Part shown: positions 1 to 64,000 of the stretch, one piece after another | Position numbering within the stretch: the stretch's first letter is position 1 | How the letters are laid out: every line of letters begins with the position of its first letter | Virus record (IMG/VR): IMGVR_UViG_3300033004_000001 | Location: 28,613-92,612 of that record | Reading direction: 5' to 3' (one strand) | Length of the DNA: 64,000 bases | DNA from: a virus | Program-made: the position numbers and the translations under genes | The notes under the pieces: generated by a model | Database searches by the model: none | The model's input: the letters and a program-made list of their open reading frames with translations, nothing else | What the model was told of the DNA's origin: nothing

Positions 1-2
1 CA

Positions 3-161
3 GAATTTGGATTAGATAGTAAGTATCCTATTCCTATTAATATGCTTCCAACACTAAAAGAAATGATATTGAAGAAAGAGTTAGGAATAATGGTTAATGC
101 TCCTTCTGATAGTAAAAATGATGCTTCTAGTACTACTACACCAAATGAGAGGAAAGAATAA
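3..161 (+). CDS. 3' end of crAss-like structural (ring/connector) protein, truncated by window
   Basis: Open frame 3 reads EFGLDSKYPIPINMLPTLKEMILKKELGIMVNAPSDSKNDAS...KE*; YPIP..M...IL.KEL.....P.D..ND resembles C-termini of crAss ring proteins; sits upstream of the IHF-Ttub-Tstab block. Confidence 0.6.
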   Translation, partial: EFGLDSKYPIPINMLPTLKEMILKKELGIMVNAPSDSKNDASSTTTPNERKE

Positions 162-633
162 AGTTACAGGATGTTATACTCTTAGACAGATATATAATGA
201 GTATATACAGGATAAAATTCCTGGAGATCCGTATTATGTATCATTTAAAGAGTATTATAATATATGTGCAGATTATCATAAATGGATTATTAGTCAAATA
301 ATAGATAAATCAAAGATTATCACATTACCATATAGATTAGGTAAACTATATGTAGGTAAGAAGAAACCAGCTATACTTAAAGGATCTCAAAATATTCAAC
401 GTAAATATCCATTACATAGTACTAGTATAGATTGGAAAGAAAGTAAAAGACTTGGTAAGTGGATACATCATATAAATGATCATACTGGAGGATATAAGTA
501 TAGATTCATTTGGTCAAAAATAGATTGTAGAGTAGCTAATAGAGAATTTTATAGATTAGTGTTTACTAGAAGTAATAAAAGATATTTAGCTAAAGTAATT
601 AAAAGTGGAGAACATGATTACTTGGAGATTTAA
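145..633 (+). CDS. crAss-type IHF/HU-like DNA-binding protein
   Basis: LPYRLGKLYV, IDWKESKRLGK, H.NDHTGGYKYRF.W, R.NKR.LA motifs; conserved position before tail tubular gene; ATG at 145 preferred over track start 97 because it overlaps only the end of the upstream gene. Confidence 0.7.
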   Translation: MRGKNKVTGCYTLRQIYNEYIQDKIPGDPYYVSFKEYYNICADYHKWIISQIIDKSKIITLPYRLGKLYVGKKKPAILKGSQNIQRKYPLHSTSIDWKESKRLGKWIHHINDHTGGYKYRFIWSKIDCRVANREFYRLVFTRSNKRYLAKVIKSGEHDYLEI

Positions 634-647
634 AATAATAAAATAGT

Positions 648-1475
648 ATGATATATAATTTAGTTTCGGTTAAAAAAGTTATAGCAAAAGTATTTGCAGA
701 CCTTGACTTAGATGAACAACCTCATAGAATTAGTGATATGATAGAATGGGCTGGAGAAGCTTTTAAGAAAATAGGAGCATTTCCTGCACTGATAACTAGA
801 GTTACTGGAAAAGAGGATCTTCCTTTATTGCTTTTGAGTAATTATCAAGCTAAGCTTCCTGCTGATCTTAATACTATTAATCAAGTAGCTTATTCTGTTA
901 AACAATTAGGTCCATTTTATCCTATGAGATATGCTACTGGAAGTTATTCTTCTAATCATGTTGTTAAAGGAACAGCAGCAGTAACTACTCAGAATACTCC
1001 AGATAGTGAAAAAGATACTATGTTTTCTTTAGACTATTCATATATTATAGTTGGTGGATATATAAAGACTAATATTAAAGATGGATATTTACTTATATCA
1101 TATCAAGCTGTTCCTACAGATGCTGATAAATATCCATTAATTCCAGATGATGAATCATTCTTTGAAGCTATATATTGGTATATTAATATGAAATTAACTT
1201 ATCCAGAATGGAAGGCTGGACGTATTAGAGATGCTGTATATTATGATGCTAAATCATCTTGGAATTATTATCGTAAACAAGCATATGCTAATGCGATGAT
1301 GCCTAATCCAGATCAACTTGAATCTATTAAGAATACTTGGCTTAGACTTATTCCTGAAATTAATGCACATGATACATTCTATTCTACATTAGGAGAACAA
1401 GAAACTGTATATAATAATGATATGACTCCTACTGTTTTATTCCCATTTACTGAAACTAGTATTAATCCATCATAA
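648..1475 (+). CDS. tail tubular/ring protein (P22 gp4-like, crAss Ttub)
   Basis: S.KKVIAKVFADL, EWAGEA..KIG, YPLIPD..SF.EAIYWYI.MK, W.YYRKQAYA motifs; synteny. Confidence 0.75.
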   Translation: MIYNLVSVKKVIAKVFADLDLDEQPHRISDMIEWAGEAFKKIGAFPALITRVTGKEDLPLLLLSNYQAKLPADLNTINQVAYSVKQLGPFYPMRYATGSYSSNHVVKGTAAVTTQNTPDSEKDTMFSLDYSYIIVGGYIKTNIKDGYLLISYQAVPTDADKYPLIPDDESFFEAIYWYINMKLTYPEWKAGRIRDAVYYDAKSSWNYYRKQAYANAMMPNPDQLESIKNTWLRLIPEINAHDTFYSTLGEQETVYNNDMTPTVLFPFTETSINPS

Positions 1476-4400
1476 TGGCAAATAATAGATATCAAGCTAC
1501 AAATACTTTCTCTGGAGGTATGAATTCTGATGCTGATAAATCATTAGTAGGAAAGAACCAATATCTATATGCAGAGAATTTTAGATTATTTGGTGATTCT
1601 GCAAACTCTATAGGATCACTAGAAAATGTTATTGGAAATACTGAACTAACTACATTAAATTCTTATATTCCATCTGGATACTATATTTGTGGAAGTGGTA
1701 ATATTAGAGATGATTTATATTTATGTGTTACACAGAATACCTCTGCAGGACAAACTGGATATAGTAAAGTATTAAAAGTAGTATTTAATTCTACTGGAAC
1801 TGCTGTATCTTCTGTAACTACTGTATATAATGATCAATTTTCAATTGATGGTTCTAGACTAAAATGGAATAATCTTCCAGCTTATAGAGTTAAAATAGTA
1901 GGAAGATATGAATCAGCAACTATACAAAAATTATATTTTGTTGATGGATATAATCCAGTTAGAAGTATGAATGTAGTTAGTGTATCTTCTACTTCTCCAG
2001 TGAATAAATTTGATCTAATTCCTAATTTTAACATTAGTGCTCCAGCATTTTCATCATTTGGAACTGGAGTATTAACTTCTGGAAGGATTCAATATGCTTA
2101 TCAAATGTATGATTTAAATGGAGCAGAAACATTATTTTCTCCTACATCTAGTCTTATATCTATAAGTACTTTTTCTGGACAAACTGGAAGTAATAAAACA
2201 TTTAAAGGATCTGATGTAGATATAAATACAAATAAAGGAATTAGAATATCTATATTACCTCCATCTGGATTTAGTAGAATAAGAGTAGTATCAATTAAAT
2301 ATAGATCTCTTAATTCAGTTCCAGTTATAAGTATAATAGCAGATCAAAATATTAGTACTACTCCTTCAACTACATATTTTTATGATACTGGAGTATCAAA
2401 TCTTGGATCATATACATATGAAGAATTTGCAGTAGTTGGTAGAGGAGTATTTATTGGTAGTGAAATAGAAGAAAAGAATAACTATTTATTTGTTGGAAAT
2501 ACAGTAGATGAGAGTTGGGATGTAGATTTCGATGCTAGAGCATATAGATTTGTTAGTTCTACTGCTACCGGAACTCTAACTTCTGGACATGCTGCTATAT
2601 TTGATAGTGGAACTTGGGGAGCAAATAACTGGTATAATATATATAATAACTATAAAATAGGTGGAACTACAGAAGTTCCTGATACATATGACTGTCTTAA
2701 TCCTTATAATGATATTAGTCTAGATACTCAACAAAGAAGAGATAATTCTCCAGGATATGTACATTTATATAATTTTAAGTATAAAGTAGATGGTACTACT
2801 TTAGGAGGTTCTGGTAAGTATGTAAGTTATACATTTAGACAAGATCATGAGATTCCTATAAGTGATACTGGTACTAATTATGGAGAAGACTTCTGTTATA
2901 ATACTGATTATAGTAATGCTACTGTAGAAGTTACGTATACTGGATATCAAAGAGATGAAATATATAGATTTGGATTAATATTCTATGATGAAAAAGGACG
3001 TCAATCTACTGTTAAATGGATTGGTGATATAAGAATGCCATATTATGGGGATGCTTATTCCCCAGATGAAGAATATGAAATAGGTCCTTCTAACTGGGCT
3101 CCAAGTTTTGTATCTGGTACTACAATCTATGCTAGACCATTAGGAATAATATTTACTGTAGATACTACAACTGCTTATTCTCAAGGTGCCAGATATTTTA
3201 AAATAGTTAGAGCAGAAAGAAAAGTTGGAGATAGAAATATATTAGCTCAAGGATTAACTCCTACTACTATATTATATAATGATGGTAGTGGATTAAGTTA
3301 TAGAGGATTTGTTATACCATATACTGGAACTACTACAGTTGGAGGAATAACTAAACAACCTACAGTATTAGAATTTATATCTCCTGAGATTAATTTTAAT
3401 AAGAATCTAGAAGTTAATACTAGTAGTGATACTATAGAATATATAGGATATGGTACTAATCAATATCAATATGATAACTTTTCTAAATCTAGTGTGACTG
3501 TAGGAACGTTACCATCTGGTACTAATTATTCTCATACTATGAAGTATGGAGGTCTTACAACTGCAGTTTCTTCAGCGAGATACACTAAGATAACTCCTTT
3601 AACTTCTGGATTGATATTTGGAGTACCAACAAAAACTGTAAATTATACATATTTAGATGGAGTTAATTTAACTGGAGTAACTTATAAGGTACTAAATGGA
3701 GTAGAAACTACAATGACTGGTAGTGGAAGTAGTAGTCATTTTGCTATAGGAGGTACTAAACTAATACTTAAAACTACTAATTCTATATCTAATTTTTCAA
3801 CATCTAGTTATGCATCTTTCTATTGTAACTATAAAAGAAGTGTATTCAATAGTCAGTATGGAGGTAATACATATGCAGCTAGGCAATTTACTCCATATAT
3901 AGATTGTGGATTAGTACAAACATGCTATCATCCTGGAACTTTATATCCGTATACATATGTTTTCAATGTATATGGAGGAGATACTTATATAGATATGTTT
4001 GATTATTTGAGGAATATAGTAACTGGAGATGTTCCAACTACTAGAAGAACTCAAGTAATTATGTATTTTCCAGTAGAAACTTCTATTAATTTAAGATATA
4101 GGGAGGATGATTGTTTTAGTAAAACTGTAGATACTACTAATCATGATAAAGTATTATTACAAGAAATAGCTGGTTCGTATGTATCTATATTAGTTCCTGG
4201 AACTAATATAAGTTATACTCAATTAACTGATCTATATAAATATAATTCTGTATATTCTCAACCTAATAATACTCTATCGTATTTTCCAAAATCTAGTTTA
4301 ATTACAACTGGAGATGTAATACATGATAATAGAGTTATGGTATCAGATCTAAAGATTAATGGAGAAGCTGTTGATAGTTGGACTATATTTAAATTAGATA

Positions 4401-5446
4401 ACTTTCTAGATGTAGATTCAAGATATGGTAAGATAACTACTCTATTACATAAGGATAATTATCTTTATTTCTGGCAACCTAAAGCTTTTGGGGTACTATC
4501 AGTAGCTCAGAGATCATTAGTACAAGATAATAATCAAGGACAATTAGTTATAGGTACTGGAGGAATATTAGATAGATATGATTATATATCAACTAGTGAA
4601 GGATGTAGTACTAGATTTTCAGTTGTACAAGGATTAAGAGGACTATATTGGTTTGATAATAACAATAGTGGATTCTACAGATATGGAGGAAATGGAGTAC
4701 AATCATTATCTATAACAAAAGGAATTAATAATCTTACTAAAAAATCTATAACATTAGAAAGAGAGAGTATATCAGGATTTGATAAACTATATAATGAAGT
4801 ATTATTTAGTCTTCCTACTGCTGAAACTACCCTTGTATTTAATGAAATATTTGATTCATTTAATGCTGTATATACTTTTGATGCTAATTTGTTTATAAAA
4901 GCTAATGGAAGTATAAATATATTATCTACTAATAGAGATAGTAAAGATTATTTATATATGCATAATACTGGAGCTAGAACTAATTTCTACGGAAGTGATT
5001 ATCAACCATTGATTAGATTTATAGTTAATGATCATTATGATAAAACAAAGGTATTTGATGGATTACAATTCCAATCTGTTTCTATAGATTCATCTAATAT
5101 AAATCAAATTTATGATACATTTGGAGTAATAAGAGTTTATAATGATTGGCAAAACTCAGATACTCAAAACATTTATACGTCTGGTCCGTATAAGAATATT
5201 AATAGACCAGAGAGAGAATTCATTTTAAACATTCCTAGAAATATAGTTGATGTAGATCCTACAAGTAATCCTGATATCTTTTCTGTTATTAATTTAGATA
5301 GTTCAAAACTATTTAAAGAACGTATGAGAGATAAATATATTATTGTAGAATTATATTATACTACTTCTTCAGAAGATAATTATTCTTTTAGTGTTCCTTA
5401 TATAACTACTAATTATAGGATATCTAGAAGCCAACAACAAATATAA
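1475..5446 (+). CDS. tail stabilization/muzzle protein (P22 gp10-like, crAss Tstab)
   Basis: NTFSGGMNSD N-terminus, GYQRDEIYRFG..FYD.KG..S.VKWIGDIRMP, GGDTY, SD.KINGE..DSW..F, C-terminal RMRDKY; beta-rich, 1323 aa. Confidence 0.85.
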   Translation: MANNRYQATNTFSGGMNSDADKSLVGKNQYLYAENFRLFGDSANSIGSLENVIGNTELTTLNSYIPSGYYICGSGNIRDDLYLCVTQNTSAGQTGYSKVLKVVFNSTGTAVSSVTTVYNDQFSIDGSRLKWNNLPAYRVKIVGRYESATIQKLYFVDGYNPVRSMNVVSVSSTSPVNKFDLIPNFNISAPAFSSFGTGVLTSGRIQYAYQMYDLNGAETLFSPTSSLISISTFSGQTGSNKTFKGSDVDINTNKGIRISILPPSGFSRIRVVSIKYRSLNSVPVISIIADQNISTTPSTTYFYDTGVSNLGSYTYEEFAVVGRGVFIGSEIEEKNNYLFVGNTVDESWDVDFDARAYRFVSSTATGTLTSGHAAIFDSGTWGANNWYNIYNNYKIGGTTEVPDTYDCLNPYNDISLDTQQRRDNSPGYVHLYNFKYKVDGTTLGGSGKYVSYTFRQDHEIPISDTGTNYGEDFCYNTDYSNATVEVTYTGYQRDEIYRFGLIFYDEKGRQSTVKWIGDIRMPYYGDAYSPDEEYEIGPSNWAPSFVSGTTIYARPLGIIFTVDTTTAYSQGARYFKIVRAERKVGDRNILAQGLTPTTILYNDGSGLSYRGFVIPYTGTTTVGGITKQPTVLEFISPEINFNKNLEVNTSSDTIEYIGYGTNQYQYDNFSKSSVTVGTLPSGTNYSHTMKYGGLTTAVSSARYTKITPLTSGLIFGVPTKTVNYTYLDGVNLTGVTYKVLNGVETTMTGSGSSSHFAIGGTKLILKTTNSISNFSTSSYASFYCNYKRSVFNSQYGGNTYAARQFTPYIDCGLVQTCYHPGTLYPYTYVFNVYGGDTYIDMFDYLRNIVTGDVPTTRRTQVIMYFPVETSINLRYREDDCFSKTVDTTNHDKVLLQEIAGSYVSILVPGTNISYTQLTDLYKYNSVYSQPNNTLSYFPKSSLITTGDVIHDNRVMVSDLKINGEAVDSWTIFKLDNFLDVDSRYGKITTLLHKDNYLYFWQPKAFGVLSVAQRSLVQDNNQGQLVIGTGGILDRYDYISTSEGCSTRFSVVQGLRGLYWFDNNNSGFYRYGGNGVQSLSITKGINNLTKKSITLERESISGFDKLYNEVLFSLPTAETTLVFNEIFDSFNAVYTFDANLFIKANGSINILSTNRDSKDYLYMHNTGARTNFYGSDYQPLIRFIVNDHYDKTKVFDGLQFQSVSIDSSNINQIYDTFGVIRVYNDWQNSDTQNIYTSGPYKNINRPEREFILNIPRNIVDVDPTSNPDIFSVINLDSSKLFKERMRDKYIIVELYYTTSSEDNYSFSVPYITTNYRISRSQQQI

Positions 5447-8217
5447 TGAAAAAAAGAATAAGAGTAAAGAGATATCAAACTGGAGGTAATCTCAACTATT
5501 TAAATAGTGATCCTCAGTTTACTAATCAGATTCAACCTTTGATACAACAACAGCAACAGGCTGGACAGTATGGAACTCAACCTGGTCAATTTAATCAGTA
5601 TATGAATAAAGCTGGTAAATTTGGTGGAGCTTTAGGAACTGGATACTATGCTAGTCAGCAACCTAGTAATCTACCAAGTGCTCAGGGAGAACAAGGATAT
5701 AATACTGCTATGGCAGGAGTATCTCAAGCTGGACCTATTGGAGGGGTTATTGGAGGAGTTAGTGCTATAGGAGATGCTATAGGAAAACCTATTAGAGCTC
5801 ATGCAGAACGTACAGATGAAAATACTGGAGGTTATGCTAATATAGGACAAGCTAGACGTACAGCAGTTGTTGGAGCTATGTTTAATCCTTTTAAAGCTTT
5901 GATGGAACATCCTAACTATAAGAAGTTAGATCAGAAAATGAAGTATAATAAGCAAGTTGGTGATTGGAGTAATTCATTAAATACTAGAGGATCTCAACCT
6001 CAGTATAATTATAATCCTACATTTGCTGCAGGAGGAGATTATCCTGGAGTACCAATGAGGATGTATCAAGCTGGAGGAGAATTAGTTGCTCCTAGAGATG
6101 AGATGAGGACAGCAGGAAGTTATGGTAGAGTAGCTCGTTATATAAATAGTATTGGTAATATTAATGATCCTAGATTGTATCAGTCTCCAGATAGTATAGG
6201 ACAATATATGACAGTATTACTTAGACCTAAATTAGAAGATAGAGATAAAGATAAAGGATATGTAAATACTTTATCTCAAGCTTATGTTAATAATTGGAAT
6301 AAAAAGTTTGGTAAACAATTAGGATATTTTCATGATCCTAATAGACCATCAGTAGGAATAGGATTTGAAAAGGATTCTCCTGAATATAAGAAGTTATTAA
6401 TTCAGTATGAAAATGAAAATAAGAAACTAAAACCATCTGGGGTTAGAGCTATTGGAGATAGTGCTTCTGCAGGAATTGGAACTAGTCAATATCCATATGG
6501 AGGATACCATACTAATTATGGTGGTAATGCTGAATTAGAAGATGATGAAATCTTTCGTACACCTGATGGAGATATGGAAAAAGTAAATGGTAGATCTCAC
6601 GCTCAAGGTGGAGAGAACTATAATCTTCCACAAAATACTGAAATTCTTGGTAAGAACAAAGCTCCTAATGGAAAGTCTTATAAAGAGAATGGAGATAGAT
6701 TAATGAGGCAGTTCAATAAGTATACTAAGATATTAGAAGATAAACCTACAGCATTAGCTAAGAATACTGCTAACTTAATGTTAAAGAAAGTTCATGAAAA
6801 TTATACTGATTTAATGAATCAACAAGAGATGGAAAAATATTATATGACTCCAGAAGAGGAAATGGAATATGCTTGTGGAGGAATTGTACCTCAATTTAAA
6901 GGAGGTGGATGGATAAAGAAAGCTGCTGCTTCTATTAAACGTAGAGGTACTAAAGGTAAATGTACTCCTATTACTAAACCTGGATGTACCGGACGTGCCA
7001 AGGCACTAGCTAAGACATTTAAGAAAATAGCTAGAAATAGGAAAAAGCATGATGATGGTGGATTAATAAACGAAACTGGATATCTACAAGGCTATCCTTC
7101 AGATAATAATCCTATGAATATTATTCCATCTAACTATATTACTACTAATGGGATGTCTAGACCTATATCTGCAATGAGCGATACTGGAGACTATCAAAAC
7201 TTATATCCTAATACTGGTAATTATGCATTTGGTGGAAACTATGTTATGGAGAAACCATTGATGGCTCAAGGAGGATATACAGATTATGAATATAGACCTT
7301 TAGTATATCAAGATGGAGGTGATGTATATCTTAATAAACAACCTAAATATAGAGGATTTATATCTCAACAAGATGCTAATACTGCTAAGGATTTCTTTGG
7401 TAATGATGTTAATGATATAATGGAAACTAGACAGGGTACTCCAGGAATGTTACAACCTAGAGGAATTGGACCATCTGGAATGCCTAATCCTATACAAGGT
7501 ACTATTGGAAAGTATCAATTATCTGGAAGTCAACAGCCTCAATATGGACCAGGACAAGAACATACTAGATTTATAGATCAAGCTCCAGATAAATGGTATA
7601 ATCAAGCTATTGATACTGCTGGACAATATGCTCCTATTGCTTATAATATGTATCAAGGATTATTTGGTAAACCTGAACATATGAATCCTCAGGATTATTA
7701 TAATCCTTATGAGAATCAAGTTATGAGTTTAATGAGGAGTAGAAGATATAATGTTGAACCAGAATTAGAAGCTAATAGATTAGCTGCTGCTGATTATTAT
7801 CAGAATCTTAGACAAGGAGCTCCATCACAAGGACGTTATTTAGCTGGATTACAAGCTGGACAAACTGGTAGACAGAGAGCTGATGCTGAAGCTTATGCTA
7901 GAAAGCAGAATATAGATAATCAGTATATTGGAGAAGAAGCTTCTACATTAGGTGGATTTGGTTCACAAAGAGCAGGAATGAATTTTCAAGTTGCAGATAT
8001 TAATGCTGCTAATAGAGCTGCTCAAAGAAGGTATTTACCAACTGCATTATCTCAATTACAGCAACAAACTCAGATGAACAAGATAATGAGAGAGAAGAAG
8101 AGATTAGCAATGAATCAAGCTTTAACAGATGAGGAACGTCAGAGACTTTATATGGAAGCTTTCAAAGGATATAACTTTGCTAAACGAATTAATCCTATAA
8201 CTGGAGAGGAGATTTAA
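5446..8217 (+). CDS. virion cargo/ejection protein 1
   Basis: Gln/Gly-rich; ~10 repeated (F/Y)xxGG motifs; NAELEDDE...GRSHAQGG module; helical C-terminus; follows Tstab as in crAss-like phages. Confidence 0.65.
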   Translation: MKKRIRVKRYQTGGNLNYLNSDPQFTNQIQPLIQQQQQAGQYGTQPGQFNQYMNKAGKFGGALGTGYYASQQPSNLPSAQGEQGYNTAMAGVSQAGPIGGVIGGVSAIGDAIGKPIRAHAERTDENTGGYANIGQARRTAVVGAMFNPFKALMEHPNYKKLDQKMKYNKQVGDWSNSLNTRGSQPQYNYNPTFAAGGDYPGVPMRMYQAGGELVAPRDEMRTAGSYGRVARYINSIGNINDPRLYQSPDSIGQYMTVLLRPKLEDRDKDKGYVNTLSQAYVNNWNKKFGKQLGYFHDPNRPSVGIGFEKDSPEYKKLLIQYENENKKLKPSGVRAIGDSASAGIGTSQYPYGGYHTNYGGNAELEDDEIFRTPDGDMEKVNGRSHAQGGENYNLPQNTEILGKNKAPNGKSYKENGDRLMRQFNKYTKILEDKPTALAKNTANLMLKKVHENYTDLMNQQEMEKYYMTPEEEMEYACGGIVPQFKGGGWIKKAAASIKRRGTKGKCTPITKPGCTGRAKALAKTFKKIARNRKKHDDGGLINETGYLQGYPSDNNPMNIIPSNYITTNGMSRPISAMSDTGDYQNLYPNTGNYAFGGNYVMEKPLMAQGGYTDYEYRPLVYQDGGDVYLNKQPKYRGFISQQDANTAKDFFGNDVNDIMETRQGTPGMLQPRGIGPSGMPNPIQGTIGKYQLSGSQQPQYGPGQEHTRFIDQAPDKWYNQAIDTAGQYAPIAYNMYQGLFGKPEHMNPQDYYNPYENQVMSLMRSRRYNVEPELEANRLAAADYYQNLRQGAPSQGRYLAGLQAGQTGRQRADAEAYARKQNIDNQYIGEEASTLGGFGSQRAGMNFQVADINAANRAAQRRYLPTALSQLQQQTQMNKIMREKKRLAMNQALTDEERQRLYMEAFKGYNFAKRINPITGEEI

Positions 8218-8219
8218 TA

Positions 8220-10061
8220 ATGGCTATTTCAAGATATGACCAACCTGCTCAATCTAATGCTTTAGATACTTTTGTTAATACTTACGTTCCAATTCCTTTT
8301 GAAGAAATGATGAAAGTTGGGATGATGAAGAAACAACAAGAGGATCAAGGATTTGAGAATCTAGCTAAAACTTACGAAGATACTCATAATCTTAAATATA
8401 TATCTGGATCTGAGGATGAAAAATATATCAAACAACATGTATTACCAACTTCAGAAGATATATTTAATAGATATGCTAATCAAGATTTGAGTGATCCTGT
8501 TGTTCAACGTAAGATGAGAATGGAATTTAATTCTAAGATTGATAGAAATAGAATTAGAGATATTCAAAGTTCTTATGAAGGATGGCAAAACTATTTAAAA
8601 GATAATGCTAAATTAAAGATGGAGGGTAAGGCATCTCCATTTGAAGAAGATCCATCTAGAGGATGGGATAGTAGTAAGCATGGAGTATTTACTAAATCAC
8701 CTGAAGCTTATAATGATCCTATCAAAGAGATAAGAGAAAATCTATTTGCTCCAGTACATGATAGTACTTTAAAGAGTATTAATCTTGGAGAAGGTAATAT
8801 AGAAGTAATGAGTGGAGTTAATCAAAAAATGATTGATGATATTACTGTAAAGAATTTACCTAACTACTTACGTAATAATACTGGAAGGAATGCTATCAAA
8901 GAGTTTAGAGCTAGTACAGGATTAACTGAAGATCAAGCTAGTGATGCTAAGATATTAGCAATGGCATTTAGAGCTGCTGGAGAACCCTATCTAAGACAGA
9001 ATCAAAAGATTGAACATATGCAGAGACCTAGACCTGATAAGAATAAAGGTACTAAACCAATGTTTTCTAATGCATCTAATACTCAATCATTAAAGAATAC
9101 AGATAGAGTTACGATAGGTAAAGAATATATAGGAGTTAATCTTAATGAAGCTGATGATCCAGTTAAGATGATGAAATCTGGACATTATAATGAGAAAGGA
9201 AATCTTAAGATTAATGTTCCTAGTACTACTGGTGAAAGTATTAAAGATATTTGGGAGGATATAAAAAAGTCTATTAGTACTGGAAAAATGGATACAGGAA
9301 CAGAACAAGTAGGTTATGCTGATATATCAAAATTAGCACAAAATTATAATAATCAAAGAACTATAATTAATAGTATTAAAGAATCAAATCCAGAATTAGC
9401 AAATTCTTCAGATATCGAAGTAATGGGTGCTTATGCTAAAGCTTATAAAAATGCTGAGAATGTAGATTATAATGTATATTTATATCCTAATGATTCTAAG
9501 AATAATGTAGCAAAAGATATGACTGACTTAATAACTAAAGATTTAGGAGGTAGATTGTTATATAGTGCTCAAACTGGAAAACATGCAGGAGAACCAATTA
9601 ATACTATAGATGATATATTTAAGAAACTAAATGTACCAAAAGCAGATAGAAAAAGATCAAATATATCTGTTAGTGGAGCAGTACCTGCAAAGAATGCTTA
9701 TAAGGCTAGTATAGCAGCTAGTGATGGTCCACATGATTTCTTAGTATCTACTAATCAAAGAGAACAACACGCTTTCAAACTTGTAGAAGATGCTAATAGA
9801 TTAGCTAATAATGGAATTCTTGGAGATAAACCATTGGTTTATAAAGATGAAAATGGTAATATTACAGATAAATATACAATTAGAACTCATATAGATATGA
9901 ATGGTCCTAGGGGTCCAGAATTTGTTTCAGATATAGTTATGGGTAATAAAGCAATGTCGTTGAATGAATTAGAATATAGATCTGCACATTCATTAGAAGT
10001 ACCAGATAACTCACCAGATAATACACAACCTGAAAATATAACTTATTCAGATGCCGAATAA
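8220..10061 (+). CDS. virion cargo/ejection protein 2
   Basis: N-terminal RYD....F.NTYVPIPFEE motif typical of crAss cargo genes preceding vRNAP; synteny. Confidence 0.6.
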   Translation: MAISRYDQPAQSNALDTFVNTYVPIPFEEMMKVGMMKKQQEDQGFENLAKTYEDTHNLKYISGSEDEKYIKQHVLPTSEDIFNRYANQDLSDPVVQRKMRMEFNSKIDRNRIRDIQSSYEGWQNYLKDNAKLKMEGKASPFEEDPSRGWDSSKHGVFTKSPEAYNDPIKEIRENLFAPVHDSTLKSINLGEGNIEVMSGVNQKMIDDITVKNLPNYLRNNTGRNAIKEFRASTGLTEDQASDAKILAMAFRAAGEPYLRQNQKIEHMQRPRPDKNKGTKPMFSNASNTQSLKNTDRVTIGKEYIGVNLNEADDPVKMMKSGHYNEKGNLKINVPSTTGESIKDIWEDIKKSISTGKMDTGTEQVGYADISKLAQNYNNQRTIINSIKESNPELANSSDIEVMGAYAKAYKNAENVDYNVYLYPNDSKNNVAKDMTDLITKDLGGRLLYSAQTGKHAGEPINTIDDIFKKLNVPKADRKRSNISVSGAVPAKNAYKASIAASDGPHDFLVSTNQREQHAFKLVEDANRLANNGILGDKPLVYKDENGNITDKYTIRTHIDMNGPRGPEFVSDIVMGNKAMSLNELEYRSAHSLEVPDNSPDNTQPENITYSDAE

Positions 10062-13000
10062 TAAACAACAGGCTCAACAGGAACCTACTCCATCTTGGGC
10101 ATTACAACGAAATAGACCAACTTATAATACTGTAACAGGAGAATTCTCTCCTGTTAGTTCTTTATTGGATAAAGATGAACATGAAAGAATAAAGAAGATT
10201 CCATTTACTGGAGGTAATGCTGCAACTTATTTAGGTGATGCTGGAGAATCTGTTTATGACAAAAATTTAAGTAGACAGAATATAGATCTTAAAGATGAGT
10301 TTAGAGGACAGAATCAACCTGCTATGGCGAAGCTTGGTGCTGGATTAGCTAAAGCATTGATTACTACTGGGACTACTGCAGCTGATGGAATAATTGGTAC
10401 AGCTGTAGGATTAGGTAATATGGCTGTTGAACAGAAAGGATCTGCATTTTGGGATAATCCATTTACTAATTGGATGAATGATATTAACAATAGTGCAGAA
10501 AAATGGTTTCCAAGTTATTATACAGAACAAGAAAAGAATGCTTCATTCATAGGACAATTAGGTTATGCTAACTTTTGGGGTGATAAATTTCTAAAGAATT
10601 TAGGATTTGTTGCTGGTATGGTTCTAGATGGAGTTATTACTGGTGGTGCTTCAATGGAAGCTTTAGGTGGTAAAGCTATTGCAGCTAAGTTACCAGAGGC
10701 TATAGCAAATGCTGCTTTAAAAGGATCTGAAGCTTTAGCTACTGCTAGTAAAGCTGGTGATATGATAGGATTAACTTCAGAGATAATAAATAATGCTAAA
10801 CAATTAAATAGAATTAACAAGATATCTCAAGGAGTTAGTAGCATATTATCTGCTCAAGGTATGTCTAGATTTATGGCTTTAGATGATGCTAATAGATTCT
10901 ATACTGAAAATTATCAGAAGTTACAACAGCAAATGCAAGATGGTAAGATAGGATTAGAAGATTATAATCTTAAAATGGCATCATTAAAGAAAGCTTCTGA
11001 AGGATATGGTAATGCTGACTTCTTAGCTAATGTAGTTGTATTAGGATTATCTAGTGGAATACAGTTTAAGAATTTATTTACTAAAGGATTTACTCCATCA
11101 GAAACTATTGCTAAAGGAATTGTTGGATCTGTAGAAGCTGGATATACTTATGAACGTCCAGTTATTCAACATGCTGCTAAAATTGCTAAGAATATATTAG
11201 CAGAGTCTGGAATGTTTCAAGAACAATATGCTGCTTCAGTAGCTACTAGTGATTTTTATCAAAAGAAATTTGATGGAAAGAAACAAGATAAGATTGATGA
11301 TATTTATCATTCTATTTATAAAGGGTTAGTTGATGCTTATGGAAGTAGAGAAGGATGGAATCAAGGACTACTTGGATCAGTTATAGGATTAATTGGCGTA
11401 CCTACTATTTCTAGTAAAGGATTAGATTGGGGTGGAGGTATTAGAGGAGATATTAAAGAGGTTAGAGAACAAAACGCAGCTAATCAAGAAGCTGCTAGAC
11501 GTCTTAATGAAGTTCTTAAATCTGATGATTTTAAGAATAATTATCAATCATTAATTAGAAATTTATCATTAGAAGATGAAAAGAATGAAGCTGCAGCTAA
11601 GGGAGATAAGTTTGAAGTTCTTAATAAACAACATGATCAATTTATAAATGATGCTTTACAATTCATTAGGGCTGGAAGATATGAAGACTTTCAAAATAAT
11701 ATTAAATTTATAAGAAATTCTAATGCTGAAGAAGTTAAACAGTTATTTAAAACTAAGACAAATGAAGATGTTACTAGAGAACTGTATGGATTAAAACCTA
11801 AAGCTTTAGAAGGACATGTGTTTGAGAAATATACAGCAGATGAGATAACTGATAAACTTAATGAGAATGCTAATAAGATGCTTTCAAATGCTAAGACTAT
11901 AAAAGATTTATATGACGCATATTCTGTAAAGTATCCTGGAATATCTGAAGATGCTAAAGAGTTATTAATATATACTGCATCTAAGCTAGAAGATATAAAT
12001 GAACGTCTTAATGATATTAATAAAGAATCTATTAATAAATTTGGATTAGATATTAACAATTATATCAAACTTAAGAAAGACGGAAATATAGATTTATCTT
12101 CTGTAGCAGAAGGTATGGAAGAGTATCAAAAGCATTATGATCAAGTAATAAAAGAACAAGAATTATCTGGTAGGTTTAATCCTGTAGATGTTGAAAACTT
12201 TGAAAGAAATTTTCAAGACTTTCCAAAATTAATTATTACTAAAGCAGATTTTATAGATTTATATAGACAGAATATAACTGCTAAAGGGCCAGAGAAAGTA
12301 CAAGAGACTATTAACAAAGCAGATGAAGAAAGAAAGACTGTAGAAGGAACTGCTGTAATTGAACCTATGCCTGATGATTTAGTCACTTATACTAATACTG
12401 ATGGAGAAACTAATGTATATAAAATTAATCAAATTGATGAGAATGATAATGTAACTTTAACTCCTACTGATACTGAAGGTGTACCAACTGGTGAGGCAGA
12501 TATAATAGTTACTAAGAATGATATCAAATTATATCAAAAAGAAGGAAAAGGTAAAGAAGAATTAAGTAAAACTGAACCTGTAAATGAAAGTGAAACTACA
12601 ACGGTTCCAAATAAAGAATTCTATCCTGAACATGGTAGAGGTCTTAGAGATGCATCTGTATCTATATCACATTCTCATTGGGATGGAAAGTTAGGTAAGA
12701 CAGTAATTAGAAATGAAGATTTTGATAAGTATATATCTTCACCAAAGAATGATATAACTAAAGATAAAGTTCAGTTTCGTATTGATACTGGTACTGAAGA
12801 TGAATATAAAAGTAGTTTATGGAGACTTCATAAGAAGATTAAAGCTAAGTTAGACAAAGGAGAAACGTTTACTGAGAAGGAAATTAGTGATATAGTTAAT
12901 TCTAGAAGAACTACTGAAGATAGAGATGAATATAATTCTATAGTTGATACATTACCAATTAAAATAGATTATATTACTAAAGATGGTGAAGTATTTGATA

Positions 13001-16000
13001 AAGGATTGTATTATCATGATAGTAATTTTATTCATCAGAATAAAGCTGGTGAATGGAATATCAGAATTCCTAGAGAGTATAAAACTCCAGAAGCAATTAA
13101 AGACTATGTACAATCAGAAAGAGAAAAAGTAAGACAGAATAGAAAAGTTTTACTAACTGCAATCTTATCTGGAAAAGATGTTATTCTTCATAATATTAAA
13201 AGAATAAGTTCTATTCCAAACAATACTGGAAAGAATAGAAATATTGATGAGGTATTAAGAGAAATAGATCCTGATATAAATACTAATACTATTGGATTAG
13301 GAATAGCTATTGGTAAAGGAAAAGAGAAAGGTATAATATGGACTGGGCATGGTAAAGATAATTTAAAAGGTACTGGAAGCCCTGGTCATGTATTCTTTCA
13401 AACTAATTTAACTAGTGATGGAGAACCAGAAACTATTAAAGCTAATATATCTAAGTTATCTCAAGAACATGCTAATATATTATGGGATGCTATAGTTACT
13501 AGATCTCGTAAAGGTAGTGGAGGTAATCAAGCTATACTACCAAATGAAGATGTACAAGGTCTTACAGTAGGAAATGTAATAAACTTATTAACTGCTTTTG
13601 GTAGAGGTACTGATATTAATCATCCAGATAATGTTGGAAAGAGTCATCTTAAAGATAAACAATTATTTATAGATAATAAACTTAATTTACATTATGGAGA
13701 TAATATAGTAGATCTACATGATGTACTTAAAGGAACTATAGATAGAAATAAGGCTAGAGATAAGTTTGTTAATTGGGCTGTTAATAATAAGAATTATAAT
13801 GTTGCTAAAGAAATTCCAGAGTTAGGAATAGAACTTAATGAACCTATGACTAGAAAATTTAAGTTAGGCTCATGGGTTAGTGATGGAACAGATACATATT
13901 CTGGTAGTCTAATTAAGAATGGATTTGTTCAAACTGATGTAGCTGAATTTGAAAAGTCTGGGTCGTTATTCCATGCTCCAGTTACTATGGTTGATTTAAA
14001 TGAATCAGGATTAGAAATTAAACCTACTCAACCAATTGTAAATAAAGCTAAGAGAGATGCTAAATTAGTTGACACTCAAGCTACTAAACCATCTAATAAA
14101 CCTAAGAATACTGGAACTAAAAAGATTGAAGCTTCAGAGAAACTTGATATTAAACCTAATGATTTAGAAAAGATTAGATCTTTACCAGTTGGAACTGATA
14201 TATATATTACTATACAAGGAACTGCTGGGGAAGGATCAGAAGTTAGAAAAACAGAAGTTCCAAAGTTATTTGTATCGGTAGTAGATAATAAAGGTAAAAA
14301 AGGATTTCAAATTCAGAATCCTAGAGCTAGAACTTATTTTGATATCTCTACGGCTGAATATATGGATGATCCAAATAAGATATTAGAAGTTGGAGATGAA
14401 TCAGTTAAACAATTATCTTCATTAATATCTCAATATAGTAAAGAGGGATTTGATGTTAATATAGATACTTCAAAAGCTATTAAGAAACCTATAGCTAAAG
14501 TTGAATCTAAAGTTGAAGAAGCTTATGAAGAAGCTAAAGAAAAATATGGAGAAGTATTAACTAAATTAGCAGAAGAAACTCCTCCTACTGAAGAAGAACC
14601 AATTGATATTAAATTTACTGGAGATCCATTAAATGATGTAGAAACTGATCCTGAAGGAGCTCCATTTAAAATGGTTTATGATGAATCTCGTAAATATAAA
14701 CCAGCTGAAATAGAAAAAGAAGTTAAATGGTTTCACGATAAGCTTGGTAAAGATATTCCAATTGAATTAAGAGAAGGATTAATTGATGTAGCTAAAGTTG
14801 GAGGTAAGAAAGCATTTGGACAATTAACTAGAGATGGAATTACTTTATCCAAAATAGCAGAAGAAGGGACTGTATATCATGAAGCATTTCATAGAGTATC
14901 CTTACTATATTTAGATCCTATTCAACGTGAAGAGATTTATAAAGAAGCTAGAAGTAAATATCCTGAACTTAGTAAATCTTCTACTGATAGAAGAGTAGAA
15001 GAAAACTTAGCTGAGAAGTTTAAAGATTATATTCAAGATAAAGAGAAGAATCCTGATCATACTTTATTAGGTAAGATTGGAGAATTCTTTCAAAATTTAT
15101 GGAATTTAGTTAAACAAATATTTACTGGACCAACTAGATTAACTAGTTTAGATATAGATAAACTATTTAGTTCTATTCAATCTGGTAAATTTAAATCTTA
15201 TAAACCGTTACAAGAGAACTTAGATAGATTAGGATTTGGTACATATGAATTAGAATATAAAGATAGACAGCTAGATAATGTTATCAACTTTAAAATGATG
15301 AAGTCCTTAATTAGAGGATTATCTAGTATGATAATGGAGCCTGTTAGTTATAAACTATTTAAAGATGAAGCTAGAACTAAGTATTCTAGTATTGATGTAA
15401 AAGATTCTTTATCAGCTATTAACTTTGGTGATCTAAGGAAGAAGATTGAGAAATTAAGAGATGATTATGATAAACATAATAATAGAAACAAGCAGGTAAT
15501 AGACATAATTGAGAAAGGGCAACTAACCCCTGAATTAAGCTCACAGTTGAAAGCAGAGTATGGAGTGGACAATACTACCAGAGTTGCTACAAATGCTCAC
15601 CTTGGGCTTGAAAAGGGCCTTAGACTGGCTTCTTTATATCAGGAGGTACTAGACAACTATGACACTATCTTTAAAGATGAAATTCAGAATTATATCTATA
15701 ACGAACTAGGAGTTAAAAGAATTGATAATGGTGATGAAGACGAAAGAGTAACTAATGCTGAGACAGCAGCACATGATACAGAGGCATATGAAAGGTCTGC
15801 TAAGGACAGTATTTCTAATGCTATTAAGTTTATGTTGCATGGGTTACATGCATCTGGAGATAAGAATCCTGATACTGGATTATGGGAGTTTGTACCATTT
15901 GATGAAATATGGAGTAGATTATCTAATGATTTACATAATAAGACTACCATAGAAGATATGATTAAGAAGCTTGATTCTTCAAATTATTTTCCATATGAAC

Positions 16001-19000
16001 AATTAGCTAAGAAACTAAAAGCTGGTAGTGAGTTATTAAGAACTCAATTCTATACATCTCTTAGAGGACATAGATATAATTTTATTAATGCTATGTTTAA
16101 AGAAGCTGCTGGTAGAAAGAAGGGAGAGTTACCAAACTTTTCAATGTATTTTACAGATGCAGATATTGAAAATTCTGCTAAGAATGCAGTTAGACTTTGG
16201 GGTGATGTATTTGCTATATCTGATTTAGTATCAGAAGGAGCAGTTAATACTAAGAAATTAGAGAAGATAATTAAAGACTTTGATAATATTATTGAAGATT
16301 ATAGAGAGGCTACTAATACTAAAGCTTTAATAAATACTGAAGATTATAAAGATAGATTAGTATCTATTCTTAAAGATATTCATATAGATGTAGATAATAA
16401 GACTATTGATAATCTATTAGGTGATATTATAGATAGTGGTAAAGCTGGTACTGAAGAATTGGCATTAGGACAATTAATAGAAGATAGATTATTTAATGGG
16501 TTATTTTCTACTAATAGTACTCTTTATAAATATGCTACTGGAGCTGATGTTAAATCTAGAGTTACATTAGAACCTAAGACATTATTTAGAAATGAGTCTA
16601 TAGTTACTGATTTATCTAGAGCATTTGCTAAAACTAACTATGAAAATATTTCAGATAATATTTCTGGAGCAGATGGAGGTAATAAACATGTATTTTCTAA
16701 GAATAGTTTAACTACAGATGTAATTCATTATTTAAAAACTGATGATGAATATTTAGATAAACTATTATCAGATGTATCTTCTAAATATTCACATTATCTT
16801 AATCAAATAAAAAATAATCCTAGAGTTAGAAATAGACTTAAAGTTGGAACATTTAATGCTTTGATTAAAGATAATAGTTCTGATTCTGGTAGAGATTATC
16901 TAGATATATCTCCTACTGAAGATTTCTTATATAAACTCAATGCTACTAGATTTGGAACTGGGAATATGATTCTTCCAACAATTGCTGGTAGAAAAACTTA
17001 TTATACTTTAAATGGATTTGATAGAATAGAACTTAAGTATCAGAAATTACCTTCTGGAGAACTTGTTATTCCAGATGATATAATTGATATATTTTATAAG
17101 TATGCTCAAGGAGAAGCTAATAAGATAGAGAAAGCTTGGCAGACTCTTAAGAAGTATAGTAAACTAGATGAAAAAGGTAACGTTATAAAAGGTACTACAG
17201 ATTTTAAAAATCTTGTTGATAACTATCATTATGTTAAAGAAGGGAAGGTTAATAATATAGATAAAGGACAGGCATATAAGTATCAACATATGTTTGAATC
17301 TTTTAATGAAAAAGGATTTGATATAAAGAATGAAGCAGATGTAAGAGATAGAATTAGAAAGATATTACAGAGTGATATAGATGCTACCATTGAATATGCT
17401 AAAGATAATGATATAATAACTTCTACAACTAAAGATAAAAAGGAATTATTAGCTCCTAAGCTTCTTGATAGAGATATGGTATCTGAATTAGCTAATAAGA
17501 GTTATGGAGGAGATATAGATGCAGCTACCAGGTCAATATTAGCTGATTATACTGTTAATACTAAGATATCATCTATTGAGACTATGATGATGTTTATGGG
17601 TGATATATCTTTCTATTTTGATAAAAAGACTGAAGATCCAGCAGTTGATTATGCAAAACGTTTAGCTGTATTAATTTCTACTGGAACTAATTATAGAGAG
17701 ACTATACCAGTTGATTTTGAAAATCCTACATATGGAGTTATTACATTAACTGAACAAAAATTAAATAGTAAATATCTAGATCTTATCACAGATAAGTATA
17801 GGGAAATGTTACTTAAAAAGTATAATAAAGAACAAGCAGAAGAAATATTATCAAAACATCTTAAAGCATATGAAGATATTCAACCAACTGATGCTATGGT
17901 ACTTATTTCTCCTAATATGTATAAAGGAGAATCGCTTCGTTTAGGTGAATGGGGTGATAAAGAAGAAGCTGCTTTTAATATACTTAATTCTGATAAAGAA
18001 TTGTCTCCAGAAGAAGAAGCTATAGCATTAGGAATATCTGAGAAACCATTAAAAGATGTATATTTTGAGAGAGTTAGTTATGATATAGATAATGATAATA
18101 AACTTCTAATTCCTACTTTTGATAAGATGGCTAAATTTACATTAAATAGACGTCTTGTAAAAGGAACTTATTTTGAAGACTTATTAGATAGAATGGAAGC
18201 TGTTGGTAAGTACGAAGGTCTTGAGAAAGTATGTGAAGCTAAATTTACTACTGCAGTTAAAGTTGGAAATAGACAATCAACTGAATACTTTAAGAATCCT
18301 AATACTAATGAACAATCAGTTACTGATTTAACAAATGTTCCAATACGTCAACAAAGTTTTAAATTCTTACGTCGTCAGGTTAATACGGATCCTCATGAAG
18401 AACAAAAAGTTCTCTATGGAACTCAAGCTAAGAAGGTTACACTGCTTAATATATCAAATGATAATGATTATAATTTAGGTGGTAAATCTACAAAAGGGTT
18501 AGACATAAAGAGAAATATTACAAAATCTTTAACTACATTATCAGATAAAGAAACTAATAGACTTCTCGATAAACTTGGTGCAGATTTGAAGACTGGTAAG
18601 ATGGATTCTGATCTATTCTACAATACATTATTAGCTGATGCTAAGACAGCTGGTATGTCATATCCAGTTCAAGAAGCATTACGTAGACATATTCCAATAG
18701 ATTTACTTCCTGAAAAGAAATGGATATTGCAGAGATTTAGCGCAATGGCTAATAAACATGGAATAGATGTCCATTTTCCTGGACAACAGTTAATATTAAT
18801 GTCTGGATATGGATTAGGATTAAAATCAATTCCTGATGAAACTAATAATTTAAGATTCTTATTTGATGAGAAAGGTAAACTTTCAGGATCTGAAGTAAAA
18901 TTACCAGTTCATGTATTTAAAGATGTTATTCCTAACTATGAGAATATGAGTTGGGAACAAAAAGTTGAATGGTTAAAAAAGAATCCTAATATGTTGGAAG

Positions 19001-22000
19001 GAATTGTATCTTATATTCCTAACCAAGGACAGAACCATAATATGGTTGTTAAGGTAAAAGAGTTTCTACCTGAACAAATGGCAGATGTTATTATATTCCC
19101 TAATGAACTTACAACTTTAACTGGAAAAGACTTTGACGTAGATAAAGGATTCTTTGCTAGATACAATTATAAAACTAACAAAGATGGTAAAGTATCTAAA
19201 GTTCCATTTATGACAGATGATAATTCTACTCCTGATCAAAGATACGATAAGTTATTGAATGAAGAATTCTATAATAATAGGTACATATTTACTAAGGAAT
19301 TCTATAGAGATTTACAAGAAGCTAGAGATAACTTATATGGATCATTAGATTATAAGAATAAACTCTTAGGAGATGATAAAGTTAAGTTAGAAACTTTATT
19401 TGACTTAAGAAAGGAATTGTCTAAGAGATTTGATGAAGCATCTGAAAATGAAAAAGCATTCTATCATAAACAACTTTTAACTCTTGATAGTAGAATTGAT
19501 GATGTACTATACTATAATGATCTTATTAAAGAAAATGATGGATTACTAAAAGATTATAAGAGTGTTATAGAAGAAGCTTTAGTTAAGAATAATATATTAC
19601 CTTCTAGAGATGAATTTAAGAAACAACATGCTGAAGGAAAATTAGATTACTTTAAACAGAATACTAAACAAGCTATTCAAAATTATTATTTAGATAATGT
19701 TAAATCTGTATTACTTAATGATAATCATTTCTTATCTACTAGCGCTCCTCTCGGAGCTGTTACAGGACGACTAAAGAAGTTAGAAGAGAAAGTAACTAAA
19801 GCAGAAGAAGCTGGTAAAAAGAGATCTAGAGATTTTACTGGACCAGTTGCTCAAGCAAATTTAAAATATCAATTTGGTAGTGGTGGACAAGGAAAAGCTG
19901 TTTTCTCTTTAAGTAATTCTCATCATGCTATGACTCAATATGCTGATGTATCTTTTAGAAAGGATATAGGAGTTGGAGTTAAAAATGATGATGGAACGTA
20001 TAAGAATAGTTTACATGAACAATATGGTAATGTTGAAAGAGACGGAGAAAGAGTATTAATATCTGACTGGGGATCAGCTTTAATTGATGCTCACGTTGAT
20101 ATAGAAAAAGATCCATTTATCATTAAACTTAATGTAGTTAAGCCTACTTATAATGTAACTTCATTATTAATTAGAACTGGAGTTGGAGAGAAGACATTTG
20201 AATTCTTATCTCAACCAATTCTTAAAGATTTCTCTAAAGCGTCTATTAATGATGATAGTGAAATTACTACAGAACAAGATAAACCTATAGCTGTAGTTAG
20301 AAATAAATGGAATGATTTATATGAAAAATCTCTTAAATCTGAATTTAAAGATGTACAAGAGTCTCGTAGAGAAGATGTTAAGATTAGAACTGAACTTGCT
20401 GAATACAAACCATTAGATGAAGATTTATTAAAGTTATTACAAACTCCTGTTAGAGATTCTAGATGGTATTTTAAACAAATTAAAATATTAGATTTATTTA
20501 ATACTTTAGATAAAGGACCAGCTAAAGAACTAAATAGATTAGTAATGGCTTCTAGAGTTGATACTAAGAAGTATGGTAATAATATGACTGAAATAAAGAT
20601 GTATTTAGATGCTGTCAGAGACTTACATAAAGAAAATATCTTTACTAATCTTGATAAGTTATTACCATATGATTCAGATACAAATACTGCTAAGGATGTA
20701 GAAGATGGAACATTCAACTCTGCATACTTACGTAATGGTCCTCTTCTTGTAAGTAAGTTAATGTCAGATAGAACTATAACTGCTACTCCTACATTCAATA
20801 GTATTATAGATAGACTTGTAACTCTTACTAAAAGTAAATACGCTAGGAATAAAGAAGGATTATTAAATCATATGGCAGATGAAGTTAGTGCTGCATATAT
20901 GTCTAGGTTCTTTACTGATAAGAATTTATTAAACTTAAATAGTAAGAAAGTTGGTTCTATAATGGATAGAGTTACTAAGTTCTTAGAAACTGTTAACACT
21001 AATCCTAATTATAAAGATAAATTAAAAGATAACATTTTAATACAATCTCTTATTAAAGGTAGAGATAGTATGGATGGAATGACATTCTTTGGAATTCCAA
21101 CTATAAAATCAAATGATAATTTTACTAAAGATGATTTAATGTTTGCTTGGCAAGACTTATTACAAAGTGATGATGTAACTTTAAGAAACTTTGGTAAAGA
21201 GTTATTCGTATATTCATTTTATACATCAGGATTAAAGAGAGGATTATTTTCAATATTTCATTATGTTCCACCAGCATTATTAGATGAATTAGATATTAAT
21301 TACGTTGATCCAGAAACTAATGAAAAGAAATCCACTATATTAAGTTATTCAGATTATACTGATGGATTACTAGCACAGGATGTAATGAGTAATACTATAT
21401 ATGAAGGAATAGATAAAGAAGTATTTAAAAATAATTGGCATAATCCTAAATATGTACCTCAATTAAATCCAATTGATGTTCAGAATATAATTCCTAGAAA
21501 ATCTGGAGATCCTGCTGTTGTTACAATATATGGTAGATATACTATTCCTAAGTTACGAATAGGTAATAATATATATGATCAACCTATTTTTAAGCCTTAT
21601 ATTAATTATATAGTTGACGAAAAGACTTCACATTTAATGGAATATATTGGATATCATGATATTGATAAAACTCCAGTATATAAAGTTGTTGGTAAGATGG
21701 GATATTATAATAAAGGGAGAGTTATTAAGGAATATGGATTAGAAGAATCAACTCTTGAAAGAAATAGAATTAAAGAAATTCCAGATGAAACAATGCTTCC
21801 TTTTATAGAGAAAGCTAAGATGTATGAATCATTTATCTATATACCACCAGAAAATAGAGATATAGCTGAGAATAAAAGATCTGAAGAAGAAGTTGAGAAT
21901 AATGATGCTAAAGATAAAGTTACTCCTACTACTGGAGAAGGAACTACTGTTGAAACAGTAAAACTTAAAATGATCACTCCTGATAAGGAGAAAGAAGATT

Positions 22001-22194
22001 TGAAAAGAGAGATATCTGAATCTGAGATTTATTCAGATAAACAGAAAGATGAATTACATAAACTAATAGATGACAAAGATGTTAAATCTCCAGAGGATAT
22101 TAATGATTTGATAAAAATAATTTGTGATAAATATGGATCTCCAAGAGTTAAAATTACTCCAGGAGCTAAGAATAGATTTTCAATTAATGATTAA
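10051..22194 (+). CDS. giant virion RNA polymerase (fused beta/beta'-like domains) with hydrophobic N-terminal region and zincin-like domain
   Basis: 4047 aa; catalytic DFDVD (TGKDFDVDK, nt ~19129-19143); DYAKRL, VKVG, LRRQ, GTQ, IDAHVD..KDP motifs of crAss vRNAP; HEAFH zincin motif at ~14878. Confidence 0.88.
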   Translation: MPNNKQQAQQEPTPSWALQRNRPTYNTVTGEFSPVSSLLDKDEHERIKKIPFTGGNAATYLGDAGESVYDKNLSRQNIDLKDEFRGQNQPAMAKLGAGLAKALITTGTTAADGIIGTAVGLGNMAVEQKGSAFWDNPFTNWMNDINNSAEKWFPSYYTEQEKNASFIGQLGYANFWGDKFLKNLGFVAGMVLDGVITGGASMEALGGKAIAAKLPEAIANAALKGSEALATASKAGDMIGLTSEIINNAKQLNRINKISQGVSSILSAQGMSRFMALDDANRFYTENYQKLQQQMQDGKIGLEDYNLKMASLKKASEGYGNADFLANVVVLGLSSGIQFKNLFTKGFTPSETIAKGIVGSVEAGYTYERPVIQHAAKIAKNILAESGMFQEQYAASVATSDFYQKKFDGKKQDKIDDIYHSIYKGLVDAYGSREGWNQGLLGSVIGLIGVPTISSKGLDWGGGIRGDIKEVREQNAANQEAARRLNEVLKSDDFKNNYQSLIRNLSLEDEKNEAAAKGDKFEVLNKQHDQFINDALQFIRAGRYEDFQNNIKFIRNSNAEEVKQLFKTKTNEDVTRELYGLKPKALEGHVFEKYTADEITDKLNENANKMLSNAKTIKDLYDAYSVKYPGISEDAKELLIYTASKLEDINERLNDINKESINKFGLDINNYIKLKKDGNIDLSSVAEGMEEYQKHYDQVIKEQELSGRFNPVDVENFERNFQDFPKLIITKADFIDLYRQNITAKGPEKVQETINKADEERKTVEGTAVIEPMPDDLVTYTNTDGETNVYKINQIDENDNVTLTPTDTEGVPTGEADIIVTKNDIKLYQKEGKGKEELSKTEPVNESETTTVPNKEFYPEHGRGLRDASVSISHSHWDGKLGKTVIRNEDFDKYISSPKNDITKDKVQFRIDTGTEDEYKSSLWRLHKKIKAKLDKGETFTEKEISDIVNSRRTTEDRDEYNSIVDTLPIKIDYITKDGEVFDKGLYYHDSNFIHQNKAGEWNIRIPREYKTPEAIKDYVQSEREKVRQNRKVLLTAILSGKDVILHNIKRISSIPNNTGKNRNIDEVLREIDPDINTNTIGLGIAIGKGKEKGIIWTGHGKDNLKGTGSPGHVFFQTNLTSDGEPETIKANISKLSQEHANILWDAIVTRSRKGSGGNQAILPNEDVQGLTVGNVINLLTAFGRGTDINHPDNVGKSHLKDKQLFIDNKLNLHYGDNIVDLHDVLKGTIDRNKARDKFVNWAVNNKNYNVAKEIPELGIELNEPMTRKFKLGSWVSDGTDTYSGSLIKNGFVQTDVAEFEKSGSLFHAPVTMVDLNESGLEIKPTQPIVNKAKRDAKLVDTQATKPSNKPKNTGTKKIEASEKLDIKPNDLEKIRSLPVGTDIYITIQGTAGEGSEVRKTEVPKLFVSVVDNKGKKGFQIQNPRARTYFDISTAEYMDDPNKILEVGDESVKQLSSLISQYSKEGFDVNIDTSKAIKKPIAKVESKVEEAYEEAKEKYGEVLTKLAEETPPTEEEPIDIKFTGDPLNDVETDPEGAPFKMVYDESRKYKPAEIEKEVKWFHDKLGKDIPIELREGLIDVAKVGGKKAFGQLTRDGITLSKIAEEGTVYHEAFHRVSLLYLDPIQREEIYKEARSKYPELSKSSTDRRVEENLAEKFKDYIQDKEKNPDHTLLGKIGEFFQNLWNLVKQIFTGPTRLTSLDIDKLFSSIQSGKFKSYKPLQENLDRLGFGTYELEYKDRQLDNVINFKMMKSLIRGLSSMIMEPVSYKLFKDEARTKYSSIDVKDSLSAINFGDLRKKIEKLRDDYDKHNNRNKQVIDIIEKGQLTPELSSQLKAEYGVDNTTRVATNAHLGLEKGLRLASLYQEVLDNYDTIFKDEIQNYIYNELGVKRIDNGDEDERVTNAETAAHDTEAYERSAKDSISNAIKFMLHGLHASGDKNPDTGLWEFVPFDEIWSRLSNDLHNKTTIEDMIKKLDSSNYFPYEQLAKKLKAGSELLRTQFYTSLRGHRYNFINAMFKEAAGRKKGELPNFSMYFTDADIENSAKNAVRLWGDVFAISDLVSEGAVNTKKLEKIIKDFDNIIEDYREATNTKALINTEDYKDRLVSILKDIHIDVDNKTIDNLLGDIIDSGKAGTEELALGQLIEDRLFNGLFSTNSTLYKYATGADVKSRVTLEPKTLFRNESIVTDLSRAFAKTNYENISDNISGADGGNKHVFSKNSLTTDVIHYLKTDDEYLDKLLSDVSSKYSHYLNQIKNNPRVRNRLKVGTFNALIKDNSSDSGRDYLDISPTEDFLYKLNATRFGTGNMILPTIAGRKTYYTLNGFDRIELKYQKLPSGELVIPDDIIDIFYKYAQGEANKIEKAWQTLKKYSKLDEKGNVIKGTTDFKNLVDNYHYVKEGKVNNIDKGQAYKYQHMFESFNEKGFDIKNEADVRDRIRKILQSDIDATIEYAKDNDIITSTTKDKKELLAPKLLDRDMVSELANKSYGGDIDAATRSILADYTVNTKISSIETMMMFMGDISFYFDKKTEDPAVDYAKRLAVLISTGTNYRETIPVDFENPTYGVITLTEQKLNSKYLDLITDKYREMLLKKYNKEQAEEILSKHLKAYEDIQPTDAMVLISPNMYKGESLRLGEWGDKEEAAFNILNSDKELSPEEEAIALGISEKPLKDVYFERVSYDIDNDNKLLIPTFDKMAKFTLNRRLVKGTYFEDLLDRMEAVGKYEGLEKVCEAKFTTAVKVGNRQSTEYFKNPNTNEQSVTDLTNVPIRQQSFKFLRRQVNTDPHEEQKVLYGTQAKKVTLLNISNDNDYNLGGKSTKGLDIKRNITKSLTTLSDKETNRLLDKLGADLKTGKMDSDLFYNTLLADAKTAGMSYPVQEALRRHIPIDLLPEKKWILQRFSAMANKHGIDVHFPGQQLILMSGYGLGLKSIPDETNNLRFLFDEKGKLSGSEVKLPVHVFKDVIPNYENMSWEQKVEWLKKNPNMLEGIVSYIPNQGQNHNMVVKVKEFLPEQMADVIIFPNELTTLTGKDFDVDKGFFARYNYKTNKDGKVSKVPFMTDDNSTPDQRYDKLLNEEFYNNRYIFTKEFYRDLQEARDNLYGSLDYKNKLLGDDKVKLETLFDLRKELSKRFDEASENEKAFYHKQLLTLDSRIDDVLYYNDLIKENDGLLKDYKSVIEEALVKNNILPSRDEFKKQHAEGKLDYFKQNTKQAIQNYYLDNVKSVLLNDNHFLSTSAPLGAVTGRLKKLEEKVTKAEEAGKKRSRDFTGPVAQANLKYQFGSGGQGKAVFSLSNSHHAMTQYADVSFRKDIGVGVKNDDGTYKNSLHEQYGNVERDGERVLISDWGSALIDAHVDIEKDPFIIKLNVVKPTYNVTSLLIRTGVGEKTFEFLSQPILKDFSKASINDDSEITTEQDKPIAVVRNKWNDLYEKSLKSEFKDVQESRREDVKIRTELAEYKPLDEDLLKLLQTPVRDSRWYFKQIKILDLFNTLDKGPAKELNRLVMASRVDTKKYGNNMTEIKMYLDAVRDLHKENIFTNLDKLLPYDSDTNTAKDVEDGTFNSAYLRNGPLLVSKLMSDRTITATPTFNSIIDRLVTLTKSKYARNKEGLLNHMADEVSAAYMSRFFTDKNLLNLNSKKVGSIMDRVTKFLETVNTNPNYKDKLKDNILIQSLIKGRDSMDGMTFFGIPTIKSNDNFTKDDLMFAWQDLLQSDDVTLRNFGKELFVYSFYTSGLKRGLFSIFHYVPPALLDELDINYVDPETNEKKSTILSYSDYTDGLLAQDVMSNTIYEGIDKEVFKNNWHNPKYVPQLNPIDVQNIIPRKSGDPAVVTIYGRYTIPKLRIGNNIYDQPIFKPYINYIVDEKTSHLMEYIGYHDIDKTPVYKVVGKMGYYNKGRVIKEYGLEESTLERNRIKEIPDETMLPFIEKAKMYESFIYIPPENRDIAENKRSEEEVENNDAKDKVTPTTGEGTTVETVKLKMITPDKEKEDLKREISESEIYSDKQKDELHKLIDDKDVKSPEDINDLIKIICDKYGSPRVKITPGAKNRFSIND

Positions 22195-22208
22195 TTATAT
22201 GTACTAAG

Positions 22209-22580
22209 ATGAAAGATAATAAGAATTACGGAATGGAAATAATAGTAGATCTTCATGATTGTAATATTAAGAGATTTACTAGAAAAAGTCTAGATGAGTT
22301 TTTCTTAAAGATATGTGAATTAAGCGATATGACTGCAGTGGGTAAGCCCAAATACTGGCACGAGTTATCTAATATACCACACCTTAAGGGTTACTCAGGA
22401 ATACAGTTTATAAAGACAAGTAATATACTAATACATACATTAGATATTACAAGAGATGCTTATATAAATTTTTTTAGTTGTAAAGAGTTTGATGTTGATC
22501 AAATTCTCAGCTTTATTACAGAACATTTTCAAGCAGGACGAGTATATCATAAACTAATATATAGAGGAGAAAATAGATAA
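22209..22580 (+). CDS. S-adenosylmethionine decarboxylase-like pyruvoyl proenzyme (SpeD family, TS variant)
   Basis: G.EII.DLHDC, GYSGIQFIKTSNILIHT, YINFFSCKEFD match class 1B AdoMetDC, with TSN replacing canonical ESH. Confidence 0.8.
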   Translation: MKDNKNYGMEIIVDLHDCNIKRFTRKSLDEFFLKICELSDMTAVGKPKYWHELSNIPHLKGYSGIQFIKTSNILIHTLDITRDAYINFFSCKEFDVDQILSFITEHFQAGRVYHKLIYRGENR

Positions 22581-22969
22581 TGTATAAGATAGAATCTGGA
22601 GTATCTAAAGATAAAATGAGATACTTTATAGAACAAGGAGTGTCGACATGGGGTGATTATTTTATAAAAGATGGAGTTCTAAATTTTCAAATAGTTGAAC
22701 ATAAAAATGATATATATTCAAGACTTACTTTAATACACGAATTAATTGAACAAATGTTATTAGAAGCTAAAGGAGTTAATATAGATGATATTGATAAATT
22801 TGACTTTGAATTTGAAAAAGATCCAGAAAGAACATCTAAATATTTTGAATCTGGAGATGATCCTAATTGTCCTTATAAAGCAGAACATGATTATGCAGAC
22901 TCTGTATTAAAAGAAATGTGTACTAAAATGAATATTAATTTTGAAGATTATATAAATGACGAATTATAA
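22580..22969 (+). CDS. small acidic HExxE...H protein (putative metallohydrolase)
   Basis: TWGDY, IHELIE, ESGDDPNCPYKAEH; translationally coupled to both neighbours. Confidence 0.55.
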   Translation: MYKIESGVSKDKMRYFIEQGVSTWGDYFIKDGVLNFQIVEHKNDIYSRLTLIHELIEQMLLEAKGVNIDDIDKFDFEFEKDPERTSKYFESGDDPNCPYKAEHDYADSVLKEMCTKMNINFEDYINDEL

Positions 22970-24218
22970 GACTAAAGCAGTTATGGTATATGACTACGGA
23001 ACATTTGTAGGATTATCAGAAAGACTTGCTAGAGATTTCGGAAAAGTATATTATTACTCTCCTTGGAAATCTTCATTTCCTCAAACTAAGAATTCGTATT
23101 TAGGACTAGGGTTAAAGAATGTTGAAAGAGTTAATGAATTTTTTGATTATATTCAAGATGTTGATTTAATAGTATTTCCTGATGTAATGGATGGAGATTT
23201 ACAATTACATCTTGAATCATTAGGATGTTCTGTATTTGGATGTAGAAAAGGAGAAGAACTAGAATTGAATAGATTAGCTACTAAAAGATTACTAAAGAAG
23301 TTAGGATTACCAGTTGGAGAATATGAAGTAGTTAAAGGATTAACTAATCTTAGAAAGTATTTAAAAGAACATAAAAATATATGGGTTAAAGTAGATATAT
23401 TTAGAGGAGATTTTGAAACTTTCAAGTCAGTTAATTATGATTTTATAGAACCTAGATTATATGAAATTGAGGTTAATTTAGGACCAATTAAAGAATTAGT
23501 TAATTTTATATGTGAAGAAGATCTTCCAGATAAAGTAGAATTAGGATTTGATGGATACTGTATTGATGGTAAATATCCTACTAAAACATTATCAGGAATT
23601 GAAGTTAAAGATTTAGGGTATATAGGGATATTTAAAGACTATAATAAATTACCTGATCCCATACTAGAGGTTAATGAAAAGCTTTCCCCTATACTAAAAA
23701 ATTATGGATATAGAGGATTATTTAGTACTGAAGTTAGAATTGGTAAAGATCATAAAGGATACTTGATAGATCCTTGTATGAGAGCTGGCTCACCACCTAA
23801 TGAAGTGTATCAAGAGATGTATACTAATTTATCAGAGATTATGTATGAAGGTGCTAGAGGCAATATAGTAGATCCAATTGTTGAACATAAATTTGCAGTT
23901 GAAGTATTAATACATTCTACTTATGCTGAAACTCATTGGTTATCTGTTCAAGTTCCAGAGAAGTATTACAATAATGTTAAGTTTAGAAATTGTACTAGAC
24001 TTGATAAAGTACATTACATAATTCCACAGTATATAGGATTACCAGAAATAGGTGCTGTTACAGTTGTAGGAGATAGTATAGAAGCATGTACTGAACAAAT
24101 TGATAAAATAGCAGATGAAGTTAAAGGATTTTATATTGATATTCCATCTCATGCATTAGATAAAGCTAATGAAGAAATAGATAAGTTGAAAGAATTAGGA
24201 TATGATTTATTTAAATAA
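22956..24218 (+). CDS. PurD(GARS)-like ATP-grasp amide ligase
   Basis: LELNRLATKRLLKKLGLPVGEY, VK, EEDL, GYRGLFSTE, IDPCMRAGSPP align with PurD ATP-grasp blocks (E.NxRFGDP divergent). Confidence 0.7.
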   Translation: MTNYKTKAVMVYDYGTFVGLSERLARDFGKVYYYSPWKSSFPQTKNSYLGLGLKNVERVNEFFDYIQDVDLIVFPDVMDGDLQLHLESLGCSVFGCRKGEELELNRLATKRLLKKLGLPVGEYEVVKGLTNLRKYLKEHKNIWVKVDIFRGDFETFKSVNYDFIEPRLYEIEVNLGPIKELVNFICEEDLPDKVELGFDGYCIDGKYPTKTLSGIEVKDLGYIGIFKDYNKLPDPILEVNEKLSPILKNYGYRGLFSTEVRIGKDHKGYLIDPCMRAGSPPNEVYQEMYTNLSEIMYEGARGNIVDPIVEHKFAVEVLIHSTYAETHWLSVQVPEKYYNNVKFRNCTRLDKVHYIIPQYIGLPEIGAVTVVGDSIEACTEQIDKIADEVKGFYIDIPSHALDKANEEIDKLKELGYDLFK

Positions 24219-24220
24219 TT

Positions 24221-27200
24221 ATGATTAATTGTCCGAATAAGAATACAGATGCATGGAGGTCATTAAACTCTTTAGTTCCAGATTTATCTAATCATATCTG
24301 GCATAAATTAGAGGGACAAATCTCTGATAATGGACATCCTATGGAGGATGTAGATAGATTTAATAAGTTATTAGAAGATAATGATAATGATTATAAACAA
24401 ACTTATTTACAATTTCTTGGAGTAGAAGATGCCAAAATAGATTATCAATTTAGATCTGTTAATAATATAATAAAGAATATTATTAAGATTGATAATTGGT
24501 CTAAACAAATTAAGAATCAAAATCAATTATTTGATAAGATACAGAAGGATCTTGGTATACCTAAAGAACAGATTGAACTTATTAAACAATCTGAAGGAAA
24601 GGATATTAATGAAAAGTTATTAGATTTCATTAGTAAATATAGTTATACTATTGAAGTTAATACTGCTACAGATAATAAAAAATCTTCAGATGAATTTATC
24701 TTTAATGGAGATAACTATGGTTATGAAATAGTTGGTGATGATTATGGCACAGGAGCAGAAGAAACAGTTCCCACAAGAAATGGAATAGAGATTTCTCAGC
24801 AAGAATTTGATAAAGCTAAAGCAGAATATAGAAGAGATACCAATACTCCTTCTCAATACTATTCAAATCTAACAGTTCCAGGAGGTACTAACTATACAGA
24901 AAATGAAATACGTACACCTGATATTACACCCAGTATTAAAGGACATGCTCAGTTTAGTACAGATCAAGGTATAGGTTGGTTTAGAAGCGATGATAAAAAG
25001 AGAGATTTAACTGAAGAACAGATTAAAGAAGAATGGCCTTTAATTGAAGGGAGAAGAGTTTATATAGGTAAAAAATATAAGGATAGTAAAACTCGTCGTA
25101 TATTAGAAATACAATCTGATTTATTTCAGAAAGGTAGAGATGAAGAGGATTTAACTGAATATAAATATACTCGTTCCGATGAAGGAGAAATTAATTTTGG
25201 AGATGAAGATATTTATAGAGCAGAAAGAATGTTTTATGCTGGAAATGAAGAATATGAGAAAGGATTATCAACAAGATTTAGAGAAAAAGATGTAAAGAAA
25301 AATCAATTCTTACAGCTTCTAAACAAAGATAACAATTGGGTTACATTCTTTATTAAATCTATTATTCAAGATAGTGCTAAGAAAGGATATGAGAAAGTAT
25401 TATTTCCTAAAGGTGAAACTGCTGCTAAGGTTGAAGGACATGAAACTTTAGCAAATGAACTTACTAAAATAAATAATGAATTAGAACAACTTCAAAAAAT
25501 AGATTTATCCGAAAAAGGTATAGTAGAAGGAACTGGAATTAAGAATAAAATTGCTAACTTAGAACAACGTAAATCTGAACTTAAATCTCAAGGTATAGAA
25601 AAACTTAAACCTATTGAAGCATTTTATGAAATTAAAGTACAGAATATATTAAAGAAGATAGACCCTAATATTAAAACTATTACAGATGAATTTGGTAATC
25701 AATGGTTAGAGTACCAATTAACAGATAAAGATTTAAATAATATAGAATTTCAGAAAGCAAATGGAGAATCTTATATATTTAATAAGAAATTAAACGATCA
25801 AATTAAACAGATATTACAAAAATTATATCCAGAAGTTAAATTAAATTATACAACTAATTTAGAAGGAATTAGAGGACAATATCAAGCTGGAAAAATATTA
25901 ATAAACTCATTATCACAAAATACAGATACTCTTCCTCATGAATATGCTCATCATTATATTAAGATGTTTATTAAAAGTGATATTGTTAAACAAGGAATTA
26001 AATTATTTGGATCAGAGGAGAAACTAGTTCAATCTATTGGAGAACAATCCATTAGAGCATTAAAATGGTATCAGAAATTATATGATTGGTTAAAAGGATT
26101 ATTTAGTTCTAAACAATCATTATTAAATAACTTAACAAATAGTTTCTTAGAATATAATAGATTATTAGATAAATCTGCTATTTCTACCGAAAGAATGTAT
26201 CAAAAAATTACTAAAGAAGATGTTACTGGAGATACTAAGAAACCATTAAATGATGTATTATCATTACCAGAAGTACCTCTTGAATCTAAATTTACTAAGT
26301 TAGATAAGATGTCTGAAATTAAAGAGAAAGCTATAAAACGATTAGAATTTAAGAGAGAACTAAATATAAAAAGAAAAAAACCTAGTTTTGATCCTGAAGC
26401 AGAAAAAGTATTTATTGAAGAAATAAAAAAATTAGAAGCATCTCAAGCTATGCTTAGATTTACTAGAAGAGCATCAAAAACTGTAGATGGTATATATTCT
26501 CAATGGTTAAAGATAAAAGAAAAAATTAAATTAATAGATGAAGGTAAGCTAAATATAGATAAAAGTGTAGTATTAAATCCTCAAATATTATCTCAATGGG
26601 CTGACTATTTATCAGCTTTTGATTCACTTGAAGAATTTAGAAATGCCCTTGTAGCAGATGGGTCATTATATAAGGATGAAGTTCTAAAGAAGATGTTAAA
26701 TGATACTATTGAAAAAAAGAATGCAATTGAGAAATTATACGATGTAGAGGGATATGATATGATGGCTGGGTTTCTTGAACCTCATAATGATCAGATACGT
26801 AAAGATTTTGAAATTCTAGCTAGTAAGAGTTATAAGAAATTAACACCTGAACAGAAATCTCAAATATCAGAAGAAAGATACATTCAAGTTCAAAAAGAAC
26901 TTAAAGAAACCAAACTTAATGAACAAACTTTTTTAATGTTACGTAATGAATTACAGAAAGCTACAAGTGATATAGGATTAGCTAGACGTTGGGTTGGAAA
27001 TATTTTGAATTCTTCTAATCCAGTTATTGCAGCAGTTGGACAGATAATATCCTTTGCTGAAATGAAAGTTCATGGTAGGAAGATAGAAATTAGGAATAGA
27101 ATGATGCCTATTTTAGAGAAACTAGAAAAGTTAAAAAAAGGATATAAAGATATTAGAGATATATATGATCAAATTTTAGAACCTAAAACTAATCGTTTAA

Positions 27201-29413
27201 TAAGTAAATGGGGTAGTGAATTCTTAGATGCTTATGATAAAGTTAAAAATGATGCTAAGCAAAATGATAAGTTAACTGATGATGAAAGAGGTAATATCAT
27301 TAAGAAATGGCTTGGAGAAAATACTGATTTTGATGGACTTCAATTTCGTAAAGATAAATGGAGTTATATAGATTCTCTTGAAAAGAATGGAGAAATATCT
27401 TCTGAAGATGTAAGAGCTTTAGAAGTAAATGAAGCTGATAAATATTGGTCTAAGTCTCCTCATGCATTATTTGAAGATGGAAGAATATCAGAAAATACAG
27501 CTAATTTAATAGCAGGATGGCAATCTGAGCATTCATGGGATTATAGAACACTTAAAGATGAGTGGCTTAAGAAAAATCCTCAATGGGATAAATTTCAAGC
27601 TTTACGTAAATCTAATCCGAACGATCCCATAGTTGAATTTTATGACTTTATCAAAGAATATGAAGATGAATTTAATTCATATCTTCCAGCTAGTATGAGA
27701 TTAAGAAATGGACAATTACCAGGAGTAATGAAAACTTCTGATGAAAGATTAAAAGCTGGAGAATCATTTCTTAATATAACTAAAGCTAAATTACAAAGAA
27801 CTTTTGATTTCGTAGCTACTGATGATATAACTAGAGGTAATGAACCGTTAATCGATGAAAGAGGAAATAAAAGATATTTTATTCCAATGTATTATACTAG
27901 CAAGTTGGATGCTAAAGATCAATCATTTGATTTAGCTACAGCATACTTTAAATGGTTTTCAACAGCCGCTGATTATGAATCTAAAAATTCTATCTATCCA
28001 GAAATGGAAATGATTAGACATTTTATAGAGACTAGAAAACCAGATATTCAAACTAAAGGAAAAAAAGAATTAAAATTTTATAATAGATTATCAGAACAGT
28101 TTAATGATTGGTTTGAAATGGTATTCTATGGAGTTAAACAAAAAGATGAAGGCAAATTTAAAATATTTGGATTAACTATTGATACAGCTAAATTTTTAGA
28201 TTTTATTAGTAAATCTACTGCTTATAATATTTTATCATTAAACTTCAGAGCTGGTATATCAAATCCTTTAATTGGAGAAGTTTTAAATACTGGTGAGGCA
28301 ATAGCTAAGCAACACATGGATCTTAAATCTTTTCATAAAGCTCATGCTTATTATTTTAAAAATCTTCCTGGAATGTTAGGAGATGTTGGTAAAAGAAAGC
28401 CATCAAATATAGTTAATTTGTTAAGTGAAAAGTTCAAAGTAGATCCTGATCAGATGAACAATAGATTCAGAGATGACACAAGATTGAAAGAATTAGCAAA
28501 GAGTAGTAGTTTGTTTTTTATGATGACATCTGGAGATACTTATTTAAATAATACTTTATTTCTAGGAATGTTAGATCATAAGATAGCTTATGATAAAGAT
28601 GGGAATAAATTAGGATCTATGTTAGATCAATATTCTAAAGATAAACAAGGTAATTTAGTTCTTAATAAAGAAGTTAGTTTAGATAAATCTAATTGGAATG
28701 AAACTGATCAACTTAAATTTGGTAATAAAGTACAATATGTAATCGAAGGAGTTCAAGGTAACTATACACAACTTGGTAAGACTGCTGTACAACGATTTGC
28801 GTTAGGTAGAATGGCTATAATGTTTAGAAAGTTTGTAGTTCCTGGGATAGAGAAAAGATATGATAAAAAACAATTTACTCAAAGATTAGGTGACTATACT
28901 GAAGGATATTATAGAACTACTGGAAGATTTTTAGCTAATTTATATAAAGAATTTAAAACATATCAATTTCATGTATTAGGATTAGAATGGGATAAATTAG
29001 ATCATATAGAAAAAGCCAATATTGTTAGAACTATATCAGAATTAGGATTTATGCTTACAGCTTTAGTTATAGGTGGAGCAATGACTAGAAAAGATAGAGA
29101 TGATAGTGATGATTCATGGTTCTATAATTTCTCTGCATATCAATTATTGAGACTAAAGACAGAATTATTATTCTATACTAATCCTGCAGAAGCAATGCAG
29201 ATATTAAGATCTCCAATGGCTACTATGTCTTTATTTGAAACTACTATGAAGATATTTCACCAAATGTTACATCCTACAGATAGATATACTGCTGGAGTTC
29301 CTGAATGGAAAGGACATCTTAAAATGGAAAAATTACTATATGATTTACTTCCAGTATTTAGAGCTAATTATCAACTTAGAGATATTAAAACTCAAGTTAG
29401 TTTTATGAAATAA
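24221..29413 (+). CDS. large polyvalent virion cargo protein with EIQSD module and HEYAH zincin motif
   Basis: 1730 aa; N-terminal CPN....W..L; PGG.NY.E...GH..F...GWFR...ILEIQSD; LPHEYAHHY; hydrophobic helical C-terminus. Confidence 0.65.
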   Translation: MINCPNKNTDAWRSLNSLVPDLSNHIWHKLEGQISDNGHPMEDVDRFNKLLEDNDNDYKQTYLQFLGVEDAKIDYQFRSVNNIIKNIIKIDNWSKQIKNQNQLFDKIQKDLGIPKEQIELIKQSEGKDINEKLLDFISKYSYTIEVNTATDNKKSSDEFIFNGDNYGYEIVGDDYGTGAEETVPTRNGIEISQQEFDKAKAEYRRDTNTPSQYYSNLTVPGGTNYTENEIRTPDITPSIKGHAQFSTDQGIGWFRSDDKKRDLTEEQIKEEWPLIEGRRVYIGKKYKDSKTRRILEIQSDLFQKGRDEEDLTEYKYTRSDEGEINFGDEDIYRAERMFYAGNEEYEKGLSTRFREKDVKKNQFLQLLNKDNNWVTFFIKSIIQDSAKKGYEKVLFPKGETAAKVEGHETLANELTKINNELEQLQKIDLSEKGIVEGTGIKNKIANLEQRKSELKSQGIEKLKPIEAFYEIKVQNILKKIDPNIKTITDEFGNQWLEYQLTDKDLNNIEFQKANGESYIFNKKLNDQIKQILQKLYPEVKLNYTTNLEGIRGQYQAGKILINSLSQNTDTLPHEYAHHYIKMFIKSDIVKQGIKLFGSEEKLVQSIGEQSIRALKWYQKLYDWLKGLFSSKQSLLNNLTNSFLEYNRLLDKSAISTERMYQKITKEDVTGDTKKPLNDVLSLPEVPLESKFTKLDKMSEIKEKAIKRLEFKRELNIKRKKPSFDPEAEKVFIEEIKKLEASQAMLRFTRRASKTVDGIYSQWLKIKEKIKLIDEGKLNIDKSVVLNPQILSQWADYLSAFDSLEEFRNALVADGSLYKDEVLKKMLNDTIEKKNAIEKLYDVEGYDMMAGFLEPHNDQIRKDFEILASKSYKKLTPEQKSQISEERYIQVQKELKETKLNEQTFLMLRNELQKATSDIGLARRWVGNILNSSNPVIAAVGQIISFAEMKVHGRKIEIRNRMMPILEKLEKLKKGYKDIRDIYDQILEPKTNRLISKWGSEFLDAYDKVKNDAKQNDKLTDDERGNIIKKWLGENTDFDGLQFRKDKWSYIDSLEKNGEISSEDVRALEVNEADKYWSKSPHALFEDGRISENTANLIAGWQSEHSWDYRTLKDEWLKKNPQWDKFQALRKSNPNDPIVEFYDFIKEYEDEFNSYLPASMRLRNGQLPGVMKTSDERLKAGESFLNITKAKLQRTFDFVATDDITRGNEPLIDERGNKRYFIPMYYTSKLDAKDQSFDLATAYFKWFSTAADYESKNSIYPEMEMIRHFIETRKPDIQTKGKKELKFYNRLSEQFNDWFEMVFYGVKQKDEGKFKIFGLTIDTAKFLDFISKSTAYNILSLNFRAGISNPLIGEVLNTGEAIAKQHMDLKSFHKAHAYYFKNLPGMLGDVGKRKPSNIVNLLSEKFKVDPDQMNNRFRDDTRLKELAKSSSLFFMMTSGDTYLNNTLFLGMLDHKIAYDKDGNKLGSMLDQYSKDKQGNLVLNKEVSLDKSNWNETDQLKFGNKVQYVIEGVQGNYTQLGKTAVQRFALGRMAIMFRKFVVPGIEKRYDKKQFTQRLGDYTEGYYRTTGRFLANLYKEFKTYQFHVLGLEWDKLDHIEKANIVRTISELGFMLTALVIGGAMTRKDRDDSDDSWFYNFSAYQLLRLKTELLFYTNPAEAMQILRSPMATMSLFETTMKIFHQMLHPTDRYTAGVPEWKGHLKMEKLLYDLLPVFRANYQLRDIKTQVSFMK

Positions 29414-29428
29414 TATATAATATATCTT

Positions 29429-29478
29429 AAAATAGATAAGGGCTTACCTCAGTAATGAGATAGGCCCTTTCTATTTTT
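29429..29478. terminator. bidirectional intrinsic terminator at the convergence of late (+) and middle (-) blocks
   Basis: AAAATAG..AAGGGC TTACCTCA GTAA TGAGATAG GCCCTT.CTATTTTT hairpin flanked by A- and T-tracts between convergent stops. Confidence 0.8.
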
Positions 29479-29500
29479 ATCAACCTCTTAAATTGATATA

Positions 29501-30481
29501 TTAATTTTTACATATTTCAGCAAGTTGTTCAAAATTATCTATTTTCTTGGGTTTATTATCAGTTACACAAATTTCAACTAATTCTTTAGAATTATCTTTG
29601 TTAAATCCAGATACTACTGGTCTAGATATCTTGCTATCATCTTTATTAATAATGACTTTTCTAGTTATACCTTTCTCTTCTTTATCAATTACAGATGCTA
29701 TAACATCTCTAAGAATATGTTTAATTCTATCAATAGATGTATTTTTATGTTTCTTAATCTTAGCTACTAAATTAACAAGATCTATTTTAGATTCATATCC
29801 AGTAGGAATTAAACCGGTAATAATACTCTTTAAAATATTATCATCATTGAATGTAAATTCGAATATCTTTTCAAATCTACTAGGTCTATCTTTAATAAAA
29901 CTTGGTAATCTATCAGTATCATTAACAGTAGCAATAATAATTAAATTATCTCTTTCTTTAGCACCACTTAAGAATGATAACATATTAGTATCATATCTAT
30001 CAAATGTCTTTTCAAACTCATCAATAATAAGAATAATAGTTCTGTCTTTATCATCTTGTCTAATTCTATCTATTAATCCTGAATAATCAACTGCTTGAGT
30101 AACTAGTATTCCAATTGCATCATACTTATCACATACTTCATCTGCAATCTGTCCAGCTAGAAATGTCTTTCCAGTTCCTGGATCACCATTAAACATTACA
30201 CCAAGCTTATTTCTCATATTTAGTAGAGATCTAGCTTTAGCTAATGACTCATCAAAAAACTCATTAAAGAAATTTCTACATTCTTTAAATATTCCAGTAT
30301 TTAACCTAACGCCTTTTTTATAATCATTATTAATAGCAAATGAAATAACTGGTGGAGCAAATGGGCCATCAGTATTTCTTATTATTAAGTTGTACATTCC
30401 TTTTTCTAATCTATTAGTTATGTTTTCAGGATTAGCACCAACTAATTTAAATTCATTATTTTTAGTATCTATTTCAAACAT
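29501..30481 (-). CDS. AAA+ ATPase
   Basis: Walker A GDPGTGKT, Walker B IIDEFEK, sensor ATVN, Arg-finger DRPSRF. Confidence 0.85.
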   Translation of the reverse strand: MFEIDTKNNEFKLVGANPENITNRLEKGMYNLIIRNTDGPFAPPVISFAINNDYKKGVRLNTGIFKECRNFFNEFFDESLAKARSLLNMRNKLGVMFNGDPGTGKTFLAGQIADEVCDKYDAIGILVTQAVDYSGLIDRIRQDDKDRTIILIIDEFEKTFDRYDTNMLSFLSGAKERDNLIIIATVNDTDRLPSFIKDRPSRFEKIFEFTFNDDNILKSIITGLIPTGYESKIDLVNLVAKIKKHKNTSIDRIKHILRDVIASVIDKEEKGITRKVIINKDDSKISRPVVSGFNKDNSKELVEICVTDNKPKKIDNFEQLAEICKN

Positions 30482-30534
30482 TTTGTTTATTTGTTAAATT
30501 TGGAATATTATTAAAATAAAGCCCTAGGACGAAT

Positions 30535-30572
30535 AAAAAACCCCAAGTGATACTCTAGTACCACTCAGGGGG
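30535..30572 (-). terminator. intrinsic terminator
   Basis: Minus strand CCCTGAGTGGTAC-TAGA-GTATCACTTGGGG followed by TTTTTT; pairing is complete only with G-U on the minus strand. Confidence 0.75.
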
Positions 30573-30616
30573 AGATCGTTTAACTACGAGCTTAGAAATG
30601 GTCTTTAAATAGGTTT

Positions 30617-31363
30617 TTAAAACCAACTTACTATTTGACTCATTAAACCTAGACCAGAATTACCATTACACTTAATCTTATCTATTTCTTTTTCCTTTTC
30701 TAGTATCTCTTTTTGAGCTATAACTCTAGCATTCCTATCAAGAACACCACTCCAGATACGTTTGAAGATATTAGTAGAAGTTAAGTTTTTAACTGTCTTT
30801 TCAAGATCTTTAATACGGAGTTTTAAATCAATAATCTCTTTCTCACGTTTTTCAGCTTCTTGTTCATCAGTCTTATCTTCTTTAACTTTTTTAAGTTCTT
30901 CTTTTAAATTAGCTAACTTTTCAGTTATATCTCTGTTTTTCTTTTCATATTCTAACTTAACATCAAGACGATATTGTTCATACTTATCTTCTATACTTTT
31001 ATTAACTCTTTTGTATTCAGAAGTAATAGAATCTACTTTATTAGTTAATTCTTTAATAGAATTATCTTTTTCATCAATTACTTTCTTATACTTCTTACCA
31101 ACTAATTCTTCAACATCACCAAGATTACGAGTTTCAATAGATTCTACTATAAATTCTTTACTTGCATCACAATATCCACGATCTCTATTTCTACCAGTTA
31201 CAACTTTAACTTCTTTTTGTCCTTCTTCAATCTTCTTTTCAAGATTCTTTTTATCAGCTTCTAATCCTCCAACTTGTTGTAAGAGAATTGCATTCTGTTT
31301 TTCTAAAGAAATTAATCTATCAACTGAAATCTCATTATTAGTGTTAACTACTTTTGTTTCCAT
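30617..31363 (-). CDS. coiled-coil hypothetical protein
   Basis: K/E-rich heptad pattern. Confidence 0.6.
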   Translation of the reverse strand: METKVVNTNNEISVDRLISLEKQNAILLQQVGGLEADKKNLEKKIEEGQKEVKVVTGRNRDRGYCDASKEFIVESIETRNLGDVEELVGKKYKKVIDEKDNSIKELTNKVDSITSEYKRVNKSIEDKYEQYRLDVKLEYEKKNRDITEKLANLKEELKKVKEDKTDEQEAEKREKEIIDLKLRIKDLEKTVKNLTSTNIFKRIWSGVLDRNARVIAQKEILEKEKEIDKIKCNGNSGLGLMSQIVSWF

Positions 31364-31394
31364 TTGCTATATTTGTTAAATTTGTAATTAATAA

Positions 31395-31856
31395 TTAATC
31401 ATATAAATCATAATCTTCATCATCTTCATCTACTGGAATAGTTACTTCTTCTTTATATAAATGTTTATCAACATCTATATGTTCAGATATATTTTTAATA
31501 ATAGTTTCAAAATCCGTAGGAACTATTAATTGTAAACGACTTTTAAGATCATCTATAATTCTATTTTTTATGACATATATTTCTCTAATTTTCAAAGATT
31601 CAAGAGTTTTTTTGTCTAATAATTCTTTTTCTACTGAAAGATTACAATAATTATCTACTCCCATCTTTTTCAGATCTTTACATATATCAATACACTTTGA
31701 AGAAAAATCTTCAATAGTAGTATAATTATCTTTATATTTATCAGATTCTCTTATAGCTTTAAGTTTATTATTAATTTGTGGTAAAATATAATCTCTTTCG
31801 AGAATAGTTACTAATCCATTTATTTGGTCTTTTGTCAAAAATTGTATTGTTTCCAT
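31395..31856 (-). CDS. hypothetical protein, acidic C-terminus
   Basis: ORF in codirectional block. Confidence 0.6.
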   Translation of the reverse strand: METIQFLTKDQINGLVTILERDYILPQINNKLKAIRESDKYKDNYTTIEDFSSKCIDICKDLKKMGVDNYCNLSVEKELLDKKTLESLKIREIYVIKNRIIDDLKSRLQLIVPTDFETIIKNISEHIDVDKHLYKEEVTIPVDEDDEDYDLYD

Positions 31857-31881
31857 CTTTTGGTAATTTAGTTTAACGTTA

Positions 31882-32841
31882 TTATAATTTTTCTATTCCA
31901 TTATTTTCATAGTAAGATCTAGTATGATTCCATTGATTAGTTTCGTAATGCCAACTAATCTCTGGTAATATAGATTCTATTTCATCTAATCCTTTAGATA
32001 ACCATGATTCTTCTATATTAAATACTTTACATTCAGGAATATCTCCTTTTTGTAATCCTATTATATAAGTTTCATGTTTATATTCTCTAAACTCTGGATA
32101 TTGATAATATATTGCTAACCAATAGAAAGCTAATTGTCTATAATATTTTAACTCTTCAAATGAATCATTAAATTTTCCAAGATTAACTGTAGTCTTAATA
32201 TCTATTAATTTGATAATTTTGTTATTATAATCAACTATCATTCTATCTATCATAGACTTACAATCTATTCCTAAAAAATTAAAGAATATAACTTTTTCAT
32301 TATATTCTTCTATATTATTCATTCTATCTTCATCTGTTAAATAGATTAATCTATTAGCAGCAATATGATCTTTAACACATTGTTCTAGATCATTTATTAA
32401 CTTATGATCAGAGTATGTTAGTATATCTTTATATTCAGATCTTTTTTTTAAGTAGCTAATGTACTTGCTAAGTTGTTGTTTAAGCTCTCTTGCTTTTTCA
32501 ATGATCTTTTCTTTAGGAAGTTTATCTGCTGTATAGTTGTTTTTATAAGCATAGATAAGTTTGTCTTCCATTTTTTTAGATCTGTAAGTAATATAGTCTT
32601 CACAGAACTTACGTTGGTTCTCGGATTTAGGTGTACTATAATCCAAGAATATATAGTTTTTATTAAATTCTTCATTTTCAAGTAGTTTCATATGTACCTT
32701 CTTACCAATTTCTAACCATCTCATTGGTAATTGTTCTATCTCTTTATCTAACATTTTCTTAAAATATAAAGGAGATATTTCAAACCATTTTAAAGATGAT
32801 GAAGATACTCGTTTCTCATTAAAATATTCTTTCTCTGTCAT
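31882..32841 (-). CDS. PD-(D/E)xK exonuclease (RecE/DUF3799-like)
   Basis: SSSSLK, G..VH..LLE, CKSMIDR, IDIKT, YYRQLAFY. Confidence 0.8.
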   Translation of the reverse strand: MTEKEYFNEKRVSSSSLKWFEISPLYFKKMLDKEIEQLPMRWLEIGKKVHMKLLENEEFNKNYIFLDYSTPKSENQRKFCEDYITYRSKKMEDKLIYAYKNNYTADKLPKEKIIEKARELKQQLSKYISYLKKRSEYKDILTYSDHKLINDLEQCVKDHIAANRLIYLTDEDRMNNIEEYNEKVIFFNFLGIDCKSMIDRMIVDYNNKIIKLIDIKTTVNLGKFNDSFEELKYYRQLAFYWLAIYYQYPEFREYKHETYIIGLQKGDIPECKVFNIEESWLSKGLDEIESILPEISWHYETNQWNHTRSYYENNGIEKL

Positions 32842-33338
32842 TATATCTTAGACTGTATTAATTCTATACATTGATCTATCTGTTTTTGGTTCTTTGGTAA
32901 ATATAGATCAAATTTGATATTATTATCAGTTAGATATTTTTTAAATAATTTCCATCTTAGTGGAAATTGATCATTAGGTCTACCTTTTGTTTCTATAATC
33001 CATTCATTACCTACAAAATCTGGAGTATAGGATATATATTTTATTTTATTTGTTCTTTTTGATAATAAATCTCCTCTTCTTTTATTAGGTTCATATGATA
33101 GATTATCAAAAGTAAATGGATTTACAATTATATATTTTCTTTTAGTATATTCAAATTGTAATCCTGATTCTACTAATTTCTTATAGCAGTATATTTCTAG
33201 TTTACTATCAAACAATATTCCATTATATTCTACTTTAGCAGAGTTAACCTTTTTAACTTTTTTCTTAGTTCTAGATTTAGAACTAACACCTTGTAATACT
33301 TTAACAACTTTTTGTAGGTGTTTCTCTTTCTTTGTCAT
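32841..33338 (-). CDS. PD-(D/E)xK endonuclease (T7 endonuclease I/DUF1064-like, possible resolvase)
   Basis: FDSKLE, YTPDF, IIETKG. Confidence 0.75.
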   Translation of the reverse strand: MTKKEKHLQKVVKVLQGVSSKSRTKKKVKKVNSAKVEYNGILFDSKLEIYCYKKLVESGLQFEYTKRKYIIVNPFTFDNLSYEPNKRRGDLLSKRTNKIKYISYTPDFVGNEWIIETKGRPNDQFPLRWKLFKKYLTDNNIKFDLYLPKNQKQIDQCIELIQSKI

Positions 33339-34302
33339 TTAACAACTCTTTCATTAACTTCTTTCCTTCATCTAATCCAAATTGTTTGACATAATCTGAT
33401 ATATCTTTATAATTAGTATAAGGAATAAAGATAGTAGGAATAGTATATTTATTACTTAATTTATTACTACCTATCTTACCACCTTCATCGTTGTCATAGA
33501 ATATAACTATTTTATTATATCTTTTCTTAATATTGTCTATAATACATTTAGGAATTAAATGATTTTCTCCATGTGGAGCAATTGCATTATATCCTATCTT
33601 ATGTAGAACCATTACATCTTTTAATGACTTAGTAATAATTAATAGTTCACCTTGATATTCTAATTGTTCATAACCTTGAATATCGTATGAACTACAATTA
33701 CTAATCCATTTATCTTTTTTAGCTGCTAATGGTTTATATATTTTATATTTGTTATATATCTGATAAGCATACCCTGGATTTACTCTATTATAGGCCCAAG
33801 GTTGAACGATCTCGTTAATCCAATACAATTCTATTGGAAACACATTAAAGTGTCTTAAATCGCTTCTTTCTAGACAATACTGATTCCAGTAGTTATCATC
33901 TATTTTACAGAAGTTTCTTCTACAAACTGATATAATAGTTGATATAGATTCATATTCTTCTTTAATAGATATTCCTTCTACGGAGTTAACTAGATTATTG
34001 TTTGTTAAATCATTAAGTATTTTTACTAATGATTCTCTGTATGATATATTAAATAATTCTTGTACAAACTGAACACAATTACCAGTTTTTCCAGTTGATA
34101 GATCTTTGTATAATAACGATCCGTATTTAGAACTTTTAAATATTCCAAATGATGGGTGATTATCTTCTCTAAATGGAGATTTCATTATTCGACCAATTCT
34201 GAAAGAATTGCTGATATAATATTTATATATATCATATTCTGTAATCTTTTCTAGTATACTATCTATAGATAGTTCTTCATCTGTTAATCTTGTATCATAC
34301 AT
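33301..34302 (-). CDS. DNA primase (Toprim)
   Basis: SPFREDNHPSF, IITKSLKDVM, FYDNDEGG, KDISDY: crAss-type primase motifs. Confidence 0.88.
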   Translation of the reverse strand: MYDTRLTDEELSIDSILEKITEYDIYKYYISNSFRIGRIMKSPFREDNHPSFGIFKSSKYGSLLYKDLSTGKTGNCVQFVQELFNISYRESLVKILNDLTNNNLVNSVEGISIKEEYESISTIISVCRRNFCKIDDNYWNQYCLERSDLRHFNVFPIELYWINEIVQPWAYNRVNPGYAYQIYNKYKIYKPLAAKKDKWISNCSSYDIQGYEQLEYQGELLIITKSLKDVMVLHKIGYNAIAPHGENHLIPKCIIDNIKKRYNKIVIFYDNDEGGKIGSNKLSNKYTIPTIFIPYTNYKDISDYVKQFGLDEGKKLMKELLNDKERETPTKSC

Positions 34303-34637
34303 TCTTCATTTGTTAATACAGATATTATTCTCTTGTTTTGTATATCTCTTTTCTTATATTCTTCTAACTCTTTAGTTAGTTTCTCTACCTTTTTCTTTAG
34401 ATTACGAGATTCCCCAGTTACAGTAGCTACTGTGCCTTGCATTTTTTTAAGTGTACTTTCATGTTCATTCTTTAGTTTCATTAATTCATTTTTACGTATT
34501 GATGAAACATGCCAAGTCAAACATTTTGTACATAAATATGCTTCTATTGGAATTACTCTCCTTTTAGATGTATTCTTAAGTTTTTCTATAAAATCTAAAG
34601 CGTATTGTTCGTTTATAAATGACGTCTTCTTGCACAT
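34284..34637 (-). CDS. small Zn-finger-like + coiled-coil protein
   Basis: C.K..F...AYLCTKCLTWH. Confidence 0.55.
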   Translation of the reverse strand: MCKKTSFINEQYALDFIEKLKNTSKRRVIPIEAYLCTKCLTWHVSSIRKNELMKLKNEHESTLKKMQGTVATVTGESRNLKKKVEKLTKELEEYKKRDIQNKRIISVLTNEECMIQD

Positions 34638-34643
34638 AATCTG

Positions 34644-34670
34644 AAAAATAAAGGGCTATATTTCAAGCCC
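34644..34670 (-). terminator. putative intrinsic terminator
   Basis: Minus GGGCT-tgaaatat-AGCCC-TTTATTTTT. Confidence 0.55.
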
Positions 34671-34682
34671 CGGAAGTATATG

Positions 34683-35177
34683 TTAATTAAATTTAGGATC
34701 TCTAATTAATAATTTATCTTCTATAACTTCATCAAATTTTATATTAGAAGATACATATTCTTGTTCTTTTTCATTTATATAATATTTAGATCCTTTAGGA
34801 ATATAGAATCTAACTAGTACTCTATTTTCAGAATCATTAATATCAATATAACAAATCATACTAAGTAATCCTCTTGAACTAGTAAGATTAGAATATGCTT
34901 TATTTATATTAGTATAAGAATGATATCCTTCTTCTATAGTTCCTGTTATAGTAGACTTTTTTTCGTTATTAATCCATGTACTACCAAGTTTTATTTCCAA
35001 ATTAATTTCTGGTTGAGTAGTGGTTGTGTTATATTCATAGTCTCTACTATTACTAATTATTTTACCTTTACTATTTTTTCTTACTATTTTATAACATACT
35101 ATATCTTCTTCTGCTATCAAGGGTTTAGGTAAATTAAATTTAACTTCTACTGGAATATCTGTAATATTAAAACACAT
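34683..35177 (-). CDS. conserved Bacteroidota-phage hypothetical protein
   Basis: AEEDIVCYK...IEEGYHSY...IPKGSKYY...YVS pattern. Confidence 0.6.
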   Translation of the reverse strand: MCFNITDIPVEVKFNLPKPLIAEEDIVCYKIVRKNSKGKIISNSRDYEYNTTTTQPEINLEIKLGSTWINNEKKSTITGTIEEGYHSYTNINKAYSNLTSSRGLLSMICYIDINDSENRVLVRFYIPKGSKYYINEKEQEYVSSNIKFDEVIEDKLLIRDPKFN

Positions 35178-35200
35178 AACTTAAATTTTTAAGATTATAA

Positions 35201-35229
35201 AGATTCCCCTCCTTTCAGAGGGGAAATCT
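35201..35229 (-). terminator. GC-rich hairpin after SSB-like gene
   Basis: AGATTCCCCTC-ctttca-GAGGGGAAATCT. Confidence 0.55.
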
Positions 35230-35251
35230 GAAGATATATATTGTTCTAATT

Positions 35252-35848
35252 TTAGAACGGACTTTCATTTGTTAATACTGGAGCTGTAAATCCTGCTTCA
35301 GCAAAAGGATTTGTTACAGATGGAATTGGATCTGAAACTGGTCTAGTCATCTTATCTATTGATAAGATCTTTATCTTAGATTTCTTAACTTCATCTCCAA
35401 GATAACCATTATTATCCATTCTTTCAACGAATCTAAATTTCCAATAATTTGGAAGACTTGTATAGTTACCAGAGTATACTACCTTAACTCTAAGATCTAC
35501 TCCTATGTAACTATCGCCTAATATACTTATAATTTTTCTAGCGAATTCTTCAAATGTATTAGATTGAAATACAAATTTCTCCTTTGGAACAAAACACATA
35601 CAAAGTTGTTTAATTCGAGACATTTGATTTAGTTCTTTTTCTGTAACCTTTTCAGGATCATTACCTCCTGGTTTCCATTGAGTCCAAACTAGTTTTTCAC
35701 CGTTGGATCCTTTGAAATTGAAAGCAATGAATTCATTTGTTGCTTTTCCATATTCAACACTGTCAAGTTTTACATTTTCATGAATTCCGGTATCTATGAA
35801 TTCGGCAGTTGTCGATTCGAATGGAAGATTGGCTGGTACATTATACAT
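35252..35848 (-). CDS. putative single-stranded DNA-binding protein
   Basis: GIHENV.L beta-rich body, C-terminal ..NESPF tail, adjacent to AAA_24 ATPase. Confidence 0.55.
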   Translation of the reverse strand: MYNVPANLPFESTTAEFIDTGIHENVKLDSVEYGKATNEFIAFNFKGSNGEKLVWTQWKPGGNDPEKVTEKELNQMSRIKQLCMCFVPKEKFVFQSNTFEEFARKIISILGDSYIGVDLRVKVVYSGNYTSLPNYWKFRFVERMDNNGYLGDEVKKSKIKILSIDKMTRPVSDPIPSVTNPFAEAGFTAPVLTNESPF

Positions 35849-35947
35849 ACTTATTTATTTTTAAGTATAGTATAATAACGCTTTTACAATATTTGGATAA
35901 TTTGAAAATTCTGATAAGGCATTATTTCTACTAACGTGATTAGACAT

Positions 35948-36595
35948 TTATTTATTATTTAATACAGTTCTTACATGTTCTAGGAACTTACTACAATCAT
36001 TAGGGATTATATCCTGCTCATTTTCCACAAAAATTGGTGGACATTTAGCAGAATCTTTACCGTCAGTATTTAACTTAAGGTTATAATATTTCTTTTCATC
36101 TTTGATCCGTACATCAGTATACATTACAATGGTGAATTCTTTTTCAATCATTCCCTCCCATTCTTTACCTTTTACTTTTATACGTTTCTCAATAGCTCCT
36201 TCTTCTGTTTGAATCCATTCATAATGAGCAGTCAAGAATATATCTTTTGGATATTTCTTTATGATAAACATTAATTTACCAATCTCTTCATTATACATGT
36301 TCCAGATATCAAATCCTTTCTTAGTTTCACGAGCTGTCTTTAAGACTGAGTCCATGTATGAACTAAAACTATCAAAGACCACTTCAGTTATTTTGTCGTT
36401 TTTGGCATATTCGATTAATTTGTTGTAAGCGTCTTGCCATGAGTTTGGACAATAATAATGTTCAAACTTATTTATGAATGGTAATGGTTTACCTTCCATA
36501 TTAATAAATCCACAAGTTTTAGGATTCATATTCACAAATGAATATGTCTTTCCTCTACCTGGAGATCCAACAATCATAAACTGATATGGTATCAT
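35948..36595 (-). CDS. AAA_24/Sak4-like recombination ATPase
   Basis: IVGSPGRGKT, INMEGKPLPF, VFDSFS, EKEFTIV, SAKCPP. Confidence 0.82.
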   Translation of the reverse strand: MIPYQFMIVGSPGRGKTYSFVNMNPKTCGFINMEGKPLPFINKFEHYYCPNSWQDAYNKLIEYAKNDKITEVVFDSFSSYMDSVLKTARETKKGFDIWNMYNEEIGKLMFIIKKYPKDIFLTAHYEWIQTEEGAIEKRIKVKGKEWEGMIEKEFTIVMYTDVRIKDEKKYYNLKLNTDGKDSAKCPPIFVENEQDIIPNDCSKFLEHVRTVLNNK

Positions 36596-36611
36596 TAGTC
36601 TTTATTTAAAA

Positions 36612-36687
36612 AGACTGTTAGTAGACCATGAACGAATCACCGTTTACTTCTACTGTATTTTGATGGGTTATAATTAACTAACAGTCT
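36612..36687 (-). promoter_or_regulatory. intergenic long-stem RNA element
   Basis: AGACTGTTAGT...ACTAACAGTCT 11-bp inverted repeat enclosing ~54 nt. Confidence 0.6.
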
Positions 36688-36701
36688 ATATTGTTAATTA
36701 A

Positions 36702-37331
36702 TTATCTGCATAACTTTAAACATTTCTTTACTTTCGAGCAGAATGATTCCTTCTTTGATGGTTTAATGAATATATCATTTACAATTACTTCATAAGTATC
36801 ATCATCTATATCCACAAGATTCTTTCCATGTTTATGGAAAATATCAAATGTATCGAATCCGATTTTCACAAAGTTATTAAATATAGATACTTTTTCATCA
36901 ATATCTATAAATTCACCATCAAAAAGAACTTCCTTCATATTTCTCCTAGCGGATTTATAATAAGGACAGTTTTTACATTCATCGCAAGGAAGATTATCAT
37001 CTTTCTTATAAAGTTTCTTAACTAAGTCTTTTATCTTGTAATAGTCATATATTAAACTGTATGACTTACCACAAAATGAACACCAGTTTTTTCTTATCTT
37101 AATATCATTTTTTGTAAATACTAAGAAGTCTCCACATCTAATCGTATTAGCTGCAAAGAAGTTTACTCCTTTATATTTATTGATAACATCTAGTAGAGCA
37201 CTGAGATAATCACCTTCACAATCATCCACTTCTACAACGAATTCTTTGGATGAATTTTTCTCTTGTTGTTCTTCCTTTTGTTGAGATTTCTGCTTGAAAT
37301 AAATACATCCTTTTATATTGTTTGATTTCAT
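36702..37331 (-). CDS. Cys-rich hypothetical protein
   Basis: CSFC and CDECKNC clusters. Confidence 0.55.
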   Translation of the reverse strand: MKSNNIKGCIYFKQKSQQKEEQQEKNSSKEFVVEVDDCEGDYLSALLDVINKYKGVNFFAANTIRCGDFLVFTKNDIKIRKNWCSFCGKSYSLIYDYYKIKDLVKKLYKKDDNLPCDECKNCPYYKSARRNMKEVLFDGEFIDIDEKVSIFNNFVKIGFDTFDIFHKHGKNLVDIDDDTYEVIVNDIFIKPSKKESFCSKVKKCLKLCR

Positions 37332-37341
37332 ATTTTTAGTT

Positions 37342-38286
37342 TTAACTTATTATTGGATTATATTCTTCAATTGAATTAAACTTTAAATTATTTATAAATG
37401 ATAGTATTTTAGGTTCTCCCTCTCGACATTTAAGCCAATGCATGTAGATCATGTTGTCAACGGGCCAGTTGTTGACACCATAGCTGCGTATACCAAGTTT
37501 TTCAGGAGCATGTAATACTATTATATAATCAGATGCAAAAAACATAGCATCTGATCCAGCTAAGTCTCTTCTTTGAGGAAAGTGTAAAGATGGATTAGTT
37601 ATTCTACCCATCTCTTCTATCTCTCTATTTAATTGACTTAATTGGATAATAGTAGTTTTGCCTATTTTCTTCTCTTCTATAAATAATCTCTGGAGGTTAA
37701 CTAAAGTGCTTCTTTCGGATTCTACTCCTTCACTTTTAGTTAATAATACATGGTCGAAGTCTATGATTAACCATTTGTCCTTACCATACATCTCTCTGAA
37801 CTTGTCAATTGTATTCTTAATTTCAGATACTGTACCTGGTGTATCTACATAATAGATAGGATAATTTCTGATTCTTTTACTTTCTTCTTCGACCTTTTTA
37901 AAATCTAAATCAGAGAGTGGCTCTGTTACAGTATATAGTTCCGATGTTGTTTTTTTAAGCTTATATGAAAGCTTACGTCCGATCTGTTTAAAACTTAACA
38001 TTTCTAGACTGAAACTTAGTATTATAAAATTTATATCTGGATTTAAATCAAACAAATCTGATTCTAATGAATTTATAAATGCCGATTTCCCTGCTCCGGA
38101 TATTCCAGCGATTGTATAAATTGTATTGACCTCTATACCACCCATTGCAGTATAGTTAAACTTTTTCCATTTTGTTTTTAATGATTTGATAGCTCCTTTA
38201 CGTCTGTTATCTATGTATTCAATGGCTTCAGTTGTAGCATAAGATATATGTTTAAATGTAAGACTATTATTCGAGACTATTGCCAT
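37342..38286 (-). CDS. DnaB-like (SF4) replicative helicase, motor domain only
   Basis: IAGISGAGKS, SLEM, DFDH, LSQLNRE, LKCREG. Confidence 0.85.
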   Translation of the reverse strand: MAIVSNNSLTFKHISYATTEAIEYIDNRRKGAIKSLKTKWKKFNYTAMGGIEVNTIYTIAGISGAGKSAFINSLESDLFDLNPDINFIILSFSLEMLSFKQIGRKLSYKLKKTTSELYTVTEPLSDLDFKKVEEESKRIRNYPIYYVDTPGTVSEIKNTIDKFREMYGKDKWLIIDFDHVLLTKSEGVESERSTLVNLQRLFIEEKKIGKTTIIQLSQLNREIEEMGRITNPSLHFPQRRDLAGSDAMFFASDYIIVLHAPEKLGIRSYGVNNWPVDNMIYMHWLKCREGEPKILSFINNLKFNSIEEYNPIIS

Positions 38287-38854
38287 ATCCTAAGTCCTCC
38301 GTATTTGATAGAGATTCTAGACCTTCATCCTTGATTCTCTGTTCGTAACACTTCCATTCTTCTGAGGATAGCCATTTTGGCAATCTTTTCATATAGCATA
38401 GTTTACCTTCTTTTCTTCGAATTGCTAGTTCAAATTGTAAACATTGTAATATGTTTAAATGTAAAGAATATTTACTACCTGTTATTTTGTTATAAATACG
38501 TCTACATCTATTTAAATCAGTTCTTAAATAATCTTTTGTCCCATCAGGTCTTATAACACTTGTCGGATATGTCTGTACAAATTCATCAAAGAAATCACCT
38601 TGTGCAAGTATTCTTACAAAAGATGGTTTAATTATGAATTTATTTAGATCATACTGATCCTCAAAATTATAATTGTCAATCAGTCCAGCTTTCACTAATC
38701 CAAGAATTAAACTTTTCAATTCTTCACTTGAATACAAATCAAGATAAGAACCTAATAATTCATAACTCTTTTCATAGATTAATTGAGCAATCAAAAATTG
38801 ATCTACAGTTATTCTATTTTTTAACAAATAATTTACATCTACTTGTAATAACAT
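38267..38854 (-). CDS. putative replication initiator/helicase loader
   Basis: wHTH-like N-terminus, FDEF..TYP, YMKRLPKWL..EEW; directly upstream of helicase. Confidence 0.55.
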   Translation of the reverse strand: MLLQVDVNYLLKNRITVDQFLIAQLIYEKSYELLGSYLDLYSSEELKSLILGLVKAGLIDNYNFEDQYDLNKFIIKPSFVRILAQGDFFDEFVQTYPTSVIRPDGTKDYLRTDLNRCRRIYNKITGSKYSLHLNILQCLQFELAIRRKEGKLCYMKRLPKWLSSEEWKCYEQRIKDEGLESLSNTEDLGYGNSLE

Positions 38855-38918
38855 GTTAGTTATGTATTAATGCTCAAATTGTAGATGTATTTGTAATATT
38901 TGGTTTTATGAGCGGTTA

Positions 38919-39545
38919 TTAAACTTCTAGTAATCTATCAATTCCAATAGCAAATCCTATTCCATTATCGTATTTTCCTCCTCCACAGATTTGTTTCTGA
39001 GCTCCAAGAGATTCTACTTCTATTTCAAATCCTTTTCCTTCTTCGTAGTAGTCTAATCCTCTTGTTACACCTGTATTAATTTTATAATTAGATGTATATA
39101 TTTTAACGGAATTCTCTGCTAATTGTTTGATAAAATTACTATAATTTTTACTAGGATTTAATATTTCTACACCTAGTTGAGTGAATTGTCTGTATCTACC
39201 TTTTTGAGGCTTTTCACCTCTAAAACACTCTCCAATATAAAATAACATTACATCTTTTTCATATTTGAATTGTGTAGTAGCTAACTTTTGACAGACAGCT
39301 GTGTATTCAGGAGCTAAACAGACATCTCTTTCTCCTCTGTCTTTAAAGTTAAACATTAGATTTTTATTATCTCCAATTTTATCTTTAAATGTCTCCTGAT
39401 ATTGGATTATTGGTATAAAAATTTCTTTAAAACCTTTCTTGATAAGGTACTTGGAAATTTTATTTAACAATTCTCTCTTTTTCATAGCTTTATTATTAAA
39501 TAATATTCTTGTTCCCTTATATACAAAATCTTGTTTTATTTCCAT
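38919..39545 (-). CDS. minimal histidyl-tRNA synthetase catalytic-core paralog (no insertion or anticodon-binding domain)
   Basis: KGT, GF.EI..P (motif 1), LAPEYT, FRGEKPQKGRYRQFTQLGVE (motif 2), RGLDYY (HisA), GGGKYD (HisB), GFAIGIDRL (motif 3); 208 aa. Confidence 0.85.
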   Translation of the reverse strand: MEIKQDFVYKGTRILFNNKAMKKRELLNKISKYLIKKGFKEIFIPIIQYQETFKDKIGDNKNLMFNFKDRGERDVCLAPEYTAVCQKLATTQFKYEKDVMLFYIGECFRGEKPQKGRYRQFTQLGVEILNPSKNYSNFIKQLAENSVKIYTSNYKINTGVTRGLDYYEEGKGFEIEVESLGAQKQICGGGKYDNGIGFAIGIDRLLEV

Positions 39546-39546
39546 T

Positions 39547-40776
39547 TTATATAAATTTGTATTTATTAATGTTTTTATATCCTATTAAAAACTTTTCTAT
39601 AGAAAGTTTCTTTCTTCCTTCCATTTGAATAGATTTAATATTTATATATCCATCTATACAAGCAACTTTTAGATAAGTTTTGTTATCTGATATAAACGTA
39701 CCAATAGTTTCATTAGTATTGGATTGTTGCATTTCTATATCATATAATTTAACTATTTTATTATTTAGTATAGTCCATGCTCCAGGATATGAGTTTAATC
39801 CTCTAATAAAATTATATATATTAGTTACTGTATTATTCCAATTAATTTTGGTGTTAGAGGAAGTTAATTTTGGTGCTAATTTATTAGATGAATTTTCATA
39901 TTTATGATTAGGAGGATTTTCTATATAATCTAATGATTTAATTAATAAACTACTTCCTAAATTTCCTAATGTTTTTAATAAATCATTATAAGTAGATGAA
40001 AAAGGTAGACAAGTTTTTTCTTGTAATATTATTTGTCCTTTATCAATTTCATTATTAATAAAGAAAGTTGTAACTCCAGTTATAGTTTCACCATTTATTA
40101 TACTCCAATTTATAGGAGCTGCTCCACGATAATCTGGAAGTAAAGAAGGATGTAAATTAATGGTTCCATATTTAGGAATACTCCATAATTTCTCTGGTAA
40201 TTTTTTAAAAGATACTACTATTTGTAAATCTGGATTAAATTCTTTAATATGATTTATAAAATCTATATCTTCTAAATTATTTGGTTGTAATATAGGAATA
40301 TTTAGATTTTTAGAATATTGTTTAATTTTAGATTTTCCAGGACTAGTAATAATACAAATAATATTATACTTTAAGTCTAACAATTTTTTTAATGATATTA
40401 TTGAGAAATCATCCGTTCCTATAAATATAATATTAAATTTATTAGCTTCCATTTTATTTTTCTTATTTAGTAATAATTTTGTTATTCTTTCTGGTTGAAT
40501 TTTTATTTTAGTACCTAATTGAAATTTACACATTAAATAGATTAAATACATTTCAAATTCTTTTGATCTCGCAATATTTACTCTTGCTGCTCCTATATAT
40601 CTACCTATTTCTAATGCATATTTTTCTTTAATTTGTTTTAAATTTATATCTCTAACTATATCTACTAATAGAGATAATTCTGAATCTGTAAGTTCATATT
40701 CTTTTGGTTCATCTGATAGTACCATTCCTATGTACTCCATTATGACGTCTATGTTAAGATGTTTTGATATGATCAT
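39547..40776 (-). CDS. fmt: methionyl-tRNA formyltransferase with ~110-aa unknown N-terminal extension
   Basis: IIFIGTDDFS, LQP..L, INLHPSLLPDYRGAAPINW, TGVTTF, IDKG.II, APKL, IRGL..YPGAW, C-terminal Q.EGRK; Fmt proper starts at MEANKF (~40452); start could be 40776 or 40812. Confidence 0.85.
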   Translation of the reverse strand: MIISKHLNIDVIMEYIGMVLSDEPKEYELTDSELSLLVDIVRDINLKQIKEKYALEIGRYIGAARVNIARSKEFEMYLIYLMCKFQLGTKIKIQPERITKLLLNKKNKMEANKFNIIFIGTDDFSIISLKKLLDLKYNIICIITSPGKSKIKQYSKNLNIPILQPNNLEDIDFINHIKEFNPDLQIVVSFKKLPEKLWSIPKYGTINLHPSLLPDYRGAAPINWSIINGETITGVTTFFINNEIDKGQIILQEKTCLPFSSTYNDLLKTLGNLGSSLLIKSLDYIENPPNHKYENSSNKLAPKLTSSNTKINWNNTVTNIYNFIRGLNSYPGAWTILNNKIVKLYDIEMQQSNTNETIGTFISDNKTYLKVACIDGYINIKSIQMEGRKKLSIEKFLIGYKNINKYKFI

Positions 40777-40918
40777 GTTTTGGAATATAATGTTCTTTTT
40801 TACATTTTTCACTACAATAATGTAATATTTTTTTCTTAGTTTTTACAAATATTGGAGTATTTAATATTACTTTACAGCATGTCGGATTATCACATACTAT
40901 ACAATTAAGTTTCTTCAT
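40754..40918 (-). CDS. 54-aa TRASH/MYM-like Zn-finger protein (not in ORF track)
   Basis: Manual translation MKKLNCIVCDNPTCCKVILNTPIFVKTKKKILHYCSEKCKKEHYIPKHDHIKTS*; ATG overlaps PolB stop (TAATG). Confidence 0.65.
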   Translation of the reverse strand: MKKLNCIVCDNPTCCKVILNTPIFVKTKKKILHYCSEKCKKEHYIPKHDHIKTS

Positions 40919-42786
40919 TAAAATAATGTTAGTTGTTTCTCTTCTACTATGTCAATGATTTTATTACATTCATTAATATAATATTGATAATTTATATTAT
41001 AATCTTTAATTGGTTTTTGTATAAATTTATTAAAGATAGTTATTAACCATCCTTTTTCTATATTTGATTCTCGTCCATCTTTATGAACTTTCATTAATGT
41101 TGAACCTAAATTAGATATATAATATCTTATATTTTTTTGTTGTTTGTCAATTTGTGGTTGTAAATCTTTGTTTGTATATCTAATTTCAGATGTCCATCCT
41201 TCTGTAGCTCTAAATCTCTTACAAAAGTCAAATATATTATTATGATTAATTATTGTATCTTTAATAGGAATTCCTTTTAAAAAATAATCTGATAGTGCAA
41301 TTGGTACTATTTTCATAGACATATCTTTATGATATACTCTTTTTCCATTCATCATTGGAATTATTTCAAATGCACCTTTATATTTTGGTTTACCTTCAAT
41401 TGTTCTTGCTATATAATTATTAACATCTCGGATAACCATTAGTTCATAGAAACTACTCTCTAATACTAGTCCTGTTAATCCTTGCCACCAATCCATTATA
41501 CCTTGTACTTTTTCTATATCTTTCTTTTTATATCTTAATGTTAATCCATCTGTGTTAGCTTGTATCATTGTACAATCTATATAGTCTACTAACTCTTCGG
41601 CTAACATTGATAGTAATAATTGTCCATTAATTGTAATTTGCATAGTAAACGTTGGATCATAGAAAAATGAATATATATCATTAGATTTACCAAATACAGC
41701 AGTTAATGCTTGTTTTAATCCTCCATTTTTAGCTGATCCTTTAATAGTAAGTTTTCTCTCTTGATATAGTTTGTTATAAGTTGTTATAAAAGATTCACCT
41801 AAATGTTTTGGTTTAAATTTATTAACTATAGCAATATTTGGATAAAATGATGATACATCAATATCATGAATAACTTCATCTTCTTTTGGTTTATATATTC
41901 CAGGCTTTATACAGCCATGTAATCCACCTAATCCAAAATCATATTTAAATCCTTTATATATAACTGATTCTTCTAGAGATTTTCTAGTTTCAATTATATT
42001 TTTATTCCTATACTTTCCTAATAACTCATTAAATTCATTACTATAAAATTTGATATATGGAAGTATGCAATCATTAAGATTAATAGAACTTCTATAAGTT
42101 CTCATTCTCTTTAATTCCTTTATAGGAATATTCATTTCTTCACTAAGTAACTTAGCAAAGATTTCACTTCCAATTTTTGGTTCATTAGCATTTAACAGAT
42201 CTATCCCATACTCTTTACTAAGTTGCTTTCGCATTTCTACTTCATCTATATTTAATTTATAGAATTCATAAGTAGCAATAACATCATTTAAATTATAATC
42301 TAATATTCGTTGAACTTCATCATTTGTTACCTCATGATTAAATTTAAATGGAGTATCGTCTATGTTATCAAGATTAATAGCAATCTCTACTGCCTTTAAC
42401 GATGTTCTTTTAGATTTATTATCAAAATGATTAATTCTATATAAATCTAGTTGTGGAATTTTAACTTTCCAATATGGAATTTCACTAAATTCTGTATCTA
42501 AAACTATCTTAGTATGATGATAAATAGCTTCTGTTAAGTTGTCTGAATCTCTTTTAAGATGATCTTTATGTTCTAAAATGTAATGGATGATAGGATAGTC
42601 AAACTTTAAGTTATTGAATCCTATCAATCCACTGACTTCCTCCTCTAGGAAGTGTATGTATTCATCAAAATCATTTCTGCTCTTATGAATGACGAATTGT
42701 TTGGTAATTTGGGTATCTCTGTTTAAGAAAGTGCAGGAATGGAAATTAGAAAAACATTCTATATCATATATCCAAACACTTTTCAT
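40918..42786 (-). CDS. family B DNA polymerase with 3'-5' exonuclease
   Basis: YDIE (ExoI), FNNLKFD (ExoII), YNLND (ExoIII), DVSSFYPN (A), KQALTAVFG (B), NTDG (C). Confidence 0.9.
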   Translation of the reverse strand: MKSVWIYDIECFSNFHSCTFLNRDTQITKQFVIHKSRNDFDEYIHFLEEEVSGLIGFNNLKFDYPIIHYILEHKDHLKRDSDNLTEAIYHHTKIVLDTEFSEIPYWKVKIPQLDLYRINHFDNKSKRTSLKAVEIAINLDNIDDTPFKFNHEVTNDEVQRILDYNLNDVIATYEFYKLNIDEVEMRKQLSKEYGIDLLNANEPKIGSEIFAKLLSEEMNIPIKELKRMRTYRSSINLNDCILPYIKFYSNEFNELLGKYRNKNIIETRKSLEESVIYKGFKYDFGLGGLHGCIKPGIYKPKEDEVIHDIDVSSFYPNIAIVNKFKPKHLGESFITTYNKLYQERKLTIKGSAKNGGLKQALTAVFGKSNDIYSFFYDPTFTMQITINGQLLLSMLAEELVDYIDCTMIQANTDGLTLRYKKKDIEKVQGIMDWWQGLTGLVLESSFYELMVIRDVNNYIARTIEGKPKYKGAFEIIPMMNGKRVYHKDMSMKIVPIALSDYFLKGIPIKDTIINHNNIFDFCKRFRATEGWTSEIRYTNKDLQPQIDKQQKNIRYYISNLGSTLMKVHKDGRESNIEKGWLITIFNKFIQKPIKDYNINYQYYINECNKIIDIVEEKQLTLF

Positions 42787-42805
42787 TTGTTTAACTTTAC
42801 TTAAC

Positions 42806-43021
42806 TTATTGTACGTTTAATATCCTCTTAAGTTCTACTGAAGAAAATATAAATTTTGAGTATATGAATGTATCAAATTTAATATCTCTACATTTTCCAC
42901 ATACTATGTATATATCTATTCCTCTTGGATAGTATTTTCCATAACATGTTGTTCTAGTACAGAATTCTATATAAACAATATCATAGATATATTTATCCTT
43001 TATCTGAATGATTAAGTTCAT
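42806..43021 (-). CDS. small Cys-containing hypothetical protein
   Basis: ORF fills gap in codirectional block. Confidence 0.4.
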   Translation of the reverse strand: MNLIIQIKDKYIYDIVYIEFCTRTTCYGKYYPRGIDIYIVCGKCRDIKFDTFIYSKFIFSSVELKRILNVQ

Positions 43022-44453
43022 ATTTTTCTCTTTGTAGTTTAATCTGCTCTTTTGTTCTATGTCTCTTATGAACTACTATCTTTTTAACTTTAGTTTTATT
43101 TCTAAGACCAAAGTCTTTGTCTCCCCATTTCTTTTTCTTTTCTTCTTTATTAGTAGTCCAAGGTGGATGTAATTCAGGGTAATTTCTTTTGTAAGTTACT
43201 ATTTCTTCAATTTTCTTACTACCATCCTTCATCTTAGTTATTAGAACTCGTTTCTTGGGCTCTAAGGAGCTCACCATTGAACGATCTCCATTAAGTTGAT
43301 GTATAGTATCACTTTTCATATATCGTTCAGCTACGGCTTTATAATAAGGCTTTACTGTTTTTAAGACAACCTTATCTTTATACATTTTATTGTATGCTTT
43401 AGTTATAGCTTTTCCTTTACTGGAAGCTTTAACTACAAACTTCTTTTCTTCATATATTTCTTTTCCAACTGCACTTGGAATATCTTTAATAAGAGTTACA
43501 TTCCAGAAAGTTGACTTTTCTTGTATCCTACCTGGATGAGATCTTTTAGATTTATATCCATTTGAAGTTAAAATTCTTTTAGTTGAACTCTTTGGTGGAA
43601 TATATTTTTCTCTAGGAGTATAAAATTGATTTCCTAAAGCTGGAGTTAATGAATTTCCAGCAACTGGTCTCATTCTTCTTTTACCTTCTTTTTTAGATAT
43701 ATATTCCCATTTATCTTTACCAGTATTTGGTGATCCAAGATAATTTGGGCCATTAGCTTCCCACCAAGGAACTCTAGCTATTTGTTTACCATCTTTAGTA
43801 GCTATATATACTAATCTTTTTGGAGATTTTTCTGGTTGTCTAATAAAATGTTTAAGCCTATCCTCTCTTCCTTTGATAGTCCATATTGGTTTCCATCCTT
43901 CTTTTATAGAAGTAAATCGTTTAGTATATTTATTAATATTATCTACTATAGTTAAAAATTTAGGAATAATTGGTTTTAATATATTTATTGATTTCCATAT
44001 TATTTTTCCTTTTTTCTTTCCTTTTATAAATATATGATTTATAAATGTATTTTTTATATATAAATTAGATAATATTTTTAAATTAGGTCTTATTAAATCA
44101 AAATCTAATTTATACTTTGATTTTTCAGTTTTACTTTCATATACTGGCATATTGTCAATTTTTTCAGCTTTCTTAATCCGAATATATCCATTTTCTAGAT
44201 AATTCTCCAGCCATTTTTGTACATGTTTATGATCATTATTATTTCCTACTATGTATTCTTTCCAAAATGGTTCTATTTCAAAATCAGTTGGTGCATAGAA
44301 AGGTCTAGTTTTACCTTCTTTAGTTCTAGTTATTGTAAGTTCTGCGAATTCATATTTAAATCCTTCAACAAACTCTTCTTTAGTAGGAATTCTATATTGA
44401 TAACACCAATCTCCATAGTCTTTATATTTACACCATATCGCTATTGGATTCAT
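42993..44453 (-). CDS. highly basic hypothetical protein
   Basis: 486 aa, K/R-rich; N-terminal YRIPTKEEFVEGFKYE. Confidence 0.6.
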   Translation of the reverse strand: MNPIAIWCKYKDYGDWCYQYRIPTKEEFVEGFKYEFAELTITRTKEGKTRPFYAPTDFEIEPFWKEYIVGNNNDHKHVQKWLENYLENGYIRIKKAEKIDNMPVYESKTEKSKYKLDFDLIRPNLKILSNLYIKNTFINHIFIKGKKKGKIIWKSINILKPIIPKFLTIVDNINKYTKRFTSIKEGWKPIWTIKGREDRLKHFIRQPEKSPKRLVYIATKDGKQIARVPWWEANGPNYLGSPNTGKDKWEYISKKEGKRRMRPVAGNSLTPALGNQFYTPREKYIPPKSSTKRILTSNGYKSKRSHPGRIQEKSTFWNVTLIKDIPSAVGKEIYEEKKFVVKASSKGKAITKAYNKMYKDKVVLKTVKPYYKAVAERYMKSDTIHQLNGDRSMVSSLEPKKRVLITKMKDGSKKIEEIVTYKRNYPELHPPWTTNKEEKKKKWGDKDFGLRNKTKVKKIVVHKRHRTKEQIKLQREKYELNHSDKG

Positions 44454-44769
44454 ATTTAAATTTTAACTTTTGATGTCTTAGTCTTCTATTATTGACTTTC
44501 TGCATCTTTTTTTCATTATTTGGTTGAGATCTACAAATTCTTCCATCTCCACTTCTAATAGGATTAATTAGAGTAGGTAATTGTCCTGGAAATCTTTTAG
44601 GTTCTCTTTTATTTTGTTTGTCTATTTTTGGTTTCATACGTTTGTATTCATGATTCATTCTCCACATTAACATTTCATAATGTCTATTATAATTCCTTTT
44701 TCTTTCTTCTTCTGTAAACGGATATGGATAGAACTCATGATCTGGTATTGGTCTATATTCTTCTATCAT
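44428..44769 (-). CDS. basic hypothetical protein
   Basis: Coupled to ung (ATGA overlap). Confidence 0.5.
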   Translation of the reverse strand: MIEEYRPIPDHEFYPYPFTEEERKRNYNRHYEMLMWRMNHEYKRMKPKIDKQNKREPKRFPGQLPTLINPIRSGDGRICRSQPNNEKKMQKVNNRRLRHQKLKFKYESNSDMV

Positions 44770-45449
44770 ATCTGCCAGTTTATTTCTGTTAATCCCTGAC
44801 TTGCAAGGATTTTATTAGTTTGACTGAAATGTTTACATCCAAAGAATCCATAAGTTGCTGAATATGGACTAGGATGAGCTGCTTTTAATACATAGTGTTT
44901 CTTTATATCTATTAGTTTTTCTTTTTCTTTTGCGTAATTACCCCATAATAAGAATACTATTCCTGATCTGTATCGAGATAATTGAGTAATAGTACCATTA
45001 GTTAGAGTCTGCCATCCTAATAATGATCCATGAGATTTTGATAATCCTTTTCTAACTGTTAATACTGAATTTAATAAAAGAACTCCTTGATCAGCCCATT
45101 GCTGTAAGCATCCGTGTTCTGGAATATCTATTCCAATATCTGAATCTAATTCTTGGAATATATTATGTAGTGATGGCGGAATATCCATTCCTTCTGAAAC
45201 TGAGAAAGCTAATCCATGAGCTTCTCCTTCATTGATGTATGGATCTTGTCCTATTATAACTACTTTAGTACTTTCAAAGGAACAACTATTATAAGCGTTT
45301 AGAATATTTGATACTTCTGGATAGATTATATAGTTTTCTCTTTCTTCCTTTAATATTTTCATAGTTTTTTTAAAACTATCAGATATGAAATAACTTTTTA
45401 ATATTTCATACCATCCATCTTCTATCTGAAGAATATCAACTTGTTTCAT
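44766..45449 (-). CDS. ung: uracil-DNA glycosylase, family 1
   Basis: KVVIIGQDPY, AHGLAFSV, PPSL.NI, WADQGVLLLN, FLLWG, HPSP. Confidence 0.95.
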   Translation of the reverse strand: MKQVDILQIEDGWYEILKSYFISDSFKKTMKILKEERENYIIYPEVSNILNAYNSCSFESTKVVIIGQDPYINEGEAHGLAFSVSEGMDIPPSLHNIFQELDSDIGIDIPEHGCLQQWADQGVLLLNSVLTVRKGLSKSHGSLLGWQTLTNGTITQLSRYRSGIVFLLWGNYAKEKEKLIDIKKHYVLKAAHPSPYSATYGFFGCKHFSQTNKILASQGLTEINWQI

Positions 45450-45450
45450 T

Positions 45451-45657
45451 TTATTCAGAGAATTTACTATTAATTGAACTACTGATTGGATCTTCTTCTC
45501 CTTTAAGTTCTTTACATCTTTTCCAATAATAATCTGAATTTAGATAAGGTTTAGCTAATTCTAATTCAGATAATCTAGTTTTATCTTCTACTACTTTACA
45601 AGTTGATTGTATACAAGTAGTTGGATCTTTTGGACATTGTTCACATATTTTATTCAT
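45451..45657 (-). CDS. small Cys-containing hypothetical protein
   Basis: CxxC...C...C; coupled ORF. Confidence 0.45.
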   Translation of the reverse strand: MNKICEQCPKDPTTCIQSTCKVVEDKTRLSELELAKPYLNSDYYWKRCKELKGEEDPISSSINSKFSE

Positions 45658-46081
45658 CTTCTTCTAATTTTTCATTTTTGATAGCATCTTGAATTAGTTT
45701 ACAGTTAAGTTTGATTTCCTCTTCTGTACATAATAAGTATAATAGACAATCTTTACATTTATCATTAAGGCAGTCTATTCCTGCTTTTATTCTTCTATTC
45801 ATCTCAGCAATAACCAATGATGTTCCTATTGTCATTTGCTCGAGTTTAGTTTTTTTATGAATCTGTTTAAGATAGTCTAATGGCCATTCTCCTTTCGGAA
45901 TATTTGCTTCGTTTGATAATAAACAATAATGTCCAAACATTAGAAGTTGTCCTTTAGTATACTTTGCATCAGTTTCTGGAGTGAATCCTAATTTTTTATG
46001 ATTAAGTAATTCATCCATAACTAATCTTAATGCTTCATTTTCTTTTATAAGATCTAAGTATTTATTAATTATTTCTTCCAT
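45650..46081 (-). CDS. phage hypothetical protein
   Basis: GFTPETD..Y..GQL...WP...LVIAEMNR resembles a widespread phage G(W/F)TPEHDD...WP...ALIxAEIxR family; Cys-rich tail. Confidence 0.5.
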   Translation of the reverse strand: MEEIINKYLDLIKENEALRLVMDELLNHKKLGFTPETDAKYTKGQLLMFGHYCLLSNEANIPKGEWPLDYLKQIHKKTKLEQMTIGTSLVIAEMNRRIKAGIDCLNDKCKDCLLYLLCTEEEIKLNCKLIQDAIKNEKLEEDE

Positions 46082-46095
46082 AATTTTAAGTTAAA

Positions 46096-46117
46096 AAGCC
46101 CCTAATTAAAGGGGCTT
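46096..46117 (-). terminator. intrinsic terminator
   Basis: AAGCCCCT-aattaa-AGGGGCTT with T-run on minus strand. Confidence 0.75.
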
Positions 46118-46136
46118 AGAATACAAAAGTTTATTT

Positions 46137-46658
46137 TTAATTCTCCACTGTATCTAAGAAATCACTCATTTCTTTAGTAATCTCAATAGAGATATTATTA
46201 TCTTTATTAAATTTAGCTACTTTTTCTCTTATTAATCGAATATCTTTATCAAGTTGTCTTGTTGATTCAAGTATATCTTTTAGTTTAAGAAAAGCAACTT
46301 TTTCAGTTACTATTGGTTCATTTATTTTTCCTTCGGTAGTATCTATTCTGAGTAAATGAGATTTCTCTCTTTCTAACTCAGATAGAGTTTTGATATACCA
46401 AGCATTACAATTTTCTTCGTCCTTTGATTTTTTGAGATTTGTGGACATAATAGCTAAGTAGAGAATCTTTAACAAACTAGATTTCATCTCTTTATTTTTT
46501 CTTAGCTTTTCTATGTCAACTGGCCTGTTATTTCCAACTGTAATTGAATTATGTTTTTCAATTAATTTGTTGTCATAATCTATACTAAGAGTTTTTCTTC
46601 TATCTTCAAGAATATTCTTAAGGTCAGTAGCTTTTTGAAGATTTAATATTCTTTTCAT
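46137..46658 (-). CDS. helical hypothetical protein (weak DIP1984/DUF6847-like pattern)
   Basis: L..A..LKN.L ... L.LAI...N ... I..LSEL ... I.E.V..FN; by-eye similarity only. Confidence 0.45.
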   Translation of the reverse strand: MKRILNLQKATDLKNILEDRRKTLSIDYDNKLIEKHNSITVGNNRPVDIEKLRKNKEMKSSLLKILYLAIMSTNLKKSKDEENCNAWYIKTLSELEREKSHLLRIDTTEGKINEPIVTEKVAFLKLKDILESTRQLDKDIRLIREKVAKFNKDNNISIEITKEMSDFLDTVEN

Positions 46659-46705
46659 TTGATTTATTTAGTAAATCTGGCCACTTTTTGATCTACATGA
46701 AATTA

Positions 46706-46793
46706 ATAATCCCCAGATCATCATCTTAATACATACTTGGGAAAAATTTACTTCGCCTAAGTGTCTAGCATTTAGATTATATCTAGGGATTAT
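46706..46793 (-). promoter_or_regulatory. intergenic long-stem RNA element
   Basis: Minus ATAATCCCTAGAT / ATCTGGGGATTAT, 13 bp including one G-U, plus inner helices. Confidence 0.65.
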
Positions 46794-46807
46794 ATATTAT
46801 TAAGCGT

Positions 46808-47446
46808 TTACATTAACGCTATAAATGACTTTATGCTTTTTATTGTTATTACAGAGTCTTCATTAAGATAAATCTTGTTTTGTTTTGCAATTGTTGAGTT
46901 TTTATCTCCAACTACATAACTATCAGGCTTTCCAATTGTACTTGGCCTAAAGATTGCCAAATATAAATCTACGGAATTATGTATTTTATATTTCTGACTG
47001 ATAATTAACAAGTATTTCCTCACATAGTCTAACTGATCTAATGTACACATCCTTTTTAATTCTGATGTATCTGTACCTAAATAATTAGCTGTACTTGGAA
47101 GGAATCCTATTAAACCAGTTGCTCCACTATATGGATTAACTGCATCAGGATTTCCACCGCTTTCTGGTTTAAAGACTTTGTATAACCATTTTGATTGAAT
47201 TCCTACTTCTTTACAAATTTCTCTAACTTTTAATCTACATTGTTTATCAAATTTGTCAGTCATTTTAAGTTTTCTTAAAGTAATTAGATCTTCATGATCA
47301 TCTTTTTCTAAGATTGCTTGAGTTTTTATAAAGTTTTCCATCCCAATTTGCTCTTTTACTATTCTATTTTGTAATTCAATTGGTAAATTTGGAGCAAAGA
47401 TTAACTGAGATAAAAATAGTAGAAATACTATTAAATAGTTTTTCAT
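46808..47446 (-). CDS. lytic transglycosylase (SLT-like) with N-terminal signal/anchor
   Basis: Catalytic ES motif in PESGGNPDAVNPYSGATGLIGF; hydrophobic N-terminus. Confidence 0.8.
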   Translation of the reverse strand: MKNYLIVFLLFLSQLIFAPNLPIELQNRIVKEQIGMENFIKTQAILEKDDHEDLITLRKLKMTDKFDKQCRLKVREICKEVGIQSKWLYKVFKPESGGNPDAVNPYSGATGLIGFLPSTANYLGTDTSELKRMCTLDQLDYVRKYLLIISQKYKIHNSVDLYLAIFRPSTIGKPDSYVVGDKNSTIAKQNKIYLNEDSVITIKSIKSFIALM

Positions 47447-47696
47447 ACAATGAAATTTCGTTAATACTATGACACTTTAGAAATAGTGTCGATTATAGTT
47501 TACGTAATTTCCCTTGATATGGTTACCTTTTGATTTCTAAACTAGGTTTTGTCACTTCAGTTGCTACATCTTGATTATAGCTTTTCATATTGTCGTTTTG
47601 ATTAACAACGTTACAGGAATGCCCCGTGAAGGCAGTGACTTATTCCCATCAGCTGACCGAAGTCAGCTTAATTTGTGATTGACTCTATTGCAGTCC

Positions 47697-48284
47697 CTAC
47701 GATTGCAATAGTAAAAATTTAGCCCTTTCGAACTTATCAATAATTGATTCATTCATCAGAGAATTGTATAAATTTCGTATGTATTCTATTTTTTTAGCTT
47801 TTATTCGATAACAAACTGGTTTCTTCTTGATTTTTTCTTTCTGATTTATGATGAAACCTATTGTTTCGCAATTAGAGTTCTCAGGCAGTAATAAACTATT
47901 CTTTTTAACTAGTATTTCTAGTTTAGGTTCTCTTCTTATTTTGAGAAATTCACTATATAACCAATTAATTACATTTCCTGCATTACTATGAATTATATAT
48001 TCTAAGTATGATTTATATACTGGAACATACAAATTATCTCCCTGTCTGAATTTTGACAATCGTTCAGGAATTTGAGTAATACATAATTCACTTACATGTA
48101 TAGATTTATAAGATGAATACCAATATTTTCTTAGAATTACTACTCCATTATTTCTTACAAAGATGAATTTGACCTCAGGAAATAATACTTTTATCATTTC
48201 CTTAAGTTTTCTTCTTCGAAGTTTATTTAATTTAAATATTGATTCCATGATTTGATTTATCTTCTTCTTCTCATGTTTTACCAA
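47697..48284 (-). CDS. hypothetical protein
   Basis: ORF track; exact start uncertain. Confidence 0.5.
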   Translation of the reverse strand: MVKHEKKKINQIMESIFKLNKLRRRKLKEMIKVLFPEVKFIFVRNNGVVILRKYWYSSYKSIHVSELCITQIPERLSKFRQGDNLYVPVYKSYLEYIIHSNAGNVINWLYSEFLKIRREPKLEILVKKNSLLLPENSNCETIGFIINQKEKIKKKPVCYRIKAKKIEYIRNLYNSLMNESIIDKFERAKFLLLQS

Positions 48285-48633
48285 GTTTATTTAAAGCGTG
48301 ATACAAATAGATATTTTTCTGTATCATATTACCAATCCTCAGCAATACCTTCGTCTTTGTTTTTGGATATAGTAATACTTTATCTTCAGGAATATCATAA
48401 AGAGTATAATTTTTCATATAATATTCTTCTGTATGAAAATTATATTCTTCATAATATGTATTAGTTTCTTCTCCTTGAATGACATACGAATTGCAACTAC
48501 TATGATTAGAAATAGCATATGTTATATGCTTATTATAATCATTTTCACTACTAATATACGTAGTCTTTTCTTCCTTGCCCAAGGATACTGCAAAAGTTAA
48601 AGCAAGAAAGAGGATTATGTTTTTCAATTTCAT
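48271..48633 (-). CDS. secreted hypothetical protein
   Basis: N-terminal signal-peptide-like MKLKNIILFLALTFAVSLG. Confidence 0.5.
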   Translation of the reverse strand: MKLKNIILFLALTFAVSLGKEEKTTYISSENDYNKHITYAISNHSSCNSYVIQGEETNTYYEEYNFHTEEYYMKNYTLYDIPEDKVLLYPKTKTKVLLRIGNMIQKNIYLYHALNKLGKT

Positions 48634-48646
48634 TTTTGATTAGAAA

Positions 48647-49219
48647 TTAAATTAATAAATTAATAAGTTCTTTCATTGTTAAGTACTCATTATTAAATAG
48701 AAATGATAAAGTATAATACAAATATAATTGACAAATTGCTAGAAATATAAACATGAAGAATCCTCTAATTATAGCTATTTTCCAATCTATTTTGTTATCT
48801 ACATACAGAGCTTTTAAGTATAATCCTGCTGCAAAAAACATTATTACTATACTTATCCATTTAATTAGAGTATCATTTCGTATTCTCTTAACTATAAAAT
48901 TACTACTTCCAAGTCCATATTTTTCAAGAATTACTTCCTTGGTTGAAGGAAGATACTCTTTTGTTATGGCTGGTTTTTCAACTGCTTTTTTTATAAAGTC
49001 AGCTTTCATTTTATTAATGTCTATTGTTGATTTAAGACATTCTTCTAACAAATTACCTGCTTTTAGTTCATATGGCCCTATATTCTTTGCAGTAACATTG
49101 ATATTTACTGTAGAAGTAGAGTCTTTGCTAATTTTTACTTTTTCCTTAGTGGAATAAGCATATGAACTAAAGATAATTGCAGAAGCTATTGCTAATACTA
49201 TATATATAATTTTTTTCAT
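48647..49219 (-). CDS. membrane protein (3 hydrophobic segments)
   Basis: MKKIIYIVLAIASAIIF signal plus two C-terminal TM helices; track start 49240 overlaps upstream ORF. Confidence 0.6.
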   Translation of the reverse strand: MKKIIYIVLAIASAIIFSSYAYSTKEKVKISKDSTSTVNINVTAKNIGPYELKAGNLLEECLKSTIDINKMKADFIKKAVEKPAITKEYLPSTKEVILEKYGLGSSNFIVKRIRNDTLIKWISIVIMFFAAGLYLKALYVDNKIDWKIAIIRGFFMFIFLAICQLYLYYTLSFLFNNEYLTMKELINLLI

Positions 49220-49422
49220 TTTACTGATTTTAAAGGACAATTTTTTGGAAATTGTAATGGATCAGAACATAATCTAGTACTACTTATTGGTTTAGTAATA
49301 TATGGATAATTACATGCATAGTCATTACATATCGTTAATATACGTGTAATCCATAATCCTTTTTTAGAATTTATGCAACTTAATCTATGTGCACATTGTA
49401 ACGGAGTATTTATTATTTTCAT
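49216..49422 (-). CDS. small Cys-rich protein
   Basis: 6 Cys, C-terminal FPKNCPL. Confidence 0.55.
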   Translation of the reverse strand: MKIINTPLQCAHRLSCINSKKGLWITRILTICNDYACNYPYITKPISSTRLCSDPLQFPKNCPLKSVK

Positions 49423-49452
49423 TTTTGATTAATCGATTTGATAAATAAGAAA

Positions 49453-49532
49453 GTAGAGTAAGTTTCTGTCTCTGAACCATACTACGCAGTAACTTGTCGG
49501 ACATCTTGACCTGATTCGGCAACTTACTCTAC
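49453..49532 (-). promoter_or_regulatory. intergenic long-stem RNA element
   Basis: GTAGAGTAAGTT...AACTTACTCTAC 12-bp inverted repeat. Confidence 0.65.
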
Positions 49533-49555
49533 AGTTTATTATTAACCTTTATTTT

Positions 49556-50149
49556 TTAAAACAATGGTTTACCGGCATTAGCTTTTTCAACAATCCTTTC
49601 TAGGTAATTTACGACTTTGAGATTTACTTCAGATACCTTTTTGGCATAACTATGTTCAATTTCAGTCAGTCTCATGTATTCTTTTAAAGCATCTTCCCAA
49701 TTATAGAAGTATGTTTTTGATCTTACTTCTGGATCTAATGGAATGCAAATATTTGGATCTTTGTTAATAATTACATATCCAGGCTTCGATCTTGCGTCAG
49801 TTTCATAGACAAAATTATCATCAACACGGAATCCTTTTACAGATTCCATTGCTTTTAATTCTTTTCTGTCCATTCTTTGCAACTCTTTGTCTTCGTCTAC
49901 TACAAAATATGTATTTATTTTATAGATCATACCTCCATTTTTACTGAGATTTAGGTAGAAATCAGCAAGAAATCCTTTGAATCTTTTTTCACTTGAATCA
50001 TCTTTTACTTTTTCTTTTACTCTTTTGTCGTCTTTTTCATCAGTTAATAGAGATACTCCGTCTCCAGAAGCTTGACATCCGTTTTGATTGGAATCATCAC
50101 AACTTGGCTTTTTGTCATCAAATCTGTGTAAGAAATCTACTTTTTTCAT
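49556..50149 (-). CDS. hypothetical protein
   Basis: ORF track. Confidence 0.6.
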   Translation of the reverse strand: MKKVDFLHRFDDKKPSCDDSNQNGCQASGDGVSLLTDEKDDKRVKEKVKDDSSEKRFKGFLADFYLNLSKNGGMIYKINTYFVVDEDKELQRMDRKELKAMESVKGFRVDDNFVYETDARSKPGYVIINKDPNICIPLDPEVRSKTYFYNWEDALKEYMRLTEIEHSYAKKVSEVNLKVVNYLERIVEKANAGKPLF

Positions 50150-50154
50150 CTTTT

Positions 50155-50673
50155 TTAATTTTGATTAATAAAAATTCTGTTTCTGATTGGATTGATTATA
50201 TTTTCATACATCCAAATAGCTATTTTAAGCAATGGATGATTTATTACTTTATCATCTGATTCGTAGATATCAAATTCTTTTATCCACATAGGTTTGTTAG
50301 AAATTGAATATCCATTTGATACTTTATTTAAATTTTTAATCAGTTTAGGATCTTTTACTACTTCGTAGTATAGTTCACATCTCTGAACTGCTATATTGTA
50401 GTCTGTATAGTCTTTATAAATCTTTAACCATACATTAGCAAATGGTGACCTTGTACTTCCCCATTCTCCTTTTCTACAGCCTTTTTTACCATTTATAGAC
50501 CATACATCTTTATATGGCTTTAAGAAGATATAGTTTCCAGTGTCTTTTACTGTAGAAAAATTCTTGAACTTTTGATATGTCAATTTAATTCCTCCAACTC
50601 CAGGATCTTTAACTGCAACTCCTGGTGGAACTACTTCTGGTGCTTTTATGTCTAGTAATATATATTTGGCCAT
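50155..50673 (-). CDS. hypothetical protein
   Basis: ORF track; preceded by AATCCACTAA motif. Confidence 0.6.
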   Translation of the reverse strand: MAKYILLDIKAPEVVPPGVAVKDPGVGGIKLTYQKFKNFSTVKDTGNYIFLKPYKDVWSINGKKGCRKGEWGSTRSPFANVWLKIYKDYTDYNIAVQRCELYYEVVKDPKLIKNLNKVSNGYSISNKPMWIKEFDIYESDDKVINHPLLKIAIWMYENIINPIRNRIFINQN

Positions 50674-50699
50674 TATTATATTTTTGTTAGTGGATTATT

Positions 50700-52180
50700 A
50701 AAAAAGATAAGTAGTAAAATATTACCATAACATAGACTTACCTAAGTTTACCTATACTATGAATATAGTTTAGCGCAAAGTACAAGTTTGTTCTAATCTG
50801 ATATATTTGAATAATACTTTACTACTCACTATATTTCATGCTTTGCACTTTGTTTTACTTCCCTCTGCTTGGGAATCTTCTTATGTTTTTACTTTCTGCT
50901 CTAATCCTCCTCAATTTAGACTCACTTCAGCTGCAATAGCACCAAATTTACAGTTTGGTTATGATTCTCCACCTATTTTGATTTATTAGAACATACTCAC
51001 TTTTTCGCACTTTTGTTATGCTTATATTATTCTCGAATGAATTTTCATTTTGCTCGCTGTACTACTTCTGTTTTCATACTAAAGCATAAGGACTAGTTTA
51101 ATGCGCTAACCCTCGCCTTTAATATTTAGAATAAACTTTTATAAAGCCTATATTATAAATTAGCTACTTCTGAGGTGTGTACCATTACTTCACTTCTAAG
51201 AATCAGTGCCATATTGGCTTACTTTCGTCATTACTGACCAGGTAAGATTCAGAATTTACTATTTTATTTTATAGAATCTAAATATTAAATCCAATTTAAT
51301 TATAAATCCAAAGCTACTATCTGTTTTATTGGTTCTCTTACAACAATTGGAGCTTCAAATTAAAATCCTTATTTATTAAGGCAGATTCAAATGACTAAAG
51401 TCATCTTATTATACTAGTCTCATGTAATTTGGACTTAAGGACATCGTATAACTCTAACATCATTTCATTATTATTTTATCTGCTAAGCAGATGAGATACT
51501 TTGACCTCTAATAACTTTCTATCAACCTTCACTTATTGGATTATATTTATCCATAATACTTGAACTTCTTTCAGGTTCCCTAAGTTTTTATGCAGAAGGA
51601 TGACTGTTCTTATTAGTACTGACCTAAAGGTCTAATGTCGATCGCAGATCATCTGATTATAGACTCGTATTTTATAAGTTAAAGTAGATGGGCTGGTCTT
51701 ATTTAGGAACCAGTCGATCCTTACCATACAAGCTCTTCGAAAGAGGAATTACTAGTACAGTCTACCGAGGCATTTTCCATCACTCCTATCCGGTAGTTTT
51801 CTTCACAACCTTAGTAAAGCATAGTTTCAGGAATTTCACCTTATCGTTGCCGTTATGTTGGATATAGAAGATAATTTTAAAGACTTAGTAGAAACTTGGA
51901 GCTGTAAGTCTTATAGCTTACAAAGAATCACCCGACTCTTAATTAGTATAAGATAGCTAATCAAATACTCAAGACCGACTGGCTCTACGTATTATAGTTG
52001 ATCAGACTGAAATATACTAAGACTCCAAGTTTACTTTACCTTTAGACTTATACTACTTACGTAATTTTCATACAAATCTTTAAATTATATGTTATAGTAA
52101 TTGAACCTCGAATTCGTAATTATAAGTTCGCTACAAACCATCTATAATGCTTTACAGTGCGCATTTTGAGCCTTGCTCAT
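50700..52180 (-). ncRNA. candidate ~1.5-kb structured non-coding RNA
   Basis: No credible ORF in an otherwise gene-dense genome; many local hairpins and 8-15-bp long-range complementarities (see findings). Confidence 0.5.
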
Positions 52181-52182
52181 AG

Positions 52183-53667
52183 TTACACTTCCACTATGTT
52201 ATCATTGTGATCATACTTAAACTGTTTATTCCAGATAAGTATTCTAGACACAGGTATATCTAATTTTTCAATAAAACTATTGATAATATTTTTTATTTCT
52301 TCTTCATCACTAATTTTCATGCGTTCGGCTTGTTCAAAGTCTATTCTGACTAATAAATAAGGTTCTTCTTTATCTTTTAGTGACTTTCGAATAATACATT
52401 CTTTAATGAATGGTATGTTTTTTAGAATATCTTCTATTCTTCTTGATTGAATAGTATAGTTGTTTGTTCTAGATATAAAATAGATATTTCCATCTTTATC
52501 TTTTATTCCTAAATCATTTAGACTATCGGTTAAGTAATGAATAACATTATCTATTATATAAATACCAATGATTTCTTTTCCAACTGATTCAATTTTATGT
52601 TCAGATGGATGAGAATATGTAGCTATTCCGCAAGTTTCTACAGTACCATAAGTTACTGTGTATGGAAACTTAATCTTCTTTAAGATCTTCTCTATATGTA
52701 ATGGTAAAGAAGAATTAAGAATTATTAATTTCTTTATATCTGGAAAAATTCTATGTAATCTATTATTTATAACTAATTCCTTAATCACAAATAAAGATTT
52801 ATAAGATCTTATGGATATAACTACTTTTAGTTTTTCTTTAAAAGTAATATGATCTTCAGTAATTTCTTTATACAACTGCATAAATTGATGTGCACTTAAA
52901 ATAATGATTGGCATCTTATGAGATTGTACATAAAAATGAAAGTTATAGTTAATTTCAGTAAATGGTGCTATTCTATTAGGAATTATTATTATTGTATTAC
53001 TAATTAATGGAAGTAACATCCCTAATATATAGTTATACGAAAATTGAGGATATGCAGGATACTCAGTTTTTGATTCGAATATCTCTTTATTTTTTAGTTC
53101 TCTTAACAAAACGAGGATCTTATTGAATGATATCTTTACTTCTTTTAACACATTAGGAGTATAAATGATAACATTATCTCCTTTTCCTCCGAATGTTGCA
53201 TTCCTGATAGAATGTCTTAGAACTTCATTTATATGTATACTTTTAGTACTAAGTGGTTCAATAATAGATTCAATATCTAAAATAACTCCTAAAAATAGTC
53301 TATTAAGTTCTTTTCTTCCATTGTCTTGGTTTCTATCTGTTATTAGAATATCGGCTGATAATAGACAATGTAATGCTTCTTCAATTTCTGTTAGTGGCGA
53401 TATTATTATTAAAGTATTGTTACTTAGAATTGTAGCAAGAAATACAGTAATCCATTCAATAGAGTTATTAGCATAAAGAGCTATTCTCAGTTTTTTATCT
53501 TCACAGTGAACATGTCTATATATCCAAGGAGTATTGAAACTTTTTGATAGTTCAATGACATTTCTAAATAAATCAATATATTTTATTGATTTAGTATCGT
53601 GAATAATAGCAATATCATTCCAAAAAGATTTAATTGCTATTACTATGTATCTTAATAGTTCTTCCAT
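52183..53667 (-). CDS. degenerate long-chain acyl-CoA synthetase-like (ANL/AMP-binding) protein
   Basis: IALYANNSIEW..VFLA, FPYTVTYGTVETCG, ESVGK, DLG..DKDG.IYFISR, IE..L...PFIKEC; P-loop TSGTTG missing. Confidence 0.7.
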   Translation of the reverse strand: MEELLRYIVIAIKSFWNDIAIIHDTKSIKYIDLFRNVIELSKSFNTPWIYRHVHCEDKKLRIALYANNSIEWITVFLATILSNNTLIIISPLTEIEEALHCLLSADILITDRNQDNGRKELNRLFLGVILDIESIIEPLSTKSIHINEVLRHSIRNATFGGKGDNVIIYTPNVLKEVKISFNKILVLLRELKNKEIFESKTEYPAYPQFSYNYILGMLLPLISNTIIIIPNRIAPFTEINYNFHFYVQSHKMPIIILSAHQFMQLYKEITEDHITFKEKLKVVISIRSYKSLFVIKELVINNRLHRIFPDIKKLIILNSSLPLHIEKILKKIKFPYTVTYGTVETCGIATYSHPSEHKIESVGKEIIGIYIIDNVIHYLTDSLNDLGIKDKDGNIYFISRTNNYTIQSRRIEDILKNIPFIKECIIRKSLKDKEEPYLLVRIDFEQAERMKISDEEEIKNIINSFIEKLDIPVSRILIWNKQFKYDHNDNIVEV

Positions 53668-54050
53668 TATAATTTAGATTTTTCAAATTCATAAATTACT
53701 TGAAAATTTTCTTTAGTCTCGGAACTTATTGATCCAAGTAGTCTTTCGACTTTATAAGTTTCACAGCTTGATGCTATAGTTATAATATATCTCTTAGCAT
53801 GATCATTCTTCTCTGTAATATTAGAGATAATAATAGCCATTGTTGATTGTCCAGATTCAGTTGTATCTTTGATTACAAACTCTGAATTGGGATGTTCATC
53901 TATGAACTCTTCTATTCCTTCTTGACAGCTTTTCATCTTTGATTGTTTATTAAGCTTTCCGATGGTTTTTCCTTCAACAACAAAGTTGAAAAGCCATAGT
54001 TTGAACATATGATCTAATAGCTCTTGACTATTTTTGGATGTTGTTATCAT
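53667..54050 (-). CDS. hypothetical protein
   Basis: Coupled ORF (TAATG). Confidence 0.55.
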   Translation of the reverse strand: MITTSKNSQELLDHMFKLWLFNFVVEGKTIGKLNKQSKMKSCQEGIEEFIDEHPNSEFVIKDTTESGQSTMAIIISNITEKNDHAKRYIITIASSCETYKVERLLGSISSETKENFQVIYEFEKSKL

Positions 54051-54052
54051 GG

Positions 54053-54589
54053 TTATTTATGTTTTGGTTCATCTAATAATGTATACAAATATCTATTAAT
54101 ATCTAAATCATTTCCAAATACATCTTTTTGATTTGATAATATTGGACTAATTTGATCTAGTGGATATAATGATCCTTCTAAAATATTATATATATTATCA
54201 TGATATTCTGATAAAAATAGTATATAATATCTTATAGGCCCAACTGGATTACCATATATGTCTTTATCTCTTTCAAGTTCTAGACGAATAAAACCTTGTT
54301 GCATCTCTCTTCTAGAGAATGCCCAATATTTCCAGTCTTCTTCATACCCGACAAATTTCTTATTTTGAAATAATGGTCGTAGTCTGTTTTTTATTTGTAT
54401 ACTTATTTCTAACTGTCTTTCAATATTTTCGTCTATTTGTTCTTTGTAGTATTTTTTAGTAAATAATCTTACTGGAATTCGATTAGCAAGATCTTTAGTT
54501 CCTTCGAGTTGAATTTTATTCAATTTTAGAGCAATAATAATCTTTGAAAGATAAATTATTTCTTCTATTACAGTTCTTTCTCGTTCCAT
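54053..54589 (-). CDS. hypothetical protein
   Basis: ORF track; preceded by TAACCACTAA. Confidence 0.55.
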   Translation of the reverse strand: MERERTVIEEIIYLSKIIIALKLNKIQLEGTKDLANRIPVRLFTKKYYKEQIDENIERQLEISIQIKNRLRPLFQNKKFVGYEEDWKYWAFSRREMQQGFIRLELERDKDIYGNPVGPIRYYILFLSEYHDNIYNILEGSLYPLDQISPILSNQKDVFGNDLDINRYLYTLLDEPKHK

Positions 54590-54618
54590 TTCTTTATTAA
54601 TTAGTGGTTAATAAAAAA

Positions 54619-54673
54619 GATAGAGGACGACGTCAAGCGTCAAACCATCTGATACAGCTGGCTGTCCTCTATC
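54619..54673 (-). promoter_or_regulatory. intergenic long-stem (three-way junction) element with U-tract
   Basis: GATAGAGGAC...GTCCTCTATC enclosing two small hairpins; TTTTTT follows on minus strand. Confidence 0.65.
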
Positions 54674-54694
54674 ATCAACTAATAAACTTTACGT

Positions 54695-57628
54695 TTATTT
54701 ATTCTTGTTTTCTAATAATTCTAAAGCTTTTCTTTGTTTCGCTTCTTTTTCATCAGCTTTTCGTTTAAGCATGTCTGCTTCAAAAGCTTTAGCTTCTTCA
54801 GTTTCATTGAAAGTTTTCATTTTTCTAATAACTGAAACAATATGATTCATTATTTCAGATCTTGGAGTATTATCCCACTTACGATTCTTACTTAAGTAAT
54901 TATCAATAAGTATATCCATTCTTTCAATAAAAGTTAATTTAGATTCAGTATCAAGAATTATTTCTGATATTAACTTGTTTACTACTTTCTTATCTTTCTC
55001 TTTTTCAATGAGAAGACATTTAGCAATAATACTATCACTATTCTGATTTGAAGTATTCACAGTAGCAAAAGCTTCCTTTTTTTTCAATTTTGCTTGTTCG
55101 GCAGCTAAATCTACTTTTGATTGATCCTGTACAGTTTCCTGTTGGTTTGAGTTCGCAGAATCTTCTACCTTTTCTGAGTTCCCAAGGTTTGTCTGGGACT
55201 GTTTCCCAGATAAAGCTTCCCCCAACTCAACATCTTTTTTCATGCCCGCTGCATCGGAAGCATTGACTATAACTTCCTTTAAAGTACCAGCAGGTTTCTC
55301 TGGTACATTCTTCTCCGGAGTGGATGTAGTAGGCTTTTCCTTCAATCCAGATTCTTTTGCAGACTGCTCCGCTGATTGGGAGCCTTTTACTTCCCCCAAC
55401 TTAGAAGTAGAATTTACAGAGTTCCCATCCTTTTTCTGTACTACACCAGCACTCTGTATAGTTTTGTTTGATACGTCTCCAGCTGGTAGTGGTATTACAG
55501 AATTCGAGGCAGGCTTGTCTATCATATTCGTATCTTTCACACCATCCACAGGTTGTTTCCCATCTTTCTTCTTTTGTTGTTCTGAGGTCTTCTTCCCAGG
55601 ATTGTTGGCGTTTTTTGGTTCACCACCTTTCTTCTCTGATGAGTCGTCGGCCTTTTGTGTACCAGAGGACTCTTTTCCTTTTAAAGGGCTTGTTCCAATT
55701 CCGAGCTCTTGCTCTTTATCTTTGATATATTTATCTCGGAATGTAAGCCACCAATCAAATACTTTCTTATTGTCCCAATCTTTACATTCTTTGAAGTTAC
55801 GTAAATGTTGTTGACTTAAACCACAAGCAATCATTGTTTTAGTATGAGATTTTCCATCTACTGCTGATTTGAGATCTACTTCTTCAGTATCACTCATCAT
55901 TAATTTAAGATAAGCAATAAAATCTCCTAAACTTTCACATTCAGTAGCTTCTTTCCATATTACAGGAAATTCAGTTTTAATATCAACTGGTTTTGGTAGT
56001 GGAACATGTTTAGATGTTTCAGCTGGTTTATCATCTTCTTTTTTTACTTCGTCAACGATAACAGCATCAGAAATAATACTATCACCAGATATTTCATTCC
56101 AAAGCTCTATAGCATCAAACTTCTTATTTTCTTTTTTTAACTGATGTTTATATTTCTTTAGAATCTTATTAGTAGTATCATATCCATATTTGTCATGAGC
56201 ATCGACAGCCTGTTTAACCTCTTCTCTGATTTTCTTTTCTGTTTCACTCATTTCTTTTTCTTTCTCAGCAAGTTTAATAGCTTCTTCTTCAGCTTTAGCT
56301 ACGATTTCTTCCTTTTTAGTAGGATCAGTAGCAGCAGCCGGTGGTGGAGTTACTATAGGAGTAGTAGCAACTGTAGGTTCAGGAATAATTTTATCTTTTC
56401 CTAGAAATTCGGAAGCAATTGCTGCCCATACTCCATTAATTTTAGCTTCGTCCTTCTTATGTTCATAATCAGTAACTAATTGAATTCCTTCAATAAAATA
56501 CTTACGAGTTATTATGATTTTCTTTTCTCCTAAGTTTTGATCTTTTAACATTGCAAGACACTTTGTTTTAAGATCAGCTAAGTTACCTCCTTTGAACGGA
56601 TCAACTTTTATAGGCGTTAAAGATTCTCCTGTGAATATAAACTTTTTGGAGTCAGTTGTAAGAAACTTTGCTTCTGTTTCGCTAATAGCTTCCCATTGAA
56701 TCTCACTAGATTTAATCTTTAATTCCTTGGCAACTTCAGATAATATTTCATCCTCTAGTTCTACATTAATCTTCTGAAATTCAATTATTTTATTTCTGGT
56801 TCCAATTGAAATATATCCAGGCTTACCTTTTTTTATTGTAGATTTAATATCTTTGACTGCTTGTTTAATAACATCGACTTTTGTTTTTATTATTTCTCTG
56901 GAGTTATTCAGGAAATTAACCCAGTTAACTAGGACTAAGTCTTTTAATTCTCTTCTTTCAAGATTAAGTTTAACTCCTTTACAAATAGGTAGAAGTTCAA
57001 ACATAAATTTTTCTTCAATTACCTCTCTTGGAAATCCAATTTTACTAAGTCCAAACTTTTCAGCTAAGTCGATAGAAAGATTTAATGCGTCTTCCTCTTT
57101 ACCTTCTTTGATAAGAATTGTAGCTACTTCATTAATTTTCTCCATACTATCAGCCAGAGGAATTAGTTTTTGAAGTTCAATTGAAAATTCTGCTGGAGTT
57201 CCAAAGATAACTTTTCTCTCATATCCTTGAAAATATTTATTTTTTTCTTTCTTCTCAGCAGAATCTTTTCTTGCTGGAATTTTTAGCTTACCATCTTTAG
57301 TATAGTCAGCCATCTTAACATTTTTATTAGCTTCAAAGTCAATTTCAGCTTGAAGAGCATCTGCAGATGGAGTATATAATCCAAATGACATTCTCATTAA
57401 TGCAACTTTAAAATCTGATAATTCTTGAAGATATCCAAGTTGAATTTTAGCATTTTCTACAATTTTTTTATCTGTATGTAAAGCTTGTTTTTCGTAAAAA
57501 TCAACTAAATCTGATAAATGTTTAGGATCTGTATTTACAGCATTTATTAAAATGTTACGATCTATATCTTGAACTTCTTTTAATATTTGTGATGGCATTT
57601 TTCCTGCCACTCGTAATGCAATACTCAT
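54695..57628 (-). CDS. large hypothetical protein with disordered K/E/S/Q-rich region
   Basis: 977 aa; Pro/Thr/Ala linker and ~200-aa low-complexity stretch. Confidence 0.65.
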   Translation of the reverse strand: MSIALRVAGKMPSQILKEVQDIDRNILINAVNTDPKHLSDLVDFYEKQALHTDKKIVENAKIQLGYLQELSDFKVALMRMSFGLYTPSADALQAEIDFEANKNVKMADYTKDGKLKIPARKDSAEKKEKNKYFQGYERKVIFGTPAEFSIELQKLIPLADSMEKINEVATILIKEGKEEDALNLSIDLAEKFGLSKIGFPREVIEEKFMFELLPICKGVKLNLERRELKDLVLVNWVNFLNNSREIIKTKVDVIKQAVKDIKSTIKKGKPGYISIGTRNKIIEFQKINVELEDEILSEVAKELKIKSSEIQWEAISETEAKFLTTDSKKFIFTGESLTPIKVDPFKGGNLADLKTKCLAMLKDQNLGEKKIIITRKYFIEGIQLVTDYEHKKDEAKINGVWAAIASEFLGKDKIIPEPTVATTPIVTPPPAAATDPTKKEEIVAKAEEEAIKLAEKEKEMSETEKKIREEVKQAVDAHDKYGYDTTNKILKKYKHQLKKENKKFDAIELWNEISGDSIISDAVIVDEVKKEDDKPAETSKHVPLPKPVDIKTEFPVIWKEATECESLGDFIAYLKLMMSDTEEVDLKSAVDGKSHTKTMIACGLSQQHLRNFKECKDWDNKKVFDWWLTFRDKYIKDKEQELGIGTSPLKGKESSGTQKADDSSEKKGGEPKNANNPGKKTSEQQKKKDGKQPVDGVKDTNMIDKPASNSVIPLPAGDVSNKTIQSAGVVQKKDGNSVNSTSKLGEVKGSQSAEQSAKESGLKEKPTTSTPEKNVPEKPAGTLKEVIVNASDAAGMKKDVELGEALSGKQSQTNLGNSEKVEDSANSNQQETVQDQSKVDLAAEQAKLKKKEAFATVNTSNQNSDSIIAKCLLIEKEKDKKVVNKLISEIILDTESKLTFIERMDILIDNYLSKNRKWDNTPRSEIMNHIVSVIRKMKTFNETEEAKAFEADMLKRKADEKEAKQRKALELLENKNK

Positions 57629-57858
57629 ATTTTTGATTTTATTTTGTTTGATAAGACAAATAATAATTTATACAATTAATAAAATCAATCACAAATTTGT
57701 TTAGAAGGCAACGTAACTAGGGAATTACGTTTGTTCAATTTAAAGTAATATCAACTAAAATATTTAAGTTGTATCGCTTATTTATTATTTGAAACTGTGG
57801 TGTAAAGTTGTTCTTTATACACCAATAACACCACATTTTAATATCTTTATTACTCATT

Positions 57859-58257
57859 TTAATGTTTTCTAGAGTAAAGCTTACCGTTCTTGTACTTACG
57901 AGCTTTTACTTTATCTTTTAAAAATGGAGCTTCTAATTTAAGTTTAATACTCCACTTAGGACATTTTCTTAATTCTATTCCAAACTGTATAATTTTGGTA
58001 TTAGTAGAATTATATTGTTTTCTAGCTATTCTTTTAGTTTGAGCAATAGCTGATTCAAAACTAGTAGCAGTGATATTCTCAATAGAAAACTTAGAAGGTA
58101 TTTCAGAAATCTTATTTCCTTTTCTTCTAACTTCTATGAATATTCTTTCGTGTCCATCTGATCCTATTCCTACAATAAAATTATCTTTAGTTTGATAATT
58201 TCTTTTAGGTTTAGGATCTTCAATATCTTTTTTCTTAGTAATTAGTGGTTTTTTCAT
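57859..58257 (-). CDS. basic hypothetical protein (starts MKKPLI)
   Basis: ATG at 58257 avoids overlap with upstream gene. Confidence 0.55.
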   Translation of the reverse strand: MKKPLITKKKDIEDPKPKRNYQTKDNFIVGIGSDGHERIFIEVRRKGNKISEIPSKFSIENITATSFESAIAQTKRIARKQYNSTNTKIIQFGIELRKCPKWSIKLKLEAPFLKDKVKARKYKNGKLYSRKH

Positions 58258-58267
58258 AATTAGTAAA

Positions 58268-58789
58268 TTAATATTGATCAGCAAGACTCCATATCATACA
58301 TCCAGCTATAAAGGTAATTATAAAGAATAAAACCTGAATTAGTCCAATCCAATCCCATAACCAAAAATAATATTCTTTACCCCATATACCTCGAAATACT
58401 TGGAGCGTTTCTTTAGCTTCTTCTCCTTGTTCTTGCTTAGTTATTTGTTCAATAGCAGTATTATATTGAAATGATGTTATATCCATTCCTGCAATTTCAT
58501 GTAGTCTTAGTTGTAGACTTTTAATAGCCTCAAAATTCTTATCGAAGCTATTATTTGCAGTTTGTAAATATAACGCATTATATTTTCCTTGAAGTCCTGA
58601 ATTTTCAAGGTTAGTTACAAATTTATCTATTCCTTCTAGTTTTTTTGGAATAGTAGATGCTTTATCTGCTAAATCCCAGTAAGAAGAATACTCTTTTTCA
58701 TATTTATAATTACTAATAATTCCATTATAAGTATCAAGTCCTAACATAAAAAGACTTATGAATGTTATAATAATTCCAGTTATTTTCAT
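58268..58789 (-). CDS. membrane protein (N- and C-terminal TM)
   Basis: Two hydrophobic segments flanking a helical domain. Confidence 0.6.
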   Translation of the reverse strand: MKITGIIITFISLFMLGLDTYNGIISNYKYEKEYSSYWDLADKASTIPKKLEGIDKFVTNLENSGLQGKYNALYLQTANNSFDKNFEAIKSLQLRLHEIAGMDITSFQYNTAIEQITKQEQGEEAKETLQVFRGIWGKEYYFWLWDWIGLIQVLFFIITFIAGCMIWSLADQY

Positions 58790-58862
58790 TTTGATTTATT
58801 TTTTGATTATTGCTTACTAAGGCATCAGCTTTCCATATCTTGATTTAATTAATTTTATAAGA

Positions 58863-58920
58863 TAAGGAGACCGGATATGAGATGTTTAATAAAATCAAAC
58901 AGATCATCCGACCTCCCTTA
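58863..58920 (-). promoter_or_regulatory. long intergenic hairpin
   Basis: Minus TAAGGGAGGTCGGATGA...TCATATCCGGTCTCCTTA, G-U compatible on minus strand. Confidence 0.6.
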
Positions 58921-58975
58921 CCACTTCCACTAATTAAAAAATGAGGTTTAGTATCTTATCCGAGCAAAGCTCGTT

Positions 58976-59182
58976 TTAGTAAATTAGTGAAGTGCCCTCA
59001 TCTAGTGGCCGATGATCATCATTTTCAAAATCAAAGTCTATGAGATCATCTGGAAGTTTATCTGTTGATAATTCTTTGATTTGTTCAACTTCCTTGTCAA
59101 TATCAGATTGTACTTCATCTGTAAATTCATTTTGAAGTACTTTTCTGAGTTCTCTACGATTCTTTTTATTTTTTGGTGACAT
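58976..59182 (-). CDS. small protein, basic N-terminus/acidic C-terminus
   Basis: TAACCACT motif abuts ATG. Confidence 0.5.
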   Translation of the reverse strand: MSPKNKKNRRELRKVLQNEFTDEVQSDIDKEVEQIKELSTDKLPDDLIDFDFENDDHRPLDEGTSLIY

Positions 59183-59201
59183 AGTGGTTAGGTGTTAAAA
59201 G

Positions 59202-59561
59202 TTAAATTATTGATATTTTAGCTCCTAAATTTTCAAGTTCAGTCTTCATTGACTCAGCTTCTTCTTTAGAAGTATTTTCTTTTAGTTTAACCGGAATGTT
59301 TGACTCAATTAAAGCTTTAGCTTCCATAAGAGTCAAAGTAGACATATTTTTATAAGCTTTTACAACTGCTAATTTTTGACCTCCAACTTCTTGTAAAAGT
59401 ACAGTAAATGTAGATTTTACTTCAACTGTTTCAGTAGCTTTTTCTACTAAAATCGGCTCAGGAGCTTTATATCCATAGACATTTATAAGCTCGTTAGATA
59501 ATTCAATGACTTCTTCCTTTGATAGATCATTGATGGCTTTTGCTATTTCTTTTGGTGTCAT
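59202..59561 (-). CDS. rplL: ribosomal protein bL12 (L7/L12)
   Basis: N-terminal dimerization helix (LS..EVIEL...L...YG), KSTFTVLL.EVGGQKLAVVK, L.LMEAKALIE, KE..SKEEAE.MK.ELE.LGAKI. Confidence 0.9.
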   Translation of the reverse strand: MTPKEIAKAINDLSKEEVIELSNELINVYGYKAPEPILVEKATETVEVKSTFTVLLQEVGGQKLAVVKAYKNMSTLTLMEAKALIESNIPVKLKENTSKEEAESMKTELENLGAKISII

Positions 59562-59567
59562 TGTAAA

Positions 59568-59825
59568 TTATTTATGAAGGTTTGTAAATAAGTTTTGTAA
59601 AGGACTTTGTAATATGTGTAAAATATTACCTAGAGCTTTTTTCTTTTCAGTTGATATAGGAGTTTTGAAATAACCCCATTCAGCAGTTAAGAATATATCT
59701 GGAAATACAGATTTGTATTCTGATATTGTTTTGTCAAGATCCCAGTAATTATCTGTAACTATTAAAGTTACTGGTTTTTTATCGTCTATTAGTTGACCAA
59801 TTAATTTAATTTTTTCTTCTTTCAT
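59568..59825 (-). CDS. hypothetical protein
   Basis: AAACCACTAATT directly before ATG. Confidence 0.55.
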   Translation of the reverse strand: MKEEKIKLIGQLIDDKKPVTLIVTDNYWDLDKTISEYKSVFPDIFLTAEWGYFKTPISTEKKKALGNILHILQSPLQNLFTNLHK

Positions 59826-59840
59826 AATTAGTGGTTTATA

Positions 59841-60308
59841 TTAAAATTTAAATCCAAATCCAATTTTAGTACTCCATAATATTATATCTTCATCCATAGT
59901 TACATAGAATCTTTTAGTTATCTCAACTAATATTGAAACTCCATAACTATTCTTCCAATGTTGATGATTTACAGTATTATAGGAGTAGAATATAGATGCT
60001 ATTAATCCGTCTCTTTTACTGCATGGATCTTCTTTGAAGTAATATCCTAACCCAATTTGATATTGAGTTAGAATAACTTTAGAATATGTAAAGTCATCTT
60101 TATTATAATACCAAGGTTTACCAATAGAATATGATGTGTTGATATCAATATTCTTAGTAACTAGATCAATTCTAGGGCCTCCAGTTATAATACAAGGATC
60201 AAATTGTAATCCTGTATAAACTGATTGAGAATTACATTTTGATGGTACAAATAGACATGTAATTACTATTAATAGTAATACAGTCCATGCAATTAGTGGT
60301 TTTTTCAT
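59841..60308 (-). CDS. small outer-membrane beta-barrel-like protein with signal peptide
   Basis: MKKPLIAWTVLLLIVITCLFVPSKCNS|Q signal; amphipathic strands; C-terminal WSTKIGFGFKF beta-signal. Confidence 0.6.
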   Translation of the reverse strand: MKKPLIAWTVLLLIVITCLFVPSKCNSQSVYTGLQFDPCIITGGPRIDLVTKNIDINTSYSIGKPWYYNKDDFTYSKVILTQYQIGLGYYFKEDPCSKRDGLIASIFYSYNTVNHQHWKNSYGVSILVEITKRFYVTMDEDIILWSTKIGFGFKF

Positions 60309-60312
60309 AATT

Positions 60313-60576
60313 TTACAGATTAGAAATTTTATCCCAGTAGTCGAATCCTTCTGGGGAATTAATCCAGTTAAAAGCATGGCTTATAAACTCGCTCCAATTT
60401 TTAGAGTTTTCAAATCTTTCTTTATACTTCATCCTCTTGTAATTCATTTCCATTATATTTAGATTTGGAAGTATAGTCCATTTAGGATTTCTTAGATTTT
60501 TTATAAACTTAGTTTTGATTTTAAGTTTTTTGAGTTTCTTCTCAAATTCTGGTTTAAAAATAATAGTTTTTGACAT
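60313..60576 (-). CDS. hypothetical protein
   Basis: Likely start MSKTII after AAACCACTAA; AF.W..SPEGFDYW motif. Confidence 0.55.
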   Translation of the reverse strand: MSKTIIFKPEFEKKLKKLKIKTKFIKNLRNPKWTILPNLNIMEMNYKRMKYKERFENSKNWSEFISHAFNWINSPEGFDYWDKISNL

Positions 60577-60624
60577 ATTGTTATAATTTAGTGGTTTAGT
60601 TAAAATATAATTTTTCATTACATA

Positions 60625-60925
60625 AAGTAGACTAGTATCAGTCTTCAGAATATAATGGAAACGATTTTCTTTTTAAAGCCTATTTTTCCTATCTATGCTT
60701 CGCTATCCCCAACAGCTTCTCACTTCTGTTGTATCAGTTTATATAGCAGTGAGACTATACTTATCTGATATGGTTCCATTTTTATTCTTGTTGGTGCAAG
60801 CTTTCACTCTGCATTTTATACAATGACGCTTGGCGACTTTGTATAATCCGACTTGTGACGGTCATTACTGTTGATACATTTTCATTTGGCATGTGATATA
60901 TCTTTCATAGTTGCATTATATTGTT
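60625..60925 (-). ncRNA. candidate ~300-nt structured RNA
   Basis: ORF-free; multiple nested and crossing helices. Confidence 0.4.
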
Positions 60926-60929
60926 GAAA

Positions 60930-61184
60930 TTAATATTTTACTCTTTTTGGAGATCCTTTCTTTTTTATGATAATCTCGTATTCTTGTATAGTATGAAAAT
61001 CATCGTTATCTTCTTCATCATCTTCATCCGGTTCAAAAAAATGAGTTACTAGACATCCTTTATCTTTACCTAGAGATTTTATTACTCCTTTTTTATCTGA
61101 GAATGGTTCTCTATCTAATGAGTAAGATATAGCTTCGGCTAAATCTTTTTCAGTCGGAAAAGCATTTTTGTTTATTTTTGGCAT
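60930..61184 (-). CDS. hypothetical protein with acidic loop
   Basis: Likely start MPKINK at 61184 (track extends to 61340). Confidence 0.5.
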   Translation of the reverse strand: MPKINKNAFPTEKDLAEAISYSLDREPFSDKKGVIKSLGKDKGCLVTHFFEPDEDDEEDNDDFHTIQEYEIIIKKKGSPKRVKY

Positions 61185-61194
61185 ATTGTTAGTT

Positions 61195-61437
61195 TTAAGG
61201 ATAATAAACTGTATCAATTGGAATTGTATCTCTAAAGATTTCAAATGTATCTTGATTACAGTTATAAGTATGATATATATTGTATTCGTAGTAAATCTTT
61301 CCAGAAGTTGTTTTTGAAGGTGGTTTAGCTGGAATGTCATATATAATTATTACTGAAGTTGTTGTGAACATTCCGAGTATTATAATGAATAATAATATAT
61401 TATATAAGTTTTTATGTAATTTCTTTTTTAATTTCAT
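61195..61437 (-). CDS. small membrane protein
   Basis: Single TM; leader motif upstream. Confidence 0.5.
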   Translation of the reverse strand: MKLKKKLHKNLYNILLFIIILGMFTTTSVIIIYDIPAKPPSKTTSGKIYYEYNIYHTYNCNQDTFEIFRDTIPIDTVYYP

Positions 61438-61466
61438 AGTTGTGGATTATTAGTGGTTTAAATAAA

Positions 61467-61539
61467 TCAAGGACTCCTCAGCATCAATTGTTACACTGAC
61501 ACTAATTTTTTCAAGACTCTATGCCAAGAGAGTCCTTGA
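61467..61539 (-). promoter_or_regulatory. intergenic long-stem RNA element
   Basis: TCAAGGACTC...GAGTCCTTGA. Confidence 0.6.
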
Positions 61540-61546
61540 CTTTGTT

Positions 61547-62104
61547 TTATTCGACTGCTGCTCCAGGTTCATCGGAGTTGTCGTCTTCAATTACGATGTT
61601 TCTTTTAGCTCTGTCAACTTCACCAGCTAACAGAACTTCAGCTGTTCCATTTTCTTCTTCAAAATCGAATACGAAAATTTGAACGAATTTACGTTCAACC
61701 GGCTTTTTAGTAACTGGATTAATCAGATTGTTTCCTTTGGCATCTTTCATTGTATATTTAAATGGAGTTTTCTCAGATTTGAGTTCTCCACAGAAATATA
61801 TTGCGGTGTCTTTAAGGACTATATCACCAGTACTTTCAACTGTGTAGTTGTTAGGTTCTGTTAATGCTTCTCTGATACTGTCAAAGATTAATGCTCTTTG
61901 TCCACTATCCCAGATGTTGAAGATCTTTCTTTTTCCTTCTTCAACTTTTGCAGTTTTATTTTTTAGTAATAAACTAACTTGGAAGAATTCACCAGGTTGT
62001 CCATTAGCTCCAGGTTTAGCAGCAACTTGAGGCTTTGTAGCATCAGTATGTTTTGGATTGGTTCTGCTTTTTAATACTTTTACAATAAAATCTTTGTTTG
62101 TCAT
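61547..62104 (-). CDS. hypothetical beta-rich protein with acidic tail (possibly ssDNA-binding)
   Basis: Beta-strand pattern, C-terminal EDDNSDEPGAAVE. Confidence 0.5.
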   Translation of the reverse strand: MTNKDFIVKVLKSRTNPKHTDATKPQVAAKPGANGQPGEFFQVSLLLKNKTAKVEEGKRKIFNIWDSGQRALIFDSIREALTEPNNYTVESTGDIVLKDTAIYFCGELKSEKTPFKYTMKDAKGNNLINPVTKKPVERKFVQIFVFDFEEENGTAEVLLAGEVDRAKRNIVIEDDNSDEPGAAVE

Positions 62105-62168
62105 TTTGTCAATTTTAAGAGGTTTATAAATTGTTATTTATATATATCGTGGACTGTGATAATAAAAA

Positions 62169-62244
62169 TGAGAGTAGCTTTTCTAAAAAATGGACTTCTC
62201 CTTTCGTTAGATCTCATCATTTTAAGTAATGTCAGCTACTCTCA
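62169..62244 (-). promoter_or_regulatory. intergenic long-stem RNA element with U-tract
   Basis: TGAGAGTAGCT...AGCTACTCTCA, 11 bp. Confidence 0.65.
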
Positions 62245-62250
62245 AATTTG

Positions 62251-62463
62251 TTACTTCTGAGAGGCTAAAATTGGATATAAATGAACTTCTTTAGCTTCTC
62301 TTTTGAATATTTTTTCGAAATACTTCATGTGTGGTACATAGTCTTCGTTTGCATTAATTCTTTTATGGCTTTCAATGTTGCCATTTCTAATTAGCATGTC
62401 ATATGCAAGAACTTTGTCAGTACATGTATGATTTGGAATGATGCATGATAAATTGTGTCTCAT
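62251..62463 (-). CDS. hypothetical protein
   Basis: ORF track. Confidence 0.5.
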   Translation of the reverse strand: MRHNLSCIIPNHTCTDKVLAYDMLIRNGNIESHKRINANEDYVPHMKYFEKIFKREAKEVHLYPILASQK

Positions 62464-62467
62464 AATT

Positions 62468-62656
62468 TTAATTATTAGACATTAGAAATGATTTATCTGG
62501 ATGATCTTGGTTATGAGGATTATTCCAGAGTTCTATATAGAACATTTTTGTAATTATGTTCTTCATAGTAAATGGTTCTTCTTTGTTTAATCTGCAGTTG
62601 ATTGCAAATGGTATTTCTACAAATGAAGTTCTGTTTAGTGGAATTAAATCTTTCAT
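62468..62656 (-). CDS. hypothetical protein
   Basis: Preceded by AATCCACTAA. Confidence 0.5.
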   Translation of the reverse strand: MKDLIPLNRTSFVEIPFAINCRLNKEEPFTMKNIITKMFYIELWNNPHNQDHPDKSFLMSNN

Positions 62657-62834
62657 ATAGTTAGTTTTAGTGGATTACAAAGTAATACTACTCTGTACAT
62701 CACTGCAGAGAGTAGTTTGTTACTAAGAAGGCTACCACATGTCGCCCCAACATCTGATTGAGGTAGCATTCTGCATAATCACTAAGATTAATGGCATCTA
62801 GTGTATCATAAACCTATCTTTAGCTGTCTTGTTT

Positions 62835-63143
62835 TCAGGCTGCACTGATATTGATAGGATTTTGTCTGGTTTTAGAAGTGATTACATTCCAATTTATTTC
62901 AATTTTTAATCTGTCAATTGGGATTTTGATTGTTGTTTGAAACTTTGGAATATATTTGTCTAATTCTGTTAATATATCACAGAGATCTAAATATAATAAT
63001 AGATGTGATTCTTCTGTAACTATTACAGGAATTGGCAGTTCTTGTTTGTTACCAATACAATGCAATGTTATATGTATTCTTTTTTTTCTTTTTATTTCTA
63101 ACATTGAACTATATTGTTTAACTGTTACTTGATAGTGGTTCAT
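62835..63143 (-). CDS. hypothetical protein
   Basis: ORF track. Confidence 0.5.
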   Translation of the reverse strand: MNHYQVTVKQYSSMLEIKRKKRIHITLHCIGNKQELPIPVIVTEESHLLLYLDLCDILTELDKYIPKFQTTIKIPIDRLKIEINWNVITSKTRQNPINISAA

Positions 63144-63171
63144 ATGTTGAATGTATTGATTTCTTATTAAG

Positions 63172-63222
63172 AATCAGATAGATGACGAGCAGTCAAATTC
63201 TAGGCTTTTGTTCTATCTGATT
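63172..63222 (-). promoter_or_regulatory. intergenic long-stem RNA element
   Basis: AATCAGATAGA...TCTATCTGATT, 11 bp; two more small hairpins at 63227-63274. Confidence 0.55.
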
Positions 63223-63274
63223 TAAAGATCAAGAGTTATCAGAACTTGATCTAATACAATCCTCTCCTGGATTG

Positions 63275-63559
63275 CTATGACATTTGTTCATCTGGAACTT
63301 TGAATGCGTTCCAATTTTCGTTTGAAACTTCTTCGATTAGGTAACGTTCGTTAGCCCAATCAGTTGATAGTTCGACTGCTTCTTTTACAGTCTTTGATTT
63401 CTGTAATTCAGTGCAGTGTTCATTGATGATTTCTTCTTTTGATGCCATTTTTAGTCTTTTTGCAAAGTCTTTTAATAACTTTTTAGCTAAGTTAGCTGGC
63501 ATCATAGCTATTTCTTCTGTTCTGTTTGAAGATGTGAAATCTAATGTTACATTTTTCAT
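63275..63559 (-). CDS. hypothetical protein
   Basis: Preceded by AAACCACTAA. Confidence 0.55.
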   Translation of the reverse strand: MKNVTLDFTSSNRTEEIAMMPANLAKKLLKDFAKRLKMASKEEIINEHCTELQKSKTVKEAVELSTDWANERYLIEEVSNENWNAFKVPDEQMS

Positions 63560-63620
63560 GATATATATAATTAGTGGTTTGAAAGCTATTAATGTTGTGA
63601 TCTTTGATAGAAAATATGAT

Positions 63621-63704
63621 GTAGAGAGTAATCATCATTCTGTTTACAGTTACATGGTCATGATGAATCTACTAAGCTGACCAACTTAGTTAATTACTCT
63701 CTAC
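63621..63704 (-). promoter_or_regulatory. intergenic long-stem RNA element with potential kissing loop
   Basis: GTAGAGAGTAAT...ATTACTCTCTAC, 12 bp; inner crossing helices. Confidence 0.65.
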
Positions 63705-63727
63705 TATAAGGAAAAGGCTTGCTCTTG

Positions 63728-63961
63728 TTACAGAGCAAACCCTAACCAGTATTTCTCATATTCACCAACCTTGCCTACGTGTTCATAGCTGATGCTCTGA
63801 CCTTTCAACGTGAGCATGGTGGCCAATGGCATATCACTAGCATTGCCAATGATGCCACTTACTTTGTTTTCTAACGTTACGAAGCATAATCCCTTGTAAT
63901 AACGAAACGAAGAGATCTTACTTAAACCTGCGCTAGCAGGATTTACATTATTAGTTGCCAT
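63728..63961 (-). CDS. small hypothetical protein
   Basis: ORF track; visibly higher GC than neighbours. Confidence 0.55.
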   Translation of the reverse strand: MATNNVNPASAGLSKISSFRYYKGLCFVTLENKVSGIIGNASDMPLATMLTLKGQSISYEHVGKVGEYEKYWLGFAL

Positions 63962-64000
63962 AATCTTGAAATTTTAGTGTAACATTTGAACCGGAGTACT

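Follow-up and report, generated by a model that had tools for sequence, protein, structure and literature searches.

A 208-residue phage protein as a putative minimal, anticodon-blind histidine-tRNA ligase

What can a histidyl-tRNA synthetase (HisRS) that is reduced to its catalytic core do for a phage, and could it still charge tRNA-His? This question is raised by an open reading frame for 208 residues (positions 38919–39545, minus strand, ATG start, TAA stop with the stop codon at 38919–38921), here called mini-HisRS, in a 64,000-nt stretch of phage DNA. The stretch analysed (the window) corresponds to bases 28613–92612 of the 92,612-bp virus record IMGVR_UViG_3300033004_000001, which carries a 127-bp terminal direct repeat and is therefore a complete genome, with a G+C content of ~28%. 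The genome also encodes virion proteins, and the genes adjoining mini-HisRS are phage replication genes, including a DNA polymerase (phrog_1252), a DnaB-like helicase and a Sak4-like protein. No Rfam element was found within window positions 36000–44000, and no PHROGs family matches the mini-HisRS protein.

The protein matches Pfam family PF13393 (tRNA-synt_His) with an E-value of 5.9e-22 and the NCBIfam hisS model (TIGR00442) with an E-value of 1.1e-45. The latter match consists of two stretches, corresponding to model positions 3–132 and 237–313 of 406. Its score of 156.4 bits does not reach the curated equivalog cut-off (286.75), as expected for a protein of half the usual length. Model positions 133–236, which correspond to the insertion domain, are unmatched, and only ~25 residues stand in their place in mini-HisRS. 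The anticodon-binding domain (positions 314–406) is missing, such that the chain stops two residues past motif 3. In comparison with solved structures, mini-HisRS aligns to residues 30–132 and 249–290 of E. coli HisRS. The initial annotation had described intact class II motifs, HisA and HisB loops, and PExT and QxxxE histidine-binding residues, together with the absence of the insertion and anticodon-binding domains; all of these motifs are present and both domains are lacking. A separate anticodon-binding domain is not encoded elsewhere either, with no match to PF03129 (HGTP anticodon-binding domain) anywhere in the 92.6-kb genome. The features of the gene are as follows.

39545..38919 (span 38919..39545), minus strand: mini-HisRS gene, HisRS catalytic core of 208 residues (Pfam and NCBIfam matches, AlphaFold2, Foldseek)
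39402..39434, minus strand: class II motif 1, GFKEIFIPIIQ, residues 38–48, with P45 (66/69 family members); part of the predicted dimer interface
39300..39317, minus strand: histidine-binding strand LAPEYT, residues 77–82; E80 and T82 correspond to E. coli E83 and T85
39159..39242, minus strand: class II motif 2 and its loop, residues 102–129, FRGEKPQKGRYRQFTQLGVE, with R109 (ATP) and Q123 and E127 (histidine)
within 39159..39242, minus strand: acceptor-end contacts of the motif-2 loop, E111, K112, Q114, R117 and R119 (roles from PMC4357726 and PMC3937112)
39081..39158, minus strand: short helix-loop, residues 130–155, in place of the ~100-residue insertion domain (helix 136–148 in the model)
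39045..39062, minus strand: HisA loop RGLDYY, residues 162–167; R162 corresponds to E. coli R259 (sequence, conservation)
38967..38984, minus strand: HisB loop GGGKYD, residues 188–193 (sequence, conservation)
38928..38963, minus strand: class II motif 3, residues 195–206, GIGFAIGIDRLL, including GIGFAIGIDR; R204 corresponds to E. coli R311 (66/69)

The AlphaFold2 model of mini-HisRS, calculated with the family alignment, has a pLDDT of 92.6 and a pTM of 0.88. Foldseek returned E. coli HisRS (1KMM, 1KMN and 2EL9) as the best matches (E ~1e-17, TMq 0.85), with T. thermophilus HisRS in complex with tRNA (4RDX) at a TMq of 0.84, and with HisZ and the catalytic domains of PylRS further down the ranking. 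A class-II-type homodimer is predicted: the two-copy prediction scored 0.88, against 0.37 for the best control, and since HisRS dimers have been solved this score, which may only mirror those structures, shows likeness to HisRS dimers and not proof of binding. The mark applied to the dimer score is reached by 20/30 proteins solved as pairs and by 1/23 solved as single chains. Contacts agreed to 100% among the three dimer runs (partner pLDDT 88), and the predicted interface consists of the N-terminal strand, motif 1 (residues 40–49) and residues 67–70.

Mini-HisRS belongs to a large family of proteins of the same size. A word-indexed protein search with mini-HisRS returned 2147 proteins at E ≤ 0.001; the best 120 of these are all 204–279 residues long (all but one 204–226 residues) and share 60–100% identity with the query. 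An exhaustive search of 50%-identity cluster representatives yielded 42 at E ≤ 1e-30, and ~40–60 representatives of 195–260 residues align end to end, down to ~33% identity, with a conserved N-terminus and a conserved end point. Full-length HisRS proteins (~420 residues) rank after the representatives of the mini form in the same search. Comparison with the 84%-identical copy at locus L003 gave a dN of 0.098, a dS of 1.24 and a dN/dS of 0.08 (the L004 copy was left out because an indel shifts its codon register). Thus, the stand-alone HisRS catalytic core of the initial annotation is intact and under selection, and pseudogene-like decay is not seen in its homologs. In one relative (P0121), the histidine-binding PEYT motif is additionally interrupted between Y81 and T82 by an intein that contains a LAGLIDADG domain. 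Inteins typically occupy conserved, functionally important sites.

The family was found at 65 IMG/VR loci, on contigs of ~4 to 676 kb, as well as in two uncultured huge phages (635 and 642 kb) and in the cultured 469-kb Sinorhizobium phage Phosso. Phage contigs of 30–675 kb carry nearly all of the proteins of about the mini-HisRS length. In a scan of cellular genomes (one genome per species, 185,579 prokaryote species), the mini form was present in only 5 of the 80 loci retained; the remaining matches are longer (~830–930 nt for the same query residues), as in genes for full-length HisRS. All five of these loci lie on contigs of metagenome-assembled genomes (MAGs) with tRNA arrays and PHROG-family genes, so that they probably represent phage sequences that ended up in bacterial bins. 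A tree built from the core common to both forms splits 39 mini proteins from 68 full-length HisRS at a single branch (SH-aLRT 100, length 0.97), and none of 500 label shuffles was as clustered as the observed split. The mini proteins thus form one clade apart from HisS in the phylogeny called for by the initial annotation, which is consistent with the mini form having arisen once, long ago, within phages. The unrooted tree consists of mini and full-length HisRS, with HisZ compared through HMM scores and residues only.

The residues expected to serve adenylation are nearly invariant in an alignment of 69 members with identities down to 31%. The residues that correspond to ATP- and histidine-binding positions are R109 of motif 2 (67/69), F121 (E. 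coli F125, 67/69), R162 (61/69), R204 of motif 3 (66/69), E80 (67/69), T82 (64/69), Q123 (E. coli Q127, 67/69), E127 (E. coli E131, 67/69) and Y167 (E. coli Y264, 63/69). The HisB loop, given as GGGKYD in the initial annotation, is conserved across the family only as G-G-x-Y (G189 66/69, G190 65/69, Y192 64/69), with K191 and D193 being variable.

Residues that serve only the tRNA step (E111, K/R112, R119, R13 and Q114) are likewise kept. In the structure of the T. thermophilus HisRS–tRNA-His complex, the essential Glu114 contacts A76, the acceptor stem is clamped by Arg115 and Arg122 with a contribution from Arg7, and G-1 is met by the DRG turn of the second subunit (PMC4357726). The equivalent positions in mini-HisRS are E111 (Glu in 60/69 and Asp in 7/69), K/R112 (56/69), R119 (63/69), R13 (54/69) and D69 of the DRG turn (58/69); R117, another acceptor-end contact, is present in 62/69. 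The glutamine of the HisRS motif-2 loop covaries with the G-1:C73 pair of tRNA-His, and it is replaced by glycine in an alphaproteobacterial clade without G-1 (PMC3937112). This glutamine is retained in the mini-HisRS family as Q114 (63/69).

The gene immediately upstream of mini-HisRS also encodes an enzyme that acts on the acceptor end of tRNA.

39547..40812, minus strand: methionyl-tRNA formyltransferase (Fmt), 421 residues (TIGR00460, Pfam Formyl_trans_N and Formyl_trans_C)

Residues 126–415 of this protein score 215 bits on TIGR00460, above the cut-off of 201.5, indicating a bona fide Fmt; it carries a 125-residue N-terminal extension. The Fmt stop codon lies 1 nt before the ATG of mini-HisRS (junction TAA-A-ATG), and the pair is located between the DNA polymerase and helicase genes. 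From this close junction, mini-HisRS is predicted to be translationally coupled to, or co-expressed with, Fmt, such that two acceptor-end tRNA enzymes would be produced together in this phage. Among the loci examined, Fmt is a neighbor of mini-HisRS in this phage only, and no protein-coding neighbor is conserved across the 65 loci, which argues for a stand-alone enzyme. ARAGORN detected no tRNA gene, neither in the window nor in the entire 92.6-kb genome, so that the tRNA-His suggested by the initial annotation as a search target is absent; a leader with histidine codons is not found here either. The strongest evidence from gene context therefore comes from the relatives of this phage.

In 37 of the 65 loci, tRNA genes (350 in total) are located within 10 kb of mini-HisRS, and all but two of them, 348, share its strand. 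A tRNA-His(GTG) is present in 17 loci, and the five that were read base by base all encode G-1 and C73. A special proximity of tRNA-His to mini-HisRS was considered and rejected: its share is 7/56 tRNAs within 500 bp (12.5%) versus 23/350 within 10 kb (6.6%), a weak enrichment, and it is the nearest tRNA in only 3/37 loci, so only an association with tRNA arrays in general holds. Some of the same arrays contain a gene for a 239-residue TrpRS-like protein that covers positions 7–238 of the 328-position trpS model, with the C-terminal end missing; as judged from sequence, shortening of synthetases may be a wider habit of these phages. An RNA ligase gene is also found near mini-HisRS in some loci (L008).

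A short open reading frame with at least three histidine codons lies directly upstream of mini-HisRS in 6/63 loci, compared with 17/587 control genes (other genes of the same loci; Fisher p 0.018). Examples of these leader sequences are MKMKTTYKLHHHTEKSGS and MKTLNINTHFHFHF... The six loci represent four sequence lineages (L005/L023, L031, L037 and L044/L046), in each of which the leader is followed by a strong hairpin and a U-run just before the start codon of mini-HisRS. For three of the four, a segment at the leader stop codon is predicted to pair alternatively with the 5′ arm of the terminator hairpin, which would give an anti-terminator. The arrangement resembles the attenuators of pheST (pheM) and the his operon (hisL), in which a leader rich in the cognate codon is followed by terminator and anti-terminator hairpins. 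E. coli tunes PheRS to the level of charged tRNA-Phe through pheM, and by the same logic the leader-terminator regions are putative His attenuators that would tie the expression of mini-HisRS in these relatives to the supply of charged tRNA-His. The leaders contain only 3–4 histidine codons, and a leader of this type would be just as fitting for a gene that increases histidine synthesis.

The cultured phage Phosso provides a second link to tRNA-His. Rhizobiales, the clade of its host, have a tRNA-His with A73 and no templated G-1, and a HisRS that lacks the matching glutamine (PMC3937112). Phosso encodes a tRNA-His with G-1 and C73, located 276 nt upstream of the annotated mini-HisRS gene, and its mini-HisRS retains the motif-2 loop glutamine (RPQAGRYREF). 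That Phosso brings a tRNA and an enzyme of the ancestral type together is what would be expected if the enzyme charges G-1:C73 tRNA-His.

We consider it probable, with some reserve, that mini-HisRS is an active, anticodon-blind histidine-tRNA ligase in minimal form. From its sequence, fold, conservation and gene contexts, we infer adenylation, tRNA charging, dimer formation and a benefit to the phage, which would proceed as follows. A class-II-type homodimer would bind histidine and ATP through the same residues as cellular HisRS and form His-AMP. The histidine would then be passed to A76 of tRNA-His. Recognition of this tRNA would involve the acceptor end only, where the extra G-1, paired with C73, would be read by the conserved motif-2 loop together with the DRG turn from the other subunit. 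Reading of the anticodon would be unneeded, because the G-1:C73 pair is unique to tRNA-His. Since this phage has no tRNA genes, its substrate would be the tRNA-His of the host, whereas many related phages would probably offer an additional substrate in the G-1:C73 tRNA-His that they encode. Mini-HisRS and Fmt, co-expressed from the block of replication genes, would keep translation supplied during infection.

Charging of this kind is consistent with work on cellular HisRS, which charges mini- and microhelices and for which the anticodon is a weak determinant (PMC4357726), and with engineered E. coli HisRS fragments of 119–145 residues that still activate histidine (PMC3060492). The insertion domain, which mini-HisRS lacks, forms one jaw of the acceptor-stem clamp in HisRS (PMC4357726). 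Its loss could weaken tRNA binding badly, which is the main doubt concerning tRNA charging. A 320-residue catalytic-domain fragment of E. coli HisRS is reportedly much less efficient than the full enzyme.

The initial annotation had proposed that the enzyme charges tRNA independently of the anticodon, for example tRNAs cleaved there. The first part stands, with tRNA-His as the best-backed substrate in view of the acceptor-end residues, the G-1:C73 tRNA-His genes, the His leaders and the Fmt neighbor; nothing points to anticodon-nicked tRNA. A bolder version of the proposal is that mini-HisRS is a fully functional aminoacyl-tRNA synthetase of 24 kDa, the smallest natural one, with specificity provided by G-1:C73 alone, that the Phosso enzyme and tRNA form a self-contained pair beside the A73, G-1-lacking system of the host, and that some phages switch the gene on through attenuators when charged tRNA-His is short. 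We judge the chances for and against this version to be about even.

The adenylation residues would also be intact in a protein that donates histidine from His-AMP to an acceptor other than tRNA, whether a protein, some small molecule or a base in a nucleic acid, in the manner of EpmA/PoxA (which lysylates EF-P), AsnA or the SerRS-like amino acid:carrier-protein ligases. Roles of this kind are the usual ones for class II paralogs that are truncated and lack an anticodon domain (PMC9437257), and this phage has no tRNA genes of its own. However, the 65 loci share no conserved partner gene, the phage genome encodes neither a PP-binding carrier protein nor HisG, and in relatives the gene is embedded in tRNA arrays. 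Moreover, the motif-2 residues that touch A76, G1 and G-1:C73 are kept as in true HisRS, a feature that sets the family apart from EpmA, HisZ and AsnA, paralogs with other substrates. Histidylation of a protein, RNA or DNA, as suggested in the initial annotation, is thus not borne out, and we regard a non-tRNA acceptor as unlikely.

Distinctly improbable, in our view, is a non-catalytic or regulatory subunit, either a HisZ-like activator or sensor of the host ATP-phosphoribosyltransferase or a partner that forms heterodimers with host HisRS through motif 1 and changes its activity or specificity. The motif-1 interface is retained, control by a His leader would also suit a factor of histidine biosynthesis, and the hisZ models are second-best for mini-HisRS (94 bits), with scores for relative P0223 of 76.5 on hisS and 73.7 on hisZ. 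However, the score of 94.2 bits on TIGR00443 is far from its cut-off of 271.65 and below the hisS score, and every family member scanned scores higher on hisS than on hisZ models. The hisZ models span 280–430 positions and include the region that is missing from mini-HisRS. Additionally, HisZ has no adenylation activity (PMC9437257), whereas the mini-HisRS family keeps the ATP and catalytic residues. No HisG is encoded by the phage, and the family is found in phages that infect widely differing hosts, which speaks against adaptation to the HisRS of any single one.

A counter-defence variant of the tRNA-His ligase, in which the enzyme recharges tRNA-His that was nicked in the anticodon loop or repaired, or replaces a host HisRS that has been shut off, has a slim chance of being right. 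An anticodon-blind enzyme would be unaffected by damage to the anticodon loop, and an RNA ligase gene lies near mini-HisRS in some of the loci, such as L008; however, since a nicked tRNA is unable to decode, there would be no gain in charging it unless it is repaired, and in the window no repair genes adjoin mini-HisRS and no tRNA-His-directed defence system is linked to it. That mini-HisRS is a decaying, functionless fragment of a captured hisS, as half the HisRS length and a score below the hisS cut-off might indicate, is hardly credible, being contradicted by the conservation data (dN/dS 0.08, near-invariant catalytic residues, thousands of homologs of the same length with a conserved N-terminus and the same end point), the confident, compact predicted fold and the intein in the active-site loop of P0121.

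The putative ligase can be placed among known systems. Bacterial HisS (class IIa; 1KMM/1KMN/2EL9 and 4RDX) has the same catalytic fold, motifs 1–3, HisA and HisB loops, and histidine and ATP ligands, and the same Gln and Arg residues of the motif-2 loop towards G-1:C73 and A76; the prediction for mini-HisRS gives a dimer interface of the HisS type. The two differ in length (~420 versus 208 residues), with mini-HisRS lacking both the insertion of ~100 residues and the C-terminal anticodon domain of ~95 residues, and mini-HisRS belongs to a separate, phage-borne clade and scores below the hisS cut-off. HisZ (1Z7M, 3OD1) is similar in having a HisRS-like core without an anticodon-binding domain and in binding histidine. 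It differs in its length of 280–430 residues, in keeping the middle region, in having lost adenylation and in working with HisG, whereas mini-HisRS keeps the catalytic residues and has no HisG.

Ncat HisRS (residues 1–320) and the HisRS urzymes (119–145 residues; PMC3060492) likewise consist of the catalytic core only and activate histidine, and in urzyme HisRS-4 motif 2 is joined to motif 3 much as in mini-HisRS (PMC3060492). According to the authors of the urzyme study, HisRS acquired the insertion domain last, later than the HisA loop (PMC3060492), and the architecture of mini-HisRS, as read from its sequence, matches this order. In contrast to these constructs, mini-HisRS occurs in nature, where it is conserved and under selection; the HisA and HisB loops, which the urzymes lack, are present, and the insertion domain, which Ncat HisRS has, is missing. 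No description of the mini-HisRS family was found in the open-access literature, and an account in a subscription journal is possible; a survey of huge phages mentions phage tRNA synthetases only in general terms (PMC7162821). The family thus represents a new, minimal form of HisRS architecture that makes up a phage clade of its own, and is apparently unstudied.

If active, mini-HisRS would be a natural aminoacyl-tRNA synthetase at half the usual size, about the smallest natural one. It would also indicate that a class II core together with an identity mark in the acceptor stem suffices for specific charging in living systems, a question so far addressed only with engineered fragments (urzymes, Ncat HisRS and minihelix substrates). 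Should the proposed function hold true, the family would be nature's equivalent to the HisRS urzymes and to the idea of an 'operational RNA code'. With G-1:C73 as its only recognition mark, so small an enzyme could find use as a compact part for orthogonal charging, and the cultured phage Phosso offers a test system. The proposed function would explain why a stripped HisRS, of all synthetases, is widely spread in phages with genomes of 30 to 700 kb, since the G-1 mark makes the anticodon domain dispensable, and it would add a compact module to the means by which phages take over translation.

The phage Fmt (methionyl-tRNA formyltransferase) gene lies directly upstream of the gene for the mini-HisRS, the stand-alone HisRS catalytic core. 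Its product scores above the NCBIfam cut-off, and its N-terminal extension of 125 residues gave no match in Pfam. A 54-aa Cys-rich ORF overlaps the Fmt start. Two giant ORFs elsewhere in the window lack any PHROG match.

Window 39547-40812 (-), Fmt
Window 40754-40918, Cys-rich ORF, 54 aa
Window 10051-22194 (+), giant ORF, 4047 aa
Window 24221-29413 (+), giant ORF, 1730 aa

In other phages, different genes are found near the mini-HisRS relatives (L-numbers denote the phage loci encoding these).

L008:3611-4264, RNA ligase
L032:9117-10004, Tad4 (Thoeris inhibitor) domain-containing protein
L069:52-1095, PurZ-like adenylosuccinate synthetase family protein

A metagenomic mini-HisRS, P0121 (564 aa), is split by an intein that carries a LAGLIDADG endonuclease domain. 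The intein sits between the positions equivalent to Tyr81 and Thr82 of the window protein, inside the histidine-binding motif PEYT.

The mini-HisRS shares tRNA arrays with a TrpRS-like protein at L061 and five other IMG/VR loci.

L061:9089-9808 (+), TrpRS-like protein, 239 aa

The trpS model is matched at positions 7–238 of 328 only; the C-terminal end is therefore missing, and the protein appears to be a second shortened synthetase. The genome of the window lacks it.

At several loci, a short leader ORF with 3–4 His codons is located directly 5' of the mini-HisRS, together with a terminator and an alternative pairing. These leader regions look like histidine attenuators.

L005:9859-9980
L023
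L031:9840-9966
L037:9868-9969
L044 and L046:9822-9979

Bacteroidota-type TAnnTTTG promoter motifs are present upstream of these candidates.

The cultured Sinorhizobium phage Phosso (PV764938.1) encodes both a mini-HisRS and an adjoining tRNA-His.

L148:3745-4686, mini-HisRS and tRNA-His region

The annotated start of the Phosso 'histidyl-tRNA synthetase' (4096) looks too far downstream; an ATG at 4045, preceded by AAGGAGG, restores the conserved RGTRV N-terminus. The tRNA carries G-1:C73, whereas the host clade (Rhizobiales) has A73 and lacks G-1. The 5' flank was read for six tRNA-His genes (L007, L026, L039, L044, L063 and L148), and in each of them G+1 is preceded by ATG, so that G-1 is encoded and the two bases 5' of it are also fixed. 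These fixed bases are perhaps a processing signal or a mark of common descent.

Follow-up and report, generated by a model that had tools for sequence, protein, structure and literature searches.

What does a crAss-like phage keep in 1.5 kb of DNA that holds no open reading frame? One large interval of this kind is present in the 64,000 nucleotides of viral DNA analysed here (the window), and a preliminary description, made from the letters of the window only, had proposed that it encodes, on the minus strand, a large structured phage RNA of a new class. Crassvirales are among the most abundant phage groups, and each new giant RNA has opened new RNA biology. To our knowledge, very large folded RNAs lacking a known job, such as GOLLD, ROOL and OLE, are rare, and long early non-coding transcripts of Crassvirales have been seen once, in phage phi14:2, and were never explained. 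The proposal was supported by the lack of any Rfam match, by the presence of homologues and by covariation within these homologues. Positions 50700 to 52182 (minus strand, about 1,480 nt) very probably encode a conserved, pseudoknotted structured RNA; the interval is ORF-free, has homologous gaps in seven other distinct contigs and shows covariation. With the same high confidence we assign this RNA to a family of large structured RNAs that had not been catalogued before and that occupies a fixed position in an environmental lineage of crAss-like phages.

Genomic context of the ORF-free interval

The window corresponds to bases 28613 to 92612 of a complete virus record of 92,612 bp with direct terminal repeats of 127 bp. 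The genome is crAss-like, as seen from a match to the Crassvirus muzzle protein (Pfam crAss_MUZ, E 8e-192); the nearest named phages by this protein are Suoliviridae from four subfamilies, at 28–31% identity. Up to about 29.4 kb of the window the genes are encoded on the plus strand, and beyond this point, as far as the right end, on the minus strand; the GC skew turns at this junction (genome position 57–58 kb), away from the RNA locus. The polymerase would lie about 8 kb from the RNA, with the RNA upstream. The ORF-free interval spans 50674–52182 (1,509 nt) between two minus-strand genes at 50155–50673 and 52183–53667. It contains no ORF of at least 100 aa under table 11, table 4 or a code with TAG read as Q, in agreement with its earlier description as the sole large ORF-free interval of the window. 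A second, smaller ORF-free interval is found on the same arm at 60625–60925. ARAGORN detected no tRNA within 50674–52182 or elsewhere in the window.

Downstream of the RNA, the gene at 50155–50673 (ATG at 50671–50673) encodes a 172-aa protein of unknown family. On the other side, the stop codon of the gene at 52183–53667 abuts the RNA. Its product, a 494-aa protein of the ANL (AMP-binding) type (PF00501, E 2.7e-7), has remote similarity to MenE and to the A-domains of NRPS. Two conserved minus-strand genes for proteins of 127 and 178 aa (53667–54589) would form the head of a unit with the order 178aa-127aa-ANL-RNA. Among seven neighbouring proteins the ANL-type protein was the sole one with a Pfam match and none matched PHROGs; a look-up of the 127-aa and 178-aa proteins in the ESM Atlas returned nothing usable. 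Further upstream, a GC-rich island (55100–55700, 0.42–0.45 compared to about 0.27 around it) lies inside a 977-aa ORF, and a 190-aa ORF is present at 55242–55814 on the strand opposite to the latter.

In the consensus of the ANL-type family (alignment A3), IIYTPN stands in place of the canonical ATP P-loop, and YGR in place of the C-terminal SGK-type motif; the YGxxE, D and R motifs are retained. The protein may be a pseudo-enzyme or have an altered chemistry, and the changes in the P-loop and in the SGK motif would suit a protein that binds rather than catalyses.

Homologous gaps in related phages

About 20 homologues of the ANL-type protein with 29–52% identity were present in a large protein collection, several of them on contigs of 92–96 kb. 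With the protein and its alignment as queries, nine usable loci were retrieved from IMG/VR and from JGI metagenomes. In eight of the nine, an ORF-free gap follows directly after the ANL gene, which amounts to seven distinct contigs besides the window and answers the call of the preliminary description for homologues in crAss-like phages. The gap measures about 1,440–1,500 nt in L003 and its near-twin L004, 1,378 nt in L010, 1,293 nt in L011, 1,149 nt in L016, 939 nt in L015 and 922 nt in L018; in L014 it is at least 1,053 nt long, being ended by the contig edge. Across the family, the lengths therefore extend from 0.92 to 1.5 kb (922–1,509 nt), and the carriers are crAss-like phages of about 93 kb. 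The ninth locus, the distant fragment L019 (30% identity), has a 168-aa ORF (L019:617–1123) directly after the ANL gene and no gap, and is the sole ANL locus of this kind. Around the gap, gene order is kept on both sides as 977aa-178aa-127aa-ANL-[gap]-172aa-197aa and onwards. The flanking proteins are 31–51% identical, whereas blocks of 92–329 nt within the gap are about 80% identical, the most distant relatives included, and the substitutions in the gap show no 3-nt codon periodicity. One relative, L003 (IMGVR_UViG_3300014204_000140), carries a tRNA (68 bits) at 1108–1180, which lies upstream of the ANL gene at a distance of about 5 kb.

Searches of 50,697 phage records with the RNA (blastn) and with the ANL protein (tblastn) gave zero matches. 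DNA-pattern scans of IMG/VR (three) and of GTDB genome contigs (one) revealed no members beyond the ANL-linked loci; the candidates that they returned (L006, L021–L024 and L025–L070) were chance matches, mostly in coding DNA. A covariance model restricted to the core, R1 (111 nt), matched the genome of every family member exactly once, with E values from 1e-11 to 1e-21, and found nothing else.

Covariation and the folding strand

Nine sequences were aligned with plain MAFFT, fitted to no structure (alignment A4). Stacked compatible column pairs were then searched for on this alignment, and RNAalifold was run. Ten helices with 63 pairs were obtained, in which 93.7% of the cells are standard pairs, compared to 77.9% after shuffling and 32–47% when the partners were slid. 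Changes on both sides were seen for 44 of the 63 pairs, against 21.2 ± 2.8 in shuffled alignments (0 of 500 reached 44) and 7–10 with partners slid by 1–3 columns, and the covariation score was 0.541, against 0.238 (shuffled) and 0.07–0.11 (slid); since the alignment holds few lineages (eight distinct ones, with two close pairs, L003/L004 and L015/L018), the counted cells do not represent independent events. Because sliding leaves the relationships among the sequences intact, the excess of covariation cannot be put down to common descent. G-U or U-G occupied 46 cells and A-C or C-A 11, which identifies the minus strand as the folding strand.

Folding energies were unremarkable. Over the 883-nt 5′ part (51300–52182), the minimum free energy z-score was −1.34 for the minus strand and, similarly, −1.13 for the plus strand, and the folding energy of 200-nt windows resembled that of flanking coding DNA. 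The energy check proposed with the preliminary description hence gave a z-score of only about −1.3 on the folding strand. The inverted repeats listed there are present at their given coordinates (I1, I6, I7, I14), but the complementarity of the interval, described as rich, does not by itself exceed chance. The sequence of the window alone would leave the claim of a structured RNA open; it is the comparative evidence, not the folding energy, that supports this reading.

Predicted architecture

All features of the predicted fold lie on the minus strand. At the 5′ end, a hairpin GAGC-AAG-GCUC (52168–52178) begins 4 nt after the ANL stop codon. By eye, other small hairpins take its place in the relatives, namely GGA..UCC in L010, GGG..CCC in L014 and CAAG..CUUG in L016. 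The 5′ domain is closed by the long-range helix P1 (52156–52149/51820–51813), of which seven of the eight pairs changed on both sides and 95.7% of the cells are paired. Within this domain, P1b is formed by the inverted repeat I14, AAACUUGGAG (52032–52023) with CUCCAAGUUU (51901–51892), and encloses P2. In A4 the counterparts of P1b are misaligned; in all seven relatives examined, an equivalent helix with unrelated sequence adjoins P2, reaching 22 bp in L011 and 13–15 bp in L015 and L018, with one compensatory change between the latter two. P2 (52019–52013/51950–51944) and P2a (52008–52000/51962–51955) both show covariation on A4; together they comprise 15 pairs, 12 of them changed on both sides, and 98% of the cells are paired.

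P3 (51850–51846/51809–51805) surrounds an invariant hairpin, GG-UGAAAUU-CC (51841–51829), and the 3′ strand of P1, and is followed by the invariant GAAGAAAA. Because it surrounds the 3′ strand of P1, P1 and P3 cross as a pseudoknot, and both helices show compensatory changes. Two hairpins come next, P4 (CUACCGG...UCGGUAG, 51796–51790/51768–51762), with the conserved GGAGUGAUGGAAAA in its loop, and P5 (CUGGU..ACCAG, 51713–51709/51697–51693), with a conserved CAKCUAC next to it; all pairs changed on both sides in P4 (7/7) as well as in P5 (5/5). P6 (51684–51681/51530–51527) surrounds an expansion of about 150 nt (51531–51680) that is found only in this phage and in L003/L004. The invariant GUUGAUAGAAAG forms the basis of a second domain. 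P7, in which the invariant GUUGAUA (51526–51520) pairs with 51319–51313, varies on one side only, P8 (51515–51507/51475–51467) has six of nine pairs changed on both sides, and the invariant GAUAGAAAG sits between the two. The invariant unpaired stretches GAAGAAAA, GGAGUGAUGGAAAA, CAKCUAC, GAUAGAAAG and GUCCAAA are purine-rich, which is the usual look of tertiary contacts or protein-binding sites and might indicate such a function here.

The variable 3′ domain (50830–51312) contains a purine-rich tract and aligns well only with L003 and L011. The plus-strand GC skew of −0.29 and AT skew of −0.27 at 50750–51049 confirm the minus-strand purine bias noted previously. Within the tract, a Shine-Dalgarno-like GAGGAGG (50906–50912) has no start codon after it; UGAGGAGGAUU also occurs in L011. 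Considering the expansion in P6 and a 3′ third that aligns only between the window, L003 and L011, the family can be described as a core of 600–900 nt with lineage-specific expansions. With alignment of this third limited to such close relatives, the locus may yield one 1.5-kb molecule or two or three adjacent RNAs; no helix was identified that joins the 5′ domain to the 3′ domain.

The individual pairings put forward in the preliminary description fared unevenly in this comparison. Those at 52147/51814, 52023/51892 and 51791/51762, which correspond to P1, P1b and P4, were conserved with compensatory changes in the relatives, and the same was found for the 15-bp stem between 50812–50826 and 50710–50724. 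The 13-bp pair 51118/51277 was only partly conserved. The pairs TTAGCGCA/TGCGCTAA, TGTTCTAAT/ATTAGAACA and TTATGCTT/AAGCATAA were not conserved, and the pseudoknot suggested from pairs of this kind has to be replaced by that of P1 and P3.

Ends of the RNA and transcription unit

At the 3′ end, a terminal stem of 15 bp (50826–50812/50724–50710) encloses an insert of 87 nt and is followed by UUAUC and six U (50705–50700). This element is a probable terminator or 3′ end. L011 and L010 preserve the stem through compensatory changes, and in L003, L011, L010 and L016 it is likewise succeeded by a U-run. A simple terminator scan made no call on it, which is explained by the 87-nt loop. Outside the RNA, a leader- or promoter-like motif, AATCCACTAA (50687–50696, minus strand), precedes the ATG at 50671–50673. 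The motif A(A/T)CCACTAA is present in eight exact copies between 50687 and 63580 (50.7–63.6 kb), every one of them on the minus strand, compared to 0.58 expected. A similar arrangement is seen before the 178-aa gene (about 54600–54670, minus strand), where a stem (GATAGAGGAC...GTCCTCTATC) and a U-run are followed by AACCACTAA, about 12 nt and an ATG. The order stem, U-run, A(A/T)CCACTAA and ATG is thus common to 54.6 kb and 50.7 kb, and looks like a terminator combined with an early promoter or leader signal. A sigma-70 promoter scan stayed at chance level (12 sites, 10.9 expected).

No punctuation made of stem, U-run and motif separates the RNA from the ANL stop codon, which points to one unit, 178aa-127aa-ANL-RNA, ending at about 50700. 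We infer from this arrangement that the RNA is the last element of an early or middle transcription unit.

Alternative explanations

The main rival to an RNA acting in trans is a giant structured 3′ UTR acting in cis, which would stabilise or time the 178aa-127aa-ANL operon, or exert an antitermination-like control over read-through into the next unit. Such a function would agree with an RNA that always adjoins the same gene, abuts its stop codon without promoter-like punctuation and ends at a unit boundary. However, an RNA of 0.9–1.5 kb that has a pseudoknotted core as well as invariant loops goes far beyond what known stabilisers or attenuators need, and the core is much better conserved than the genes it would regulate. 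We consider a 3′ UTR unlikely, at a small but appreciable probability. A self-splicing group I or group II intron, or another mobile ribozyme interrupting a gene, would fit the size and the pseudoknotted multi-domain fold, and introns are common in crAss-like phages, with a homing endonuclease annotated in cr114_1. Yet no group I or group II covariance model matched the window or seven homologues at E values up to 5–10, the ANL protein is full-length, with a common C-terminal end in 19 homologues, and downstream lies a separate gene with its own leader motif and start codon. The locus also holds no endonuclease or reverse-transcriptase ORF, and its position is fixed in all relatives, not sporadic, so that an intron is highly improbable.

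Two further readings, an origin or terminal repeat and a decayed reading frame, had already been raised with the preliminary description, and neither left its signature. A large conserved non-coding region on the arm of the replication genes might be a DNA-level element with hairpins formed in DNA, serving as replication origin or for packaging or recombination. G-U pairs, however, are tolerated on one strand only (46 versus 11 cells); furthermore, no tandem repeats or iterons were found at 50674–52182, the cumulative GC skew turns at genome position 57–58 kb and not at the locus, and the 127-bp terminal repeat is located at the genome ends. This explanation is very unlikely. The weak z-score, and the stop-codon recoding that occurs in Crassvirales, could be taken to speak for chance complementarity in AT-rich DNA or for a decayed or recoded protein gene. 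Against this, no ORF appears with TAG read as Q or TGA as W, all eight lineages lack ORFs here, codon periodicity is absent and the covariation is far above both controls, which leaves this reading scarcely credible.

Proposed role

For the conserved structured RNA, a trans-acting role as a scaffold or as the RNA of an RNP with an ANL-like partner is put forward tentatively. The preliminary description had offered, as guesses, an action together with the phage translation factors or a use as a decoy for host defences. The RNA would be transcribed as the tail of an operon comprising the 178aa, 127aa and ANL-like genes, without promoter-like punctuation of its own. The transcript would end at the conserved long stem and U-run, and the RNA would be released from the operon tail. 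Its 5′ domain is closed by P1, which is pseudoknotted with P3 around the invariant GG-UGAAAUU-CC hairpin. Stable and compact, the RNA might then act in trans while the host is taken over, either providing a scaffold or supplying the RNA half of an RNP; as judged from synteny, its likeliest partner would be the ANL-like protein, which the same transcript would encode. The fixed link between the RNA and an ANL-fold protein that lacks the P-loop offers a concrete and testable binding hypothesis.

Comparison with known large RNAs

No Rfam 15 family matched the window or seven homologues at the gathering score or at E values up to 5–10, the non-matching families including GOLLD, ROOL, group I and group II introns, RNase P and tmRNA. 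A match of CRISPR-DR63 at 50852–50892 (18.9 bits, E 8.7) was below any useful threshold and was discarded. With GOLLD (RF01998) and ROOL (RF03087) the predicted fold shares a large size, several domains, a pseudoknot, a phage-borne location and lineage-specific expansions. It differs from them in that no covariance model matches, no tRNA is nearby, the RNA is longer, the phage group is another one and one protein gene is linked to it. GOLLD and ROOL RNAs reportedly self-assemble into multimeric cages.

Long early RNAs have been described for the crAss-like Cellulophaga phage phi14:2, in which two long early intergenic regions outtranscribe most genes and persist through infection; the role of these RNAs (g004–g006 intergenic regions) was left undetermined (Drobysheva et al., bioRxiv 10.1101/2020.03.07.982082). 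The corresponding region of phi14:2 (NC_021806, 2905–4601) is likewise ORF-free and located on the early arm a few kb upstream of the DNA polymerase, and both loci measure 1.5–1.7 kb. In contrast, homology was not detected by nhmmer, blastn, core motifs or R1 (the best match, E 0.6–0.9, was inside a CDS), the neighbouring genes are others, and the phage collection, phi14:2 included, gave no ANL match. We found no published structure or covariation for the phi14:2 RNAs. Among Suoliviridae, cr114_1 (NC_055897.1) has a 2.1-kb ORF-free gap at 12629–14737 on the polymerase arm. The Suoliviridae stretches differ from the present locus in being about 2 kb or more long, compared to 0.9–1.5 kb here, and in having no adjoining ANL gene. 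R1 (111-nt core), nhmmer and blastn detected no similarity in three Suoliviridae genomes, remote homology being possible; extreme divergence or an independent origin could account for this. Weak R1 matches in the genomes of phi14:2 and Suoliviridae fell inside annotated genes and were rejected.

The present RNA would thus be a third large early RNA locus in Crassvirales, unrelated in sequence to the other two or very diverged from them, and, as judged from the sequences compared, the only one of the three that is tied to an ANL gene. It is conceivable, though we would not call it probable, that it represents the RNA half of a new kind of RNP, or a large ribozyme or self-assembling RNA, and that giant early RNAs are general to crAss-like phages. 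If so, a giant early RNA would be a general and so far unrecognised organ of crAss-like phage infection, here with an ANL-fold protein without canonical ATP P-loop as its partner, and with non-homologous giant RNAs at the equivalent sites of Suoliviridae and phi14:2. Covariation supports the family itself, whose members reach 1.5 kb and whose predicted pseudoknotted core is far better conserved than the surrounding proteins; its alignment and core model provide a handle for finding further members. ORF-free stretches of about 2 kb also occur in two other Suoliviridae, at 44402–46861 in cr50_1 and at 16869–18957 in cr4_1.
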